Assembly (NCBI GenBank): GCA_039796475.1
Contig: JBDKJT010000058.1
Span: forward strand, 3,303-67,302
From: Bacteroidota bacterium
GTDB lineage: Bacteria; Bacteroidota; Bacteroidia; Chitinophagales; Chitinophagaceae
Reading direction: 5' to 3'
Length of the DNA: 64,000 nucleotides
Numbering within the stretch: the stretch's first letter is position 1; each line of letters starts with the position of its first letter. A program made the position numbers and the translations under genes. Below the pieces are notes generated by a model. The model was given only the letters and a program-made list of their open reading frames with translations. It was not told where the DNA came from and ran no database searches. Positions 1 through 64,000 of this stretch are shown here, piece after piece.

Positions 1-448
1 GCTCAATTAACAACTGCAGGTTATTGCCAGCGGTTCTTACAAAAGGAGTGGTAAGATCTACCCCTACCCAACCTGTAGTATTTGCGGTAAAACTACCATT
101 AAACACTTCAGTATAACCCGTGGTATTATAAATACCGGTGGTAAATGAGGTTGTACTGGTAGGTACTTCCTTTAAATAAAGCCTAAAGCTGTTAATAGTA
201 GTATTAGTGCCTACCGTAAAAATATTAAAATCAATATGATTTAATGCGGTGCCAACGGTGGTAAAATTGCTTGCCCCAATCTCTGCCTCGGTATATATAT
301 TTTCACTAACATGGTAGGTGTTGGTGCCAATTAATATACTGCCCGATTGAGTAGGGCTGGTATTTATTTTAATGGTTTGCGTTTGAGCCGTAATGCTTGC
401 AAAAAGTAAAAATACCAATGCAAAATGGGAGCGTAAAAATCTAATCAT
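1..448 (-). CDS. secreted protein of unknown function, N-terminal fragment (3' end lies beyond window start)
   Basis: Hand translation of the reverse strand from ATG at 448-446 stays open to position 1. It begins MIRFLRSHFALVFLLFASITAQTQTIKINTSPTQ..., a signal peptide followed by Thr/Asn-rich sequence. It is absent from the ORF track because it is truncated by the window edge. Confidence 0.55.
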   Translation of the reverse strand, partial: MIRFLRSHFALVFLLFASITAQTQTIKINTSPTQSGSILIGTNTYHVSENIYTEAEIGASNFTTVGTALNHIDFNIFTVGTNTTINSFRLYLKEVPTSTTSFTTGIYNTTGYTEVFNGSFTANTTGWVGVDLTTPFVRTAGNNLQLLIE

Positions 449-615
449 GTGGATTGGTTTGTACAGCTAAAGTAATTACTATTTAATTAAAATACGATTG
501 CCAAAGTATAGTAAAATATGGCAAGTCAATCATATAAGCCCTTTGTCACTTGGCGGCGTACTATGTTTACTGCTTACATAGCTTTAGTTTTGCATACAAT
601 AGCAAATGATATTAA

Positions 616-2688
616 ATGGCACACGCTTACACGAATAAACTGGCTTTAGAAACAAGCCCCTACCTGTTGCAACATGCTCATAACCCTGTAAACTGGTATC
701 CATGGGGAGAGGAAGCATTGCAACAAGCAAAAACCGACAACAAAGTGATACTGGTAAGTATAGGTTATTCAGCATGTCATTGGTGCCATGTAATGGAACG
801 GGAGAGTTTTGAAGATGTACAAACCGCCGAAATAATGAATGAGCATTTTATCAATATCAAAATAGATCGGGAGGAGCGACCTGACATTGATAATATTTAC
901 ATGGATGCAGTACAATACCTTACTGGCAGTGGCGGATGGCCTTTAAATGTATTTTTAACCCCCGATGCTCAGCCGTTTTATGGCGGCACCTATTATCCGC
1001 CAACCAATGCCTACAACAGGCCATCGTGGAAAGAAGTGCTGGCCGGTGTAGCCCAGGCATGGCAGCAACAAAAGGAGGCAGTATTAAGCCGGGCTGGGCA
1101 ACTAACCCAGCATGTTGAAAGTGCAGGTAATTTTGCTGTTACTATAAATACAACAGTATCTGTTACAGCGGAGGAATTGATAGCGCAGCAAAAAGAGATA
1201 TTGCACACTGTTATGCGTACTGCAGATACGCAATGGGGTGGGTTTGGCAAGGCTCCTAAGTTTCCACAAACAGCAACCATCCGGTATTTGCTCCAATACC
1301 ATTATTATACTGCCGACATACAGGCATTACAACAAGCATTGCTTTCGGTAAATAAAATGCTGCAGGGCGGTATTTACGATCATATAGGGGGAGGGTTGGC
1401 CCGGTACAGTACAGACAATGAGTGGCTGGCACCCCATTTTGAAAAAATGCTGTACGATAATGCATTGCTGCTACAACTATTGGCTGATGTATACCAGGTT
1501 ACCAGGGATGAGCATTATAAACAAGCTGCTGAAAGCATCATTAATTTTTTAAAAAACGAATTAGCTCATCCATCAGGCGGCTTTTATGCAGCCCTCGATG
1601 CAGATAGCGAAGGCATAGAAGGTAAATATTATGTATGGCAAAAGCAGGCGGTAGAAGAGATTTTAGGTACAGATGCCGGGCTTTTTTGCCAACTATTTGA
1701 CATTACCGATTCAGGAAACTGGGAGGGGGAGAATATACCCAGGTTGCTGGTGCCACTTAAAGAATTTGCTTTGCAACAACAATTGAACGAGCCTGATTTG
1801 CACAACACCATTAATAAATGCATAGCAAAACTCTTACAAGCCAGGCAGCAAAGGGTAAGGCCCGGATTGGATGATAAAATTATTGTAAGCTGGAATGCGC
1901 TGACGATTACCGCACTTGCAAAAGCAGCACGTGTTTTTAAAAACGATGAATATGCAGCACTGGCCAAACTCAATTACCAGTTTATATGTAAGCATTGCAA
2001 AGCCGAAAATGAATATGCCTTGCAGCATACCTGGAAAAACGGGCAGGCTAAACATCCTGGCTTTTTGGATGATTATGCCTTTTTAACCGAAGCAGCCATT
2101 GCCTTGTATGAGTTAACTTTTGAAGAGCAGTTTTTGCAGCAGTCCCTCGGCTATTGCCGGTATGCCATAGATAACTTTAGTGACGCTACTGGTTTGTTTT
2201 TTTATTATACCAGCAGCCAGCAACAGGATGTAATTGTAAGAAAAAAAGAAATTTATGATGGTGCTACCCCCTCTGCTAATGCCATCATGGCTGCCAATTT
2301 GCAAAAATTAGGCATATTGTTTGACATACCAGATTGGCAACAACGGGCAACGGCAATGCTGGCAGCATTAAACCAGGCCATCACAAAATACCCGGTGTCT
2401 TTTAGCAACTGGGCTTGCCTGTTATTACAACAGGTGAGGAGTGTTAATGAAATTGCTTTTGCAGGCACAAAGGCTGCTGCAAGTGCTGATACTTTTTTAT
2501 CCAATCATTATATACCGGGTAAAATTGTAGCAGTGCTAAATACTATAAATCATCAAATACCGTTTTTAAATGATAAGCCGGTAAACAATGTATTAAGTAT
2601 ATACCTCTGTAAAAAACAGGCTTGTGCAGCACCTGTAAAAAATGAGCAACAACTAATATCATTAATAAATACAATAGATAAATTTTAA
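616..2688 (+). CDS. thioredoxin domain-containing protein (DUF255 / YyaL / SSP411-like, with C-terminal six-hairpin glycosidase-like region)
   Basis: 690-aa ORF. The N-terminus [22 protein letters not shown]...[18 protein letters not shown] is the characteristic DUF255 thioredoxin-fold signature. Confidence 0.9.
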
Positions 2689-2837
2689 CAAGATTATACA
2701 CAATAAACAGGCAGTAGCTGCGTTTTTTCGGTAATCCGTTTTGTTATCTTTATGAAAATTTAAATTAGGTAAAAGTACTCAGAACGCATAAATCAAAATA
2801 ATCATTACATTTGCCAATACCCTCAAAGATTAAAACA

Positions 2838-4124
2838 ATGAAAAACAGAGTTAGCGTTTTCATAGCCTCAGTAGCTATTTTTTCCCTCGCTGGTTGTAGT
2901 AAAAACAACAAAGGCGGAGGAGCTCCGAATGACGGGCAGCTACATGGCGTAGCTCCTGCTTCTAAGTGGGCACTTCCAAAACCTCCCGGAATGGTGTATA
3001 TCCCTTCTGGTACTTTTCACATGGGCCCCAGCGATGAGGATATCAATTATGCCTATACCGCTCGTAACAAGCAGGTTTCTATCAGTGGTTTCTGGATGGA
3101 CGCTACCGAAATAACCAATAACGAGTATCGCCAGTTTACTAACTGGGTGAGAGACTCTATCGCTGCTAAAGAGATGGGTTTTATTAAGCAGGGTAAAGAT
3201 GGTAACGAATATATCGATTGGACCAAGGCCAAAACAATTAAATGGAATGACAAAGCCACTTTGGAAAAAATCGACAAATTGATTTTTACGCCGGATAACC
3301 GCATCTTTAATAAAAAAGAAATAGACCCAGCCAAACTGGTTTTTCACTCAGAAACCTTTGATTACAAAGAAGCATCCAGGAGAGAAAATGCCAGCGCACA
3401 GCGTTCTAAATTTATCGTTAAAAAAGACATTAAAATATACCCTGATACGCTTTGTTGGGTAAGAGATTTTTCTTACGCTTACAACGAGCCAATGAGCAAA
3501 AAGTATTATGGTCACCCAGCATTTGGTAACTACCCGGTAGTGGGTGTAAGCTGGCAGCAAGCCACTGCTTTTTGTGAATGGCGCACACATTATTTAAACT
3601 CTTTCCTTTCTTCAAAAAACAAATCTACCGAATCTGATTTCAGGCTGCCTACCGAGGCACAGTGGGAGTATGCTGCACGGGGCGGTCGCTCTCAATCGCC
3701 CTATCCATGGGGTGGTCCTTACCTGAGAAACAAAAAAGGTTGTTTGCTGGCTAACTTTAAACCTGGCCGTGGCAACTATCCGGAAGATGGTGGGTTTTAC
3801 ACTGTAAGGGCTGATGCCTATTGGCCAAACGACTTTGGTTTATACAACATGTCTGGTAATGTGGCAGAGTGGACCTCTTCACTATTTTACGAAGGCGGTT
3901 ATTCTTTTCAACACGATATGAATCCAGATATTCGCTGGAATGCTAAAGATTCTGACCCTCCCCGTATGAAGCGTAAAGTAGTACGTGGTGGTAGCTGGAA
4001 AGATGTTGGTTATTTCCTGCAGACAAGTACACGTAATTACGAGTATCAAGATACATCTAAGTCTTACATTGGCTTTCGTTGTGTGATTGATTTACCACCT
4101 TCAATGAAAAGAGGCGGTAAATAA
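2838..4124 (+). CDS. gldK: gliding motility / T9SS lipoprotein GldK (PorK), FGE-sulfatase (SUMF1) fold
   Basis: The start is moved to ATG 2838 (MKNRVSVFIASVAIFSLAGC, lipobox Cys), because the track start at 2811 is a TTG. SUMF1-like motifs are present (RGGSW, GFRCV). The gene lies directly upstream of gldL, gldM and gldN. Confidence 0.88.
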   Translation: MKNRVSVFIASVAIFSLAGCSKNNKGGGAPNDGQLHGVAPASKWALPKPPGMVYIPSGTFHMGPSDEDINYAYTARNKQVSISGFWMDATEITNNEYRQFTNWVRDSIAAKEMGFIKQGKDGNEYIDWTKAKTIKWNDKATLEKIDKLIFTPDNRIFNKKEIDPAKLVFHSETFDYKEASRRENASAQRSKFIVKKDIKIYPDTLCWVRDFSYAYNEPMSKKYYGHPAFGNYPVVGVSWQQATAFCEWRTHYLNSFLSSKNKSTESDFRLPTEAQWEYAARGGRSQSPYPWGGPYLRNKKGCLLANFKPGRGNYPEDGGFYTVRADAYWPNDFGLYNMSGNVAEWTSSLFYEGGYSFQHDMNPDIRWNAKDSDPPRMKRKVVRGGSWKDVGYFLQTSTRNYEYQDTSKSYIGFRCVIDLPPSMKRGGK

Positions 4125-4176
4125 ACCAGGCAGGCTTTCGCTATCATAAGTTTTCCTATTCAACTGCTTTATAGAA

Positions 4177-4222
4177 AGAAATTAATCTTTATGACGTTAT
4201 TAGAGCGTAAAGATTAATTTCT
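4177..4222 (+). repeat. perfect 15-bp inverted repeat (stem-loop) in the gldK-gldL spacer
   Basis: AGAAATTAATCTTTA (4177-4191) and TAAAGATTAATTTCT (4208-4222) are exact reverse complements separated by a 16-nt loop. No T-run follows the stem. Confidence 0.8.
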
Positions 4223-4287
4223 ATTCCATAAATAAATAAACTATTCCTTTAAATAATCCCCAATTAAAAATCTAAAATCTTAAAATC

Positions 4288-5052
4288 ATGGCTGCTAAAA
4301 AAAGAACATTTTTAACCTTGATTGATGTACTGGTAAGTGCCGGTGCTGCTGTAATTATCTTTGCTGCCTGGGCAAAAATCACTCACCAGTCTTATGCAAA
4401 CTCAATGCTTACCATAGGTATGTGGACGGAGACCGCCATCTTTGCTGTATATGCTATCATAGAATGGGTTAAGCCAAAATCACACGACGAAGAACATGCA
4501 CCTGCAGCTGCTGTACCAGCTGGTAACCCAGCTTTAAAATCATTGGATAAAATGATACAGGAAGCAGATATTACCCCAACTAATCTTAAAAAATTAGGCG
4601 AAGGTTTCCAAAAATTAGGATCAACTGTTAATGGCCTTGCCGATGTGGGTGATGTAGTAAAATCTACCAGCGATTTTGGTGCAAAAACTAAAGAAGCTAC
4701 ACAGGCAATTGGTACAATGGCCAATGCATTTAGTAACAGTGCAGCTACCATGGCTTCCTTTAATAATGCATCAGAAAGTGCTAAAGGCTTTCATGAGCAA
4801 GTGCAGGTATTAACCAAAAATTTAGGTTCGCTGAATACAATTTATGAATTGGAATTAAAAGAAAGCAACAACCACCTGAAAGCGTTAAATGGTTTCTATG
4901 GCAAAATGGCCGAAGCAAGCCAGGCAATGATGAGCAGCGTGGACGATGCCAATAAAGCAAAAGATCAAATCGGTGCTTTAGCAAACAATTTAGGTAAGCT
5001 AAATTCCGTTTATGGTAATATGCTAAGTGCAATGCAGGGTGGTAACAAATAA
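4288..5052 (+). CDS. gldL: gliding motility / T9SS motor protein GldL (PorL)
   Basis: 254 aa with two N-terminal TM helices (VLVSAGAAVIIFAAWAKITH; TIGMWTETAIFAVYAI, carrying the conserved Glu). A coiled, Ala/Asn-rich cytoplasmic tail follows. Position in the gldKLMN order supports the call. Confidence 0.88.
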   Translation: MAAKKRTFLTLIDVLVSAGAAVIIFAAWAKITHQSYANSMLTIGMWTETAIFAVYAIIEWVKPKSHDEEHAPAAAVPAGNPALKSLDKMIQEADITPTNLKKLGEGFQKLGSTVNGLADVGDVVKSTSDFGAKTKEATQAIGTMANAFSNSAATMASFNNASESAKGFHEQVQVLTKNLGSLNTIYELELKESNNHLKALNGFYGKMAEASQAMMSSVDDANKAKDQIGALANNLGKLNSVYGNMLSAMQGGNK

Positions 5053-5177
5053 TATACCCCTGTAGTAACAAAATAAATTAGCAGTCTTTTGGTTTTATAA
5101 TATCAGTCTGCTGCGTTATAACATGCAGGCTGATTATTCCAAACAATAAATTTAAACATCGTTAAATCTAAAATACT

Positions 5178-6701
5178 ATGGCTTTACCCAAAGAGCCCCG
5201 GCAGAAGATGATTAACATCATGTATTTGGTGTTAACAGCTATCCTGGCCCTTAACGTATCAGCAGAGATCCTGAATGCTTTTAAAGTAGTGGATTCAAGC
5301 CTGTTGAAATCAAACGTTGCAATTGATGGCTCCAACGATAATCTTTTAAAATCACTCCAGCAAAAACTGTCAAAACCCGAAACTGCAGAAAAAGCAGCCA
5401 TTTGGGCGCCCAAGGCAGAACAGGCCAGAAAAATGGCCGACCAGTTAATTGCTAAAATAGAACAATACAAAGACAGCCTTAAAAGAGCTTCTGGCTATGC
5501 TCCCGAAAAAGACCTGAAAACTTTTAAAGAGGATGATTTGGAAGCAGCTACAAGACTATTTATAGTAAACGGCAAAGGCCCGGAACTTAAAAAGGATCTT
5601 GAAAGTTTTAAATCGCAATTATTAGCACTCGATCCAAAAATCGGTGCTGAGTTTGCCAATAAACTTCCAATCGACTTAACCATTCCACCATCAACAACTG
5701 GTAGTGGCGAAAATACCTGGGAGTACAACTATTTTCACATGACGCCTACCATTGCAGCTTTAACCATCCTCAGCAAATTTGAGAATGATGTTAAAAATGC
5801 AGAAAACCAAGTGGTAACTTTTTGCCACAATCAAATTGGGCAGGTAGAAATCATTTACAACAAAGCTGTTGCATTGGTAAGCCAATCTGCTAACTATGTA
5901 ATGCCTGGCCAAAAAGTAAAAGTTAAAGCGGGTGTGGGCATTTTTAGTAGTGCAGCTGCGCCAAAAATCAGTATCGGTGGTCAATCTTTTAATGCAACAG
6001 AAGGTTATGCCGAAACTGAAATGGATGCTGGTGGTTCTGGTGTACACTCTATACCTGTAACCATTGTATACAAAGGCCAGGATGGTAAAGATGTAACGGT
6101 AACCGATAAGGTAGAGTATACCGTGGGTGTACCAGGCGGTGCAGCCATCATGCTTGATAAAATGAATGTGTTTTACATTGGTGTAGATAACCCCATTACT
6201 ATATCATCTGGCTCAGGCTGGGATAAAACAAATGTAAGCATGACGGGTGGAACACTTTCCGGCAGCGGATCAAACAGGGTAGTAAGGGTTACAACTCCGG
6301 GTACTGCTAAAATATCAGTAAACGCCGATGGTAAATCTAGCAACTTTGATTTTAGGGTAAAAACCATCCCCGATCCAATAGGAATGGTTGGCCCAAGCAA
6401 AGGAGGTCGTGTACAATCTAACGTGTTTAAAGCACAAGATTTTTTAAGGGCAGAGTTATTAAACTTTGATTTTGATGCCAAGTTTAATGTAACAGGCGCT
6501 ACCGTATATTTTGCTGGCGCAGGTTTCAGCACCGGTGGTGGTGTACAAACTGGTACATTAACTAGTGGCAGCCTTGCACCAATTAAAGCTAAAATGGATC
6601 TTTGCAAACCAGGCTCTACAGTTACTTTTGATGATTTGAAGGTAGTTGGTCCGGATGGTAGAACAAGAACAATTCCTCCAATATCATTTGTATTATTCTA
6701 A
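5178..6701 (+). CDS. gldM: gliding motility / T9SS protein GldM (PorM)
   Basis: The N-terminus PRQKMINIMYLVLTAILALNVSAEIL is the typical GldM signal-anchor. At 507 aa the size is right, and the gene order fits. Confidence 0.9.
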   Translation: MALPKEPRQKMINIMYLVLTAILALNVSAEILNAFKVVDSSLLKSNVAIDGSNDNLLKSLQQKLSKPETAEKAAIWAPKAEQARKMADQLIAKIEQYKDSLKRASGYAPEKDLKTFKEDDLEAATRLFIVNGKGPELKKDLESFKSQLLALDPKIGAEFANKLPIDLTIPPSTTGSGENTWEYNYFHMTPTIAALTILSKFENDVKNAENQVVTFCHNQIGQVEIIYNKAVALVSQSANYVMPGQKVKVKAGVGIFSSAAAPKISIGGQSFNATEGYAETEMDAGGSGVHSIPVTIVYKGQDGKDVTVTDKVEYTVGVPGGAAIMLDKMNVFYIGVDNPITISSGSGWDKTNVSMTGGTLSGSGSNRVVRVTTPGTAKISVNADGKSSNFDFRVKTIPDPIGMVGPSKGGRVQSNVFKAQDFLRAELLNFDFDAKFNVTGATVYFAGAGFSTGGGVQTGTLTSGSLAPIKAKMDLCKPGSTVTFDDLKVVGPDGRTRTIPPISFVLF

Positions 6702-6708
6702 AATTCTC

Positions 6709-7749
6709 ATGTATATGAAAAAGCATATCATACAGTTTGTCTTTTTTGCTTTCATCCTTTCGCTTTGCACCCAAAGTGCCCATGCGCAGAAAAAAAGCCG
6801 TACTGCAGTAAAAAGGTCAAATAATAAAACCGTTAAAAAAACAAAGGGTAAAACCAAAACAAGTGTTACCCCTCCTGCACAGGTTGATTCTGTAGCTACT
6901 GCGGTAGTAACACCCGAGCCAGCCAGGATAGACAGTTTGCCTATCGCAAAGATTAAAAAATCTTTAAGGCAGGATGAAGCGGTAGAAACCAAAGACATCA
7001 GGGACAGAACCCCACTTGCTTATGAGCACCTGCGGGTAGATGATGCGGTTTATCGCCACAAGGTGTGGAGAGAAATTGATGCAAGAGAAAAAATGAACCT
7101 GGCATTTAGATATGCTGCTGATGAAAATAATGGTAATCAGCGTTTCATTTCTATCCTGTTAAAAGCTGTACAAGATGGAGAGGTTACGGTGTTTGATCCC
7201 ATCGATGACCGTTTTACAACACCTCTAACCTTGTCTCAGGTTTCTAAAATGATTGGTGGTGGAAGCGACTCGGTACCACACTACGATCAAAATGGATTGG
7301 TTGATCGTTATGATCTTAAAGTGAGGGAAATAAACATGGACTCTTTCTACAAATTTAAAATTAAAGAAGAGGTAGTGTTTGATAAAGAAGCTTCCAGGCT
7401 GTTTTGGAGAATACTAGGTATTGCACCTGTAAGAAATGTATATAGCTCTGCTGGCGATTTTATCGGAACCCAGGATGTATTTTGGGTTTACTATCCTGAT
7501 ATGAGGTCGGTTTTTGCAAAATACGAGGTGTACAATCCTAAAAATTACGGCGCAAGAATGACTTGGGAAGAGCTGTTTGAAAACCGGTTATTTAGTGGCC
7601 GGATTATTAAAAGCACCTTGGATAATCCCTTCGATCTGCCTCTTTCTGCAGTGCCCGGTTTAAAAGACAGTGGCGTATTTCAATTGCTGGAAGGCGAAAG
7701 AATTAAAGAAAAGATTTTTAATTACGAATTAGATTTGTGGAGTTATTAA
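6709..7749 (+). CDS. gldN: gliding motility / T9SS protein GldN (PorN)
   Basis: The start is moved to ATG 6709 (MYMKKHIIQFVFFAFILSLCTQSAHAQ, a signal peptide), just after the gldM stop at 6701. It is the last gene of the gldKLMN block. Confidence 0.85.
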   Translation: MYMKKHIIQFVFFAFILSLCTQSAHAQKKSRTAVKRSNNKTVKKTKGKTKTSVTPPAQVDSVATAVVTPEPARIDSLPIAKIKKSLRQDEAVETKDIRDRTPLAYEHLRVDDAVYRHKVWREIDAREKMNLAFRYAADENNGNQRFISILLKAVQDGEVTVFDPIDDRFTTPLTLSQVSKMIGGGSDSVPHYDQNGLVDRYDLKVREINMDSFYKFKIKEEVVFDKEASRLFWRILGIAPVRNVYSSAGDFIGTQDVFWVYYPDMRSVFAKYEVYNPKNYGARMTWEELFENRLFSGRIIKSTLDNPFDLPLSAVPGLKDSGVFQLLEGERIKEKIFNYELDLWSY

Positions 7750-7772
7750 TTAATAATCAATGTATTTTATAT

Positions 7773-7808
7773 AAAAAATATCCCGGCTATATAGCCGGGA
7801 TATTTTTT
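7773..7808 (+). terminator. rho-independent terminator after gldN (bidirectional palindrome)
   Basis: AAAAAATATCCCGGCTAT / ATAGCCGGGATATTTTTT is a perfect 36-nt palindrome with a GC core. It has an A-run on the 5' side and a T-run on the 3' side. Confidence 0.85.
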
Positions 7809-7958
7809 ATATACATAGTTTTTGCCGTTTAATCATTAAAGTCACCGTTTAATAAATTCTCATATTCAAATTGTTAAATACCCGTTTTAGGGTATTGTTT
7901 TCAATAGATTACTACCTATCTTTACCATGGTTTTTCATAGGATATTGGATTTTAAAAC

Positions 7959-7989
7959 GGGGCTGGATTTTTATCCTGGCCCTTTTTTT
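7959..7989. terminator. imperfect hairpin with T-run abutting the uvrC stop
   Basis: GGGGCTGGAT-tttt-ATCCTGGCCC is followed by TTTTTTT on the plus strand. Read on the minus strand, it lies immediately downstream of the uvrC stop codon. Confidence 0.4.
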
Positions 7990-7993
7990 ATGC

Positions 7994-9814
7994 TTAGCCG
8001 TTGCTGCCCGGATGGTTATTAAAATGTGCTATTAGCACAGCAGCCCGCCGGGCTCCGGCTATCTTAGCAAGGCTTTCAAATGGTTGTTCCCTTATCTTTT
8101 TTACAGACTTAAATTGCTTAAGCAATTGGTCTGCTGTTGCTTTACCAATGCCCGGAATATTTTCAAGCTCATTTTTAAGTGCTCCTTTGCTGCGTTGGTT
8201 TCGGTGAAATGTAATGCCAAAACGGTGTACTTCATCCCTTATCCGCCGTATGAGTTTAAGGCTTTCGCTGTCCCATGGTAGCTTTAAAGACTCAGCGTCG
8301 CCCGGAAAAAAAATCTCTTCTTCATTTTTAGCCAATCCCACTACGGCTACCTTGCCCAGCAGGTTTAGCTGTTTGATGCTTATCATGGCAGCGCCTAATT
8401 GCCCTTTTCCACCATCAATAATAATCAATTGGGGTAAGGGTTGATTTTCATCAATCAGCCGCTTGTAACGCCTGTATACCACTTCTGTCATCGTGGCAAA
8501 ATCGTTAGGCCCAATTACAGTTTTTACATTAAAGCGCCTGTAATCTTCTTTACTCGGCTGGCCGTTTTTAAAACACACCATTGCAGATACTGGATAACTG
8601 CCCTGGAAATTACTGTTATCAAAACATTCAATGTGCAAAGGCAAAACGGGAAGGTGCAGGTACTGCTGCATTTGCTCTAACACCATTGTTACTTCATCGG
8701 CCTGCTTATGCTCCAGATGAAGCATTTTTTTTCGCTTCAGGTCTTCTTTAAAATAGTTTACATTTTTTTCCGAAAGTTCCAGCAGTTGCTTTTTGTCACC
8801 AGCTTTTGGTATGGTAACGTTAAGCGTACTATCGGCCAACTCAATTATAATCGGTACTATTATTTCTGTAGCCTCACTTTTAAAGGTTTCTCTTAAATGA
8901 GTTACCGCCAGGCTTAATACCTCGCTGGCCGGTTCATCCAGTTTTTTGGTAAGTGTAATGGTTTGTGTTAAAATAATAGCACCATTACTTACCGCCAGGT
9001 AATTTACATAAGCAGTGTCGCCCTCTTCTAAAATGCTAAAAACATCTACCGTGCCAAGTCGTTCGTTTACAACAGTTGATTTTGACCGGTATTGATGCAG
9101 GTATTCTAATTTTTTTTGAGTGATAGCAGCTTTTTCAAATGCCAGCTCCTGCACCTGCACCTGTAGCTGGTTTTTATAATGCTGTATTACCGGAGAGAGG
9201 TTGCCTTTTAAAATACTTTTTACCTGATCGAGCCCGTTGGCATAATCAGCTTCTGTTTGTAATGCTTCGCAGGGGCCTTTACAGTTGCCCAAGTGGTACT
9301 CCAGGCAAACTTTAAATTTGTTTTTATGGATGTTAGCAGGTGTTAAGTTTAGCTTGCAAGTACGCAGGGGCACATTTTGCTTAATAAAATCTAGCAGCTC
9401 CCTTACTTTACCCAGCGATGTAAATGGCCCCAGATACTCAGATCCGTCGTTAATTTTTCTTCGGGTAAAAAATACCCGGGGAAAATGTTCTTTTTTAATA
9501 ACGATATAGGGATAAGTTTTATCGTCTTTAAGGTTGATGTTAAAAACTGGTTGAAAATTTTTGATTAACGAGTTTTCCAGCAAAAAGGCATCCTGCTCAC
9601 TATTTACAATGGTAAACTCAATGCGATGGATGCGTTGCACCAGCTCATGTGTTTTGTAGCTGGTAAAAGTTTTTGAAAAATAGGAGCTTACTCTTTTGCG
9701 CAGGCTTTTAGCTTTACCCACATACAACAATTCATCATCTGCATTATAGTATTTGTAAATGCCCGGCTGCAGGGGGATGGTGGATGATATTTTAGAAAAC
9801 GCTTCCTGCGTCAT
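7994..9814 (-). CDS. uvrC: excinuclease ABC subunit C
   Basis: 606 aa with an N-terminal GIY-YIG motif (GIYKYYNADDELLYVGKAKSLRKRVSSYF). A UvrC endonuclease region and a C-terminal HhH motif (IPGIGKATADQLLKQF) are also present. Confidence 0.95.
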   Translation of the reverse strand: MTQEAFSKISSTIPLQPGIYKYYNADDELLYVGKAKSLRKRVSSYFSKTFTSYKTHELVQRIHRIEFTIVNSEQDAFLLENSLIKNFQPVFNINLKDDKTYPYIVIKKEHFPRVFFTRRKINDGSEYLGPFTSLGKVRELLDFIKQNVPLRTCKLNLTPANIHKNKFKVCLEYHLGNCKGPCEALQTEADYANGLDQVKSILKGNLSPVIQHYKNQLQVQVQELAFEKAAITQKKLEYLHQYRSKSTVVNERLGTVDVFSILEEGDTAYVNYLAVSNGAIILTQTITLTKKLDEPASEVLSLAVTHLRETFKSEATEIIVPIIIELADSTLNVTIPKAGDKKQLLELSEKNVNYFKEDLKRKKMLHLEHKQADEVTMVLEQMQQYLHLPVLPLHIECFDNSNFQGSYPVSAMVCFKNGQPSKEDYRRFNVKTVIGPNDFATMTEVVYRRYKRLIDENQPLPQLIIIDGGKGQLGAAMISIKQLNLLGKVAVVGLAKNEEEIFFPGDAESLKLPWDSESLKLIRRIRDEVHRFGITFHRNQRSKGALKNELENIPGIGKATADQLLKQFKSVKKIREQPFESLAKIAGARRAAVLIAHFNNHPGSNG

Positions 9815-9841
9815 AATTTTTTTTGATGTTAAGCAGGTTTG

Positions 9842-10456
9842 TTATGGTGTGTCATTAAAATTCCATACAAGTTTAGTGTCTGATTGTAACTGGCTTTTGC
9901 CACCTGGATTGTGCAGGATGGTTACCATCCTTGCCCAATGATCTGTTTGCCACGTAAGTTGCTGTGTATAATGGCTGCCGTTTTGTTGTAATTGTTTAAC
10001 GATGTACACTTTTTTTATCTTGCCTGTTTCGGGGTTAACATAAATATCCCAGTGTTTAATACTTACCGAATCGGGCAGGGCAGCGGTGGCATCATGCGTA
10101 TATGTAATTGCGTCAATTGTTTGATCGTTAAACTTAGTTTGCTTAAAAAAGGCAGCTAGTTTTTCATCAATTATTGTATTGATAAAAGGCGCAAGTATAG
10201 TATGCACCTGCTCTTTTTTAATCCATACCGAGTCTGTATGATTGTTTGTGGTAATGGTTTGCAAAACGGTTACCGGTAAAGAGTCGAGTATTAGTAACTG
10301 ACCTTTTAAAAATGAAGTAACGGGTATATAAGTTGTACTGCTTGCCGTATCTTTTGTGGTGGCAGCACTTGTGTCTGTTACTGTGGTATCTGGTGTTTTA
10401 TTATTACAGGCGGCACAGGCAATGGCTATTGCCAGCAGAAAAATAGATGGCTTCAT
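9842..10456 (-). CDS. lipoprotein of unknown function
   Basis: MKPSIFLLAIAIACAACNNK is a lipoprotein signal with a lipobox Cys, followed by a Thr-rich linker. The gene lies on the same strand between the giant ORF (48-bp gap) and uvrC (27-bp gap). Confidence 0.7.
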   Translation of the reverse strand: MKPSIFLLAIAIACAACNNKTPDTTVTDTSAATTKDTASSTTYIPVTSFLKGQLLILDSLPVTVLQTITTNNHTDSVWIKKEQVHTILAPFINTIIDEKLAAFFKQTKFNDQTIDAITYTHDATAALPDSVSIKHWDIYVNPETGKIKKVYIVKQLQQNGSHYTQQLTWQTDHWARMVTILHNPGGKSQLQSDTKLVWNFNDTP

Positions 10457-10504
10457 ACTGCAAAAATAATCCTATTACACGGAGTAACCACATGCGGTTT
10501 TGCC

Positions 10505-13500
10505 TTACCCCAGCTCCTTACCAAGTTCAGTCTCTATTTTTTTGAGCGATATTGATAATGCTTTTGCTTTTGGTTGCTTAGTGCCAGCAATGGCTGTACG
10601 CAATAATTGCAGGTATTCGATACCATTATCAATTTTTACCCGGGCCCCCGTTTTTTTCCAATCTTTTTTTATGGCGGCTATAATGTCGGCCTCTTTAATG
10701 CTGCCTGCATGCAGGCATAGTTTTGCTAATAGTACATTGGCATGGTTTAATAAATCCCAAAATTCGTAATCTCTATCTGCATCGTTATCTGCCTCCAATG
10801 CTTTATCTAATAAGGCTTCAATTGTTTTTGCCGTTGGTAATTTGTATTTGTTTACCGATTGCTTGCCCCAGTTACTCTGAGGGTCATTTAGCACAAGCAA
10901 GCTTTCTAGTTGTATCCAGGTACAAAGTGGGTCTAGCAGCCCGCTATTATTTTTTCGGGCAATTTCGTAAGCAGCCCTGTATTCGGCTGCTGCTTTTTTA
11001 AGGGCATCTGTTTTGTCTGCAGGTTTAACACATTTAAGGAATAATATTTTGTATGCTGTGCCCAATAACAGGTGACGCTGGCAAGTGTCGCCTATCTTTA
11101 GTAAGTAGGCAAAATTGCTGATGATGGCTCTTACATCTTCTTCTGTTTTTTCGGGGGTATTACGAGTGGTTTTGATATTGAGGCTGCAAAGATTTTCTAG
11201 TACGCTCACTGTAAAGTCGGCTTCTTCAAATTTAAGCAATGCATTAATTTTATCAATCGCTGTATCCTGCTGGTTAAGGCCAATTAATATACGGGCTTCT
11301 ATTTCTGTTAGTGTACCATTGCGTATGGTGGCTTTATCAATTGCTTTACTAATTTGTTGTAATTCGGCGGCCATTTCGTCTTTTGTATACCTGCCAGATA
11401 ATACTTTGTTGTTAAGATTTACCAGGTCTATTTCAGCTTCCATGGGTATTACATAATTATAGGTTTTGTTTTTGTTACTCGTTTTAACGGTGAACTTGTA
11501 AAACTGGTCGCCATAGCATTGATAAGCGCCCCAGGTGTTGGTATGCGGATATTTTTCAAAACATTGGCTTCGGGCTTGTTGTACGGCTTCGCCAAAGCCT
11601 GCGCCATCAAACATTTCTTTATAAAATGTTTCAGAAAATAATAAGGCTGCATCATCATCTACCGCCCAGCCTGCAGCCACTACTGCTTTTACGCCCATTT
11701 CTATTAATTGTACTCCAATATTGGCGGCTAATTTATAATGCAGTTGTGCGTTGTTTTCTGCATCGCCATCTACCTTACCTAAAAAACAACAATTAATAAA
11801 TACAAACTCGGGCACCTGGCTCATTTGGTTTATTTCTTTGGCGGTAAGAAAAATATTATTGCCAATTACCATTCCTCCATTGTCGGATGCAGCATTGCCG
11901 CAGGGATCGTCTTTTTTAGCAGATTCAAAAAAACCATGCCCTGCCAGGTGAATAATTTTGTATTCAGTTTCAAACAATGCTTGCAGGGTTTGTGCAAAGG
12001 GGCCTTTTATTTTGGTGGTTACTTTATACTCGTAATTGCTAATGATTGCTGCCACCGTTTTAGCCTCCTGGGCTGCGCCGGGTAGCTGGCATACAAAGCC
12101 CTCTGTATCGGGGTCGCCAATTACAAGGGCATTATTGGCATACGATCTTTTTATTTGGGTGCGGTAATCGGCAGTGGCCAATTGCCTTATCATGCCGGCG
12201 CTTACACACAGCGGTTTAGATTGTGTGGCACTGTCTTGCAATAACTCCCAGGGAAAAGCAGCGGAGTGCTTATCAAGCCGCCATAGTATATTGTACTGGT
12301 TACGTACGGCATCTTTAAAATCATTGGGTATCAGTAATTCAAAAACAGTTTTTGCCAGCTGTGGCGACCAATGATCATTGCCCGATATTTCATCAATAAA
12401 ATGCTGAATGATTACGGGGTTGCTATTAAGATTTCGCACTTCTTCCCTTGCTGCACCGGTAGAGGCGCTAAATTTAAGATAATAGTTAGGTGCTGTTTCT
12501 ACATTTACCGATACCCGTTGCCACCAGTCTTGCTGGTAATCGAGCGGTACTCTTTTTCTGCTACCCGGCATGCGCCTTATTTTATTATTGGGTACCACAA
12601 TGTTTAGTTGCTGATCGGCTTCTAATTTTTTGAGTGTATAAAAAGCCTGCAGCGACCTGTCTTCGTATAGCTCAATCAATTCAATATGATCTATCTTTTT
12701 TAGCGAGGGATTGTTTAAACTAAGTATGCTTTCATTTGCTTTTTTTACACCAAGTATGATGGATTTTAGTGAGCTCTCAATGCTAAGGCCGCCATAGCCA
12801 CAACCAACCATGATAGCTGTAATACCTACGCCGCCGGGAAACAGGGCGGTATAGGCCTCTTGATGTTCGGCCTCAAATTCTCTTAATTCAAGCAGGTATT
12901 TGCTTACACCTTGCGTTACGCTTAGCTCTAGCTGGTAGCCATTAAGTTCTCCCAATTCGCCCAGGCCTACAATGATGCCGCCATGTGGGGTTACGTAGGC
13001 AGATAAAAATATTTCGCTGGTACCCACCCGGCCGGGATATAGGCCTAAGGCATGTTTTTCTCTTAGCATGCCGTTAAAGCAGGTATCCAGCACTTTTTCG
13101 GCACTCATTATGCCATCTTTATAAAAATGACCTGCCAGCACCGGATACATGGCTGTACCCAAATCGCCATTGGTAATGCTTAGTTTTAAAGGGCTGGCAG
13201 TTTCTACTACCTGCTCTGTATGTTTAACACCCAGTATTATTTTTTCGATATTGCCTGCATCTACTGGCACTAAATCGTACCGGGGATTATCAAAAAGCTG
13301 GCTGCCACTGCGGCTGGCTGGCGGTGTTTTACTAAGCTGGCTGGTGGTGCCGGTTTGTAATAGCTCAGTAATGGCGCCAAAGCAATCGGGGTTGTTGGCA
13401 AGCTCGCCATGTTCGGTAGTGCAGTAATACACTGCATTGCGCTGTACCAGTTGGATGGGTATGCCGCTTGCCCAGGTAACACTGCCATCACCCTCAGCCG

Positions 13501-15814
13501 TACTTTTAAATACCAGGCTATTATCCCTGCCGGCAGCATCTATTTGGTAAGTAGCTGTAGTGGCATCTGATTTACCCGCTATGTAAATAATGTTTCGATA
13601 ATCGAGTTTGTCTTTATTGGCTAATACCTTATCTCTAAATTGGGCAAAGCCGCTTAGTATGCCGGCTGCTGGCATGCTGCCAATATTTTTTGAGTTATCA
13701 AAAATATCCTGCCAAGTTTTGGCTTTAGAAAAATCATGCGGTTTGTCTTGCAGCGGCAGTAAGTTGTACATGCCAGGATATTGTGAAAATATTTTAAGCA
13801 GTGCTTTTTTATCATGTTTAAGATCTATCATGCTTAGTTTGCTAATATTACCTCCCCGGCCGCTTAGGGCTTCTGGTATAAGGTATGAGCCACCAAGCGG
13901 TGCACCTAAAAAAACGGCTTTAAAACCAGTGCTGTTGTTAAGTGTATCCCAATGCTTGCCGGTTATCATAAACTGCCTGAAGAGTACGCCGCCCATGCTA
14001 TGTGCAATTACATGGATGGGTTGTTTTTTATCCAGCAAAAATTTAATACAGTCGTCAAGCAATTGGGCTGCCTCATCCAATGATTTGCGCCAGTCGTAAG
14101 CAAATGTTACCACATCGTATTGCTTTGATAAATGCACCGCCAGCTTACGGTAACCACTACCCATTAATGAGGGGGCGGTAATATCCGGTGCATCAATATC
14201 CAGTTGGGTAAGTTCGCCTTTTACAAAACTCCAAAAGTCTACCCAAATTTTATTATCTAACCGGTACAGGTTAGAGCCCATAATGCCGGGCATTATAATG
14301 GCTATTGGTTTTTTGCCACTTACTTTATCTGCGGTTAATCTTACTTCGGGTGTAATAAATGGCAATGCTGCATTGCGGTTGGCATCAGCCAAATCGGCTT
14401 CTTGCAGTGTTTTAAATCCGGGTATGCTATCGCCTTCGGCTTTAAGGGCACGGGTAATGGCTTCCTGCGAATCTTTACTTCTAAAATAATGTATGTGATC
14501 GGCCGCCTTGGAGTCGTCCATAAAAAAGCAGGTATCTTTTTTTCGACGGGTACCAAAATACATCGACCAGGTGTCTACCACCATATCGTTTTTGCGCCTA
14601 AAGTATAGTTTGGTTAAAATTACCAGCAGGGCTTTTAGCTCTGCATGTATGCGGCAATTACCACTTAGTACGGTAAGGGGGCTATCAATGATGTTGGCAG
14701 GGTTATTCAGCATTTTAATAAATACCGAGTCGGGCACCATTGCTTCTACCCCTGGCAACACTTCTACCTTTGCTTTGGTGGCTGCTGCTTCGGCCAGTAG
14801 TTTTTTTAAGCCGATATAAATTGGGTTGCTGGCAGCACCTGTACTAATGCCAATAAAGTTTAGCAGGGTGTTAAGGTAATGATCCAACCTGTCGGAAAGC
14901 AGCGATGTGCCCATAGAGGGGCTGGCCACCCGTATAAATTTTTGTACGGTTATTTGTTTTTGTTTGGCCGTGCTATTGATAGCCTGCATAGCAATATTGT
15001 GTGCAGTGCCATCAGCATATAATTCAAGCTCTTCGTCTGTAAAACCAATGCAGTTATTGCTGGCATTACAGCGTGCAATAATATCGCCTACTAATCCGCC
15101 GCGGCTGTGCGATATAAGGTGAAGGCTGCTTTTTTCTGGCAAAAGTTTTAGCAGTTCCAGTGCATTATCTAATGGAGATATGGTAAGGGTTTTGTGATCA
15201 AAAGCCAGTATGTTATCGCCGTAGGCAGCGGTTATATGGTTCCATAAACCAAATTGCCTGAAATCTGCCAGATCGCCAAAAGCGCCTTCGGTATTGGAGT
15301 TGGTGCCATGTATTAACAATAAAAAGGGCTTACCGTTGGTAGTAAGGTTTGTTGCTGTTCTTTTTCTAAATACACTATCAACCAGGTAAAGGCCGGGTTG
15401 TGGTTGTACTTTGTCTTCCAGCTTTTGGGCAATCTCTTTTATAGTAGCATTTACAATAGTGCTGGTTTTTTTTCTGAAGAATGAGAATAAGTTGATGGCG
15501 AGGTCTTGTAAAATATTTCGGCCGGTAGTGCTTTGTAACGATGTGGGCACTTCAAAGCCATCCTCATCCATGGCCCTTTTAGTGTCTATATTAAATATTT
15601 CCTGAAACTCTGTGGCATTGCCCATCCATGTGCTGCTGTCTTCAAAATGTATCTCTACAATATCATTTTCGTTGTGTACTTCAATTTCTTGCCGGGTGGC
15701 CTGGCTACGGGTTTTGGAGATGACTACTGATTTTACTAATTCAAAATCGTCCAATTCTGTTGCGGATGGGGCAGATTGGGTTACAGTTCCGTTTACAATA
15801 AGTTTACGAAGCAT
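10505..15814 (-). CDS. giant multidomain protein: two lipase-type alpha/beta hydrolase domains + unassigned module + CHAT (caspase-like) protease domain + helical-repeat tail
   Basis: Uninterrupted 1769-aa ORF with no signal peptide and no T9SS CTD. Hydrolase 1 spans aa ~163-445 (FLLLIHGT; ISHSRGG S237; NDMVVD D410; ADHIHYF H440/H442). Hydrolase 2, LCAT/PGAP1-like, spans aa ~502-805 (IIMPGIMGS; FAYDWR; IAHSMGG S606; EGDGSV D776; TEHGEL H802). The CHAT domain spans aa ~1150-1440 (FELLIPNDF; IIHLAGHG H1293; FVFINCCFLG C1342/C1343; AAGWAVDD). Residues aa ~1450-1769 are helical repeats. Confidence 0.85.
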   Translation of the reverse strand: MLRKLIVNGTVTQSAPSATELDDFELVKSVVISKTRSQATRQEIEVHNENDIVEIHFEDSSTWMGNATEFQEIFNIDTKRAMDEDGFEVPTSLQSTTGRNILQDLAINLFSFFRKKTSTIVNATIKEIAQKLEDKVQPQPGLYLVDSVFRKRTATNLTTNGKPFLLLIHGTNSNTEGAFGDLADFRQFGLWNHITAAYGDNILAFDHKTLTISPLDNALELLKLLPEKSSLHLISHSRGGLVGDIIARCNASNNCIGFTDEELELYADGTAHNIAMQAINSTAKQKQITVQKFIRVASPSMGTSLLSDRLDHYLNTLLNFIGISTGAASNPIYIGLKKLLAEAAATKAKVEVLPGVEAMVPDSVFIKMLNNPANIIDSPLTVLSGNCRIHAELKALLVILTKLYFRRKNDMVVDTWSMYFGTRRKKDTCFFMDDSKAADHIHYFRSKDSQEAITRALKAEGDSIPGFKTLQEADLADANRNAALPFITPEVRLTADKVSGKKPIAIIMPGIMGSNLYRLDNKIWVDFWSFVKGELTQLDIDAPDITAPSLMGSGYRKLAVHLSKQYDVVTFAYDWRKSLDEAAQLLDDCIKFLLDKKQPIHVIAHSMGGVLFRQFMITGKHWDTLNNSTGFKAVFLGAPLGGSYLIPEALSGRGGNISKLSMIDLKHDKKALLKIFSQYPGMYNLLPLQDKPHDFSKAKTWQDIFDNSKNIGSMPAAGILSGFAQFRDKVLANKDKLDYRNIIYIAGKSDATTATYQIDAAGRDNSLVFKSTAEGDGSVTWASGIPIQLVQRNAVYYCTTEHGELANNPDCFGAITELLQTGTTSQLSKTPPASRSGSQLFDNPRYDLVPVDAGNIEKIILGVKHTEQVVETASPLKLSITNGDLGTAMYPVLAGHFYKDGIMSAEKVLDTCFNGMLREKHALGLYPGRVGTSEIFLSAYVTPHGGIIVGLGELGELNGYQLELSVTQGVSKYLLELREFEAEHQEAYTALFPGGVGITAIMVGCGYGGLSIESSLKSIILGVKKANESILSLNNPSLKKIDHIELIELYEDRSLQAFYTLKKLEADQQLNIVVPNNKIRRMPGSRKRVPLDYQQDWWQRVSVNVETAPNYYLKFSASTGAAREEVRNLNSNPVIIQHFIDEISGNDHWSPQLAKTVFELLIPNDFKDAVRNQYNILWRLDKHSAAFPWELLQDSATQSKPLCVSAGMIRQLATADYRTQIKRSYANNALVIGDPDTEGFVCQLPGAAQEAKTVAAIISNYEYKVTTKIKGPFAQTLQALFETEYKIIHLAGHGFFESAKKDDPCGNAASDNGGMVIGNNIFLTAKEINQMSQVPEFVFINCCFLGKVDGDAENNAQLHYKLAANIGVQLIEMGVKAVVAAGWAVDDDAALLFSETFYKEMFDGAGFGEAVQQARSQCFEKYPHTNTWGAYQCYGDQFYKFTVKTSNKNKTYNYVIPMEAEIDLVNLNNKVLSGRYTKDEMAAELQQISKAIDKATIRNGTLTEIEARILIGLNQQDTAIDKINALLKFEEADFTVSVLENLCSLNIKTTRNTPEKTEEDVRAIISNFAYLLKIGDTCQRHLLLGTAYKILFLKCVKPADKTDALKKAAAEYRAAYEIARKNNSGLLDPLCTWIQLESLLVLNDPQSNWGKQSVNKYKLPTAKTIEALLDKALEADNDADRDYEFWDLLNHANVLLAKLCLHAGSIKEADIIAAIKKDWKKTGARVKIDNGIEYLQLLRTAIAGTKQPKAKALSISLKKIETELGKELG

Positions 15815-15979
15815 AGTGTTGTTTTATTTGAGGTTACTTTGTGGGCGGAGGTAAACAACACCAGGGTGTGGATGACAATCAGCAGAAAATTAAGCTATTT
15901 ATTTTATTTGTCATAGTCTAAATCACTATTTCTCAATATAATGGATAGGATGCAGGCAATGGATAGTAACAGTAAGGGC

Positions 15980-16047
15980 AAAAAAAGAAACCATCAAGTT
16001 TTGTTTATATCCAGTTTGCACTGTTTACTTACTAACCCGATGGTTTC
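15980..16047 (-). terminator. long-loop hairpin plus T7 run downstream of the DUF1330 gene (minus strand)
   Basis: GAAACCATC (15987-15995) pairs with GATGGTTTC (16039-16047), a 9-bp stem around a 43-nt loop. Seven A follow on the plus strand (15980-15986), which is T7 on the minus strand. This would separate the DUF1330 transcript from the giant ORF. Confidence 0.4.
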
Positions 16048-16221
16048 GTGGTTACATTTTATCTTTTTATGGATTACTTGTAACCTTCAGAAAACTTACT
16101 TTTTGTTTCCAAAAATTTCGTCTTCATTATTGTTCTATAAAGGTATACAGGTGGCAAGCTGGTTGCAAGTTTTTTGCTGTGTTGTTTTGCACCCCTTTAG
16201 CACATAGTTATGCACAACCTG

Positions 16222-16515
16222 CTATACCGAATAACCCTCTACCAGCAACATATTGGTGTGGGCAGCGCTTTGGCGGATGGCTTTTGCCGTTGCATATGCT
16301 TCGCTAGCCCACCAGGCTTTGGCTTTATCGGTGTCATCAAATTCAAGTACCACCATTCTTCCTGGCTGCCAATTACCTTCCAGTATTTCTGTGCATCCAC
16401 CCCTTACAATAAATTTACCGCCATAAGCAGCTATTGAAGCAGGGGTAAGCTGCTTGTATTGTTCATACGCAGCGGTATCCAATACGCTTACATCTACAAT
16501 TATATACGCTGGCAT
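16222..16515 (-). CDS. DUF1330 domain-containing protein
   Basis: 97 aa: MPAYIIVDVSVLDTAAYEQYKQL...GGKFIVRGG...VVLEFDDTDKAKAWWASEAY. This is the typical DUF1330 (dimeric alpha-beta barrel) pattern. Confidence 0.8.
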   Translation of the reverse strand: MPAYIIVDVSVLDTAAYEQYKQLTPASIAAYGGKFIVRGGCTEILEGNWQPGRMVVLEFDDTDKAKAWWASEAYATAKAIRQSAAHTNMLLVEGYSV

Positions 16516-16525
16516 ATCAATAGGT

Positions 16526-16894
16526 TTATTTTATCAGCCTGAAATTGATAGGGTATCGGTATAGTTTACCTTCGCTTGCTTTAATGGTTGCAACAATTAC
16601 CAATACCAGGTTGGCTATAGATAGCAGCCATATTAATAAAATGCCTACCAATATAAAAATGAGGATGGCTGATACGATGTAAAGAATAAACAAGGTAATT
16701 TGAAAATTGAGTGATTCTTTGGCATGCTCTTTTACAAAATACGACTCATCTTTTTTTAGCAGGTATATCACAAGCGGGGCAATAAAGCTAGAAATGATGG
16801 TAAGTATATGTGCCAGTATTGCCAATGTTTTTTCATCGGGTGTAGGGTTGGAGCCTGGCGTAATTTCGTCGCCCAATAAATTTTGTGTATCCAT
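16526..16894 (-). CDS. DUF4870 family membrane protein
   Basis: 122 aa: DEKTLAILAHILTIISSFIAPLVIYLLKKDESYFVKEHAKESLNFQITL..., the typical DUF4870 signature with TM helices. Confidence 0.75.
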   Translation of the reverse strand: MDTQNLLGDEITPGSNPTPDEKTLAILAHILTIISSFIAPLVIYLLKKDESYFVKEHAKESLNFQITLFILYIVSAILIFILVGILLIWLLSIANLVLVIVATIKASEGKLYRYPINFRLIK

Positions 16895-17012
16895 ATCAAT
16901 AAAGTTTAGGTGATAGGTTGAAGATAAAAATTATTTTCTATATCTCTTTTTACAAAAAGGAATGGCAGGTATCAAATACCTGCCATTCCTTTTATCGTTG
17001 GGGTAAGTTTTA

Positions 17013-17606
17013 TTAACGGGCGTATATGCCGTTGGGCGATACTACACTGGCGGGGCCGCCGGTAATACCAACCGGTGGAATATAAAGGGGGATGGATTGT
17101 CCGTTTACGGCAAGGGTAACCTTTTTTGCATGCAGCTCTACTCCTTGTTGGTAAAAAGGCGGCATTGCTGCAGGTGGCCTGTTAATAAGGTATGGTTCAC
17201 TAAAATCTGTCATTTCTACTTTAAAAATATATCCGTTTACCTCACAAGTTGCAATAGCTATGCTGGTATTAATAAATATGCTGATTGCGGCTGTAAATAC
17301 CGGGGCATGCTCAAAAGGTGTGCCTGCAAAAATATTGGGTCCAAAATATTTTGCTGTTGCTTCATCTGTGCTTACAAAACCCATTACAAGTGGTGCTAAC
17401 TGTGGGTTAGGCTGCCACAAAATCATGCCGCTGGCGGCACTGCCTGCCGGCGTGTGTACCATGCGGCCTAAATGTATAATAATATTGGGGGCTTGCAGGC
17501 CGGGGCTGGTGGCAGCTACTAAATCAATGCCTCCCTCCCAGCTCATCCATTTTAAAACATTACTCATGCTGATATCATTTATTAGGTGTGATAGTGAAAG
17601 TAACAC
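17013..17606 (-). CDS. hypothetical protein (no recognisable family)
   Basis: 197-aa ORF with no TM helix and no signal peptide. The alternative start MSNVLKW at 17567 is possible. It occupies the space where the 5' part of the adjacent YpdA-like remnant should be. Confidence 0.5.
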   Translation of the reverse strand: MLLSLSHLINDISMSNVLKWMSWEGGIDLVAATSPGLQAPNIIIHLGRMVHTPAGSAASGMILWQPNPQLAPLVMGFVSTDEATAKYFGPNIFAGTPFEHAPVFTAAISIFINTSIAIATCEVNGYIFKVEMTDFSEPYLINRPPAAMPPFYQQGVELHAKKVTLAVNGQSIPLYIPPVGITGGPASVVSPNGIYAR

Positions 17607-17645
17607 GGTTATTTTTTTTACAAATACCGTTGATAGGGTATTTAA

Positions 17646-17921
17646 GGTAAGTACTGTACTTGTACCATACCCAACGATTTTGTAATTGCGGCTACAGGTT
17701 ATCAGCCCAACTTACAGTTTTTGCAGCAACTCGGTATTCTGTTTCAGGATACACAAAATATAACACCCCAATACAATAGTGCAACACATGAAACAAATGT
17801 GCCGGGTATATACCTGGCCGGTGTTATCTGCGGCGGGATGGATACCCACAGTTTATTTATCGAAAACTCAAGGGAGCATGCGGTAAAAATAATGCAGCAT
17901 ATTATTGATAAAAATGGATAA
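17646..17921 (+). pseudogene. 5'-truncated remnant of a YpdA-family FAD/NAD(P)-dependent disulfide oxidoreductase (C-terminal ~90 codons only)
   Basis: The frame is open from 17646 and reads ...DFVIAATGYQPNLQFLQQLGI...ETNVPGIYLAGVICGGMDTHSLFIENSREHAVKIMQHIIDKNG. ATGY and the G-x-x-x-AG-D-like motif are C-terminal hallmarks of a ~325-aa family. There is no upstream Rossmann part and no ATG; the track start at 17721 is a TTG. Confidence 0.65.
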
Positions 17922-17958
17922 CAATTATAGCAATGTTGCTGTCATTCTTCACAAAAGA

Positions 17959-17983
17959 ATGAGCCCACAAAATGTGGGCTCAT
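17959..17983. terminator. perfect 11-bp hairpin between convergent genes
   Basis: ATGAGCCCACA-aaa-TGTGGGCTCAT. On the minus strand it is followed by TCTTTTGT. It lies between the remnant (ends 17921) and the minus-strand lyase-like gene (ends 18031). Confidence 0.55.
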
Positions 17984-18030
17984 CGTGAGATATTGGATTT
18001 TATCGCCAGTATATAAAGGCAATAATTTTT

Positions 18031-18966
18031 TTATAGCCCAGGTGCTACATCATTATAGGTGGCCGCTGCATTGCCAATTCTTACATCATCTATATACACC
18101 ACTCTTTTGGTAGTGCTGGAGGTAAATGTACCCGACTTCCAGGCCCATTTGTAAATGCCGGCTTTCATATAAGCGCCATAGGTAAGGCCACTGTAAATAT
18201 TTTTACCTGTTTTACTAAATACTTTTACACCACCTTTCCAAATTTCTATCAAGCCATCAGCACCTGCCGACCATTTGATGTGAAATACAAAATCGGTCCA
18301 CTTATTTCTTTCATAATTGCCAATAACGGTGCTGGTGGTACCAAATTGTACAATCTTCCATTGGCCTTTATGCGTCCACAAAGCCAGCGGTGGATTGCCG
18401 CCCACTGTTGTATGCCACTGGGTTAAAATTTCCGGAGCATTATCACTTACAAACTCACTGGGCAAATAATAGCTGCTGCCATACCACCGCTCTACATAAG
18501 GTATTTTTTCGTCCCTTGAAAAACGGTTGCTTTCAGTTCTTTTGCTGCTGGCCACATCAGCATCTGTTTTATTTAACTCATACCGGGTAGCATAACTGCC
18601 TGATCTTGAGTAGGCTGTTGAACGCTGTATTGAATGCGTACAGCATTTAGCCAGTGTGTTCCAATAACTGGTTGAGTAAGCAGTTAAAGCAGTTAAAGAA
18701 TTGGATAATTCAGTGGTGTAATTAAACAACAGATTTTTTCTTACATACGCTGCTTCTGGCATTGCTGTATTACCGGCAATACCTGTTTCATTAAATGTGT
18801 TTAACACAGTGTCAATCGATAAAACATCATCCTGCGGAAGACTTAATTCATCCGCTTGTTCCAACTGGATAAAAGCAGCGTCATTTTTTTTACAACTAAT
18901 CATTGTTGTTGCCATTACACAACAGAGCATAGCAATGCCACATAGTACTGATCTACGATTTTTCAT
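18031..18966 (-). CDS. polysaccharide-lyase-like (heparin lyase I / PF14099-type concanavalin fold) lipoprotein
   Basis: The start is moved to MKNRRSVLCGIAMLCCVMATTMISC (lipobox). The C-terminal half reads ...TQWHTTVGGNPPLALW...WTDFVFHIKWS...GLIEIWKGGVKV...AYMKAGIYKW...VYIDDVRIG, which resembles the polysaccharide lyase PF14099 pattern. Confidence 0.55.
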   Translation of the reverse strand: MKNRRSVLCGIAMLCCVMATTMISCKKNDAAFIQLEQADELSLPQDDVLSIDTVLNTFNETGIAGNTAMPEAAYVRKNLLFNYTTELSNSLTALTAYSTSYWNTLAKCCTHSIQRSTAYSRSGSYATRYELNKTDADVASSKRTESNRFSRDEKIPYVERWYGSSYYLPSEFVSDNAPEILTQWHTTVGGNPPLALWTHKGQWKIVQFGTTSTVIGNYERNKWTDFVFHIKWSAGADGLIEIWKGGVKVFSKTGKNIYSGLTYGAYMKAGIYKWAWKSGTFTSSTTKRVVYIDDVRIGNAAATYNDVAPGL

Positions 18967-19490
18967 ATTATTGAATTTTTTTCCCCAAAAAAACAATCAT
19001 CATGCCAAGCAAACTGCAGCAGTAGGTATTAGGAAAGCCCTAACATTTACCAAGGCAGTTTGCACCAAAAAAAATAAACCGATGTTTGAACTTTATATAA
19101 CTCGTTTAGTATTTGTTACACATTTACTTTATGAGTAATGAAAGAGATTTGAAGTGATAAAAAATAGTTTCTAAATGTGAATAAGTTTTAAAATGGCCAA
19201 TTTTTTACGAGTGGCTTGTAGCGTTGTAGCCTGTTGTAAGCTTTGCTGGTAAAGGGTTGTAGCGGCTGTGTTTATTTAGTTTTTGCCTTTTGCAGCTATC
19301 CAAAAAACTAATTTGATGAATTTTGTTTTTAGAGGCAACAAAAAGCATTGCTATTTTGATGTTGCACATCAAGCGTTATAAAGGCTGATTTTTTGTAGTG
19401 TTTTTATTGGTTGTAAAGGCCTGTTTTCAATAATGGATAGCAGCGATAATTCTGCCAACTTTATTTTATCTTCAAAACAAAATTGTAGCT

Positions 19491-20975
19491 ATGCCATCCT
19501 GCATATTAGCATTAGACCAGGGAACTACCAGCTCCAGGGCTATCATCTTTAATCACACTGGAGCCATAGTAGCTGTGGCACAAAAAGAGTTTACACAAAT
19601 TTTTCCGCAGCCCGGCTGGGTAGAGCATGACCCGGTGGAGATATGGAGTACACAACTGGGTGTAGCCACCGAAGCCCTTAGCAAAGCAGGCCTACGCCCG
19701 GCCGACATTGCAGCCATTGGTATTACTAACCAGCGTGAAACCACCGTGGTGTGGGACAGGCATACAGGGCAACCCATTTACAATGCCATTGTTTGGCAAG
19801 ACAGGCGAACTGCTGCCTATTGCGATGCATTAAAATCGGCGGGCATGGAGGCATTTGTTAAACAACGTACCGGGTTGGTAATTGATGCTTATTTCAGCGG
19901 CACTAAAGTAAAATGGATACTGGATAATGTAGCCGGTGCAAGGGAAAAGGCAAATAGTGGAGGCTTATGTTTTGGTACCATCGATAGCTGGCTGCTGTGG
20001 AATCTTACCGGGGGGGCCGTACATGCTACCGATGTAAGCAATGCCAGCCGTACCATGCTGTGTAACATTCATACAGGCCAGTGGGATGAGCAGTTGCAGC
20101 ATATGCTGGATGTGCCGGGTAGCATGCTGCCAGCCATAAAAAGCAGCAGTGAAGTTTATGGGTACACCTCAAACAATTTTAGCAATGCAAGTATACCCAT
20201 TGCTGGCATTGCCGGCGATCAGCAAAGCGCCTTATTTGGCCAGCTGTGCACACAGCCCGGCATGGTAAAAAATACGTATGGCACCGGTTGTTTTATGCTA
20301 ATGAATACCGGTGCTGTTCCTGTGCTTTCGCAAAACAATTTGCTTACCACCATCGCATGGAAGATAAATGGCACTACCCATTATGCTCTTGAAGGCAGTG
20401 TGTTTATTGCTGGTGCGGTTACCCAATGGTTAAGAGATGGGCTGGGTATCATTCGTACTTCGGCAGAGATAGAAACATTGGCTGCACAGGTGGCGGATAA
20501 TGGAGGCGTGTACATGGTGCCGGCATTTGTTGGCCTGGGGGCACCTTACTGGAAGCAGGATGCCCGGGGTACCATTACGGGGTTAACAAGGGGCAGTACG
20601 GCAGCACATATTGCCAGGGCAGCGCTGGAGAGTATTGCCTATCAAACAATGGATGTATTAACCGCTATGCAGCAGGATGCTGCAATTGAAATAAAAGAGT
20701 TAAGGGTAGATGGTGGCGTTACGGTAAATAATTTATTAATGCAGTTTCAAAGCGATATGCTCAACAGCAAAGTGCTGCGGCCATCTGTTACCGAAACCAC
20801 TGCATTGGGCGCTGCTTACCTGGCCGGTCTTGCTGTTGGCTATTGGGCAAGTATTGATACATTGCAACAGCAGTGGCAAATAGATAAAACATTTACACCA
20901 GCCATTAGTACAGATGCCCGAAAGGCATTGCAATATGGCTGGCAAAAAGCTGTACAGGCTACGCTGAATGCATAG
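19491..20975 (+). CDS. glpK: glycerol kinase
   Basis: 494 aa: [16 protein letters not shown]...GWVEHDP.EIW...[12 protein letters not shown]...[14 protein letters not shown], classic FGGY/GlpK motifs. Confidence 0.97.
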
Positions 20976-21066
20976 CTGTTGATGGCTATATTATTTTATA
21001 TGCCTGCCAAAAAAATGCTTGCCTTAAAGCCAGCAAAGCCGTTAAATGCTCTAATAAGTTTGCTTG

Positions 21067-22629
21067 ATGAATCGAACTAAAGCGCTGCAACAACTTTTAG
21101 CAACCACCCAGTGGGATATTATTATTATTGGCGGTGGCGCCACTGGCCTGGGCTGTGCAGTAGATGCTGCCAGCCGGGGCTATAAAACATTGCTGCTGGA
21201 AAAAAGCGATTTTGCTAAAGGCACCAGCAGCAGGGCAACCAAACTGGTACATGGTGGGGTGCGTTACTTGCAGCAGGGTAATATTCGATTGGTTAGGGAG
21301 GCATTGCTTGAAAGAGGCAGGCTGCTAAAAAATGCACCACATGTTTGCCATCCTTTGCCATTTATTTTACCTTTTTATTCATACTGGCAAAAATGGTATT
21401 ACAGCGCAGGCCTATGGTTGTACGAGTGGCTATCGGGTACATTAAGTTTAGGCAAAACATCGCTGTTAGTACAACAGGCTGCCTTAAAATGCCTCCCCGA
21501 TTTAAACCCTGCAAAACTTACCGGTGGTATTTTGTATTATGATGGCCAGTTTGATGATAGCAGGCTGGCTATTAACCTGGCTCAAACAGCCGAAGAGCAG
21601 GGCGCAACTGTAATTAACTATATGCCAGTTACCGGCTTTAAAAAAACGGCCGGTAAAATAACAGCCGTAATGGCTACAGATAGTTGTACCAATATAACAT
21701 ACGAGTTGGCGGCATCAGTAGTAATTAATGCCACCGGTGTATTTGCCGACGAACTGCTGCAATTGGCAGAAGGACATACACAACAAACCATTACTCCATC
21801 ACAAGGTATACACCTGGTAGTGGCACCCCATTTTTTTAAAGGCATTACTGCACTCATGATACCCAAAACCGATGATGGCAGGGTTTTATTCGCCATTCCC
21901 TGGTATGGCAAAGTGCTGGTGGGCACTACCGATACTGCGGTACAAGATATTTCGCAGGAGCCACGTGCCATGCCAACAGAGGTTGATTTTGTGATAAATC
22001 ATTTTAACCGCTATGCCAGTACGGCCATTGGTTACGCCGATGTGCTAAGTGTATTTGCAGGGTTACGGCCGCTGGCCAAAAGCAGCGGTACTAAAAAAAC
22101 AGCTGTAATGCCACGGGATCATCATATTGAAGTGCTGCCATCGGGTATGGTGCATGTAACCGGTGGTAAATGGACCACCTACCGAAGTATGGCGCAGCAT
22201 GCGGTAGATAAAGCGCTAAAGCCAGGAGGTTTACCCATGCTGGCCTGCACAACAACTCTATTAAAAATACATGGGTACTCTACACAAAAAACAGCTACCC
22301 ACTGGGATGTGTATGGTACAGATGCCGCCGCTATAAAAGCAATGATAGTCAACGATGCTTTTTTGGGTAATACAATTCATCCCCACTACCCCTATACCTG
22401 TGCAGAAGTAAAGTGGATGGTAATACACGAAATGGCCATTACCGTAGAGGATGTATTGGCACGAAGGATGAGGCTGTTGTTTGTGGATGCCAAAGCTGCT
22501 ATGGAAGCGGCCCCAACTGTTGCGGCTATAATGGCTGCACAGTCAGGTAAAGATGATGAGTGGGTGGCTATGCAAATAGATAAATTTAATAAACTTGCTG
22601 CAGGCTATTTATTACCGCAGCATTACTAG
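21067..22629 (+). CDS. glpD: FAD-dependent glycerol-3-phosphate dehydrogenase
   Basis: WDIIIIGGGATGLGCAVDAASRGYKTLLLEKSDFAKGTSSRATKLVHGGVRYL is the GlpD-type dinucleotide-binding N-terminus. The ATG at 21067 follows the TTG at 21064. Confidence 0.93.
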   Translation: MNRTKALQQLLATTQWDIIIIGGGATGLGCAVDAASRGYKTLLLEKSDFAKGTSSRATKLVHGGVRYLQQGNIRLVREALLERGRLLKNAPHVCHPLPFILPFYSYWQKWYYSAGLWLYEWLSGTLSLGKTSLLVQQAALKCLPDLNPAKLTGGILYYDGQFDDSRLAINLAQTAEEQGATVINYMPVTGFKKTAGKITAVMATDSCTNITYELAASVVINATGVFADELLQLAEGHTQQTITPSQGIHLVVAPHFFKGITALMIPKTDDGRVLFAIPWYGKVLVGTTDTAVQDISQEPRAMPTEVDFVINHFNRYASTAIGYADVLSVFAGLRPLAKSSGTKKTAVMPRDHHIEVLPSGMVHVTGGKWTTYRSMAQHAVDKALKPGGLPMLACTTTLLKIHGYSTQKTATHWDVYGTDAAAIKAMIVNDAFLGNTIHPHYPYTCAEVKWMVIHEMAITVEDVLARRMRLLFVDAKAAMEAAPTVAAIMAAQSGKDDEWVAMQIDKFNKLAAGYLLPQHY

Positions 22630-22668
22630 CGCTAAACCTGCTTATTAATATAAATAAAACGCTTGCTT

Positions 22669-23379
22669 ATGTCTCCATTTATTGCTGAATTTATTGGCAC
22701 CGCCGTGTTAATCCTGTTGGGTAATGGTGTAGTAGCCAATGTAGTATTAACCAAAACAAAAGGTAATGGTAGTGGCTGGATTGTAATAGCTTTTGGCTGG
22801 GCCATGGCTGTGTTTACGGGGGTGTATATTAGTGCTGCAGCCAGTGGTGCACACCTCAATCCTGCAGTAACAATAGCGCTTGCTATTAAAACAGCCGATT
22901 GGAGCAATGTACCCCTGTACCTGCTGGCACAAATGCTGGGCGCTATGTTCGGCAGCTTGTTGGTTTGGCTTAGCTACCGGCAGCATTTTGATGCTACCAG
23001 CGATGGCAACCTGCAAATGGCAGCATTTTGTACAGCACCAGCCATTCGCAGCCCCCTCAATAATTTTATAAGTGAAATGATTGCTACCTGTGTATTTATT
23101 TTGTGTGTACTTTTTCTTACACCTGCCGAGGCTAAGCTGGGCTCCATGGATGCGTTGCCAGTGGCATTATTGGTATTGGCCATTGGTTTATCGCTGGGTG
23201 GCACCACCGGCTATGCCATCAATACTGCCCGTGATTTGGGGCCACGTATCATGCATTTTATTTTGCCCATTAAAAATAAGCGAAACAGCGATTGGGCGTA
23301 TGCCTGGATACCGTTAACAGCAACTGTAAGCGGCTCAGTGCTGGCGGCTTTGTTATACCAATTAATTACGGCTCATTAA
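22669..23379 (+). CDS. glpF: MIP family glycerol uptake facilitator (aquaglyceroporin)
   Basis: Six-TM MIP pattern with a canonical first box (HLNPAVT). The second box reads NTARDLGPR. The gene follows glpK-glpD. Confidence 0.9.
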   Translation: MSPFIAEFIGTAVLILLGNGVVANVVLTKTKGNGSGWIVIAFGWAMAVFTGVYISAAASGAHLNPAVTIALAIKTADWSNVPLYLLAQMLGAMFGSLLVWLSYRQHFDATSDGNLQMAAFCTAPAIRSPLNNFISEMIATCVFILCVLFLTPAEAKLGSMDALPVALLVLAIGLSLGGTTGYAINTARDLGPRIMHFILPIKNKRNSDWAYAWIPLTATVSGSVLAALLYQLITAH

Positions 23380-23857
23380 TACCGGTGTTGGGCTGGCTGT
23401 TAACAACGATAGTACCTGCCACAAGGTCGCCTACCCGTTGTTGATAGCCGGTGCTGGAAGCTACAATAATACCCAGGATGCCTAAAAAAGGCAGATAATC
23501 GATGATGTCAAATAAGTGGCGTACCAGTGTTTGGCCAAAACTTGCTTTTGCATATTGGATGGTTACTACTTTTATCTTTAGCAACATTTTGCCGGGTGTT
23601 TGCCCGTTTACTGCTTCCGAAACAGGAAAAATCAATAACCAAATACCTGCTGAAAAAAGGGTGGGCAAGCCAGAAAGATTAAAACCCCAGGTGTAGCCGC
23701 CGGCTGTATCAATACTGTACGATTCACCCAGCACAAAGCCCAGCATAAAATTTAATAGCCAAAAAAAGAGGTAATCGAGCAGGACTGCAATACAGCGCTT
23801 GGTTTTTTTTGCAAGGGTTGGGTTCTCTACTTCTATACCAGTAAGTAAATCTGTCAT
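23366..23857 (-). CDS. RDD family membrane protein
   Basis: 163 aa: KRCIAVLLDYLFFWLL...GQTPGKMLLKIKVV...LVRHLFDIIDY, the RDD-domain pattern with TM helices. Confidence 0.75.
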   Translation of the reverse strand: MTDLLTGIEVENPTLAKKTKRCIAVLLDYLFFWLLNFMLGFVLGESYSIDTAGGYTWGFNLSGLPTLFSAGIWLLIFPVSEAVNGQTPGKMLLKIKVVTIQYAKASFGQTLVRHLFDIIDYLPFLGILGIIVASSTGYQQRVGDLVAGTIVVNSQPNTGINEP

Positions 23858-23861
23858 AAGG

Positions 23862-24260
23862 CTATAGCTGTTTTACTTGTTCAGCTCTTAATTCATCAAA
23901 CCGTTGTACCAGCAGTGCCGGAGCATTGTTATTGTTATAAATCCCCGCCCTGTTAAGATAGAGGTGTTTTTCAGTAAGCAGGTTTTTTGCCTGCAGGCGG
24001 CAATGGCAGTACCTTGCTTCGGGTTGCAGCATTAAGCTGATAAATAATAGTAATACCAGCGTAATGCCCAATGCTAAAAACAGCAGTTTTATAGAGTGGC
24101 CGATAGCTGTTTCAAAATATAAAATGGGTAAAATAGAAAAGGCAAGCAAAAATTCAATAACCCTTAGGCCGATATACAGCCGCCGGTAATAAGCAGCCCG
24201 CTGCTCATAAAAATCAATACTATTATTTATCTCGGCTAATATTGCATCTGCTTCGTTCAT
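23862..24260 (-). CDS. two-TM protein, SLATT/DUF4231-like (tentative)
   Basis: The start is moved to ATG 24260 (MNEADAIL), because the track start is a TTG. The layout is an N-terminal helix (FYEQRAAYYRRLYIGLRVIEF), two TM helices, then ARYCHCRLQAKNLLTEKHLYLNRAGIYNN. This resembles the post-TM helix of DUF4231/SLATT proteins. Confidence 0.4.
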   Translation of the reverse strand: MNEADAILAEINNSIDFYEQRAAYYRRLYIGLRVIEFLLAFSILPILYFETAIGHSIKLLFLALGITLVLLLFISLMLQPEARYCHCRLQAKNLLTEKHLYLNRAGIYNNNNAPALLVQRFDELRAEQVKQL

Positions 24261-24524
24261 TGCAAGGTTGGCTCCCTGTACTAAAAGTAGCAACTAAAAG
24301 CTATATCGCCAAAGCCCCGTTGGCCGCTTTAAAGCAGCAGGGGCTGTTTCTTCCACAGGTTAATCACAATAAGCCCGGGGGCACAAAAAATCCCCACTGC
24401 TATTTCTATTTTCGAAACCCATCCCTTACCTTTGCCGCCGAAAATAACGAAGGCCCAACCCCTATCAGGGCTCTAAATCAGTATAAAGCAGGTTTTTAAC
24501 ATTACAAAAGCGGCTCTCGGCTAG

Positions 24525-26057
<1,533 letters not shown>

Positions 26058-26138
26058 TATAGCGCTGGCGGTTTTTTTAAAATTACCACCGGTTAAACAT
26101 TTACAGATAATCCAAATTGCCGCTTAAGGCTTAAGGGT

Positions 26139-26390
26139 ATGACATTAGAAATATTAACACCAGAAAAAAAAGTATTTAGCGGCGATGTATATGGCGTACA
26201 GCTACCGGGTGTAGCCGGCTTGTTTGAAGTATTAGACAGGCATACGCCCATGGTAAGTGCTTTAAAAGCTGGTAAGCTTAAAGTATTAACCGATAAAAAC
26301 AATACCGTTACTTATCATATTCAAAGCGGCTTTGCCGAAGTACTCAACAACAAAACCACGGTACTGGTGGAGGGCGCAGAAGAAGTTTAA
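26139..26390 (+). CDS. atpC: F0F1 ATP synthase subunit epsilon (short form)
   Basis: 83 aa, MTLEILTPEKKVFSGDVYGVQLPGVAGLFEVLDRHTPMVSAL, lying immediately after atpD. Confidence 0.88.
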   Translation: MTLEILTPEKKVFSGDVYGVQLPGVAGLFEVLDRHTPMVSALKAGKLKVLTDKNNTVTYHIQSGFAEVLNNKTTVLVEGAEEV

Positions 26391-26410
26391 GGTTAAATTG
26401 CATTTTAATA

Positions 26411-26440
26411 AAAGGCACTGGTAAATACCGGTGCCTTTTT
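26411..26440 (+). terminator. rho-independent terminator after atpC
   Basis: AAAGGCACTGG-taaata-CCGGTGCCTTTTT. The stem contains one G-U pair and a T-run follows. Confidence 0.7.
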
Positions 26441-26633
26441 GCTTTTAGCATGATCGTACTTATATCTGGCAGGTATTTTATTAAATAACCTTTTAAGGGT
26501 ATTGCAAATACTTTTACAGCGCACTATCTTACTGCAAAACTGTTGAGCAGCCACCTTTAACGCTGCCGCTTGCTTATCTCCCCCGCCGCAATATTTATCA
26601 TCAAACAAAGGCTTTTTTAAAAAACTACACATT

Positions 26634-28094
26634 ATGAAACGCACTACCGAAGGTTTGGTACAGCGCTACCTGCGTATTATGCAGGCAGCGCAAAAAAGCA
26701 ACGATGGCAACCGCTGTATGATAGCACCGCACCCCAACTTAAAGAAAAAACTAAAAAGCGATTTAAAGAAACTTAAAAGAGACCTTGGCTCATCGGTACT
26801 CAGCAATTTGCTAAAGCCATTGGGTAAAACCAAGGTAGGGTATAACGATGCATTGCTGCGGCCTGGTAAATCGTTTCCACTGGGCATGTCGGCCAGCAGG
26901 GTAAAAGCCGAGGCCGCCAAAAGAGCCCCCATGCAGGGTACTGTAAAAGTGGTAGTGGTGCTGGTTGACTTTGCAGACAAAAAAATGAGCCAATCCAAAA
27001 AACATTTTACCGATTTGTTTTTTTCTGAAGGAGTAGTGCCCACGGGTAGTGTAAGGGAGTATTTTAAAGAAGTAACCAGCGGTAAGGTAACGATTGCCGG
27101 CGAAGTGGTAGGCCCATACCGGTTACCCAAAAATATGAGTGCTTATGCACATGCCGAAAGTGGCACAGGCGATAGCCAGCCCAATGCCCGTACAATGGCG
27201 CAGGATGCAGCCCGTGCTGCTAACCCGGTGATAAACTTTGCATCTTACGACAACGACCAGGATGGCTATGTAGATGCCTTTGTGGTAATACACGCTGGCA
27301 GTGGTGCAGAAGAAACGGGCAATGATAATGATATATGGAGCCATAAATGGTTGTTGCCAGCAGAGTTTAATGCAGATGGCACCAATGTGTATGCATATCT
27401 TACCGTACCCGAAGATTGTAAGCTGGGTGTATGTGCACACGAGTTGGGGCATCTGTTGTTTGGCTTTCCAGATTTGTATGATGATGATTATACCAGCGCC
27501 GGTATTGGCGATTGGTGCCTGATGGCTGGCGGTAGCTGGAATAATGGCGGCGATACACCTGCCCATCCCTGTGCCTGGTGTAAGGCTCAGCAAAATTGGG
27601 TGGATACCGTAGTGCTGAGCAACAACAAAAAAGCGGTATCCATGCCAGATGTTAAAGACAGCAAAACGGTATACCGGCTTTGGAAAAACGGGGCCTCCGG
27701 CTCAGAATATTTTTTGGCAGAAAACAGAACTAAAAAACAATTTGATCAGTATTTACCCGGCGAAGGCTTGCTGGTTTATCATATAGATGATGTCATGGAT
27801 GGTAATAGCAATGAGTTGCATTACAAAGTAGCCTTGCTGCAGGCCGATGGAAAAAAACACCTGGAGGCAGGCACCAACGAAGGCGATGAGGGCGATGCCT
27901 GGCCCGGCACTGCCCGTAAAAAAACGTTTAGCGGTAGTACCAAACCTCACTCTAAATCGTACGGAAATATTAAAACAGATGTGGCCATCCGCAACATAAA
28001 AAATAAAGCTGGCATCATCACCGCTGATATGTTTGTAAAACCAGGCCCAGCCCCGGCACCTGCAAAAAAACGTACCCGTGGTGGCGGCCAATAA
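26634..28094 (+). CDS. M6 family (immune inhibitor A-like) zinc metalloprotease domain protein
   Basis: 486 aa: VKVVVVLVDFADKKM...DGYVDAFVVIHAGSGAE...CAHELGHLLFGFPDLYD (HExxH)...EGLLVYHID. No N-terminal signal peptide is evident. The C-terminus is a basic tail, PAPAPAKKRTRGGGQ. Confidence 0.8.
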   Translation: MKRTTEGLVQRYLRIMQAAQKSNDGNRCMIAPHPNLKKKLKSDLKKLKRDLGSSVLSNLLKPLGKTKVGYNDALLRPGKSFPLGMSASRVKAEAAKRAPMQGTVKVVVVLVDFADKKMSQSKKHFTDLFFSEGVVPTGSVREYFKEVTSGKVTIAGEVVGPYRLPKNMSAYAHAESGTGDSQPNARTMAQDAARAANPVINFASYDNDQDGYVDAFVVIHAGSGAEETGNDNDIWSHKWLLPAEFNADGTNVYAYLTVPEDCKLGVCAHELGHLLFGFPDLYDDDYTSAGIGDWCLMAGGSWNNGGDTPAHPCAWCKAQQNWVDTVVLSNNKKAVSMPDVKDSKTVYRLWKNGASGSEYFLAENRTKKQFDQYLPGEGLLVYHIDDVMDGNSNELHYKVALLQADGKKHLEAGTNEGDEGDAWPGTARKKTFSGSTKPHSKSYGNIKTDVAIRNIKNKAGIITADMFVKPGPAPAPAKKRTRGGGQ

Positions 28095-28196
28095 TGCTGT
28101 TGGGTTTCGGAAGGGTGTATCCAATGCTTGCAGCAATTGGCAGCGGATGGCTGCACCCTTTTTATTGCTTATTTTAAATTGTTTAATTTAGTATCA

Positions 28197-28529
28197 ATGG
28201 TTCAAATGATGCCCAATGCAGCCTTAATACAGGCAATGGTACTTGCTGCCGAACCCTACCCGGCGCAGGTGGGTTTTTATGTAGTATCGTTATTGGTAAA
28301 ACAAGCCTCAGAAAAAAGTGGTAAACGTTTTTTGGGTAGCGATTTGCAACAAAAAGAAGTGAAGGTATTAGTAAGCCAATCATTAACAGAACAGCTAAAT
28401 CTTACCGCAGGGCAACAATTATCTGGCGAAATAAAAAAGGTAAGCCCGGTAATGTGGAGGGCAATAGAAGAAAGTTGGCAACCTGCTGCAAATAAGCGAT
28501 CGGCCACTAAGCCGCCCAAAAAAAGATAA
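28197..28529 (+). CDS. hypothetical small protein
   Basis: This ORF lies downstream of the M6 protease, and I prefer the start MVQMMPNAAL at 28197. It has no recognisable family, ends in a basic tail (KRSATKPPKKR), and its coding status is uncertain. Confidence 0.3.
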   Translation: MVQMMPNAALIQAMVLAAEPYPAQVGFYVVSLLVKQASEKSGKRFLGSDLQQKEVKVLVSQSLTEQLNLTAGQQLSGEIKKVSPVMWRAIEESWQPAANKRSATKPPKKR

Positions 28530-28537
28530 GGCAGTAG

Positions 28538-29506
28538 CTACCGGTCTGTTTGATGCTTTAGTTGTACAAAGCTCCAGGCAAAAAATGGCATTAAAAAAAA
28601 GGTTATTCCCCCGGCCCATCCATTAACAATTACACCGGCAAGTATTGCCCACAGCAACACATACAATGGATATAGTATAAATAGTAAACCGGTTATGATA
28701 GAATCGTAATGTACACTGTTTTTTGCCTTGTACTTTACCAGCTGCTGCACCGGCAGGTATAGTGGGGCATGCAATACAGCACCTGCAGCCGCAGGCAAGG
28801 CCAATGCTATTTTTTTTGCAACAGGTACCGGTTTGCTAAACACCTGTTTTTGCCGCTCTTTATCCTGCTGCTCTATTTCGTACACCATTTTTTTTAAATC
28901 GCTTTGTAATATACTGGTAAGCTCCAGCTGTATTTTGCCATTATCGCTTAGCTCGCTGGTAAGCTGCTGCCGGCATACAGGCTTGCCCAGGTGCAAGTGT
29001 ACGTTTTTACCAAAAAGATAAAAGCTGCTGTAGTTAATGCCCACTGGCACCACCTTAAGCGGTAAGCCTTGTTGCCAGGCCGTTACGGCCACCCGGGCAG
29101 TGCCTTTTTTTAAAGGCCGCAAATGCCATTCGTTTTCGCAAAGCGCTTCTATAAAAATTAATACGATACCATTTCTTTTAAAAATTTGCTGGCATTCATC
29201 AAAAGTATCATAGTTGCGGTGCAGGTTTTGTTTGCCTTCTCTTTCCCTAAATACAGGCAGTATCCGCAGCTTGCGTAACAGTGCAGCAATATGTTTATTT
29301 TTAAAACTATCCCCCCGGGCCAATGAGTATACCGGCTGGTTAAATAATGTATTAATAATTACAGCATCTAAAAACGAGTTGGGATGGTTTGCCGCCAGCA
29401 ATAATGGGCCTTTAGATTGCAGCATTGCTTTGTTGGTAATAACAATATGGCGACAAAATATTTTAATCGCCAGCCGGGTATATGGTTTTAATAAAGTGTA
29501 TAGCAA
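28538..29506 (-). CDS. 1-acyl-sn-glycerol-3-phosphate acyltransferase family (PlsC-like) protein with C-terminal TM region
   Basis: GPLLLAANHPNSFLDAV (the HX4D acyltransferase motif) and ...PVFREREG... are present, with TM helices at the C-terminus. Confidence 0.8.
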   Translation of the reverse strand: MLYTLLKPYTRLAIKIFCRHIVITNKAMLQSKGPLLLAANHPNSFLDAVIINTLFNQPVYSLARGDSFKNKHIAALLRKLRILPVFREREGKQNLHRNYDTFDECQQIFKRNGIVLIFIEALCENEWHLRPLKKGTARVAVTAWQQGLPLKVVPVGINYSSFYLFGKNVHLHLGKPVCRQQLTSELSDNGKIQLELTSILQSDLKKMVYEIEQQDKERQKQVFSKPVPVAKKIALALPAAAGAVLHAPLYLPVQQLVKYKAKNSVHYDSIITGLLFILYPLYVLLWAILAGVIVNGWAGGITFFLMPFFAWSFVQLKHQTDR

Positions 29507-29638
29507 ACAGCAGGGTTTATTAGAGGGTTTTGCAACAAGATAAAAATAATAAACAATTTTTGATGTGCTTCTTATTTATTTTGCAGCATGCTATACCCTG
29601 AAAAAAGGTAGCAATTTTATTAAACAGCAAATTACAAT

Positions 29639-30469
29639 ATGCCAGATAGTATGATTAGCCAGTTGCAGCAAACCGCCAGCTGGCTGCAGCAAAAAACAGC
29701 TATAAAACCTTATGCAGGTATTGTGCTGGGTACTGGGCTTGCCCAGTTAATTAATTATATACAGGTCCACGAATGTATCCCGTATAGCGATATTCCACAT
29801 TTCCCGGTATCTACTGTAGAATCTCATAAGGGCAACCTGATATTTGGCCATATTGGCGAGGTGCCGGTAGTAGCCATGCAAGGGCGCTTTCATTATTACG
29901 AAGGCTACAGCATGCAGCAGGTTACCTTTCCCGTTAGGGTAATGAAATTGTTGGGGGTGCAGCAATTGCTGCTAAGCAATGCTGCAGGTGGTATTGATTT
30001 GTCTTTTAAAAAAGGAGATATTGTAATACTGGAAGATCATATTAACCTGCAAACAGAAAATCCACTGCGTGGCTTAACGGCCGATTTTTTTGGCACTCGT
30101 TTTCCGGATATGAGCATGCCTTACAACCTGCAGCTTAATCAATTATTACAGGCAGCCATCTTGCAGGCAGGGTTGCCTGTAAAACAAGGCGTGTATGTGG
30201 CGGTTAATGGCCCTAATCTTGAAACAAGGGCAGAGTATCGTTTTTTAAAAGCCGCCGGTGCCAGTATGGTAGGGATGAGTACAGTACCCGAGGTAATAGT
30301 AGCCAACCAGCTAAAGTTGCCATGTGCAGCGGTAAGTGTAATTACAGATGAATGCGACCCCGATAACCTGCATCCCGTAGATATTGCTGCAATTATTGAG
30401 GTAGCCTCAAAAGCCGATGAAAAACTTAGCCGCATTTTTGTAGCGGTGATAAAGCAATTAATGCGATAG
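29639..30469 (+). CDS. purine nucleoside phosphorylase (PNP/MTAP family)
   Basis: 276 aa: GIVLGTGLAQL...VESHKGNLIFG...VVAMQGRFHYYEGY...SNAAGG...VGMSTVPEVIVA, PNP family-2 motifs. Confidence 0.9.
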   Translation: MPDSMISQLQQTASWLQQKTAIKPYAGIVLGTGLAQLINYIQVHECIPYSDIPHFPVSTVESHKGNLIFGHIGEVPVVAMQGRFHYYEGYSMQQVTFPVRVMKLLGVQQLLLSNAAGGIDLSFKKGDIVILEDHINLQTENPLRGLTADFFGTRFPDMSMPYNLQLNQLLQAAILQAGLPVKQGVYVAVNGPNLETRAEYRFLKAAGASMVGMSTVPEVIVANQLKLPCAAVSVITDECDPDNLHPVDIAAIIEVASKADEKLSRIFVAVIKQLMR

Positions 30470-31021
30470 TTAATTAAGCTGTGGATCGATGGGAAAGTTG
30501 ATCATCATTTCGTATCCTCCACCCAGGTGGGTAAGGCTGTCTTTCCATATTTCGTTGGGATCATCATGAAAAACCAGCGGTTGTGTTGCCTGTACTGTAA
30601 GCCAGCTTTTTTCTTTTAACTCGTTATTTAGCTGGCCATCGCCCCAGCCACTGTACCCGATAAAAAAACGCACTTTTGCAAAATCCAACTCGCCTTTTTT
30701 TACCATATCCGTCAGCATGTTAAAATCGCCGCCCCAGTAAATACCATTCATCACCTGCTGCCCGCCGGGTATTTTATCAGGATATTGATGGATAAAATGA
30801 ATGGTATCCATCTGTACAGGCCCGCCATAAAATACGGGTATCTGGTATCCATCAAAGCCATCCATCAGTTCGTCTAGTGTTTGCTCAAACTGTTTGTTTA
30901 CTACAAACCCAAAGCTGCCTTCCGCTTTATGCTCACACAAAAAAATTACCGTACGCATAAAGTTGGGGTCTTTCAGAAATGGATCTGCAATTAATAATAT
31001 GCCCGGCGCTGGCGAAATCAT
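30470..31021 (-). CDS. YqgE/AlgH family protein (UPF0301)
   Basis: GILLIADPFLKDPNFMRTVIFLCEHKAEGSFGFVVNK...YGGPV...GYSGWGDGQL, the characteristic YqgE/AlgH pattern. Confidence 0.88.
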   Translation of the reverse strand: MISPAPGILLIADPFLKDPNFMRTVIFLCEHKAEGSFGFVVNKQFEQTLDELMDGFDGYQIPVFYGGPVQMDTIHFIHQYPDKIPGGQQVMNGIYWGGDFNMLTDMVKKGELDFAKVRFFIGYSGWGDGQLNNELKEKSWLTVQATQPLVFHDDPNEIWKDSLTHLGGGYEMMINFPIDPQLN

Positions 31022-31163
31022 ATTCTAAAATAATAGATTATTTGCTTGCATCAACAGGGCTGCATAAAAATAATTTACCTGTTATCTGGTAAAGCTTCGT
31101 TAAATTTAGCACCGCCGGCAAATGCTAGCATAAAAGGCTGCAGGCTGGTTTATTTTTGCAAGG

Positions 31164-32486
31164 ATGAAGAGAATTTTCCCCGTTATCACTATACTTATTT
31201 TGCTTTCTTTACTAGGGCTTATTTTTTTCCAGGTGCTATGGTTAAAAGGAGCGTTAGAATCGCAGGAGCAAAAATTTAACGAGCATTTGATACTGGCTAC
31301 CTACCAGGTATCGCAGGATTTGGTGCAGGAAAAAGGCAACCTGATGCCCATGATAAAAAAGAACCCGTCTGTGTTTCCGAGCGAACGCCTGCAGATGGAA
31401 TTTTTTGCACCTACCATCATCCAAAAATTTACAAAAGACGAAATAAAACAAGTAATCCGGCGGGCATTTGACAAACAAAATCTGCAAAAAATACCGTTTG
31501 AATTTTCTATCAGCTCCACCTCTTTAATTGGCGAGGAGCTGGTATCCGACAACTACTACAAAATGCAGGGCGATACGATCAACAATATCCGCCAGGCAAT
31601 TTTTTTAGAGTCGCCCAGTGGTAGTAATTCCGAGGGTATATCACCACAAGAAATTTTAGTAATTCTTATCCCCCATGTTAAAAATTTTATTTGGGGATCG
31701 ATGACATGGCTTATTGTAGGCGCCATCCTGTTTACCATTATCATCATGTGTGCTTTTTTTATTACCGTAAGGGCATTGATTAAACAAAAAAAACTAAGCG
31801 AAATAAAATCTGACTTTATCAATAACATGACGCATGAATTTAAAACTCCCCTGGCCACTATTTCGCTGGCGGTAGATGCGTTAAAAAACGAAAAAGTACT
31901 GGCCGATAAAGAAAAACTGAATTACTTTACTGGTATTATTAAAGAAGAAAATAAGCGGATGAACAAACAGGTAGAAACCATACTGCAAGCCGCTTTGCTG
32001 GATAAGCAGGAGGTGCAGTTAAATCTTAAAAAATTATCTGCCCACGACCTTATTAACAGCGCCCTTAATAATATACAACTACAAGTAGAAGAAAAAGGCG
32101 GTAAGCTAAGTGTGCAATTGGGTGCAACAAAAGATATGTTGATGGCCGATGAAGTACATTTTACCAACCTCATTAATAACCTGTTGGATAATGCGGTAAA
32201 GTATTCAAAAGATAACCTGCATATTTCGCTTACTACTTATAACAGCAATACCGTTTTTAAAATAAAAATTGAAGACAACGGTATTGGTATGAATAAAGAA
32301 ACACTCAGCAGGATTTTCGAAAAATTTTACAGGGCACACACTGGTAATTTACACAATGTAAAAGGCTTTGGCCTTGGCTTAAGTTATGTAAAAACCATGG
32401 TAGATGCTCACCACGGCACTATTAAAGCCGATAGCATGGTGGGCCGTGGTAGCAGTTTTTTATTAAGCTTTCCTTTAACCAAGTAG
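31164..32486 (+). CDS. sensor histidine kinase (orphan)
   Basis: Two TM helices are followed by an H-box (FINNMTHEFKTPLATI). The HATPase_c N, G1 and G2 boxes are present (NLLDNAVKY; EDNGIGM; GFGLGLSYV). No response regulator is adjacent. Confidence 0.9.
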   Translation: MKRIFPVITILILLSLLGLIFFQVLWLKGALESQEQKFNEHLILATYQVSQDLVQEKGNLMPMIKKNPSVFPSERLQMEFFAPTIIQKFTKDEIKQVIRRAFDKQNLQKIPFEFSISSTSLIGEELVSDNYYKMQGDTINNIRQAIFLESPSGSNSEGISPQEILVILIPHVKNFIWGSMTWLIVGAILFTIIIMCAFFITVRALIKQKKLSEIKSDFINNMTHEFKTPLATISLAVDALKNEKVLADKEKLNYFTGIIKEENKRMNKQVETILQAALLDKQEVQLNLKKLSAHDLINSALNNIQLQVEEKGGKLSVQLGATKDMLMADEVHFTNLINNLLDNAVKYSKDNLHISLTTYNSNTVFKIKIEDNGIGMNKETLSRIFEKFYRAHTGNLHNVKGFGLGLSYVKTMVDAHHGTIKADSMVGRGSSFLLSFPLTK

Positions 32487-32888
32487 GCTTCGTTTAGCAA
32501 CGGGCACTACCAATTTTAAGCCACTCCACTCATCACTTACTGCACACACTTTTATATCTACCAATTGATTGGCTAGTGCATATTTGCGTATGGCTGTTTC
32601 GGTGATATCCGTAGCAATGCCACTGCTTTTTTTGTACCACGATACCCATATTACCGTGGTAGGCTTCATCTTACCAGTTAGTATGGCCATTTCTTGCTCA
32701 AATACCAATTGGCTTTTTACAAACAAGTGTATAAAATCCGGCTTTTCATTTTTTGGGCAAAGCTGTTGGCTAATGTCTGTTGCCAGCCAGCTTACATAAT
32801 GTTCCGGTGGGTGTATCAGCAATACCCGGTCGGTTTTTTTTATGCCTAATTTTTTCAGCAGGGGCGTGCCCGAATAACCAGCTTGCAT
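32475..32888 (-). CDS. DUF3052 domain-containing protein
   Basis: The start is moved to MQAGYSGTPLLKKLGIKKTDRVLLIHPP, the typical DUF3052 N-terminus. The 3' end overlaps the 3' end of the convergent kinase gene by 12 nt. Confidence 0.65.
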   Translation of the reverse strand: MQAGYSGTPLLKKLGIKKTDRVLLIHPPEHYVSWLATDISQQLCPKNEKPDFIHLFVKSQLVFEQEMAILTGKMKPTTVIWVSWYKKSSGIATDITETAIRKYALANQLVDIKVCAVSDEWSGLKLVVPVAKRSLLG

Positions 32889-33041
32889 AACAGTGTTTTT
32901 AGTAATTAACAGGTAATCCACAGGTATTGCACATCAATCCACATAGCTGTTCACAAAAAAACACTTCAAAAAGCACTCTAATGCACAGCCCTTATGGGCC
33001 ACAGCCTTGTGGATAAAAACTTTTTTCCATTATTTGGTACG

Positions 33042-33080
33042 AAAGTGGGAAAAAGTGTTATTTTGTGTTAATTAATGTTG
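33042..33080 (+). promoter_or_regulatory. putative MraZ operator: GTG-core direct repeats with exact 10-bp period
   Basis: The sequence is AAAGTGGGAA AAAGTGTTAT TTTGTGTTAA TTAATGTTGG. The GTG/ATG cores sit at 33045, 33055, 33065 and 33075, 25-60 nt upstream of the mraZ ATG (33102). Confidence 0.5.
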
Positions 33081-33101
33081 GTTATTGCAAAAATTTAATG
33101 A

Positions 33102-33560
33102 ATGATTGGTTTTCTCGGCGAATACGAAGTTACACTAGATGCCAAAGGCAGATTTTTACTGCCGGCAGGCTTCAAAAAGCAGCTCTCCGGAGATGCCGCC
33201 GCCCAGTTTGTAGTAAACCGGGGAATTGAGCAATGCCTTACATTATACCCAATGCAAACATGGGAACCTGTATTTTCCGAAATCAGCAAATTGAATGATT
33301 TTGATCCACAAGTTAGGGAATTCCGCCGCTCTTTTTTAAACGGTGCCACCCAGCTAGAGTTGGATTCAGCCGGCAGGTTGTTATTGCCAAAACCATTGGC
33401 CGAGTATGCCGGGCTCGAAAAGGATGTGCTGCTGGTATCGGCAGTTAACAAAATTGAAATTTGGGATAGTAGTAAATATAAAAAGCTCTTTGAATCTTTT
33501 TCACCAGACAATTACAGCAAGCTGGCTAATGCGGTGATGAATAAAAAAACAGATGGGTGA
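33102..33560 (+). CDS. mraZ: division/cell wall cluster transcriptional regulator MraZ
   Basis: MIGFLGEYEVTLDAKGRFLLPAGFKK... plus a second repeat ...LDSAGRLLLPKPL.... It is the first gene of the dcw cluster. Confidence 0.95.
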   Translation: MIGFLGEYEVTLDAKGRFLLPAGFKKQLSGDAAAQFVVNRGIEQCLTLYPMQTWEPVFSEISKLNDFDPQVREFRRSFLNGATQLELDSAGRLLLPKPLAEYAGLEKDVLLVSAVNKIEIWDSSKYKKLFESFSPDNYSKLANAVMNKKTDG

Positions 33561-33577
33561 CAAACAAAATTGTTGAT

Positions 33578-34552
33578 ATGAGTAAAACGAACAACGGCAA
33601 CAAATCAACAATAGAACAACCCAATAATTCACCGGATGGTTATCATATACCCGTGTTGTTACATGAAACCATCGAAGCATTAAATATTAAAGCCGGCGGC
33701 GTGTATGTAGACTGCACTTTTGGTGGTGGCGGCCATAGCAGGGCGCTGTTAAATAAACTGGGCCCCACCGGCAGGCTGGTAGTTTTTGATCAGGATGCAG
33801 ATGCCAAACAAAATGTGCCGGCAGATGAGCGGGTGTTGTTTGTGCCACAAAACTTCAGGCATTTGCAACGTTTTTTGCGCTTGCATAAAATTACCGAAGT
33901 TGATGGTATCATGGCAGATTTAGGGGTATCCAGCCACCAGTTTGACGAAGCCGGCAGGGGGTTTTCTACCAGGTTTGATGCAGCACTGGATATGCGGATG
34001 GATCAACGGCAAGGCAGTACGGCCGCTGATGTGTTAAAAACATTAAGCGAAGCACAGTTGCATAAATTGTTTGAACAGTATGGCGAGGTAACCAATGCTA
34101 AAACACTGGCCAAAACCATCGTTCAGCAACGGGCCATTGCTCCCATCAAAACAATTAACGAGCTAAAGCTTGCCATACAAGCAGTGGTGAAAGGGAATCC
34201 CCAAAAATATTTTGCCCAGGTGTTTCAGGCGTTGCGGATAGAGGTAAATGATGAGTTAGGTGCTTTGAAAGAACTATTGCTCCAATCTGCTCCCCTTTTA
34301 AAACCTTCTGCCCGTATAGCCATTATCACTTTTCATTCTTTAGAAGACAGGCTGGTTAAAATTTTTTTTCGGTCGGGTACATTTACCGAAACCGAAACGC
34401 AAGATGTATATGGCACAAAAGCCCAAAGCCCGTTTAGGCTGGTTAATAAAAAACCAATAATGGCGCAGGCGGGTGAATTAAAAAATAATAGCCGAAGCAG
34501 AAGTGCAAAGCTTAGAGTGGCAGAAAAAAATAGTACACAAGGTTTATCATAA
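33578..34552 (+). CDS. rsmH: 16S rRNA (cytosine1402-N4)-methyltransferase
   Basis: YHIPVLLHETIEAL...VYVDCTFGGGGHSRALL...DLGVSSHQFD...ITFHSLEDRLVK. The start is either ATG 33578 or GTG 33557, the latter overlapping the mraZ stop. Confidence 0.93.
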   Translation: MSKTNNGNKSTIEQPNNSPDGYHIPVLLHETIEALNIKAGGVYVDCTFGGGGHSRALLNKLGPTGRLVVFDQDADAKQNVPADERVLFVPQNFRHLQRFLRLHKITEVDGIMADLGVSSHQFDEAGRGFSTRFDAALDMRMDQRQGSTAADVLKTLSEAQLHKLFEQYGEVTNAKTLAKTIVQQRAIAPIKTINELKLAIQAVVKGNPQKYFAQVFQALRIEVNDELGALKELLLQSAPLLKPSARIAIITFHSLEDRLVKIFFRSGTFTETETQDVYGTKAQSPFRLVNKKPIMAQAGELKNNSRSRSAKLRVAEKNSTQGLS

Positions 34553-34557
34553 AGCCA

Positions 34558-34917
34558 ATGGCGCAATTAAAAACAGTACAGCAAGAAGAGCAACCCAAAA
34601 GCAGGTTTGCAATAAAAAAATTGCTTCGCTCTAAATGGGTGGTAGATAACATACCCTTTTTCTTGTTCCTGGCTTTTTTGGCAGTGTTATATATCTACAA
34701 TGGGCACTTGGCAGATAAGCTAACCCGAAAAATAAGTAAAACAGAAAAGCATATCAAGGAATTACAGTACGAGTATAAAACAGTAAAGAGTGAGGTGATT
34801 TTCAGGAGTAAAGCCAGCGAATTGGTAAAAGCAGTGGAGCCTCTTGGATTAAAAGAGTTAACAGAGCCACCGGTACTGTTAGCTGAAGATTCAGTATCAG
34901 TAGCAGTAAGTCAATAA
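34558..34917 (+). CDS. ftsL: FtsL-like cell division protein
   Basis: 119 aa with a single TM helix (IPFFLFLAFLAVLYIY) followed by a coiled segment. It occupies the canonical slot between rsmH and ftsI. Confidence 0.7.
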   Translation: MAQLKTVQQEEQPKSRFAIKKLLRSKWVVDNIPFFLFLAFLAVLYIYNGHLADKLTRKISKTEKHIKELQYEYKTVKSEVIFRSKASELVKAVEPLGLKELTEPPVLLAEDSVSVAVSQ

Positions 34918-34952
34918 CAACATAAATAATTTATCCCTTAGGTAGCAGTGGC

Positions 34953-37079
34953 ATGGATATAAAAAAAGACATATTGTGGCGGGTGTATCTCTGCTTTTTG
35001 GGCATAGTAATTATTGGGCTGGTAGTATTAGGCAAAGCAGCGTATATACAAAGGGTAGAGGGTAGTTACTGGAGAAGCATGGGCGATAGCCTTCATCAAA
35101 AATTTATTCCGCTTAGTGCAGAGCGGGGTACCATATACAGTGAGGATGGAAATATGCTAAGCACTTCGGTGCCCATTTTTGATGTGTACGTAGATTTTGG
35201 GGCAGATGGATTAAGAGAAAAAAATGGCTTTAGGTTTAAAGAAAATGTGGATTCCTTAAGTATTAACCTGGCAGCATTGTTTAAAGATAAAAATGCCAGC
35301 GAGTATAAAAAAGAAATGCAGCTTGCCTACAAAAATAAAGACCGCTATTACCCCCTAAAAAAGAAAATAACTTTTGATGAATACCTGTCTCTAAGAGATT
35401 TTCCTTTGGTAAGGCAGGGCAGAAATAAAAGCGGCTTTATTACAGATGTTAGGGATAAACGTATCAATCCGTATGTATTGCTGGCTAACAGAACCATCGG
35501 CTTGTCAAGGGCCAACGCCAAGCAAAATGTAGGGCTGGAGCAAAGTTACGACAGCGTACTGCGTGGTACCACCGGGCAGCGTTTAATGCGCTATATAGCT
35601 GGTGCCTATATGCCCGTAGAAGGGCTGGAGGTAGAGCCAGAAAATGGCAAAGATGTAATAACAACGTTGGATACTTACATGCAGGATGTGGCAGAAAATG
35701 CCCTCATGAAAATGCTGATAAATAATAACTCATTGCATGGTACCGCCATTATTATGGAAACCGCAACGGGTAAAATTAAAGCTATTGCCAACTTGGGTAA
35801 GCAAGCAGACGGTACTTATATAGAAGACCTTAATTACGGCGTTGGTAAAGCCACCGAACCAGGTTCTGTTTTTAAGTTGGCTACCACCATTGCTTTAATG
35901 GAAGATAAATATGTAACAAAAAATTCAATCGTGGATTGTGAGGGTGGGGCAAAATCTTTTTATGGATTAAGAATCAGGGATTCTCATTTAGGCGCAGGGC
36001 AAATTTCTGTAAAGGAAGCATTTATGCGAAGCAGTAATGTTGCTTTTGCAAAACTTGCCGATCAGTATTATCACAACCAGCCATCCAGGTTTATAGCACA
36101 TTTGCACCGTTTTCATTTAGATACTATTACTGGGGTAGATGTTGTAGCATCTTCCGGCAAGCCTACTATTAAAAAACCATCTAACAGAAGCTGGGCCAAA
36201 ACTACCATACCGTATATGGCACATGGATACGAAGAGCTGGTAACTCCATTGCATATGCTGATGTTGTATAATGCAGTAGCCAATAACGGCACATTAATGA
36301 AGCCATACCTGGTAAATTCAATAAGGGAGTATGGGGTGGATATAAAAGTATTTAACCCGGTAGTGCTCGAAAATAAAATATGCAGCGACGAAACACTACA
36401 GCAAATTAAAGAGTGCCTGGCTGCTGTGGTAGATAGCCTGCATGGCACCGGCCACAGGGTATTGTACGATAGTACTTATCGTATAGCTGGCAAAACTGGC
36501 ACCGCTGTAACGGCTTTAAATAACAAAGGATACAACAAAGGAAACAAAATTTACCAAGCCTCTTTTATTGGTTATTTCCCGGCACAGCAGCCAAAATATA
36601 CCATGGCAGTGGTAATACAAAATAGCCGGGAGTCTAAATTAATCTATGGTGCCGATGTAGCAGGTAATGTGTTTAAAGAGATAAGCGACAAAGTGTATGC
36701 CCGCTATTTTAGTAATAAAAAACTGGTAAGCCCGGCTGTAAATGATACGCTGTTGTATAACAATTACGGATTAAAAAACGAACTAAATGCGTTGTTTGGA
36801 GCTTTAAATATTTCTTTTACCGATGCTGCTAGCGGCAGTGGATACTGGCGTACCATGCAGGTAAAAAACAATACAGCGCAATTGCAGTCATTGGATAATA
36901 GTATGGCTAGCAATATTATCCCGAGTGTGTTGGGTATGGGGTTAAAAGATGCAGTGTACCTGGCAGAAAATAAAGGGCTAAAAGTAATAGCCACCGGAAA
37001 AGGAAAAGTAATTAATCAAAGTTTGTTACCAGGTACAGCTTTTAAAAAAGGTCAAACCATTACACTGTCGTTAAATTGA
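34953..37079 (+). CDS. ftsI: penicillin-binding protein (FtsI/PBP3-type transpeptidase) with C-terminal PASTA-like domain
   Basis: An N-terminal TM anchor and dimerisation domain precede the transpeptidase motifs. These are an SxxK box (EPGSVFKLAT), an SxN box (RSSN) and a KTG box (AGKTGTA). Confidence 0.9.
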   Translation: MDIKKDILWRVYLCFLGIVIIGLVVLGKAAYIQRVEGSYWRSMGDSLHQKFIPLSAERGTIYSEDGNMLSTSVPIFDVYVDFGADGLREKNGFRFKENVDSLSINLAALFKDKNASEYKKEMQLAYKNKDRYYPLKKKITFDEYLSLRDFPLVRQGRNKSGFITDVRDKRINPYVLLANRTIGLSRANAKQNVGLEQSYDSVLRGTTGQRLMRYIAGAYMPVEGLEVEPENGKDVITTLDTYMQDVAENALMKMLINNNSLHGTAIIMETATGKIKAIANLGKQADGTYIEDLNYGVGKATEPGSVFKLATTIALMEDKYVTKNSIVDCEGGAKSFYGLRIRDSHLGAGQISVKEAFMRSSNVAFAKLADQYYHNQPSRFIAHLHRFHLDTITGVDVVASSGKPTIKKPSNRSWAKTTIPYMAHGYEELVTPLHMLMLYNAVANNGTLMKPYLVNSIREYGVDIKVFNPVVLENKICSDETLQQIKECLAAVVDSLHGTGHRVLYDSTYRIAGKTGTAVTALNNKGYNKGNKIYQASFIGYFPAQQPKYTMAVVIQNSRESKLIYGADVAGNVFKEISDKVYARYFSNKKLVSPAVNDTLLYNNYGLKNELNALFGALNISFTDAASGSGYWRTMQVKNNTAQLQSLDNSMASNIIPSVLGMGLKDAVYLAENKGLKVIATGKGKVINQSLLPGTAFKKGQTITLSLN

Positions 37080-38539
37080 TTTTACAAGACGTACTATATA
37101 AAGTAAATATTCGCTCGGTACAGGGCAGTACGGCCGTTACTATTAACGATCTGCAGCTTAATTCCGTAAAAGTTTTACCTGGTGCCTGTTTTATTGCAGT
37201 AAAAGGTAGTGCCGCCGATGGTCACCAGTATATAGATACAGCCATTGCCAATGGTGCTGTTGCCATCATTTGCCAAACATTACCGGCACAGTTAAATAGC
37301 AATATCACTTATGTACAGGTAGATAACAGTGCATTGGCGGCTGCCATTGCCAGCCACAATTTTTATGGCGAGCCATCTGCTAAATTAAAGCTGGTAGGCG
37401 TTACCGGCACCAATGGTAAAACCACCATTGCCACTGTATTATGGAAGTTGTTTAGCGCTTTAGGATACCAGTGCGGCCTAATAAGTACGATACAAAATCA
37501 GGTTGGGCAGCAGGTGTTAACTTCTACTCACACCACGCCCGATGCCGTAAGCACCAGTAAGCTGTTGCGGCAAATGCTGGATGCTGGTTGCACCTATGTA
37601 TTTATGGAGTGCAGCAGCCATGCCATACACCAGTACCGTATAGCTGGCCTATATTTTACTGGCGCAATTTTTAGCAATATCACACACGATCATTTAGATT
37701 ATCATAAAACATTTGATGAATACATCCGTGTAAAAAAATCGTGGTTTGATGCCTTGCCTTCGGCTGCATTTGCTATCAGCAACCTGGATGATAAAAGAGG
37801 GGCTGTGATGTTGCAAAATACTGTTGCCAAAAAATACTACTACAGTCTTAAAACACTGGCTGATTTTAAAGGAAAAATTCTTGAAAACAGCTTTACCGGT
37901 TTACACATGCTTGTGAACGAGCAGGAGGTATACTTTAGGTTGATTGGAGAGTTTAATGCGTATAATATACTGGCAGTGGTAGCAGCCGCTATTTGCCTGG
38001 GGCAGGATAAACAAACTGTATTACAACACCTGAGTAACCTGCCCGGTGCAGAAGGAAGGTTTGATTACCTCGTTAGCAATAAAGATAATGTGGTAGCTAT
38101 AGTGGATTATGCTCATACACCTGATGCGCTATTAAATGTGTTGGCTACCATCAAAAAGTTAAAACAGGGCAACGAAAAATTGATTACGGTAGTGGGATGT
38201 GGTGGCGATCGGGATAAAACAAAACGTCCCGTGATGGCAGAGGTAGCTTGTGAGTACAGCGACAGGGTAATTTTTACTTCCGATAATCCACGTAGCGAAG
38301 ATGCTCAACAAATAATTACAGAGATGGAGGCAGGTGTAAGTGTGGTGGCACGTAAAAAATATATTTCCATCACCGATAGAAAAGAGGCTATTAAAACAGC
38401 CGTTAGCCTCGCCGACAAAAACGATATCGTACTGGTAGCTGGTAAAGGACACGAAAAATACCAGGAGATAAAAGGAGTGAAATACGATTTTGATGATAAA
38501 GGAGTGCTGATGGAAGTATTTGAATTGCTGGATAAATAG
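37076..38539 (+). CDS. murE: UDP-N-acetylmuramoyl-L-alanyl-D-glutamate--2,6-diaminopimelate ligase
   Basis: VGVTGTNGKTT, ...NITHDHLDYH..., and DNPR (TSDNPRSE) are Mur ligase and MurE motifs. The TTG start overlaps the ftsI stop. Confidence 0.92.
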   Translation: MILQDVLYKVNIRSVQGSTAVTINDLQLNSVKVLPGACFIAVKGSAADGHQYIDTAIANGAVAIICQTLPAQLNSNITYVQVDNSALAAAIASHNFYGEPSAKLKLVGVTGTNGKTTIATVLWKLFSALGYQCGLISTIQNQVGQQVLTSTHTTPDAVSTSKLLRQMLDAGCTYVFMECSSHAIHQYRIAGLYFTGAIFSNITHDHLDYHKTFDEYIRVKKSWFDALPSAAFAISNLDDKRGAVMLQNTVAKKYYYSLKTLADFKGKILENSFTGLHMLVNEQEVYFRLIGEFNAYNILAVVAAAICLGQDKQTVLQHLSNLPGAEGRFDYLVSNKDNVVAIVDYAHTPDALLNVLATIKKLKQGNEKLITVVGCGGDRDKTKRPVMAEVACEYSDRVIFTSDNPRSEDAQQIITEMEAGVSVVARKKYISITDRKEAIKTAVSLADKNDIVLVAGKGHEKYQEIKGVKYDFDDKGVLMEVFELLDK

Positions 38540-38639
38540 TAATAGCCTGTGCACTTTAATAAAATATGGCAGGCAGCATTAATAAAAATTGTAAACAATA
38601 ACGCTAAACCCTTCCGCAGGAAGATGGAGGCCACCAAAT

Positions 38640-39938
38640 ATGCTATATCATTTATTTGATTGGTTAACGCAACACTGGAAAACATCCAGCTTCCCTGGTA
38701 GTGGACTCTTTCAGTTTATCACTTTTAGGGTATTGCTGGCCGTAACGCTCAGCTTAATTATCTCTACTGTGTTTGGCAGAAGGCTTATCAATTTTCTGCA
38801 AAAAAAGCAATTGGGCGAAAGTGTAAGAGATTTAGGCCTTGCAGGCGAGCAGCAAAAAAAAGGCACCCCCACCATGGGTGGTATTATTATTTTGATGGCC
38901 ATCATCATACCCACTTTATTGCTGGCCAATTTAGATAAAACCTATATACGCCTGATGCTGCTGTGTACGGTTTGGTTGGGTGTAATCGGGTTTATTGATG
39001 ATTATTTAAAAATAAGGGCTAAGCGTTTAGCGCAGCAAAAAGGTATTGCCTACAAAAAAAGTGATAGCGATGGATTAGCAGGAAGGTTTAAAATTTTCGG
39101 GCAGGTAATGCTGGGGGTAATTGTAGGGGTAACACTTTACTTTAGCCCAAGCGTAACGGTAAAAAGAGAAATTGTAAACGAGCAGGTAACCATACAACCC
39201 GGCGAAAGAAAAATTAATGAAGATACAGTAGTGCTGGATGGAAAAGCTCATCGGTTTGTAACAGTTAAAACACCGATTACCACAATTCCATTTGTAAAAA
39301 ATCATGAGTTTAACTATGCCCGTTTGCTGCCTCAATCCTGGCAAGATTATACCTATATCATTTATATTATTATAGTGATTTTTATAGTAACCGCAGTAAG
39401 CAACGGCGCTAATATTACAGATGGCTTGGATGGATTGGCAACAGGGGTAAGTGCCATCATTGGCATTTGCCTGGGCATATTTGCCTATGTAAGCGGAAAC
39501 ATAAAATTTGCCGAATACCTCAACATTATGTACATCCCCAATTTGGGTGAGTTGTCCATTTTCATCGCCGCTTTTGTGGGGGCATGTATTGGCTTTTTAT
39601 GGTACAATGCTTACCCGGCGCAGGTATTTATGGGTGATACCGGCAGCCTGGCACTAGGTGGTATCATTGCAGCGCTGGCAATTATTGTGAGAAAAGAATT
39701 ACTGATTCCATTTTTCTGTTTTGTGTTTTTAGTAGAAAACCTAAGTGTAATGATACAGGTAAGCTATTTTAAATACACCAAAAAGAAATATGGCGAGGGG
39801 CGAAGGGTGTTTTTAATGAGCCCCCTGCACCACCATTATCAAAAAAAGGGATTTCATGAAAGTAAGATTGCTGTAAGGTTTTGGATTGTAACCATTTTGT
39901 GTGTGGTGATGGCAATTGTAACATTAAAAATGCGATAA
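38640..39938 (+). CDS. mraY: phospho-N-acetylmuramoyl-pentapeptide transferase
   Basis: [13 protein letters not shown]...IGFIDDYLK...[13 protein letters not shown]...[12 protein letters not shown]...SPLHHHYQ, MraY motifs in a polytopic membrane protein. Confidence 0.95.
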
Positions 39939-40035
39939 GCAGTGTTGTTAAAGCAAACTGTTTAGCAACAATATTATTCTGTATTTATGAAAAAAAGCGC
40001 TGTGGTTTTGCTGCAGCACCTAAAGAAAACAGCCC

Positions 40036-40145
40036 GTTAAATTCTATCTATTGAAGAACCATTTTTTCGTACTGTGAAAACAATTTGTGCCGTGAAAATA
40101 AACGTATAGACCTGTTAAATTCTATACTGCTGAAAAACCATTTTT
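40036..40145 (+). repeat. two copies of a ~31-bp imperfect direct repeat in the 240-bp mraY-murD spacer
   Basis: Copy 1 (40036-40066) is GTTAAATTCTAT-ctat-TGAAGAACCATTTTT. Copy 2 (40114-40145) is GTTAAATTCTAT-actgc-TGAAAAACCATTTTT. The 12-mer is identical and the 15-mer matches 14/15, with a period of 78 bp. A GTGAAAA-N11-GTGAAAA pair lies between the copies. Confidence 0.75.
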
Positions 40146-40178
40146 ATTATTCTATCAACCCCTGGTAATTAAACTAAG

Positions 40179-41519
40179 GTGCAAAAACGCATGGTTATAT
40201 TGGGTGCTGGCGAAAGCGGCGTAGGTGCGGCCATACTGGCTAAGCAAAAGGGCTATGATGTTTTTGTAAGCGATGGCTCAGCTATTAAGCCGCAGTTTAA
40301 ACAAGAACTGTTGCAGTATGCCATTGATTTTGAAGAAAACGGGCATACTACCGAAAAGCTGTTAAATGCAACGGAGGTAATGAAAAGCCCGGGCATACCA
40401 GAAAAAAACGAACTGGTAAAAAAAATTAGGGCCAAGGGTATACCCGTAATCAGTGAGATAGAACTGGCTTACCGGTATAAAGGCAATAGCAAAATTATTG
40501 CTGTTACCGGTACCAATGGCAAAACCACTACCACGGCCCTTACTTATCATATCTGCAAAACTGGTGGGGCAGATTGTGCAGTGGTAGGCAACATTGGCGA
40601 TTCGTTTGCAAAGCAGGTAGCTGTAGATCCTAAAGAGTTATATGTGGTAGAAGTAAGCTCTTTTCAGCTGGATGATATCAGGGAGTTTAGGCCAGATGTT
40701 GCAGTGCTAACAAATATTACCGAAGATCACCTGGACAGGTACGAATATAAAATGGACAACTACATCAACAGCAAATTCAGGATTGCTTTAAACCAGCAAC
40801 CTGGCGATGTGTTCATTTATTGCAGCGACGATCAAATTATAAATACGTATATCAATAGTCATCCCATTAAATCAACATTATACCCAATTAGCATGAAAAA
40901 AGAACTGCCACAAGGTGCCTACATCAGCAACGCCGCCATGCACTTAAAATGGAAAGGAGAAGAAATGCAGATGAGCATCCAGGATTTTGCACTTAAAGGA
41001 AAACATAACCAGTACAACAGTATGGCAGCAAGCATGGCATCGGTAGCAGTGGATATTAAAAAAGAGCATGTGAGAGAGTCATTACAAACTTTTCAAAGCC
41101 TGGAGCACAGGATGGAGCCCGTAGCTACTATTAAAGGAGTAGAGTTTATTAACGATAGTAAGGCCACCAATGTTAACAGCACTTGGTTTGCTCTGGAAAG
41201 TATGACAAAGCCTACCATTTTAATATTGGGTGGGGTTGATAAGGGAAACGACTATTCTGTATTAATGGATTTGGTAAAAGAAAATGTAAAAGCCATTGTG
41301 TGTATGGGTACCGATAATCGCAAAATACACGAAGCCTTTGGGGCAGTGGTATCGCTGATGGTAAATACCAGTACTGCAGCCGAAGCTGTACAAGCAGCTT
41401 TTCATTTTGCCAATAAGGGAGATGTGGTATTGCTAAGCCCGGCTTGCGCAAGCTTTGATTTGTTTAAAAATTACGAAGACAGGGGCAACCAGTTTAAACA
41501 GGCAGTAAAAAATCTTTGA
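40179..41519 (+). CDS. murD: UDP-N-acetylmuramoylalanine--D-glutamate ligase
   Basis: MVILGAGESGVGAAILAKQKGYDVFVSD...IAVTGTNGKTTT.... The start is GTG 40179 or ATG 40191. Confidence 0.93.
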   Translation: MQKRMVILGAGESGVGAAILAKQKGYDVFVSDGSAIKPQFKQELLQYAIDFEENGHTTEKLLNATEVMKSPGIPEKNELVKKIRAKGIPVISEIELAYRYKGNSKIIAVTGTNGKTTTTALTYHICKTGGADCAVVGNIGDSFAKQVAVDPKELYVVEVSSFQLDDIREFRPDVAVLTNITEDHLDRYEYKMDNYINSKFRIALNQQPGDVFIYCSDDQIINTYINSHPIKSTLYPISMKKELPQGAYISNAAMHLKWKGEEMQMSIQDFALKGKHNQYNSMAASMASVAVDIKKEHVRESLQTFQSLEHRMEPVATIKGVEFINDSKATNVNSTWFALESMTKPTILILGGVDKGNDYSVLMDLVKENVKAIVCMGTDNRKIHEAFGAVVSLMVNTSTAAEAVQAAFHFANKGDVVLLSPACASFDLFKNYEDRGNQFKQAVKNL

Positions 41520-41574
41520 TAAAATCAATGGCAGGCAGTTTTAATAAACTGCTTTAGCCATTACAACAGCATGC

Positions 41575-42840
41575 ATGAATTTTAAAGACATTATACCCAA
41601 TTACCCCGATCAATTTAAAATAATTGATGGACAAGCGCTGGTTAGCAAAACCAGGGGCGATCGTGTTATATGGGCTATCGTGGTAATATTAACGCTAATG
41701 AGCTTGCTGGTTGTATACAGCAGCACAGGCTCATTGGCATATAAATACAGCAAGAGTACAGAAAGCTTTTTATTTAAGCAGTTTGCATTTATCATACTCG
41801 GTGTATTGGTAATTTATTTTGCACATAGGGTAAATTATATTGTTTACTCCCGTATAGCCACCATACTTTTTTTGGTATCTATTCCTTTGTTGTTGTACAC
41901 ATTGTTTTTTGGGGTGCAGTTAAATTCTGGCAGCCGCTGGATAAAGCTGCCGGTAATTAACATGACGTTTCAAACATCCGACCTTGCAAAGCTTGCATTA
42001 TTTATGTATCTCAGCAGGCAGCTGAGCCGTAAGCAAAACGTAATCAAAGATTTTCACAAGGGCTTTTTGCCAGTAATTATACCCGTAGGCATTATTTGTA
42101 TACTCATTGCGCCAGCCAATCTTTCTACCGCCATACTTATTGCAGGTACAAGTCTTTTGTTAATGTTTATCGGAAGGGTAAATACAAAGCATATTTTAGC
42201 TACTATTGGTATAGCTATCATACCGGTTATTTTACTCCTTGGCGTGGCCATTAAATATTACGATAAGCAAGAGCATAAAGCAAAAGAACTGCCGGCCATT
42301 TTAGCTGCCGGCCGTGTGCCTACCTGGATTGGCAGGATACAAACTTTTATCTACAGCAATAAAGAAGATCAGAATGAAAAACTCTACCAAATAAACCAGG
42401 CTAAAATAGCCATTGCAAAAGGTGGATGGTTGGGTAAAGGCCCGGGTAATAGTGAGCAGCGTAATTTTTTGCCACACTCTTACAGCGATTTTATTTATGC
42501 AATTATTTTAGAAGAGTATGGATTGATAGGCGGGGCTTTTATACTTTTTATTTACCTGCTTTTTTTATACCGCTGTATCAGGGTATATCAAAAATGCCCT
42601 TTTGCATTTGGCGCTTTTTTAGCATTGGCGTTAAGTTTTACATTGGTAATACAAGCCATCACCAATATGAGTGTTAATGTAAACTTGTTTCCCAATACCG
42701 GTGTTACGTTGCCGCTGGTAAGTATGGGTGGCAGCAGTTTTTTGTTTACCTGTTTATCGGTGGGTATTATATTAAGTGTTTCCCGAAATGTAGAGCAGCT
42801 GGAAGGGGCCAGCTCTAAAGCAGTTGCAGAACCTGCATAA
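41575..42840 (+). CDS. ftsW: FtsW/RodA/SpoVE family peptidoglycan glycosyltransferase
   Basis: 421 aa and polytopic, with ...GSRWIKLP...FQTSDLAKLAL...SDFIYAIILEEYGLIGG...LPLVSMGGSS motifs. It sits in the dcw position between murD and murG. Confidence 0.9.
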   Translation: MNFKDIIPNYPDQFKIIDGQALVSKTRGDRVIWAIVVILTLMSLLVVYSSTGSLAYKYSKSTESFLFKQFAFIILGVLVIYFAHRVNYIVYSRIATILFLVSIPLLLYTLFFGVQLNSGSRWIKLPVINMTFQTSDLAKLALFMYLSRQLSRKQNVIKDFHKGFLPVIIPVGIICILIAPANLSTAILIAGTSLLLMFIGRVNTKHILATIGIAIIPVILLLGVAIKYYDKQEHKAKELPAILAAGRVPTWIGRIQTFIYSNKEDQNEKLYQINQAKIAIAKGGWLGKGPGNSEQRNFLPHSYSDFIYAIILEEYGLIGGAFILFIYLLFLYRCIRVYQKCPFAFGAFLALALSFTLVIQAITNMSVNVNLFPNTGVTLPLVSMGGSSFLFTCLSVGIILSVSRNVEQLEGASSKAVAEPA

Positions 42841-42866
42841 AAAAAATAAAAATTTTATTAGATAGA

Positions 42867-44012
42867 TTGAGTACAAACACCAGCATACAAAATATTACTA
42901 GCACCACTGGCAAAGCAAGGGGTGGCCGCTATATTATGGCAGGTGGTGGTACAGGTGGCCATATTTTTCCGGCGGTAGCCATAGCCAATGCCATCAAAAA
43001 AATTGATCCTGCTGCACAAATACTTTTTATTGGTGCCAAAGGAAAAATGGAAATGGAAAAAGTGCCACAAGCAGGTTACAAAATTGAAGGGCTGGATATA
43101 GCAGGGCTTAACCGTAGCTCACTCATCAAAAATATTGGCTTGCCTTACAAACTGCTTAAAAGCTTTTTGCAGGTAAAAAAAATATTTAAACAGTTTAAGC
43201 CAGATGCGGCAATTGGCGTGGGTGGTTATTCAAGTTTCCCTGTATTAAGGTTTGCACAATCGCAGGGTATAAAAACCTTTATACACGAAAGCAATTCTTT
43301 TGCTGGCAAAAGCAACATTTTGTTAGGCAAAAAAGCTACTAAAATATTTGTAGCCATAGATGGTATGGAGCAGTTTTTTCCGGCCGAAAAAATTATTGTA
43401 AGTGGCAACCCGGTACGGGCAAGTATCACCGCATACGCCGGCAGCAAGCAGGAGGCCGTAGCTTTTTTTGGGCTGGATGCACAAAAAAAAATAGTGCTGT
43501 CAGTAGGTGGCAGCCTGGGCGCAAAAGGCATTAACGAAGCATTGGATGCACAGTTGGATGCATTTGATGCAAACAATCTGCAGTTGATATGGCAAACAGG
43601 TAAGCCCTACGCAGCACGTGCCAGGGAGGCTGCCGCTGGTAAAAAAAATATTTGGGTTAACGACTTTATCACACAGATGGAGTATGCCTATGCCGCTGCA
43701 GATGTTGTTATCAGCCGTAGCGGCGCTATGAGTGTAAGCGAATTGTGTGTAATAAAAAAACCGGTGGTGTTTGTGCCTTTTCCGCATGCAGCCGAAGATC
43801 ATCAAAGCGTAAATGCACAAAAGCTGGCAGATAAAAATGCAGCCCTGGTAGTAAAAGATAGTGAGGCAAAACAACAACTGGTAAACACAGTGCTGGCGCT
43901 GGCAGCCGACCAGGCAAAACAAAACGAATTAAAAAACAATATAGCTCCGCTGGCAATAACCAATGCGGATGAAGTAGTGGCTAAAGAAATTGTAAAAAGC
44001 ATCTCGTTGTAA
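42867..44012 (+). CDS. murG: undecaprenyldiphospho-muramoylpentapeptide beta-N-acetylglucosaminyltransferase
   Basis: IMAGGGTGGHIFPAVAIANA...ISRSGAMSVSEL...PFPHAAEDHQ..NA. The track start is a TTG, so the exact start is uncertain. Confidence 0.92.
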   Translation: MSTNTSIQNITSTTGKARGGRYIMAGGGTGGHIFPAVAIANAIKKIDPAAQILFIGAKGKMEMEKVPQAGYKIEGLDIAGLNRSSLIKNIGLPYKLLKSFLQVKKIFKQFKPDAAIGVGGYSSFPVLRFAQSQGIKTFIHESNSFAGKSNILLGKKATKIFVAIDGMEQFFPAEKIIVSGNPVRASITAYAGSKQEAVAFFGLDAQKKIVLSVGGSLGAKGINEALDAQLDAFDANNLQLIWQTGKPYAARAREAAAGKKNIWVNDFITQMEYAYAAADVVISRSGAMSVSELCVIKKPVVFVPFPHAAEDHQSVNAQKLADKNAALVVKDSEAKQQLVNTVLALAADQAKQNELKNNIAPLAITNADEVVAKEIVKSISL

Positions 44013-44015
44013 ACG

Positions 44016-45422
44016 ATGAAAAGTGTTAACGAAATAGTAGCGTCTTTACAGGCATCGGCCCGGCAGGCCCAGCATCCCGGTAGTGTATACTTTTTGGGTA
44101 TCGGTGGTATTGGTATGAGTGCACTGGCAAGATACTTTCATTCCATTGGTGTACAGGTAAGTGGTTACGATAAAACAGCAACAACACTAAGCCGGCAGCT
44201 AATGCAGGAGGGTATTGAAATACATTACGAAGATAATTTGCAGCTGCTGGATAAGCAGGCACAGTTGGTGGTATTTACTCCTGCCATTCCTGCAGCACAT
44301 GCAGAGCTTAATTATTACCTGCAAAATAATTATCCCGTAGTAAAGCGTAGTGATGTGCTGGGTGCTATCACCAGCAATGGTTTTAGCATAGCAGTGGCAG
44401 GTACGCATGGCAAAACCACTACCAGCAGTATGATAGCTCATATACTGCGGCATAGTGAGTATGGTTGCAATGCTTTTTTAGGCGGTATCGCTGTTAATTA
44501 CAACACCAATTTTTGGAGTAGCAGTAACGATGTAAGTGTGGCAGAGGCAGATGAGTACGATCGCAGTTTTTTAAAGCTCAATCCAGATATAGCCATTATC
44601 AGTTCAATGGATGCCGACCACCTGGATATATATGGTACTCCCGAAAATATGGAGCAGGCTTTTATCGACTTTGCAGCTCGTATAAAACCCGGTGGATTAC
44701 TCATAAGCAGGTATGGCTTAAAAAGGGCTGCCGATTTAATTGCGCCAACGCATCTTACTTATGATGTAGAAAATGCTGCTGCAGATATCAGCGCTTTAAA
44801 TATACAAGTACAAAACGGCAGCTATTGTTTTGATGTAAAAGTGCAGCAGCAAATAATACAAAATGTGCTGCTAAATATGGGTGGCCGTCATAATATAGAA
44901 AATGCAACTGCAGCCATTGCTGTAGCAGTAACATTGGGTATTGATGCAGCCAAGATAAAAGCTGCTGTACAAAGTTTTAGCGGGGTAAAGCGAAGGTTTG
45001 AATATATTATTAAATCAGATGAGCAGGTATTTGTAGACGACTATGCCCATCACCCCGAAGAGCTGAGGGCTTTAATAACAGGTGCCAAAGGTTTGTATCC
45101 ATCCAAAAAATGTACAGTTATTTTTCAGCCGCATTTATTCAGCCGAACAAAAGATCATGCAGATGGCTTTGCACAAGTGTTGGATATGGCAGATGAGGTA
45201 GTGCTGTTGCCCATTTACCCGGCAAGAGAATTACCCATGCCCGGTGTAAGCAGCCAGCTTATTGCCAGCAGGATGGCAAATAAAAATGTACAGATCATGC
45301 CTAAAGAAGCATTGCCAGGCTATGTTAAAAATCACCAGCCCCAGTTATTAATAACAGCCGGTGCAGGAGATATTGATACCATGCTGGAGGCGATAAAAAA
45401 TAGTATAAGTACACAGCAATAA
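44016..45422 (+). CDS. murC: UDP-N-acetylmuramate--L-alanine ligase
   Basis: VYFLGIGGIGMSALARYF...IAVAGTHGKTTTSSMIAHIL...DDYAHHPEE. Confidence 0.94.
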   Translation: MKSVNEIVASLQASARQAQHPGSVYFLGIGGIGMSALARYFHSIGVQVSGYDKTATTLSRQLMQEGIEIHYEDNLQLLDKQAQLVVFTPAIPAAHAELNYYLQNNYPVVKRSDVLGAITSNGFSIAVAGTHGKTTTSSMIAHILRHSEYGCNAFLGGIAVNYNTNFWSSSNDVSVAEADEYDRSFLKLNPDIAIISSMDADHLDIYGTPENMEQAFIDFAARIKPGGLLISRYGLKRAADLIAPTHLTYDVENAAADISALNIQVQNGSYCFDVKVQQQIIQNVLLNMGGRHNIENATAAIAVAVTLGIDAAKIKAAVQSFSGVKRRFEYIIKSDEQVFVDDYAHHPEELRALITGAKGLYPSKKCTVIFQPHLFSRTKDHADGFAQVLDMADEVVLLPIYPARELPMPGVSSQLIASRMANKNVQIMPKEALPGYVKNHQPQLLITAGAGDIDTMLEAIKNSISTQQ

Positions 45423-45460
45423 ACTAAATAAAAAGTAACCGGTAAACAGGTAATATAAAA

Positions 45461-46660
45461 ATGGCAAGTAAAATAAAAATAGTACGCATACTGCTTACCA
45501 CTTTGTGGGTAAGCGTGGGCATTACTGTAATTGGCTTGCTGGTAGCTGCTGTAAAAAAAGAGGAAGCACAAAAATGCACCGGTTTAAATGTGCAGATAAA
45601 AGGGGTAAGCAATAATTTTTTTGTTGATAAGCAAGATATCATGCAGGCCATCAATTTATACATTGATGGTACACCGGTGGGGCAGCCTGTAAGCCTGCTC
45701 AATTTGCGGTCGCTGGAAGCAGATGTAGAAAAAAACATCTGGGTAAAAAGCGCACAAATGTTTTTTGATAACAATGCCATATTACAAGTGGTAGTAACAG
45801 AACGGGAGCCGGTAGCAAGGATATTTACCAGCAGCGGTACTACATTTTATATCGATAGCAGCTTGGCAATGTTGCCGCTGAGTGATAAGTTTTCAGCACG
45901 CCTGCCCGTATTTACCAACTTTCCATCTGATAAAGCAGTGCTCACAAAAGCAGACAGCCTGCTACTAAAAGAAGTGTATGAGGTAAGCATGGAGATACAA
46001 AAAAATCCTTTTAGAATGGCATTGATAGAGCAAGTGAATATTACTGCACAGCGCCAGTTTGAAATGGTGCCTAAAATTGGTAATAACCTGCTGATGCTGG
46101 GCGATGGAAAAAATGCAGCAGAAAAATTTGAAAAGCTGGAGTTGTTTTATAAAAAAGTAATGCCGCAAGCTGGTTGGAATAAATATAGCCTGGTAGATGT
46201 GCAATATGCCGGGCAGGTAGTAGCAAGGCGCAAAGATGCGGCCGATATTGCCACCGACTCGTTGCGTACCCTGCAGTTAATGCAAACCATTGCCAGCAAT
46301 GCGGCATTAATGGCCAGCGATTCGTTGCAACGCATGATACAGGATAATGAGCAAAACAGTACCGATGTCAGCATTATTCAGCAGTCTATACAAAGAGATG
46401 ATGAAGTGCCCGATGCTGCACCGCCTGCATTTAATCTTGCACCCGGTGCTGCAGCCCTGCCAAAAGCACAGCCGCTTAATAATACAACACCGGTTATAAA
46501 AACAAATGAGGGGGTGGCCAATATGCCAGCGGCTGCTGCAAAGCCTGCGGTAACTAAACCAACAGTACGTAAGCCTGCACCAACTAATAAGCCAGTTGCA
46601 AAGCCGGTGCCGGCAAAACCAACACCCAAAGCGGTAATGCCGCCCAAAAACGAATATTAA
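45461..46660 (+). CDS. ftsQ: cell division protein FtsQ with Pro/Ala/Lys-rich C-terminal tail
   Basis: An N-terminal TM anchor is followed by a POTRA-like region. The slot between murC and ftsA fits FtsQ. The last ~100 aa are low complexity (AAKPAVTKPTVRKPAPTNKPVAKPVPAKPTPKA). Confidence 0.8.
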   Translation: MASKIKIVRILLTTLWVSVGITVIGLLVAAVKKEEAQKCTGLNVQIKGVSNNFFVDKQDIMQAINLYIDGTPVGQPVSLLNLRSLEADVEKNIWVKSAQMFFDNNAILQVVVTEREPVARIFTSSGTTFYIDSSLAMLPLSDKFSARLPVFTNFPSDKAVLTKADSLLLKEVYEVSMEIQKNPFRMALIEQVNITAQRQFEMVPKIGNNLLMLGDGKNAAEKFEKLELFYKKVMPQAGWNKYSLVDVQYAGQVVARRKDAADIATDSLRTLQLMQTIASNAALMASDSLQRMIQDNEQNSTDVSIIQQSIQRDDEVPDAAPPAFNLAPGAAALPKAQPLNNTTPVIKTNEGVANMPAAAAKPAVTKPTVRKPAPTNKPVAKPVPAKPTPKAVMPPKNEY

Positions 46661-46696
46661 AAATATAAACAAGTATACCAGGTATTAAAAATAATA

Positions 46697-46743
46697 ACAC
46701 ACACAACAGAACAATAACACACACAAACACACACACACACAAC
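46697..46743 (+). repeat. CA-rich simple-sequence tract, including (AC)7, immediately 5' of the ftsA start
   Basis: ACACACACAACAGAACAATAACACACACAAACACACACACACACAAC ends 2 nt before ATG 46745. The coding strand here carries only one G and one T in 47 nt. Confidence 0.9.
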
Positions 46744-46744
46744 T

Positions 46745-48169
46745 ATGACTAACGAACAAACAACAATTGAAAACGGAATGCTTAACAGTAACCCCGTTAT
46801 CGTAGGGCTTGATATTGGTACCACCAAAATAGCAGCCATTGCCGGTCGTAAAAACGAGTATGGCAAGCTGGAGATATTGGGCTTTGGGCGTGCCAATAGC
46901 AATGGGGTACAGCATGGGATGGTTTTAAACATCGATCAAACCATCAAAGCCATTCAAACCGCATTAGAAAACTGTTATGCATCCAATCCTAACCTCGTAT
47001 TAAGCGAAGTGTACGTTGGTATTGCAGGGCAGCACATCAAAAGTTTGCAAACAAGGGGTGATATCGTTCGGCAGGATACAGAGGAAGAAATCAGCCAGGA
47101 AGAAATAGACAGGCTGATAGCCGACCAATACCGCACTTATATCCCGGCCGGCGATCAAATCATTGATGTAATTCCACAGGAGTTTACGGTAGATAATTTT
47201 CAAAACATACCCAACCCTATTGGATACAGCGGCGTAAAAGTGGGGGCAAATTTTCACATCATCACCGGCGATAAAAATGCCATTCGTAACATCAACCGCA
47301 GTGTAGAAAAATCTGGCTTACTTACAAAAGATCTTGTGTTGCAACCGCTGGCATCAGCCGCCGCTGTAATGTGCGATCAAGACCTTGAAGCCGGGGTAGC
47401 CATTGTAGATATTGGTGGTGGTACTACCGATTTAGCGGTATTTTATGAGGGTATTTTAAAGCACACTGCTGTTATACCTTTTGGTGGCGAAAATATTACC
47501 AATGATATTAAAAACGGGTTAGGTGTTTTAAAAACACAAGCCGAGCAAATGAAAGTGCAGTTTGGCAGTGCACTGGCAGATGAAGCTAAAGCCAATGCAT
47601 TTATAACCATCCCGGGTTTACGTGGTATGCCACCCAAAGAAATTAGTGTAAAAAACCTGGCAGGCATTATACAAGCAAGGATGAGTGAAATTATGGATTT
47701 TGTAACCTATCACTTAAAGCAGGTAGGGCTTGATACCCGTTTGCTAAATGGTGGTGTTATTTTAACCGGTGGAGGATCTCAATTAAAGCACCTGATACAG
47801 TTAACAGAATATGTTACTGGCTTAAATGCCCGGATTGGTTATCCTAACGAACACTTGGCAGGTGGCCATATTGATGAGCTTACCAAACCAATGTACAGCA
47901 CTTGTATCGGATTAATATTAAAAGGCTACAACGATTACGAAAACAAAAACAAGCAGTTTGAAGAAAACTTCCGTAAAGTAAATGTGCCGGCCGGCTTACA
48001 GCAACCAGTAGCCGAAGAAGAAGAGGATACAGAGCTGCAAACAATAGACAGCGCAGCAGTACAAGTTTTGTCAAAAGCAAAAGAACGTAAATCACTAAAA
48101 ACATTTATGGATTCTTTTAAAAATGGATTGATTGACCTCTTTAAAGAAGAGGGCGATTCACATCTGTAA
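46745..48169 (+). CDS. ftsA: cell division protein FtsA
   Basis: VGLDIGTTKIAAIAG...DIGGGTTDLAVF...LTGGGSQLKHL are actin-fold ATPase motifs typical of FtsA. Confidence 0.94.
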   Translation: MTNEQTTIENGMLNSNPVIVGLDIGTTKIAAIAGRKNEYGKLEILGFGRANSNGVQHGMVLNIDQTIKAIQTALENCYASNPNLVLSEVYVGIAGQHIKSLQTRGDIVRQDTEEEISQEEIDRLIADQYRTYIPAGDQIIDVIPQEFTVDNFQNIPNPIGYSGVKVGANFHIITGDKNAIRNINRSVEKSGLLTKDLVLQPLASAAAVMCDQDLEAGVAIVDIGGGTTDLAVFYEGILKHTAVIPFGGENITNDIKNGLGVLKTQAEQMKVQFGSALADEAKANAFITIPGLRGMPPKEISVKNLAGIIQARMSEIMDFVTYHLKQVGLDTRLLNGGVILTGGGSQLKHLIQLTEYVTGLNARIGYPNEHLAGGHIDELTKPMYSTCIGLILKGYNDYENKNKQFEENFRKVNVPAGLQQPVAEEEEDTELQTIDSAAVQVLSKAKERKSLKTFMDSFKNGLIDLFKEEGDSHL

Positions 48170-48178
48170 CCAGCCATT

Positions 48179-48205
48179 TGCAGCAGGCGTTGCTGCAGCT
48201 TTTTG
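48179..48205 (+). terminator. hairpin plus T-rich run between ftsA and ftsZ (terminator/attenuator)
   Basis: TGCAGCA-ggcgt-TGCTGCA is followed by GCTTTTTGCTCTTTTT, starting 10 nt after the ftsA stop. Confidence 0.5.
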
Positions 48206-48343
48206 CTCTTTTTATACTAACCATTATTTTAAATAAACCTTTCTTTATTCGTTTTCACAGGATGCGTAAAGTAACAGGCTTATAAAACAAAGGCTTTGTA
48301 CCGCTTGGTTTACAACCGATACACAGCCGCTAATTTTATAATT

Positions 48344-50251
48344 ATGATACATTTTGATTTGCCAAAAGAACAGTCCTCCATCATCAAAGTAATTGGTGTG
48401 GGTGGCGGTGGCAGCAATGCTGTTAACCATATGTTTTCGCAAAATATCGAAGGTGTAAATTTTATTATTTGTAACACCGATGCACAGGCCATTGCACAAA
48501 GCAAAGTGCCTAATAAAATACAGCTGGGCCCACACTTAACGCAAGGGTTGGGTGCTGGCGCAAACCCCTCTATCGGTCGCCAGGCTACCGAAGAAAGTTT
48601 AGAAGAAATTAAACGAATACTGGAAGTAAATACCAAGATGGCCTTTATTACCGCAGGTATGGGCGGTGGCACCGGTACAGGAGGAGCCCCAATATTGGCC
48701 AAAGTATGTAAAGATTTAGGCATCCTCACGGTGGGCATTGTTACCACACCATTTGCCTACGAAGGAAAGAAAAGGCTGGCACAGGCCGAAGAAGGCATCA
48801 GCATGCTTAAAGATCATGTAGATACTTTGCTGGTAATAAGCAACGATAAATTGAGGCACCAGTTTGGCAACCTTAAATTAAAAGAGGCATTTGCCAAAGC
48901 AGATAATGTATTGGCAACAGCTGCCAAATGTATAACCGATGTAATTAACAGCACCGGCCAAATAAATGTAGACTTTGCCGATGTATGTACCGTAATGAAA
49001 AATGGCGGTGTGGCAATATTGGGCAGCGCAGCAGCCGAAGGTGAAAACAGGGCACAAAAAGCAATTGAAAATGCACTAAACTCTCCGTTGTTAAACGACA
49101 ATGATATCCGGGGTGCTAAGTGGATACTCATCAACATCAACTCATCCGAAGGCGACCACGAGTTTACCATGGATGAGGTAGAAGTAATACAAAGCTATTT
49201 GCTTAACCAGGCCGGCGAAGACAGCGATGTGATACTCGGTTTAGGATACGACAATACCTTAGGTGCTTCTTTGGGCATTACACTTATTGCTACGGGGTTT
49301 GAGCATAAAGATCCCTTTGTAAAAGCAAGCGAGCAAGCCCAGGAAGAAAAAAAAGAAGATAAAATTGTGATGACACTGGCTGCGCCAGTAAAGGAAGAAC
49401 CAAAAGTGCACCAGCCAACCCTGCAGTTTGAAGCAACGTTACCAACCACACCCGTGGCCGAAGAAAAAATAGTAACCCCTTTACATATACCTCCAGCACA
49501 AGATGAAGTGTCGGTACCTCCATCTGAAACAAAATCTGTAGAAATGAAAGCACTGATGCCGGAAAAGCCTGCAGCAACTTCTGCTGCGGCTGATCCGGTA
49601 TTTTTCGAAATCTCCTCTGCCACTGATCAAGCCCCTACAGTGGTATTTGATATACCAACCCCACCGGTGCCTCCTGTAAAAGAAACACCCGTGTTAAAAA
49701 ATACTACAACGGCTGCACCACAGCCCAAAGATGCTAGCAACCCATCTGTCTCGTCAACGGGTGGTTTTTTGTCCAAGCCTCAAAATATTTACGTAAATGA
49801 GGTAAGGCCAAAACCAGAATCCAATACTGCAGAAGAGCTAACCCCGCTGCAAACTAACTTACAGGCCGACGAACCTGTATTTGAAATGCAGATGGTGGTT
49901 AAAGAAACCCATCAGGCGGCGGAGGAAACACCCGCTGTTAACCAAACTCACCAGCCTCTGAAAATGTCCAAAGTTGAGGAGCCTGCTTTGCAGGACGAAG
50001 CGGAGGAATTACGGCGCCGGGCTACCGAACGGATCACCAAACTGCGTAATCTTTCTTTTAATATTAATGCAGCCGATCCCAACAATGAGTTTGAAACAGT
50101 GCCGGCTTACCTTCGCCGCAATATGGAATTGCACAATTCCATTGCAGATGTAGAAAGTTTTTATAGCCGCTATACCGTAAAAAGCGACGATAACAACCAG
50201 GCAGAAATCAGCACCATCAATACTTTTTTAGACGGTAAAAAACCCGATTAA
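48344..50251 (+). CDS. ftsZ: cell division protein FtsZ (long disordered linker)
   Basis: The start is moved to ATG 48344 (MIHFDLPKEQSSIIKVIGVGGGGSNAVNHM). The tubulin signature GGGTGTGGAP is present. A ~270-aa Pro/Glu/Ala/Thr-rich linker follows, then a conserved C-terminal peptide (FETVPAYLRRN) and an extra tail. Confidence 0.95.
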   Translation: MIHFDLPKEQSSIIKVIGVGGGGSNAVNHMFSQNIEGVNFIICNTDAQAIAQSKVPNKIQLGPHLTQGLGAGANPSIGRQATEESLEEIKRILEVNTKMAFITAGMGGGTGTGGAPILAKVCKDLGILTVGIVTTPFAYEGKKRLAQAEEGISMLKDHVDTLLVISNDKLRHQFGNLKLKEAFAKADNVLATAAKCITDVINSTGQINVDFADVCTVMKNGGVAILGSAAAEGENRAQKAIENALNSPLLNDNDIRGAKWILININSSEGDHEFTMDEVEVIQSYLLNQAGEDSDVILGLGYDNTLGASLGITLIATGFEHKDPFVKASEQAQEEKKEDKIVMTLAAPVKEEPKVHQPTLQFEATLPTTPVAEEKIVTPLHIPPAQDEVSVPPSETKSVEMKALMPEKPAATSAAADPVFFEISSATDQAPTVVFDIPTPPVPPVKETPVLKNTTTAAPQPKDASNPSVSSTGGFLSKPQNIYVNEVRPKPESNTAEELTPLQTNLQADEPVFEMQMVVKETHQAAEETPAVNQTHQPLKMSKVEEPALQDEAEELRRRATERITKLRNLSFNINAADPNNEFETVPAYLRRNMELHNSIADVESFYSRYTVKSDDNNQAEISTINTFLDGKKPD

Positions 50252-50320
50252 AATAATACCACAGCCGCAGTGTGTGCAGGCTGTGCAAGTATGTTTGTTT
50301 ATTACAAATAGTGTGTATGG

Positions 50321-50352
50321 CCCCCTGCGAAAGCAGGGGGTCAGTGTTTTTT
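50321..50352 (+). terminator. rho-independent terminator after ftsZ (end of dcw cluster)
   Basis: CCCCCTGC-GAAA-GCAGGGGG is an 8-bp GC stem with a GNRA loop, followed by TCAGTGTTTTTT. Confidence 0.85.
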
Positions 50353-50505
50353 GTGCCAGCATTGGTACAGTTATCAGCTGCAGTGGCGTCGCACTCTTGT
50401 ACTTTGTTGCCAGTAGCAACAAATACCGTATCCTTTGCTAACAGCATCGTATAGCCCAGCGAAATTGATTGCTTAAATCAGTAAATTTGGGTACATATTT
50501 TTTTT

Positions 50506-51029
50506 ATGAAACACTACCTGGTACTACCCGGCCTTGGCAACTCGGGGCCGCAACACTGGCAAACCATTTTTCAAAACAACCTGCCCAATTGCCAAGGGTA
50601 CAACAAACAGAGTGGGATGCCCCCGATTGCAGCCAGTGGATAGCAGCCATTGATGCAGCTGTAGGGCAGTACCCCGCCGGTACCGTAGTATTATTGGCGC
50701 ATAGCCTGGCCTGTACGGCCGTTGCCCACTGGGCCAAAAAATACAACCGCCCCATAAAGGGTGCTTTACTGGTAGCCCCCAGCGATATCGAAACCCCGGC
50801 TTATACTTTTCCCTCTACCGGCTTTACACCCATACCGCTGGAGCCATTACCCTTTAAAACAATCGTGGTAACCAGTGATAATGACGTATGGGTGTCAGCC
50901 CAAAGAGCTCATTATTTTGCCAGCTGCTGGGGCAGCCAATTTGTAAATATTGGCGATGCAGGCCATATCAATGCCGATGCTGGTTTTGGCCCATGGCCAC
51001 AGGGTATGGCATTGATCCAGCAATTTTAA
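50506..51029 (+). pseudogene. RBBP9/YdeN-family serine hydrolase, apparently frameshifted near 50560-50590
   Basis: The frame from ATG 50506 gives the family N-terminus MKHYLVLPGLGNSGPQHWQTIFQNNLPN, then stops at TAG 50641. The rest of the family (LPRVQQTEWDAPDCSQW...LLAHSLAC...GHIN) lies in the -1 frame, which is the 50469-51029 ORF in the track. That ORF's own N-terminus does not look like protein. Confidence 0.65.
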
Positions 51030-51178
51030 TACATCCCATATTGCTTTTTATACTACTGGGCTAAGTGTAACAGGCATGCTTAGCCGTTTTAAAATACTGC
51101 CGGTTTATAATTGGCCATTGCTGAAAATATTTATGGCATCAATCAAAAAAACTGCCATATAGCTTAGTAAATTTAGGT

Positions 51179-51568
51179 ATGCTACCATTAACAGCCATTC
51201 ATCATATCGCCATAATCTGCAGCAATTATCAGCAGTCTAAAAAATTTTATACACAGGTATTAGGGCTAAGCATTTTGCAAGAGGTATACAGGGAGGCCCG
51301 GCAGTCGTATAAGTTAGATCTTGCCCTGCATGGCAACTACGTGATAGAGTTATTTTCATTTCCTAATCCTCCACAGCGCCCATCAAGGCCAGAAGCTGCA
51401 GGTTTGCGACACCTGGCTTTTGCAGTATCGGATATTGATGCAGCGGTGTTATACCTCCAGCAAAATGGCGTAGCAACCGAACCAATACGCACGGATGAAT
51501 TTACGGGTAAAAAATTTACATTTTTTCAAGACCCCGATGGATTACCACTTGAATTATACCAGCTATGA
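51179..51568 (+). CDS. VOC (glyoxalase/bleomycin-resistance/dioxygenase) family protein, YaeR-like
   Basis: 129 aa: IHHIAIICSNYQQSKKFYTQVLGL...GLRHLAFAV.DIDAAV..L...G... Confidence 0.8.
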   Translation: MLPLTAIHHIAIICSNYQQSKKFYTQVLGLSILQEVYREARQSYKLDLALHGNYVIELFSFPNPPQRPSRPEAAGLRHLAFAVSDIDAAVLYLQQNGVATEPIRTDEFTGKKFTFFQDPDGLPLELYQL

Positions 51569-52164
51569 TACCAATAAAAGAATACATCAACACACTGCCC
51601 AGCTGTTTTGAAAATACGGTTCCCTGGCATATTACCGCCACCCTGCAAGAAAGGTTGTACAGTATTATTAACACACTAGGCAACGATTATAAAATTGATA
51701 ATGGCATCGCCATTCATGTAACAGCAGTAATTGAACAAGGCGTAATATTAAAAGCGCCGGTAATTGTAGAGGCCGGGTGTTTTATAGGGGCGCATGCTTA
51801 CCTGCGTGGTGGCGTATACCTGGCAGCACAGGTAAGCATAGGGCCGGGCTGCGAAATAAAAAGCAGTATTATATGCAATGGTTCGTCGGTGGCGCACTTC
51901 AATTTTATTGGCGATAGCATAGTTGGCAGTAAGGTTAATATAGAGGCTGGCGCCGTAATTGCCAATCACTATAATGAACGGGTTAATAAACAAATAACAG
52001 TATGCTATCAGCAAAAGCCAATAGATACCGGCGTTTGCAAATTTGGGGCACTAATAGGTGATGATACAAAAATTGGTGCCAATGCGGTACTATCGCCGGG
52101 CACCTTGCTGCCACCGGGCAGCATTGTAAGCAGGCTGCAGCTTGTAAGCCAGGATAGTAATTAG
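51565..52164 (+). CDS. left-handed beta-helix (hexapeptide repeat) acyl/nucleotidyl-transferase-like protein
   Basis: Repeated [LIV]-G-x-x-x-x hexapeptides are visible (IGAHAYLRGGVYLAAQVSIGPGCEIKSSII...IGDSIVGSKVNIEAGAVI...IGDDTKIGANAVL). The start overlaps the upstream stop in ATGA. Confidence 0.7.
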   Translation: MIPIKEYINTLPSCFENTVPWHITATLQERLYSIINTLGNDYKIDNGIAIHVTAVIEQGVILKAPVIVEAGCFIGAHAYLRGGVYLAAQVSIGPGCEIKSSIICNGSSVAHFNFIGDSIVGSKVNIEAGAVIANHYNERVNKQITVCYQQKPIDTGVCKFGALIGDDTKIGANAVLSPGTLLPPGSIVSRLQLVSQDSN

Positions 52165-52183
52165 TAAATCACCATTGATAGCC

Positions 52184-52642
52184 ATGCAAACCATTAAACA
52201 ATCAATTGTAATTACAACCAACCGGCATACACTTTGGCAGGTATTGCTGCAAGATAGCAGCTACCGGGTATGGGCAGCCGTTTTTCATCCGGGTGCGTAC
52301 GCCCAAACCGATTGGGAGGAGGGTGGTAAAGTGCTTTTTTTAACACCCGAAGGCGATGGTATGAGCAGCCGTATTGTAAGGCACCAGCCGGGATATGTTA
52401 TTTCAATGCAGCACCAGGCTATCCTAAAAAATGGTGTAGAAGAGGATAAGAGCCCGGAAGCTGACAAATGGAAATATTTATATGAAATATACAGGGCAGT
52501 GCAAACAGGCAATCAAACCACATTATTTATAGAGGCAGACATTGATGATAAATACCTCACCCATTTTACTACCAAATGGCAACAAGCATTGCTGCTGATA
52601 AAACAATTGTGCGAAGCGCAAGCCCCGGCAACACAAAGTTAG
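52184..52642 (+). CDS. SRPBCC superfamily protein (AHSA1/START-like)
   Basis: ~152 aa: MQTIKQSIVITTNRHTLWQVLLQD..YRVWAAVF.... Confidence 0.6.
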   Translation: MQTIKQSIVITTNRHTLWQVLLQDSSYRVWAAVFHPGAYAQTDWEEGGKVLFLTPEGDGMSSRIVRHQPGYVISMQHQAILKNGVEEDKSPEADKWKYLYEIYRAVQTGNQTTLFIEADIDDKYLTHFTTKWQQALLLIKQLCEAQAPATQS

Positions 52643-52737
52643 CTCGACATATAAGCCATTGAGCAGTTTTATTACTGCTTAAGTTTTAATATCTTTCTGT
52701 TTTATAAATCGTTTTATTACAACCTAAAAATCACACA

Positions 52738-53280
52738 ATGAAAATCATTAAAAAAATTGTAGCAGGTATTGCAATCGTTATTGCCTTGCTACTGATTATT
52801 GCGTTGTTTTTGCCCACTGCCATCAAGGCGGAAAGAGAGATTGTGATTAATAAACCAAAGCAAGAAGTGTTTGCGTATGTACAGTCTTTAAAAAACCAGG
52901 AAAACTATAGCAAGTGGGCTACAATGGATCCGGGTATGAAAAAAGAGTATCGGGGTACCGATGGCACCGTTGGCTTTGTATCTGGTTGGGATAGCGAGGA
53001 TGACAATGTTGGTAAGGGTGAGCAAGAAATAAAAAAGATTACTGACGGCGAACGCATCGATTACGAACTGCGGTTTATTAAACCATTTGAATCTACTGCT
53101 GCGGCATATATGATTACCGAAGCCGCTGGCGATGCACAAACAAAAGTAAAATGGGGCTTTAGCGGAAAAATGAATTATCCCCTCAATATCATGAATCTTT
53201 TTATGGATCCGTCCAAAGCCGTGGGTGACGATTTTGCGGTTGGCCTGGCCAAATTAAAAACAGTACTCGAAGCTAAGTAG
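52738..53280 (+). CDS. SRPBCC family protein with N-terminal membrane anchor
   Basis: 180 aa with a TM anchor (IVAGIAIVIALLLIIALFL). Then AEREIVINKPKQEVFAYVQSLKNQENYSKW..., a polyketide cyclase/START-like pattern. Confidence 0.65.
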   Translation: MKIIKKIVAGIAIVIALLLIIALFLPTAIKAEREIVINKPKQEVFAYVQSLKNQENYSKWATMDPGMKKEYRGTDGTVGFVSGWDSEDDNVGKGEQEIKKITDGERIDYELRFIKPFESTAAAYMITEAAGDAQTKVKWGFSGKMNYPLNIMNLFMDPSKAVGDDFAVGLAKLKTVLEAK

Positions 53281-53311
53281 GGTTGCCATCCTGCTATTAC
53301 CATATTGGCTG

Positions 53312-53335
53312 CAGCCGGTGCCTAGGCACCGGCTG
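53312..53335. terminator. GC-rich palindrome between convergent genes
   Basis: CAGCCGGTGCC-ta-GGCACCGGCTG is followed by TTTG. It overlaps the stop codon of the minus-strand gene (53322-53324). Confidence 0.5.
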
Positions 53336-53972
53336 TTTGCTGCAGCAGCTTTACCATTTGGTATTGCCCGGCATACGATTGCTCCGTAAAGCCCATCACC
53401 AGTAAAAACTTTTTATGCTGTTTGTTAAACGCTGTAGTATATACCAGTCGTTTAACGCCTTTTGCCGCCAGGTAATGATTCTCTTTATCAAAAATAAATC
53501 TGCCCACCTTATAATCCCGGTACCGGGGCACCGTGTAGTTGAGCAACACTTGTGCATCTCCATTAGGTAATAATTGGGCGCTAAACATGTTGGCTATTAC
53601 GAGGTTCCTGGTTACCACAAAATTTAATTTACCCGGCAGGGCAGATGCTTCAAAAGCAGGAAAATATGCCCGGATATCCTCCTGGTAAAATTCTAAAAAA
53701 TGTTGCGCCAGTTTTTCATCTCCCTTAAACTCTAGCAGGTTAAACTTTTCTTTTTTGCGGTACACTTTTACCAGGTAAACAAGGTTGATGCACATTAATA
53801 CAACATTGGTGATTAGTACAGGGTATGCCTGCAGGATAATGGCATAGCTGATAAAAAAAATATTGCCACAGGTGTTAAACCACCTGAATTTAAGATCGTT
53901 GTTTACCAGCAGGGCTATGATAAGGCAAAGGGAGGCAAAATAGCCAAACCAGGGTGTTATCTGTTGCAGCAT
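53322..53972 (-). CDS. membrane protein with soluble C-terminal (GNAT-like?) domain
   Basis: The start is moved to MLQQITPWFGYFASL at 53972, because the longer track ORF would overlap the adhesin gene. About three TM helices are followed by a ~130-aa soluble domain. The family assignment is tentative. Confidence 0.55.
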   Translation of the reverse strand: MLQQITPWFGYFASLCLIIALLVNNDLKFRWFNTCGNIFFISYAIILQAYPVLITNVVLMCINLVYLVKVYRKKEKFNLLEFKGDEKLAQHFLEFYQEDIRAYFPAFEASALPGKLNFVVTRNLVIANMFSAQLLPNGDAQVLLNYTVPRYRDYKVGRFIFDKENHYLAAKGVKRLVYTTAFNKQHKKFLLVMGFTEQSYAGQYQMVKLLQQTAGA

Positions 53973-54058
53973 AATCGTTAATAATGCTGCAAAGAAATAC
54001 AAATACAGCAACACCGGCAAATAGCCGGTGTTGGTTAATATAATTGCCTGTAAATAAT

Positions 54059-57000
54059 TTATCTTATCAGCAGGGCTGTTCCTTTTCTTACAATTACATC
54101 GCCCTTGTAAGTAACGCCTTCGGCCATCCATACATAGGCGGCGGGATCTTGCGGCATGCCTTTAAAAGTGCCATCCCAACCTTTGTTTCTTTCGCTGGTG
54201 CTAAATAATAGCTGGCCCATTCGGTTATATACCCTAAAGTAGCGAATAGATCGCATACCCAGTATAATCGGTTTTAAATCGTCATTTAGCCCATCATTAT
54301 TTGGCGTAAATGCGGTAGGTACATAAAAACTCGGAGCCACTTTATACACCCTGATGGTAACGGTATCCCGGCCGGTACAACCCTCGGGTGTAGTAGTAAC
54401 CAGCAGGCGGTATTGGGTACTGTCTTCAGGAGATGCCAATGGGTTGGCAATGGTAGCGTTAGATAAACCCAGGGCAGGTGTCCATTGATAATTGGCGGCG
54501 CCCTCTACACCGGTTACGGTTAGCTGTATGGTTTCGCCCAACACAATGCTGGTGTCAGAAAAACCAACTGAGGGCAATACAGGCTGCCGTACAGTTACTA
54601 CCACCTCATCCGTTACAGGCTTAGGGCAGCCAAGTACATCGGTAACCGTTACCGTGTAGGTAGTGCTGGCAGTAGGGCTGTTTACAAAAGGATTGGCAAC
54701 GCTACTGCTGCTAAGAAATACAGCAGGCGACCAGCTATACCGGCTGCCACCCGATGCAGACAATTGTACCGTCTCTTTATAACATACCCTTGCATCAGCC
54801 CCGGCATTGGCTACAGGGTAAGGTACGGTGCGTATTTTAACACTATCCCTGCTTTGGCATTTGCCAATATTGCCCACCACATAATAGGTGGTGATGTCTG
54901 CTGCTGGTGTAGCCACCGGGTATTTGGCCGATGCGTCATTAAGGGTGTTAGCAGGGCTCCATTGATAAGTAAGGGCATCGCTGATGGTGTTAAATGTAAC
55001 AGCATCTGTACGGCAAATGGTGGTATCCCGGCCGGCGTCAATGGTTACAAACAGTTTTACATCTACAAAAACCGAATCGGTGCTAATGCAACCAAAGCGA
55101 TCGGTTAAACTTACTTTGTAGGTGGTAGGCACATCGGGGCTTACCAGCGGTGTGGGGCTTGCAAGGTTACTAATATTGTAATTGGGGCTCCACGTAAAAC
55201 TACCGGTGGCGTTTGTACGCAACTGTAAAGTGTCTATAGAGCAAATAAGTGTATCACCCGAAAGATTGATGGGGCTGGGGTCTCTTACCGTTACGGTAAC
55301 AGTGTCATTACGAGTAGCAGTACAGCCTGCTACGCCTACCGCTACTACATAGTTGGTTGTGGCCAAAGGTGTGGCTATGGGGTTGGCAATTGCCGGGTTG
55401 CTTAATCCTGTGGCCGGCGTCCATTGGTAGCTGATGCCACCAGCAGCTTGCAATTGCACACTGCCCTGTGCCTTACAAATAAAAGTATCTCTTCCGGCAT
55501 TGGGTACTGCCAGCGGTTTTACGGTTAATAATTGTGTAGCTGTTGCCGTACAATTATTACCCCAGGTGGTAACCAGTGTGTATTGCAGGGTGTTGGCCGC
55601 AATAGTGGCCAGCGTGGTTTTTTGGTTGGGCGTAGCTATGGTGCCCAGCGGTGCCCAGCGCCAGCTTACATTACTGCTGTAATTGCTGTTGCCGGTTAAG
55701 GTAATAACATCCCCTTCGCATACATTGGTGGCCGAGGCGGTAATAGAGTTGGTTACATTGTTTACCGGGTTTACCCGTACAGAATCGGTGCTGGTGCAGC
55801 CATTGCTGTTTAATTGCACTATATAGGTAGTAGCCACCGACGGGTAAACTTTTGGTGCATTGGTATTGGCACCAATTATATTAGTAGCCGGCAGCCAGCT
55901 AAAAGTGCCGGTGCCTGTAGCAGAAATGTCCAATGTATCCAGGCTGCAGTAAGTGGTATCTAGTGTGTTAACGGTAAGTGCCGGGTTTTCAGCAATGGAT
56001 AGTTGCTGGCTAATGGTATCCACGCAGCCAAAGGTATTGCCCACTATCAGGTTTACATCATATACGCCGGCATTTTGGTAGCTGTAAGTTGCATTACGCA
56101 GCAGGCTCGAATCTTGCGGCGAAGCTGTATTGCCAAACTGCCATTTCCAGCCGGTAACCTGCCCATAATTGGTAGTGGTAAGATCATTAAAACGGATGGG
56201 GGTATTGCGGCAAAATGGGGGCAACATCTCAAACTTTGGAAAAAAACCGGGGTATACTTTTACCAACGTAGTGGTAGAATCGGCACAAAGCCCCGAAATA
56301 GATACCTTTAGTTTTACAGTATAAACACCTGTATCGGTATAGGTATGGCTTGGAGTGGCTAAAGTAGAGGTATTGGCGGTGCCCGAAATGGTATCACCAA
56401 AATTCCACTCGTATAAAGTGCCCGAAGGATTATCGATGGCATTGGTAAAAGTTACATTAAAACCATCGCAAGTAACTGGTTTAGGATCAAGCAGTGCTTT
56501 TAATGGTACACAATCTCTTACCCTTATATGTAGTTCCTTACGGGATTCACCCAGTAACCTGCCCCCACGGTATTCAGACACACAAACCGTTACTACAAAC
56601 TCGCCAGTAAATGAAATGAGTGGAGCAATGCCGCTTAATAATCCAGTTTTAGAATTGATTTTAACCTGGCTGCCCATTGGGCTGCTTCCACTATAGGGTA
56701 TGGAGTAGCTTACTTCTGTATAGCTGCCGGGCGAACCTGCAGGATTGGGAGTAGGCGTATTTACAGAACCACCCTGGTAAGCAGAGCAAAGTGAGTAGGA
56801 TAGCGAATCTCCGTCAACATCTGTGGCTGCCAGCGACACACTAAAAAAACTACCGCCGCAAATAACAGCAGTATCATTTACCGAAAAATCGGGGCTGCTG
56901 TTTTTATTGGCATCGGGTATGGGAGAGGATGTGCCGGGTATTTTAATGGTATAGGTATTGCCAACCTCGGCCGAGTTGATTAAGTTATCCATATTGGCAA

Positions 57001-57406
57001 TGCGGCAGCAGCGCTGGTAAGTGATGGTGTAGCCATCTGCATTGGGCGGCAGCTCATAATTATCCAGCTGGTACACCACAATGGTGTAATAGCAACCCCG
57101 TTGATCGCCGGTAATACAAGGCTCATCGTAGGCCTTACCCAAATTGTATTCGTTTACAATACTGGCCGAAGGATTATCAAAAAGCGCCGGCCCGTTGCCG
57201 CTAAAAATTGAAAGATTGATGGGGTTGGTTTTTTGCCCATCGGTAGGGTTACAAACCATGTATACTGTAAGCGTAAGGCGGTAGCGGAGGTTTCCATTAT
57301 TAGCTGTGCCCAAATACTTATAGGTAATAAAACCTCCTTTAATATGGGCACTAAATCCGGTAAAAAACAAAACTCCAAATAATACAGAGAGTACTAATTT
57401 CTTCAT
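54059..57406 (-). CDS. T9SS type-B sorting domain (gliding motility-associated C-terminal domain) surface protein with PKD and repeated Ig-like modules
   Basis: A signal peptide (MKKLVLSVLFGVLFFTGFSA) is followed by two PKD-like units (YEWNFGD...GVYTVKLKV; WKWQFGN...GVYDVNLIV). About seven ~80-aa modules each carry [YF]-x-W-x-P...T-x-Y. The C-terminus FYVPTAFTPNNDGLNDDLKP...FRVYNRMGQLLF...GWDG is a type-B CTD. Confidence 0.88.
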   Translation of the reverse strand: MKKLVLSVLFGVLFFTGFSAHIKGGFITYKYLGTANNGNLRYRLTLTVYMVCNPTDGQKTNPINLSIFSGNGPALFDNPSASIVNEYNLGKAYDEPCITGDQRGCYYTIVVYQLDNYELPPNADGYTITYQRCCRIANMDNLINSAEVGNTYTIKIPGTSSPIPDANKNSSPDFSVNDTAVICGGSFFSVSLAATDVDGDSLSYSLCSAYQGGSVNTPTPNPAGSPGSYTEVSYSIPYSGSSPMGSQVKINSKTGLLSGIAPLISFTGEFVVTVCVSEYRGGRLLGESRKELHIRVRDCVPLKALLDPKPVTCDGFNVTFTNAIDNPSGTLYEWNFGDTISGTANTSTLATPSHTYTDTGVYTVKLKVSISGLCADSTTTLVKVYPGFFPKFEMLPPFCRNTPIRFNDLTTTNYGQVTGWKWQFGNTASPQDSSLLRNATYSYQNAGVYDVNLIVGNTFGCVDTISQQLSIAENPALTVNTLDTTYCSLDTLDISATGTGTFSWLPATNIIGANTNAPKVYPSVATTYIVQLNSNGCTSTDSVRVNPVNNVTNSITASATNVCEGDVITLTGNSNYSSNVSWRWAPLGTIATPNQKTTLATIAANTLQYTLVTTWGNNCTATATQLLTVKPLAVPNAGRDTFICKAQGSVQLQAAGGISYQWTPATGLSNPAIANPIATPLATTNYVVAVGVAGCTATRNDTVTVTVRDPSPINLSGDTLICSIDTLQLRTNATGSFTWSPNYNISNLASPTPLVSPDVPTTYKVSLTDRFGCISTDSVFVDVKLFVTIDAGRDTTICRTDAVTFNTISDALTYQWSPANTLNDASAKYPVATPAADITTYYVVGNIGKCQSRDSVKIRTVPYPVANAGADARVCYKETVQLSASGGSRYSWSPAVFLSSSSVANPFVNSPTASTTYTVTVTDVLGCPKPVTDEVVVTVRQPVLPSVGFSDTSIVLGETIQLTVTGVEGAANYQWTPALGLSNATIANPLASPEDSTQYRLLVTTTPEGCTGRDTVTIRVYKVAPSFYVPTAFTPNNDGLNDDLKPIILGMRSIRYFRVYNRMGQLLFSTSERNKGWDGTFKGMPQDPAAYVWMAEGVTYKGDVIVRKGTALLIR

Positions 57407-57524
57407 CAGCGTAAAGTTAGTAAGTATTTAGACGAGTTAACTCCCCAAAAAGCAGCTTTATGCCAACGGGGGCATTTGTGCCGGTAAACTATCCAAAATT
57501 GAGGATGAACTGCAGGCGAAACTG

Positions 57525-58349
57525 TTAATATTGAAATAAAAAGTCTCTTAAAATACCATTTACCCGGTTGGTTTCTTCCCACATACCCATGTGGGCGCTG
57601 TTTCTGAGTATATGTACGCTGGATAATTTGGGCAGGTGGCATTGTTGCAGGCTGCTTTCAAAAGGTACTGCCTGGTCGTGCTGGCCGATAATAAAAAGAA
57701 TGGGCTGCTCAAACTGTTTTAAAATATGGGTACGGTCGGGCCTGTTAATCATGGCCTGGTAATACTGTGCCAAAGCTTCGGGGCTAAATGTTTTACCGGC
57801 GTTTAGCAGTTGCTCAATTTTATCGGGGTATATGGTATTAAACTGGCTGGTAAACAACCCCGGGATACTGGTTTTTAAAAATACGGCTACGCCTTTTTGG
57901 TAAATAAAATCGATGGCTTTGCGGCGGGTTTCCTTTTTTTCGGCGCTATCGGCCAATGCCGAGGAATGAAAAAGCCCCATACGATTAAGATAGCCGGGAT
58001 GTTTTTCGGCAAAAGCCAGCGTAATATATCCACCCATCGAATGGCCGATAAGGGTAATGCCATTGTACTCCCCGGTATCGCCATTAACGGGCATTAATTT
58101 TTCTGCAACGCATATGGCTTTTATTACATCGGCATACGTATCAATATCGGCATTGGGCAGCAGCTGGCTTTGTCCGCTGCCGGGTATATCGGGTATAATA
58201 AGCCTGCACTGGTTGTTTAACGCCGCTGCCTGGTTATCCCAAATATGGCCGTCTTCTCCAAAGCCATGCAATAAAAGTACGGGCATGCCCTGGCCACTGG
58301 TGCGGTAATAAATATTTTTACCTTCAAAAACAATAGTGTGCGATTGCAT
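57525..58349 (-). CDS. alpha/beta hydrolase
   Basis: 274 aa: PVLLLHGFGEDGHIW...LIGHSMGGYITLAFA (GxSxG)...NSAHMG. Confidence 0.85.
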   Translation of the reverse strand: MQSHTIVFEGKNIYYRTSGQGMPVLLLHGFGEDGHIWDNQAAALNNQCRLIIPDIPGSGQSQLLPNADIDTYADVIKAICVAEKLMPVNGDTGEYNGITLIGHSMGGYITLAFAEKHPGYLNRMGLFHSSALADSAEKKETRRKAIDFIYQKGVAVFLKTSIPGLFTSQFNTIYPDKIEQLLNAGKTFSPEALAQYYQAMINRPDRTHILKQFEQPILFIIGQHDQAVPFESSLQQCHLPKLSSVHILRNSAHMGMWEETNRVNGILRDFLFQY

Positions 58350-58395
58350 GATTATTACGGTTTATAGTAAATAAAGGATGACGGCTGCCTACGGC

Positions 58396-59556
58396 TTATG
58401 CTTGCTGATAGTGGCGTAAGCTGCGATATACCAGTAACAAACAAATAGCCAAAAATGCACCGTTAAGCTGCTGGGGCAAAAACATCCATGTACCCATTAC
58501 CAGCAAAAGCCCGGCTACGGTAAATAACAGGTATTTTTTTACCCATTTTTTTTTGCTGTGTATAAAAAATGCAGCTACAGCATGTGTGGGCGATGCCCAT
58601 AGCAGGTTGTAGTTATTTTTACACATACCGTGGTTGGTGCCCAGCCACATATACAACAGTAGTATACCGGTGGCGCCGGTAATAAAAAACAGCAATCCGT
58701 CAAAGCCGTATAAAAAGGCGGTGCCAAAACTTGTTTTTGAAAAATCGAGGGCCACTATAAACAGTAGCAGCAGGCTAAAAGCCAGCAGGGGTGTAAACAG
58801 TGAGCTGGCTGCCGGTTTTTGCACCGATGGATACAGGAAGGCGCTGGATGCCACCAATTTGTGCTGGCCATTGCTGCTGTCAAGCGATTTTAACAGGTTG
58901 TCTGGTAAAAATTGCGATTGGCTTACCGTCATCACTGCATCGGTGGGGGCGCCCAATAGCAGATCGATGCCTAGTTTGCTCCACTCTTTATTGCCTTTTT
59001 CGAGGTATTGATGGATGGCGTTTCTAAAGCTGGTGCCGGCGGGCACCACTGCACTAAAAACGGGCTGGATGGTTTTATTGCTTACAATAATATCCCGCAG
59101 GCGGGTGGTGCAGTTATTAAACAAAAAATCGTATTGGTAGTACTTGTTTTCTTCTTTTATATTGTTATATAAATATTGCTGGATGGCAATTTTTTCGGCA
59201 GCAGTCAGCTGTAGTACCTGCTCGGTTATATCCCGGTGGTTGTACTGGTACTCTTGTATAAAATCGCTGAGGTAGGCGGTGGATACAAAGTACTGCAGTT
59301 TGCCCTTGATAAATTTGGTGTAAAAATCGGGGTCGTCAAAATTAAAAGTACCATAGTTAAAAACTATATCCTGGCGGCTGCTGGTATCGGTAATACGCAG
59401 GGCGCTATGCCCAAAGGTAGAGTACAGCTCATCGCCGGGTGTACAAGTAAGCAGGCTGATACGCAGGTGAGAGCTGTCTTGCGCTGTGGCGCTGTTGTAA
59501 AAAACACTGCTGACGATACAAGCCAGCCAGCAAATAGATGGTATTAATTTGTGCAT
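58396..59556 (-). CDS. DUF4105 (Lnb N-terminal domain) membrane protein
   Basis: The start is moved to MHKLIPSICWLACIVSSVFYNSATAQ at 59556. Then ISLLTCTPGDELYSTFGHSALRI (the DUF4105 signature) and a C-terminal multi-TM region follow. The longer track ORF would overlap guaB. Confidence 0.75.
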   Translation of the reverse strand: MHKLIPSICWLACIVSSVFYNSATAQDSSHLRISLLTCTPGDELYSTFGHSALRITDTSSRQDIVFNYGTFNFDDPDFYTKFIKGKLQYFVSTAYLSDFIQEYQYNHRDITEQVLQLTAAEKIAIQQYLYNNIKEENKYYQYDFLFNNCTTRLRDIIVSNKTIQPVFSAVVPAGTSFRNAIHQYLEKGNKEWSKLGIDLLLGAPTDAVMTVSQSQFLPDNLLKSLDSSNGQHKLVASSAFLYPSVQKPAASSLFTPLLAFSLLLLFIVALDFSKTSFGTAFLYGFDGLLFFITGATGILLLYMWLGTNHGMCKNNYNLLWASPTHAVAAFFIHSKKKWVKKYLLFTVAGLLLVMGTWMFLPQQLNGAFLAICLLLVYRSLRHYQQA

Positions 59557-59649
59557 GCGTTTACCTGCATTTTTTTTGATGCATAAAGATAAGCTGTACA
59601 AGAGTGCGACGCCAATGTGGCTGCACAAAGCGATACCGCTGGTATAAAT

Positions 59650-59683
59650 AACAATGCCGGGTTGTTTACAACCCGGCATTGTT
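59650..59683 (-). terminator. perfect 15-bp hairpin downstream of guaB
   Basis: AACAATGCCGGGTTG-ttta-CAACCCGGCATTGTT lies about 20 nt past the guaB stop on the minus strand, with AT-rich flanks. Confidence 0.7.
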
Positions 59684-59704
59684 TTAATGGATAACGCCCC
59701 AAAA

Positions 59705-61195
59705 TTACCTGCTATAATTAGGTGCTTCTTTGGTGATGGCAATATCGTGTGCATGGCTTTCTCTCATGCCTGCATTGGTGATTTTTACAAAAGTGGCACC
59801 CTGCAGGGCCTTGATATTATTGGCACCGCAATAACCCATGCCAGCCCGCAGGCCGCCGGTGTACTGGTGTACTACTTCTTTTAAAGAGCCTTTAAAGGCC
59901 ACCCGCCCTTCGATACCTTCTGGTACAAACTTTTTAATATCATCTTCTACATCTTGAAAATACCGGTCGCTGCTGCCTTGTGCCATGGCACCCAACGAGC
60001 CCATGCCACGGTATTGCTTAAAGCGGCGGCCTTCGTAAATGATGGTTTCGCCGGGGCTTTCTTCGGTGCCGGCAAATACATTGCCCATCATTACGCAACT
60101 GGCGCCGGCGGCCAATGCTTTTACCATATCGCCGGTATAGCGTATGCCGCCATCGCTGATGATGCCAACGTTTTTATTTTTTAAAGCAGCGGCTGCTTCC
60201 ATTACAGCGGTTATTTGGGGTACGCCAGTACCAGCTACAATACGGGTGGTACAAATAGACCCCGGGCCAATACCTACTTTTACGGCATCGGCGCCAGCCT
60301 CTGCCAGCGCTTTGGCGCCAGCGGCGGTACCCACATTGCCGGCAATTACCTGCATGCCTTTAAACGATTTTTTGATGGCTTTTAATGCATCCATTACACC
60401 TTTGGTATGGCCATGGGCACTATCGAGGCAAATAGCGTCTACACCTGCCTGTTGCAGGGCAGCTACACGGTCCATGGTGTCTTTGGTAATGCCTACACCT
60501 GCGCCCACTAACAGGCGGCCGAAGCTGTCTTTAATAGCGTGTGGGTGAGATTTTAATTTAAGTATATCGCTGTAGGTAAACAGGCCAATAAGTTTGCCGG
60601 CACGGCTTACCACGGGCAGTTTTTCTACCTTGGTTTTTTTAAATAGTTGCTCCGCTTTTTTAAGGTCGGTGCCTTCGGGGGCAATTACCAGGTTTTGGCT
60701 GGTCATTACTGTACTTACTTTTTCTTTAAAATTGGTTTCAAACCTCAGATCCCGGTTGGTGAGTATACCCACTAGTTTATGGTTGGCATCAACAATAGGG
60801 ATGCCGCCAATTTTATTTTCTTTCATCAGGCGGATGGCTTCGCCAATGCTTGCGTCGGGGCTTAGTGTAAGCGGATCCAGGATGAGCCCATTTTCACTTC
60901 TTTTTACTTTTTTTACCTGGTCGGCTTGCTTTTCTATGGTCATGTTTTTGTGCAGTATGCCGAGGCCACCTTCACGAGCCAGCGCAATGGCCAGCGATGC
61001 TTCGGTTACTGTATCCATGGCTGCACTAAGCATGGGTACATTTAAGGTGATGGTTTTGGTGAGCTGTGTGCTAATGTTTACATCACGTGGTAATACCTCT
61101 GAGTAGGCTGGCATAAGCAGCACATCATCAAAAGTTAAGCCTTCACCGAAAAAATTGGGGGTTTTGTTGCCGGAGGGAGATTTTTTTGTTGCCAT
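59705..61195 (-). CDS. guaB: IMP dehydrogenase
   Basis: The start is moved to MATKK at 61195. Then [20 protein letters not shown], tandem CBS domains, and the catalytic loop [11 protein letters not shown]...GGIRYTGD. Confidence 0.96.
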
Positions 61196-61320
61196 GGGCA
61201 AAGATACAATGCAGATTTGAAAAAGCAAATTTGGCGGCTGCAGCTGTTTGTTGTTTTACATTGTATTGCTGGATGGCATTGCTTTACAAGGCACTATTTT
61301 TTTAAAAAAAGATAAAACAC

Positions 61321-63612
61321 TTAGTGGTGCTGCACCAGTACTTTTTTGGCCAGTATTGTTTTGTTGTTTGAAAGATGCAGGCTGTACACACCGGCGGGCA
61401 GCCGGGCCGTAGTTACCTGCATTGTAAGCATTGTATTGCCGGTAGGAAAAAGCCGCCCGCTGTATACTAATTGCCCCTGGCTGTTAAAAAGCCGGTAGCT
61501 GAGTGGCTGTGGATATTTATAATTGATATAAAAATACCCGTTTGCAGGGTTGGGAAATATTGAAAAAAAATCGGGTATTGGTTGTACAGGCGGCTCGGCG
61601 GGGTCGTGGGTAAGGCGGCAAACATCATATGCACTGCAAAGCGTATCTACGGCAAGCCTTTGGCCGGTAAGGGCCATCAGTATATCAGCCTTGCCCATGC
61701 CGGTGATATTGTTGGGTTGTGGCCCCCATTGCTGGCAATGGCTGTCAAAATCGGCTGTGCTTTTAATTAAATTGATTACTTGCTGCCGGGTAAAGTGCGG
61801 ATATTTTTCCCAAATAAGTGCGGCCATGCCGGCGGTAATAGGGCTGGCAGCGCTGGTGCCGCCAAAAGACACGGTATTGGTATCCACAATAAATTGATGT
61901 TCAAAAAAATCGTCGAAGCGCTTACGTGGCGCCATTACGTTATCGCCCGGGTTAAGAATGTCTGGTTTTATACGGCCATCCATTGTAGGGCCATGGCTGG
62001 TAAAATATGTGGTGCGGCATTTATCGTACTGGCTTACTACTTCTTTATCTATATGCACAAAACAGCTACGGATGTTGTATGCGCCGCTGCTGATAACCGA
62101 AAATGCATGGCTGGGTATTACAGTGGTATAATCATTATCAGTAAGCGAAAATGTGCTGTCGGCAGGTAGTGGGTTTTGATTAAAATAAAACTGTGGATGT
62201 ACATTAAAAAACGGAAACCAGCAATGAAAACTGCCGCTGCCTTTCCAAATCATCCGCATCAGCCTTGCATCGGGCAGGTTGCCACCGTTGGTTTGCAGGG
62301 AGGTTAATTTTACAACCACCTCATCATACAAATCGTTGTAATGAGCGGCAGAAAAAAGCAATTCGGTATAAAGCTTACCTGTACTATCTTTTATCACTCG
62401 CCGGATGGGGTATGTACTGTTAACAGCACTATCAATATTTACATAAATAGATTGGCCAATAATACTATCCGTTGAAATATTTGGCTGGTTGTAGCTGCCC
62501 ATGGCAGATTCGGCAAAAGATAGGGATAGCTGTTTGCTATATTGCCGCGGTACGGTATAATAAAGATTGCCTCCGTAGCTGTAATTAAAAAAAGTATAGC
62601 TCGAGTCTTGATGCACCGGAAAGCCGCCCCAATGTTTCCAGGTATTGCCATTGTTGCCGGCAGAGCAACTGATGAGCACATCGGGTTTTTCCTCACAAAA
62701 ATTATCCATTGCTTTTTCTACCAAAGTTTTGCCATCATGTGGCCCACCATCCATAATACCCAGGCTAATATTGATGACACATTTTTTATTTGCCGCCTTC
62801 GCTTTTTGATACAGGTATTGAATGGCATCCAGCATCCTGTCTGATCGTAACAAGGTATCGCCATATGCCACCAACGATACTACGGCAATGGCAGCGTTGG
62901 GTGCTACTCCGTTATTGCCTGCGGCAAGTCCTGTTACACTGGTGCCATGAAACGAATATCCAAACAGATTTTCTAACTGTGTATTTGTAATGGTTTTGTT
63001 GCGGTAGCGCTGGGCATAATACTCCAATGTATCTGGTAGCCACTCGTGGCCATAACCAAAGCCTGTGGGTGCTGTGCCGGGGTGATCCATATTCCAAATT
63101 GCCATTACCCTGGTTTTATGTTGGGCATCTAAAAAATCGGGGTGAGAAAAATCAATTCCATCATCAATCACCCCTAACAGGGTATTACGGCCGGTGTAAG
63201 CACTGTCAAGCGACGCTGTTTGATTGTGCACATAATATGTACGGGTAAATTTTTTCATCACCGTATCTGTTTTTCGCAGCAGCAAGGGCAACTCTACCCG
63301 GCTAATGTGGGGCAAGGCAGCCAGTAATGCCACATCCCTTAGGGCAATATCGGCAGTGGCAATAGTGCCCATACGGGTACGTACCTGCAAGGCGGGCATA
63401 CTGGCTTCTGGTGCCTCAGCAAGCGGGTTGTATTCAATAATTACAGGAATATGCTCAGTGCCATTTACCATTGTTATAAGCGGTGAGGCTGGTTTTTGCT
63501 GTGCTAGTAAAAGCTTAAGCGTAGCGCCTATTTTTGTTTGTGCAGCTGGTGCTTGCGCTGCAAGCTGCAGGTAGCTGCTAAGCAACATAAAAAAAGGAAT
63601 AAGCAGTTTCAT
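61321..63612 (-). CDS. S8 family (subtilisin-like) serine peptidase with T9SS type-A C-terminal sorting domain
   Basis: The start is moved to MKLLIPFFMLLSSYLQLAAQA (signal peptide). The triad motifs are GVIDDGID (Asp), HGTSVTGLAAGN (His) and GGTSAASPITAGMAAL (Ser). The C-terminus reads IFPNPANGYFYINY...AGVYSLHL...KKVLV. Confidence 0.88.
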   Translation of the reverse strand: MKLLIPFFMLLSSYLQLAAQAPAAQTKIGATLKLLLAQQKPASPLITMVNGTEHIPVIIEYNPLAEAPEASMPALQVRTRMGTIATADIALRDVALLAALPHISRVELPLLLRKTDTVMKKFTRTYYVHNQTASLDSAYTGRNTLLGVIDDGIDFSHPDFLDAQHKTRVMAIWNMDHPGTAPTGFGYGHEWLPDTLEYYAQRYRNKTITNTQLENLFGYSFHGTSVTGLAAGNNGVAPNAAIAVVSLVAYGDTLLRSDRMLDAIQYLYQKAKAANKKCVINISLGIMDGGPHDGKTLVEKAMDNFCEEKPDVLISCSAGNNGNTWKHWGGFPVHQDSSYTFFNYSYGGNLYYTVPRQYSKQLSLSFAESAMGSYNQPNISTDSIIGQSIYVNIDSAVNSTYPIRRVIKDSTGKLYTELLFSAAHYNDLYDEVVVKLTSLQTNGGNLPDARLMRMIWKGSGSFHCWFPFFNVHPQFYFNQNPLPADSTFSLTDNDYTTVIPSHAFSVISSGAYNIRSCFVHIDKEVVSQYDKCRTTYFTSHGPTMDGRIKPDILNPGDNVMAPRKRFDDFFEHQFIVDTNTVSFGGTSAASPITAGMAALIWEKYPHFTRQQVINLIKSTADFDSHCQQWGPQPNNITGMGKADILMALTGQRLAVDTLCSAYDVCRLTHDPAEPPVQPIPDFFSIFPNPANGYFYINYKYPQPLSYRLFNSQGQLVYSGRLFPTGNTMLTMQVTTARLPAGVYSLHLSNNKTILAKKVLVQHH

Positions 63613-63760
63613 GCAAATAAGACAGGTTTTAGCATCGTTCTGTTGTATGGCCTTGTAAATATACTTTTTGCAGGTTAGCTGTTGGTGCACATTAAACTAT
63701 TTAACATTTCCGCCATCTTAAGGGTATTGAGTGTTTTACAAAGTTTAATAGTTTAGCAAG

Positions 63761-64000
63761 ATGAATAAAAAATACCCGTTGCTGCTTTGTTTTGGATGGA
63801 TATTTTCGTTGGGCCAATATTCGTTGTTGGCCCAGCAATCAACTACTGCCAACGCATTTACCATGCCTTGGAAAACTGCTGGCATAACCCAGCGGCAGGC
63901 TGCTGCACACCTCGCTAGCCGGTTTACATTTGGTGCTACCCCCGGCCTGGTAGATGAAATGTTGCATACCGGGCTCGAAAAATGGTTTGCCCTGCAGTTG
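63761..64000 (+). CDS. DUF1800 domain-containing protein, N-terminal fragment (continues beyond window end)
   Basis: Hand translation gives MNKKYPLLLCFGWIFSLGQYSLLAQQ... and QAAAHLASRFTFGATPGLVDEMLHTGLEKWFALQL. That is a signal peptide plus the characteristic DUF1800 opening motif. Confidence 0.6.
   Translation, partial: MNKKYPLLLCFGWIFSLGQYSLLAQQSTTANAFTMPWKTAGITQRQAAAHLASRFTFGATPGLVDEMLHTGLEKWFALQL

Follow-up and report, generated by a model that had tools for sequence, protein, structure and literature searches.

A single gene in the 64,000-nucleotide stretch of Bacteroidota DNA analyzed here (the window) encodes a giant protein that we regard, with a probability of roughly 0.6, as a single-polypeptide cytoplasmic sensor-protease-effector protein of the prokaryotic conflict type, serving immunity or regulated cell death through a proposed self-cleavage that releases its lipases. 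Most probably it condenses into one gene the recently described bacterial immune modules in which a protease activates a death effector; we infer a defence role, self-cleavage, arginine specificity and a lipid target for it. Its constant macro-CHAT core carries a rapidly evolving TPR-S tail, the putative sensor, and two N-terminal alpha/beta-hydrolases of the lipase/phospholipase type, the putative latent effectors.

Domain Architecture of the Giant Protein

A preliminary description of this DNA, made from the letters alone, had reported an uninterrupted 1769-codon open reading frame. The frame is real and intact; it begins with ATG, lies on the minus strand and translates into the following parts.

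10505..15814, minus strand: whole open reading frame, 1769 codons (1769 aa) plus the stop codon at 10505-10507; full-length homologues have the same Pfam set
15335..15814, minus strand: N-terminal beta-rich domain, aa 1-160; AF2 pLDDT 71, sequence poorly conserved
14477..15328, minus strand: hydrolase 1, DUF7379 alpha/beta-hydrolase (Pfam PF24096), aa 163-446; triad S237/D410/H440
14309..14476, minus strand: linker 1, aa 447-502; invariant R480 in [D/N]-R-[N/G/A], candidate cleavage site
13379..14308, minus strand: hydrolase 2, LCAT/LPLA2-like alpha/beta-hydrolase (Pfam PF02450), aa 503-812; triad S606/D776/H802
13199..13378, minus strand: linker 2, aa 813-872; predicted disordered, conserved P-x-x-R835-[G/S/D], candidate cleavage site
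12560..13198, minus strand: macro-fold/leucine-aminopeptidase-N-like domain, aa 873-1085, assigned by Foldseek; AF2 core pLDDT about 90
12365..12559, minus strand: bridge, aa 1086-1150; conserved basic motif G-x-[RK]-[KE]-R-[LV]-P, invariant W1097/W1098
11495..12364, minus strand: CHAT clan-CD protease domain (Pfam PF12770), aa 1151-1440; H1293 and C1343
10508..11494, minus strand: helical TPR-S-type tail, aa 1441-1769; most variable part, putative sensor

The domain calls of the preliminary description held, as Pfam recovered DUF7379, LCAT-like and CHAT domains, and every motif that it had listed was found at its residue number. Hydrolase 1 belongs to the DUF7379 family (match from aa 165, E 1.8e-33, 116.5 bits against a cut-off of 33 bits), with the motifs HSRGG at 236 (S237), NDMVVD at 409 (D410) and ADHIHYF at 438 (H440). 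Hydrolase 2 belongs to the LCAT family (match over aa 565-696, E 2.6e-10, 40.5 bits against a cut-off of 21 bits), with HSMGG at 605 (S606), EGDGSV at 774 (D776) and TEHGEL at 800 (H802). Compared by itself with the PDB sequences, the protein gave no match; the matches of hydrolase 1 to a "putative lipase" (7x2p, E 2.5e-4) and of hydrolase 2 to LCAT (4xx1) and LPLA2 (4x90), both at an E value of about 1e-6, came from the family profile only. Hydrolase 2 resembles the LCAT/lysosomal phospholipase A2 family in scoring above the profile cut-off and in keeping the Ser-Asp-His triad. On the other hand, just the core around its nucleophile aligns, and it sits in a bacterial multidomain protein that is predicted to be cytoplasmic.

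The CHAT match was equally clear (aa 1153-1436, E 1.4e-30, 107.2 bits against a cut-off of 24 bits, covering profile positions 3-289 of 289) and places the domain in that family, with AGHG at 1291 (H1293) and INCCFLG at 1340 (C1342/C1343). The bridge ahead of it was modelled by AF2 with low confidence. For the N-terminal domain (aa 1-160), Foldseek found no match in the PDB, the best E value being 0.49, and its AF2 model has low-confidence loops at 80-82 and 100-102.

Conserved Catalytic Residues and Candidate Cleavage Sites

We aligned 28 full-length Bacteroidota homologues of 36-72% identity. Both Ser-Asp-His triads, the CHAT histidine H1293 and C1343 are invariant in all 28, and C1342 is conserved in at least 90% of them. 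The catalytic residues named in the preliminary description are right. The invariance of the hydrolase triads indicates that they are under selection for catalysis. In distant homologues, the catalytic domains retain 41-52% identity, compared with 25% for both the N-terminal domain and the tail. CHAT is the most conserved domain, at 52% identity and with 60 invariant columns, and DUF7379 is present in 28 of 28 homologues.

The variable regions nevertheless contain isolated conserved arginines. R36, R80 and R99 in the N-terminal domain are invariant, and each is followed by a small residue; position 835 in linker 2, where pLDDT falls below 50 across aa 829-850, is arginine in 25 of the 28 sequences, with glycine as the most frequent next residue (15 sequences). 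Together with R480, these arginines, each followed by G, S, N, D or A, lie in loops or linkers that are variable or of low pLDDT. Bacterial defence caspases are strictly Arg-specific (Rousset et al., bioRxiv 10.1101/2024.10.24.620036), and an alpha/beta-hydrolase zymogen activated by a caspase has an R|G cleavage motif (Evans et al., bioRxiv 10.1101/2025.11.14.688446). By their resemblance to the R|G sites of that module, we infer that the isolated Arg-small-residue sites are candidate cleavage sites; the conserved arginines could instead be structural.

The Macro-Fold Module and the Sensor Tail

The module that had been left unassigned between hydrolase 2 and CHAT has, in its AF2 model, a macro/leucine-aminopeptidase-N (LAP-N) fold. 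Foldseek assigned a probability of 1.00 and returned 88 PDB matches at E ≤ 1e-3, led by LAP N-domains (6ome/3jru, E 1.4e-6) and including MacroD2, macroH2A and the VEEV macro domain (E about 1e-5, TM(target) 0.65-0.73). Among the 50 listed of these 88 matches, nearly all were macro domains, LAP N-domains or designed hydrolases, and the BFVD matches were macro-domain proteins. The scaffold of the designed hydrolases seems to be of the macro type. Neither the window protein nor any of the 28 Bacteroidota homologues gave a Pfam match to the Peptidase_M17_N or Macro profile; one relative (L041) matched Peptidase_M17_N (PF02789) with 31.8 bits against a cut-off of 23.4 bits. By eye only, NGDL in the module resembles GDIT, and GCGYGG resembles the G-[VI]-[YF]-G of ADP-ribose-binding loops.

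Could the macro-fold domain ahead of CHAT bind an immune signal derived from a nucleotide, ADP-ribose-like or other, and as its receptor gate the protease allosterically? We consider this unlikely. If true, the family would be a new class of caspase-like proteases, gated by small molecules, that process themselves to free two lipases; one protein would then do the work of a Thoeris/CBASS receptor, a caspase cascade and a membrane effector. It is similarly doubtful that the domain receives a nucleotide-derived, ADP-ribose-like second messenger made elsewhere in the cell, that CHAT then is the main killing activity, cleaving cell proteins after arginine, and that the hydrolases have only an auxiliary effector or regulatory part. 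That reading is favored by the macro-CHAT core, which is invariant and found without any hydrolase, by the fold matches to bona fide ADP-ribose-binding macro domains and by a relative (P0182) whose chain also includes a TIR domain. It also has precedents in Thoeris, where a Macro domain perceives His-ADPR (type II) and N7-cADPR activates a promiscuous Arg-specific caspase-like protease (type IV; bioRxiv 10.1101/2024.10.24.620036). What the giant protein would share with these systems is the use of both a macro fold and a caspase-like protease as parts of an immune effector, and Arg-specific cleavage is plausible here.

Against this executioner role, the macro-fold domain is structurally closest to LAP N-domains, and the sole sequence-level match is to Peptidase_M17_N, not to Macro. 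To our knowledge, leucine-aminopeptidase N-domains are not known ADP-ribose binders. Furthermore, unlike in Thoeris, a TIR partner is not conserved: no TIR- or cyclase-type signal producer was conserved beside the family in the related loci examined. The invariant hydrolase triads, finally, argue against a merely auxiliary part for the hydrolases.

The tail is, judged by its sequence, a divergent TPR-S sensor domain. In the window protein itself, the TPR-S match (PF20308, aa 1518-1620) reaches 19.2 bits and stays below the 27.6-bit cut-off, and a weak profile match leads to the TPR region of Cdc23. The aligned tails of 27 of the 28 homologues match TPR-S, however, with E values down to 3.9e-14, and we therefore take the tail as homologous to it. 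Only 2 of its 329 columns are invariant.

A Constant Core with Exchangeable Partners

The family comprises at least 1331 clusters at 50% identity. Among 144 representatives, the macro-fold module is always followed by CHAT wherever the sequence continues, and the N-terminal part varies between two hydrolases, one and none. By these sequence comparisons, macro-CHAT is the constant core of the family, and the N-terminal hydrolases come and go. Fusions of a kind typical for conflict systems include nSTAND1-DUF7379-LCAT-macro-CHAT-TPR-S (P0159) and macro-CHAT-trypsin-TIR (P0182). A genuine stand-alone macro-CHAT-TPR-S gene also exists (P0124); we rejected its interpretation as half of a split version, the gene upstream of it being unrelated to the hydrolases.

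A Peptidase_C14 (caspase) gene adjoins the giant gene, usually immediately upstream, in five related loci (L015, L018, L024, L032 and L033), and another lies within a sixth (L019). The hydrolases show the same association, with a Peptidase_C14...DUF7379 fusion in one locus (L021) and stand-alone LCAT-like hydrolases adjoining caspases in two (L054 and L074). In the window, tblastn found no caspase gene or remnant, and a search there for a paralogue of the giant gene was likewise negative.

Distribution and Genomic Context

Full-length relatives from Proteobacteria, Nitrospirales, Acidobacteriota, Mycolicibacterium and Heliomicrobium are about 30% identical, and the distribution across phyla is patchy. 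Some copies are carried on plasmids, such as a mobilizable plasmid of Azotobacter, where the gene has type I R-M, Fic and IS genes as neighbors, and the Flavobacterium pallidum copy lies beside SIR2 and nSTAND1-WD40. A search of phage genomes for a homologue found none. The neighborhoods differ between genera, and at the uvrC-lipoprotein site that the gene occupies in the window, it is missing from F. lapsinanis, Ferruginibacter SUN002 and a metagenome-assembled genome (L091). In the closest relatives, of about 70% identity, the gene is stably syntenic and therefore behaves as a long-resident gene of this subclade. Most of the homologue neighborhoods examined are not defence islands.

The window's own surroundings of the giant gene are no defence island. 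Its neighbors are metabolic or housekeeping genes (DUF1330, DUF4870, uvrC and gld genes), the GC profile across the window shows no island, and the GC content of the gene is unremarkable and native. A promoter and terminator scan was uninformative, and the sigma-70 consensus is unsuited to Bacteroidota. PADLOC-DB 2.0 matched no system, its only match being to SAVED_CHAT at an E value of 0.056, NCBIfam gave no match for the protein, and we found no paper that describes this family, including under DUF7379 and TPR-S.

Might the protein then have no part in immunity? It could be a regulated enzyme of lipid remodelling, stress or development, with CHAT and TPR in regulatory or scaffolding roles and the hydrolases acting on endogenous lipids. 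HetF-type CHAT proteins act in differentiation, and the stable, syntenic position in the subclade, the native GC content, the mostly non-defence neighborhoods and the lack of a PADLOC match are consistent with such a role. We nonetheless find it improbable in view of the patchy distribution across phyla, plasmid carriage and congeners without the gene, the nSTAND1 and TIR fusions and caspase pairing in relatives, and the hypervariable tail, which would be expected of a sensor under diversifying pressure. The conflict-type reading is preferred because of the patchy phyla, the plasmids, the differing neighborhoods, the gene-free congeners, the nSTAND1/TIR fusions and the adjacent caspases. The preliminary description had reached the same reading, which these features of the family bear out in part; the window, which is not a defence island, and the lack of a PADLOC match do not.

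The gene had been placed next to uvrC. uvrC does lie downstream; an open reading frame for a 204-aa lipoprotein stands in between, co-directional with the giant gene and starting 48 bp downstream of it. Immunity proteins against lipase effectors are typically periplasmic lipoproteins, and this arrangement, together with the two lipase-type domains, would fit an exported antibacterial or anti-eukaryotic phospholipase toxin (a polymorphic effector of the T6SS/T9SS type) with the lipoprotein as its immunity protein. We regard this as very improbable. The N-terminus is not hydrophobic and there is no transmembrane segment (maximum Kyte-Doolittle 19-mer score of 1.47 across the 1769-aa protein); Pfam and hydropathy revealed no export signal and no T9SS C-terminal domain, as had been described. 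The associations with protease, STAND, TIR and TPR-S are signatures of intracellular immunity, and the lipoprotein is not beside the homologues in other genera. We rejected the idea that the lipoprotein gene is a partner of the giant gene or encodes its immunity protein: it is part of the uvrC-gld block and stays with uvrC-gldNML where the giant gene is missing, and its presence in F. lapsinanis, Ferruginibacter SUN002 and L091 makes it independent of the giant gene.

Proposed Mechanism and Relation to Known Systems

For the sensor-protease-effector reading, we propose the following course of events. The CHAT protease would be switched on by a trigger that the TPR-S tail senses or, perhaps, by a ligand that the macro-fold domain binds. 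CHAT would then cut after R36, R80, R99, R480 and R835, each followed by Gly, Ser, Asn, Asp or Ala, in exposed loops and linkers, and these cuts would release or unlock the hydrolases. The freed hydrolases would attack ester-linked, probably membrane-lipid, substrates, so that the infected cell is stopped or killed. Proteolysis-gated death effectors have only lately been seen as a dominant logic in bacterial immunity, and one chain with a sensor, a protease and two effectors would be a compact model for how CHAT is switched on, whether Arg-Gly self-cleavage licenses lipases and what the obligatory macro-fold domain adds. All three questions are open to direct tests through the predicted cleavage sites and the catalytic residues.

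The preliminary description had not recognized the architecture as a described defence system. The logic itself is a described one. An obligate pairing of alpha/beta-hydrolase and caspase was predicted in MoxR-vWA/VMAP ternary systems (Kaur et al. 2020, PMC7159879), and experiments on the LcCaspase/LcHydrolase pair have shown an alpha/beta-hydrolase zymogen that a caspase activates (Evans et al. 2025, bioRxiv 10.1101/2025.11.14.688446). The novelty here lies in the fusion into one protein and in the macro-fold module. As in those modules, a protease of the caspase superfamily and lipase-like alpha/beta-hydrolases are physically linked (fused in 28 of 28 homologues here), and the pair is joined to interchangeable sensors such as STAND and repeats (here TPR-S in 27 of 28, nSTAND1 in P0159 and TIR/trypsin in P0182). 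Conserved Arg-Gly-type sites in exposed segments, candidate sites here, and relatives of both hydrolase types that adjoin or fuse with Peptidase_C14 complete the likeness, which for LcHydrolase is one of module logic. In contrast to those modules, everything lies on one 1769-aa chain, with CHAT instead of a C14 caspase, two different hydrolases, an obligatory macro-fold domain before CHAT and TPR-S as the sensor.

Csx29 is the TPR-CHAT protein of type III-E. In type III-B CRISPR, SAVED-CHAT starts a proteolytic cascade by acting on PCaspase (bioRxiv 10.1101/2023.06.23.546230). The giant protein would share with both a CHAT protease that acts as a switch joined to a sensor domain. Unlike SAVED-CHAT, it is without a SAVED domain (the PADLOC SAVED_CHAT match at E 0.056), and unlike in either system, no CRISPR-like repeat or gene was noticed in the parts of the window and related loci that were read. 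It also differs from the SAVED-CHAT/PCaspase pair in that no caspase is adjacent in the window and the CHAT protein itself carries the effector domains. The relatives in which a caspase neighbors the CHAT protein are proteobacterial and actinobacterial, and the separate caspase gene beside CHAT suggests a cascade in these relatives.

Domain Architecture and Conservation

The giant gene is best read as a protease–effector system fused into a single gene. As the preliminary description had claimed, the gene is one open frame, and a profile search matched its protein to the CHAT domain and two α/β-hydrolases proposed there, with every catalytic residue at its assigned position (S237/D410/H440 in hydrolase 1, S606/D776/H802 in hydrolase 2, H1293 and C1342/C1343 in CHAT):

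10505–15814, minus strand: giant-gene ORF, 1769 aa, uninterrupted, ATG start
From aa 165: DUF7379 (hydrolase 1), Pfam E 1.8e-33
aa 565–696: LCAT (hydrolase 2), Pfam E 2.6e-10
aa 1153–1436: CHAT, Pfam E 1.4e-30
aa 1518–1620: TPR-S, Pfam 19.2 bits, below the 27.6-bit cut-off

A sequence search found 239 homologues. The 120 listed, which span Chitinophagaceae, Flavobacterium and Algoriphagus (lowest identity 36%), are mostly full-length (~1770 aa) with an identical Pfam set and carry generic database names (“CHAT domain-containing protein” or “DUF7379 domain-containing protein”). The active sites are intact and conserved: all 28 aligned homologues share both hydrolase triads, the CHAT histidine and Cys1343, with Cys1342 conserved at a level of 90% or more. 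The proposed helical-repeat tail held at the family level; although the window's own TPR-S match is sub-threshold, TPR-S was detected in 27 of the 28 members (best E 3.9e-14), and the tail is therefore taken as a divergent TPR-S. Two variable ends flank a constant catalytic core, as identity to distant homologues is 52% in CHAT, 44–45% in the hydrolases and 41% in the middle module between hydrolase 2 and CHAT, but 25% in both the N-terminal 160 aa and the 329-aa tail, where only 2 columns are invariant.

Could the protein be an exported toxin? Along the chain, neither a TM helix nor a hydrophobic N-terminus was found, in agreement with the earlier claim of no signal peptide. PADLOC, NCBIfam and a search of the PDB with the single sequence yielded nothing useful. 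When the family profile was compared with the PDB, hydrolase 2 matched LCAT and LPLA2 structures (E ~1e-6) and hydrolase 1 matched the “putative lipase” 7x2p (E 2.5e-4). The putative target of the hydrolases is lipid. A regulated lipid enzyme outside immunity is a less likely alternative, given the conflict-type fusions and neighbours of the family.

A Predicted Macro Fold before CHAT

The middle module had been left unassigned. An AlphaFold2 model of aa 815–1150 has a confident core (pLDDT ~90) at ~aa 875–1085, and the Foldseek comparison suggested in the preliminary description gave 88 PDB matches at E ≤ 1e-3, the best 50 of which are, with few exceptions, macro folds. These matches include the leucine-aminopeptidase N-terminal domains 6ome and 3jru (E 1.4e-6), as well as MacroD2, macroH2A, VEEV nsP3 macro and PARP14 macro 1 (E ~1e-5, TM(target) 0.65–0.73). 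A viral structure library yielded coronavirus, rubella and phage macro-domain proteins. Independent of structure comparison, the equivalent region of a 1000-aa LCAT-X-CHAT relative (L041) matches Peptidase_M17_N (31.8 bits against a 23.4-bit cut-off). The middle module is assigned a predicted macro/leucine-aminopeptidase-N fold. By eye, NGDL, GCGYGG and VGLGE resemble, and lie at the places of, macro GDIT, G-[VI]-[YF]-G and LAP-N vGlGk. The N-terminal 160 aa were modelled as a beta-rich domain plus helix (AlphaFold2, pLDDT 71), with no match in structure comparison.

With the middle module as query, a complete HMMER scan found 1331 cluster representatives at E ≤ 1e-3. Among 144 of those listed, wherever the sequence continues, CHAT always directly follows the macro module. 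About 19 are macro-CHAT(-tail) proteins (~950–970 aa). One macro-CHAT-TPR-S gene, P0124, truly stands alone, as the gene upstream shows no relationship to the hydrolases. Such forms might suit a small-molecule-gated executioner protease; ~100 representatives are hydrolase 1-hydrolase 2-macro-CHAT, and ~16 are hydrolase 2-macro-CHAT(-tail), with lengths recurring at ~1250–1310 aa. Among selected members, Pfam identified nSTAND1-DUF7379-LCAT-macro-CHAT-TPR-S (P0159, 2387 aa) and macro-CHAT-trypsin-TIR (P0182).

Candidate Cleavage Sites and Proposed Activation

Could the protease switch on the hydrolases by cleavage? A caspase-like protease cleaves two conserved R|G sites in the α/β-hydrolase zymogen that is its partner, and killing requires precisely cut fragments (Evans et al., bioRxiv 10.1101/2025.11.14.688446). 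A bacterial defence caspase shows strict Arg specificity (Rousset et al., bioRxiv 10.1101/2024.10.24.620036), and in a set of predicted conflict systems every caspase domain was noted to come with an α/β-hydrolase (Kaur et al. 2020, PMC7159879). In the 28-sequence alignment, five isolated, (nearly) invariant arginines followed by a small residue lie within poorly conserved stretches and are candidate cleavage sites:

R36: next residue G/S/D
R80: next residue S/G/D; low-confidence loop (AlphaFold2)
R99: next residue G in 19/28; low-confidence loop (AlphaFold2)
R480: linker between hydrolases 1 and 2
R835: motif P-x-x-R-[G/S/D], Arg in 25/28; within predicted disordered aa 829–850 (AlphaFold2)

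In the fused protease–effector reading, the TPR-S tail would sense the trigger, macro-CHAT would be the protease core, and the two lipase-type hydrolases would be latent effectors, activated by Arg-specific cleavage in cis or in trans, presumably at these arginines, with defence or suicide as the probable outcome. The architecture had been considered unlike described defence systems; the sensor–protease–effector logic is already known, but no literature description was found of four features that distinguish it from caspase/α/β-hydrolase modules: the one-chain form, the twin hydrolases, CHAT replacing a C14 caspase, and the obligatory macro-fold domain.

Genomic Context and Mobility

The giant gene lies at the exact edge of a gliding/T9SS–uvrC block that is conserved in Bacteroidota and syntenic across Ferruginibacter:

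616–7749, plus strand: gliding/T9SS block (DsbH-like thioredoxin, GldK-like FGE-sulfatase, GldL, GldM, GldN)
7994–9814, minus strand: uvrC, end of the block
9842–10456, minus strand: lipoprotein-type ORF, 204 aa, N-terminus MKPSIFLLAIAIACAAC, no Pfam family
15815–16221: intergenic stretch upstream of the giant gene, 407 bp
15941–16207, plus strand: 88-aa ORF inside that stretch, no family match

GldM, GldN and uvrC were scanned directly; the other three names follow from synteny with annotated relatives. The preliminary description had proposed testing whether neighbourhoods vary, and those in Flavisolibacter, Terrimonas, Flavobacterium pallidum and Algoriphagus have nothing in common. Within the window's own subclade, the order DUF4870-DUF1330-giant-lipoprotein-uvrC-gldNML is syntenic. 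The GC content is native. Ferruginibacter lapsinanis, Ferruginibacter sp. SUN002 and a MAG (L091) keep the lipoprotein-uvrC-gld block intact but have an ECF sigma factor plus one further gene in place of the giant gene, which is thus accessory at genus level. The lipoprotein was rejected as a partner, since its block persists where the giant gene is absent; its 130 matches are apparently limited to Ferruginibacter-like genomes, always directly upstream of uvrC.

Full-length relatives (~30% identity) occur in Nitrospirales, Alpha-, Beta- and Gammaproteobacteria, Acidobacteriota, Mycolicibacterium senegalense and Heliomicrobium. Distribution is also mobile: relatives lie on 22 plasmids, and copies that are close to full length, covering 76% or more of the query, occur on plasmids of Azotobacter, Ensifer, Paracoccus and Burkholderia. 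No phage genome searched carries the gene. On a mobilizable 76-kb plasmid of Azotobacter chroococcum (NZ_CP066312.1), the genes around the homologue are HsdS and HsdM of a type I R-M system, two for Fic proteins, one for a recombinase, and the transposases of three IS elements (IS701, IS630 and IS5). In Flavobacterium pallidum, a defence-type pair, SIR2_2 then nSTAND1-WD40 (2561–7002 of L086), lies upstream, separated from the homologue by a 264-aa gene of no known family.

A Peptidase_C14 gene (~280–320 aa) adjoins the giant gene at five loci (L015, L018, L024, L032, L033), usually immediately upstream, and a similar one lies ~2 kb downstream, at the locus end, in L019. Downstream of the giant gene, a Saprospiraceae MAG (L021) encodes a C14 protein and a C14...DUF7379 fusion, and stand-alone LCAT-like hydrolases adjoin caspases in L054 and L074. 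The window contains no caspase gene or remnant and no giant-gene paralogue. At L081, whose giant gene is 71% identical to the window's, a 622-aa Peptidase_C14 (2799–4667) and a divergent 489-aa TPR protein (1283–2752) lie ~5–7 kb upstream; the matching window stretch holds an ORF of no family (17013–17606) and a polysaccharide lyase (18031–18996). The content of the DUF4870-to-FGGY kinase region therefore varies and can include a further system of caspase type. In a Pseudomonadota MAG (L036), a 1037-aa TPR + CHAT protein (17722–20835, E 1e-46), 2 kb downstream of the homologue, may be a tandem CHAT paralogue. On a Paracoccus yeei plasmid (L093), a 1094-aa “transporter substrate-binding domain-containing protein” (3631–6915) is encoded on the same strand, stops 38 bp before the homologue and may be its lineage-specific partner.
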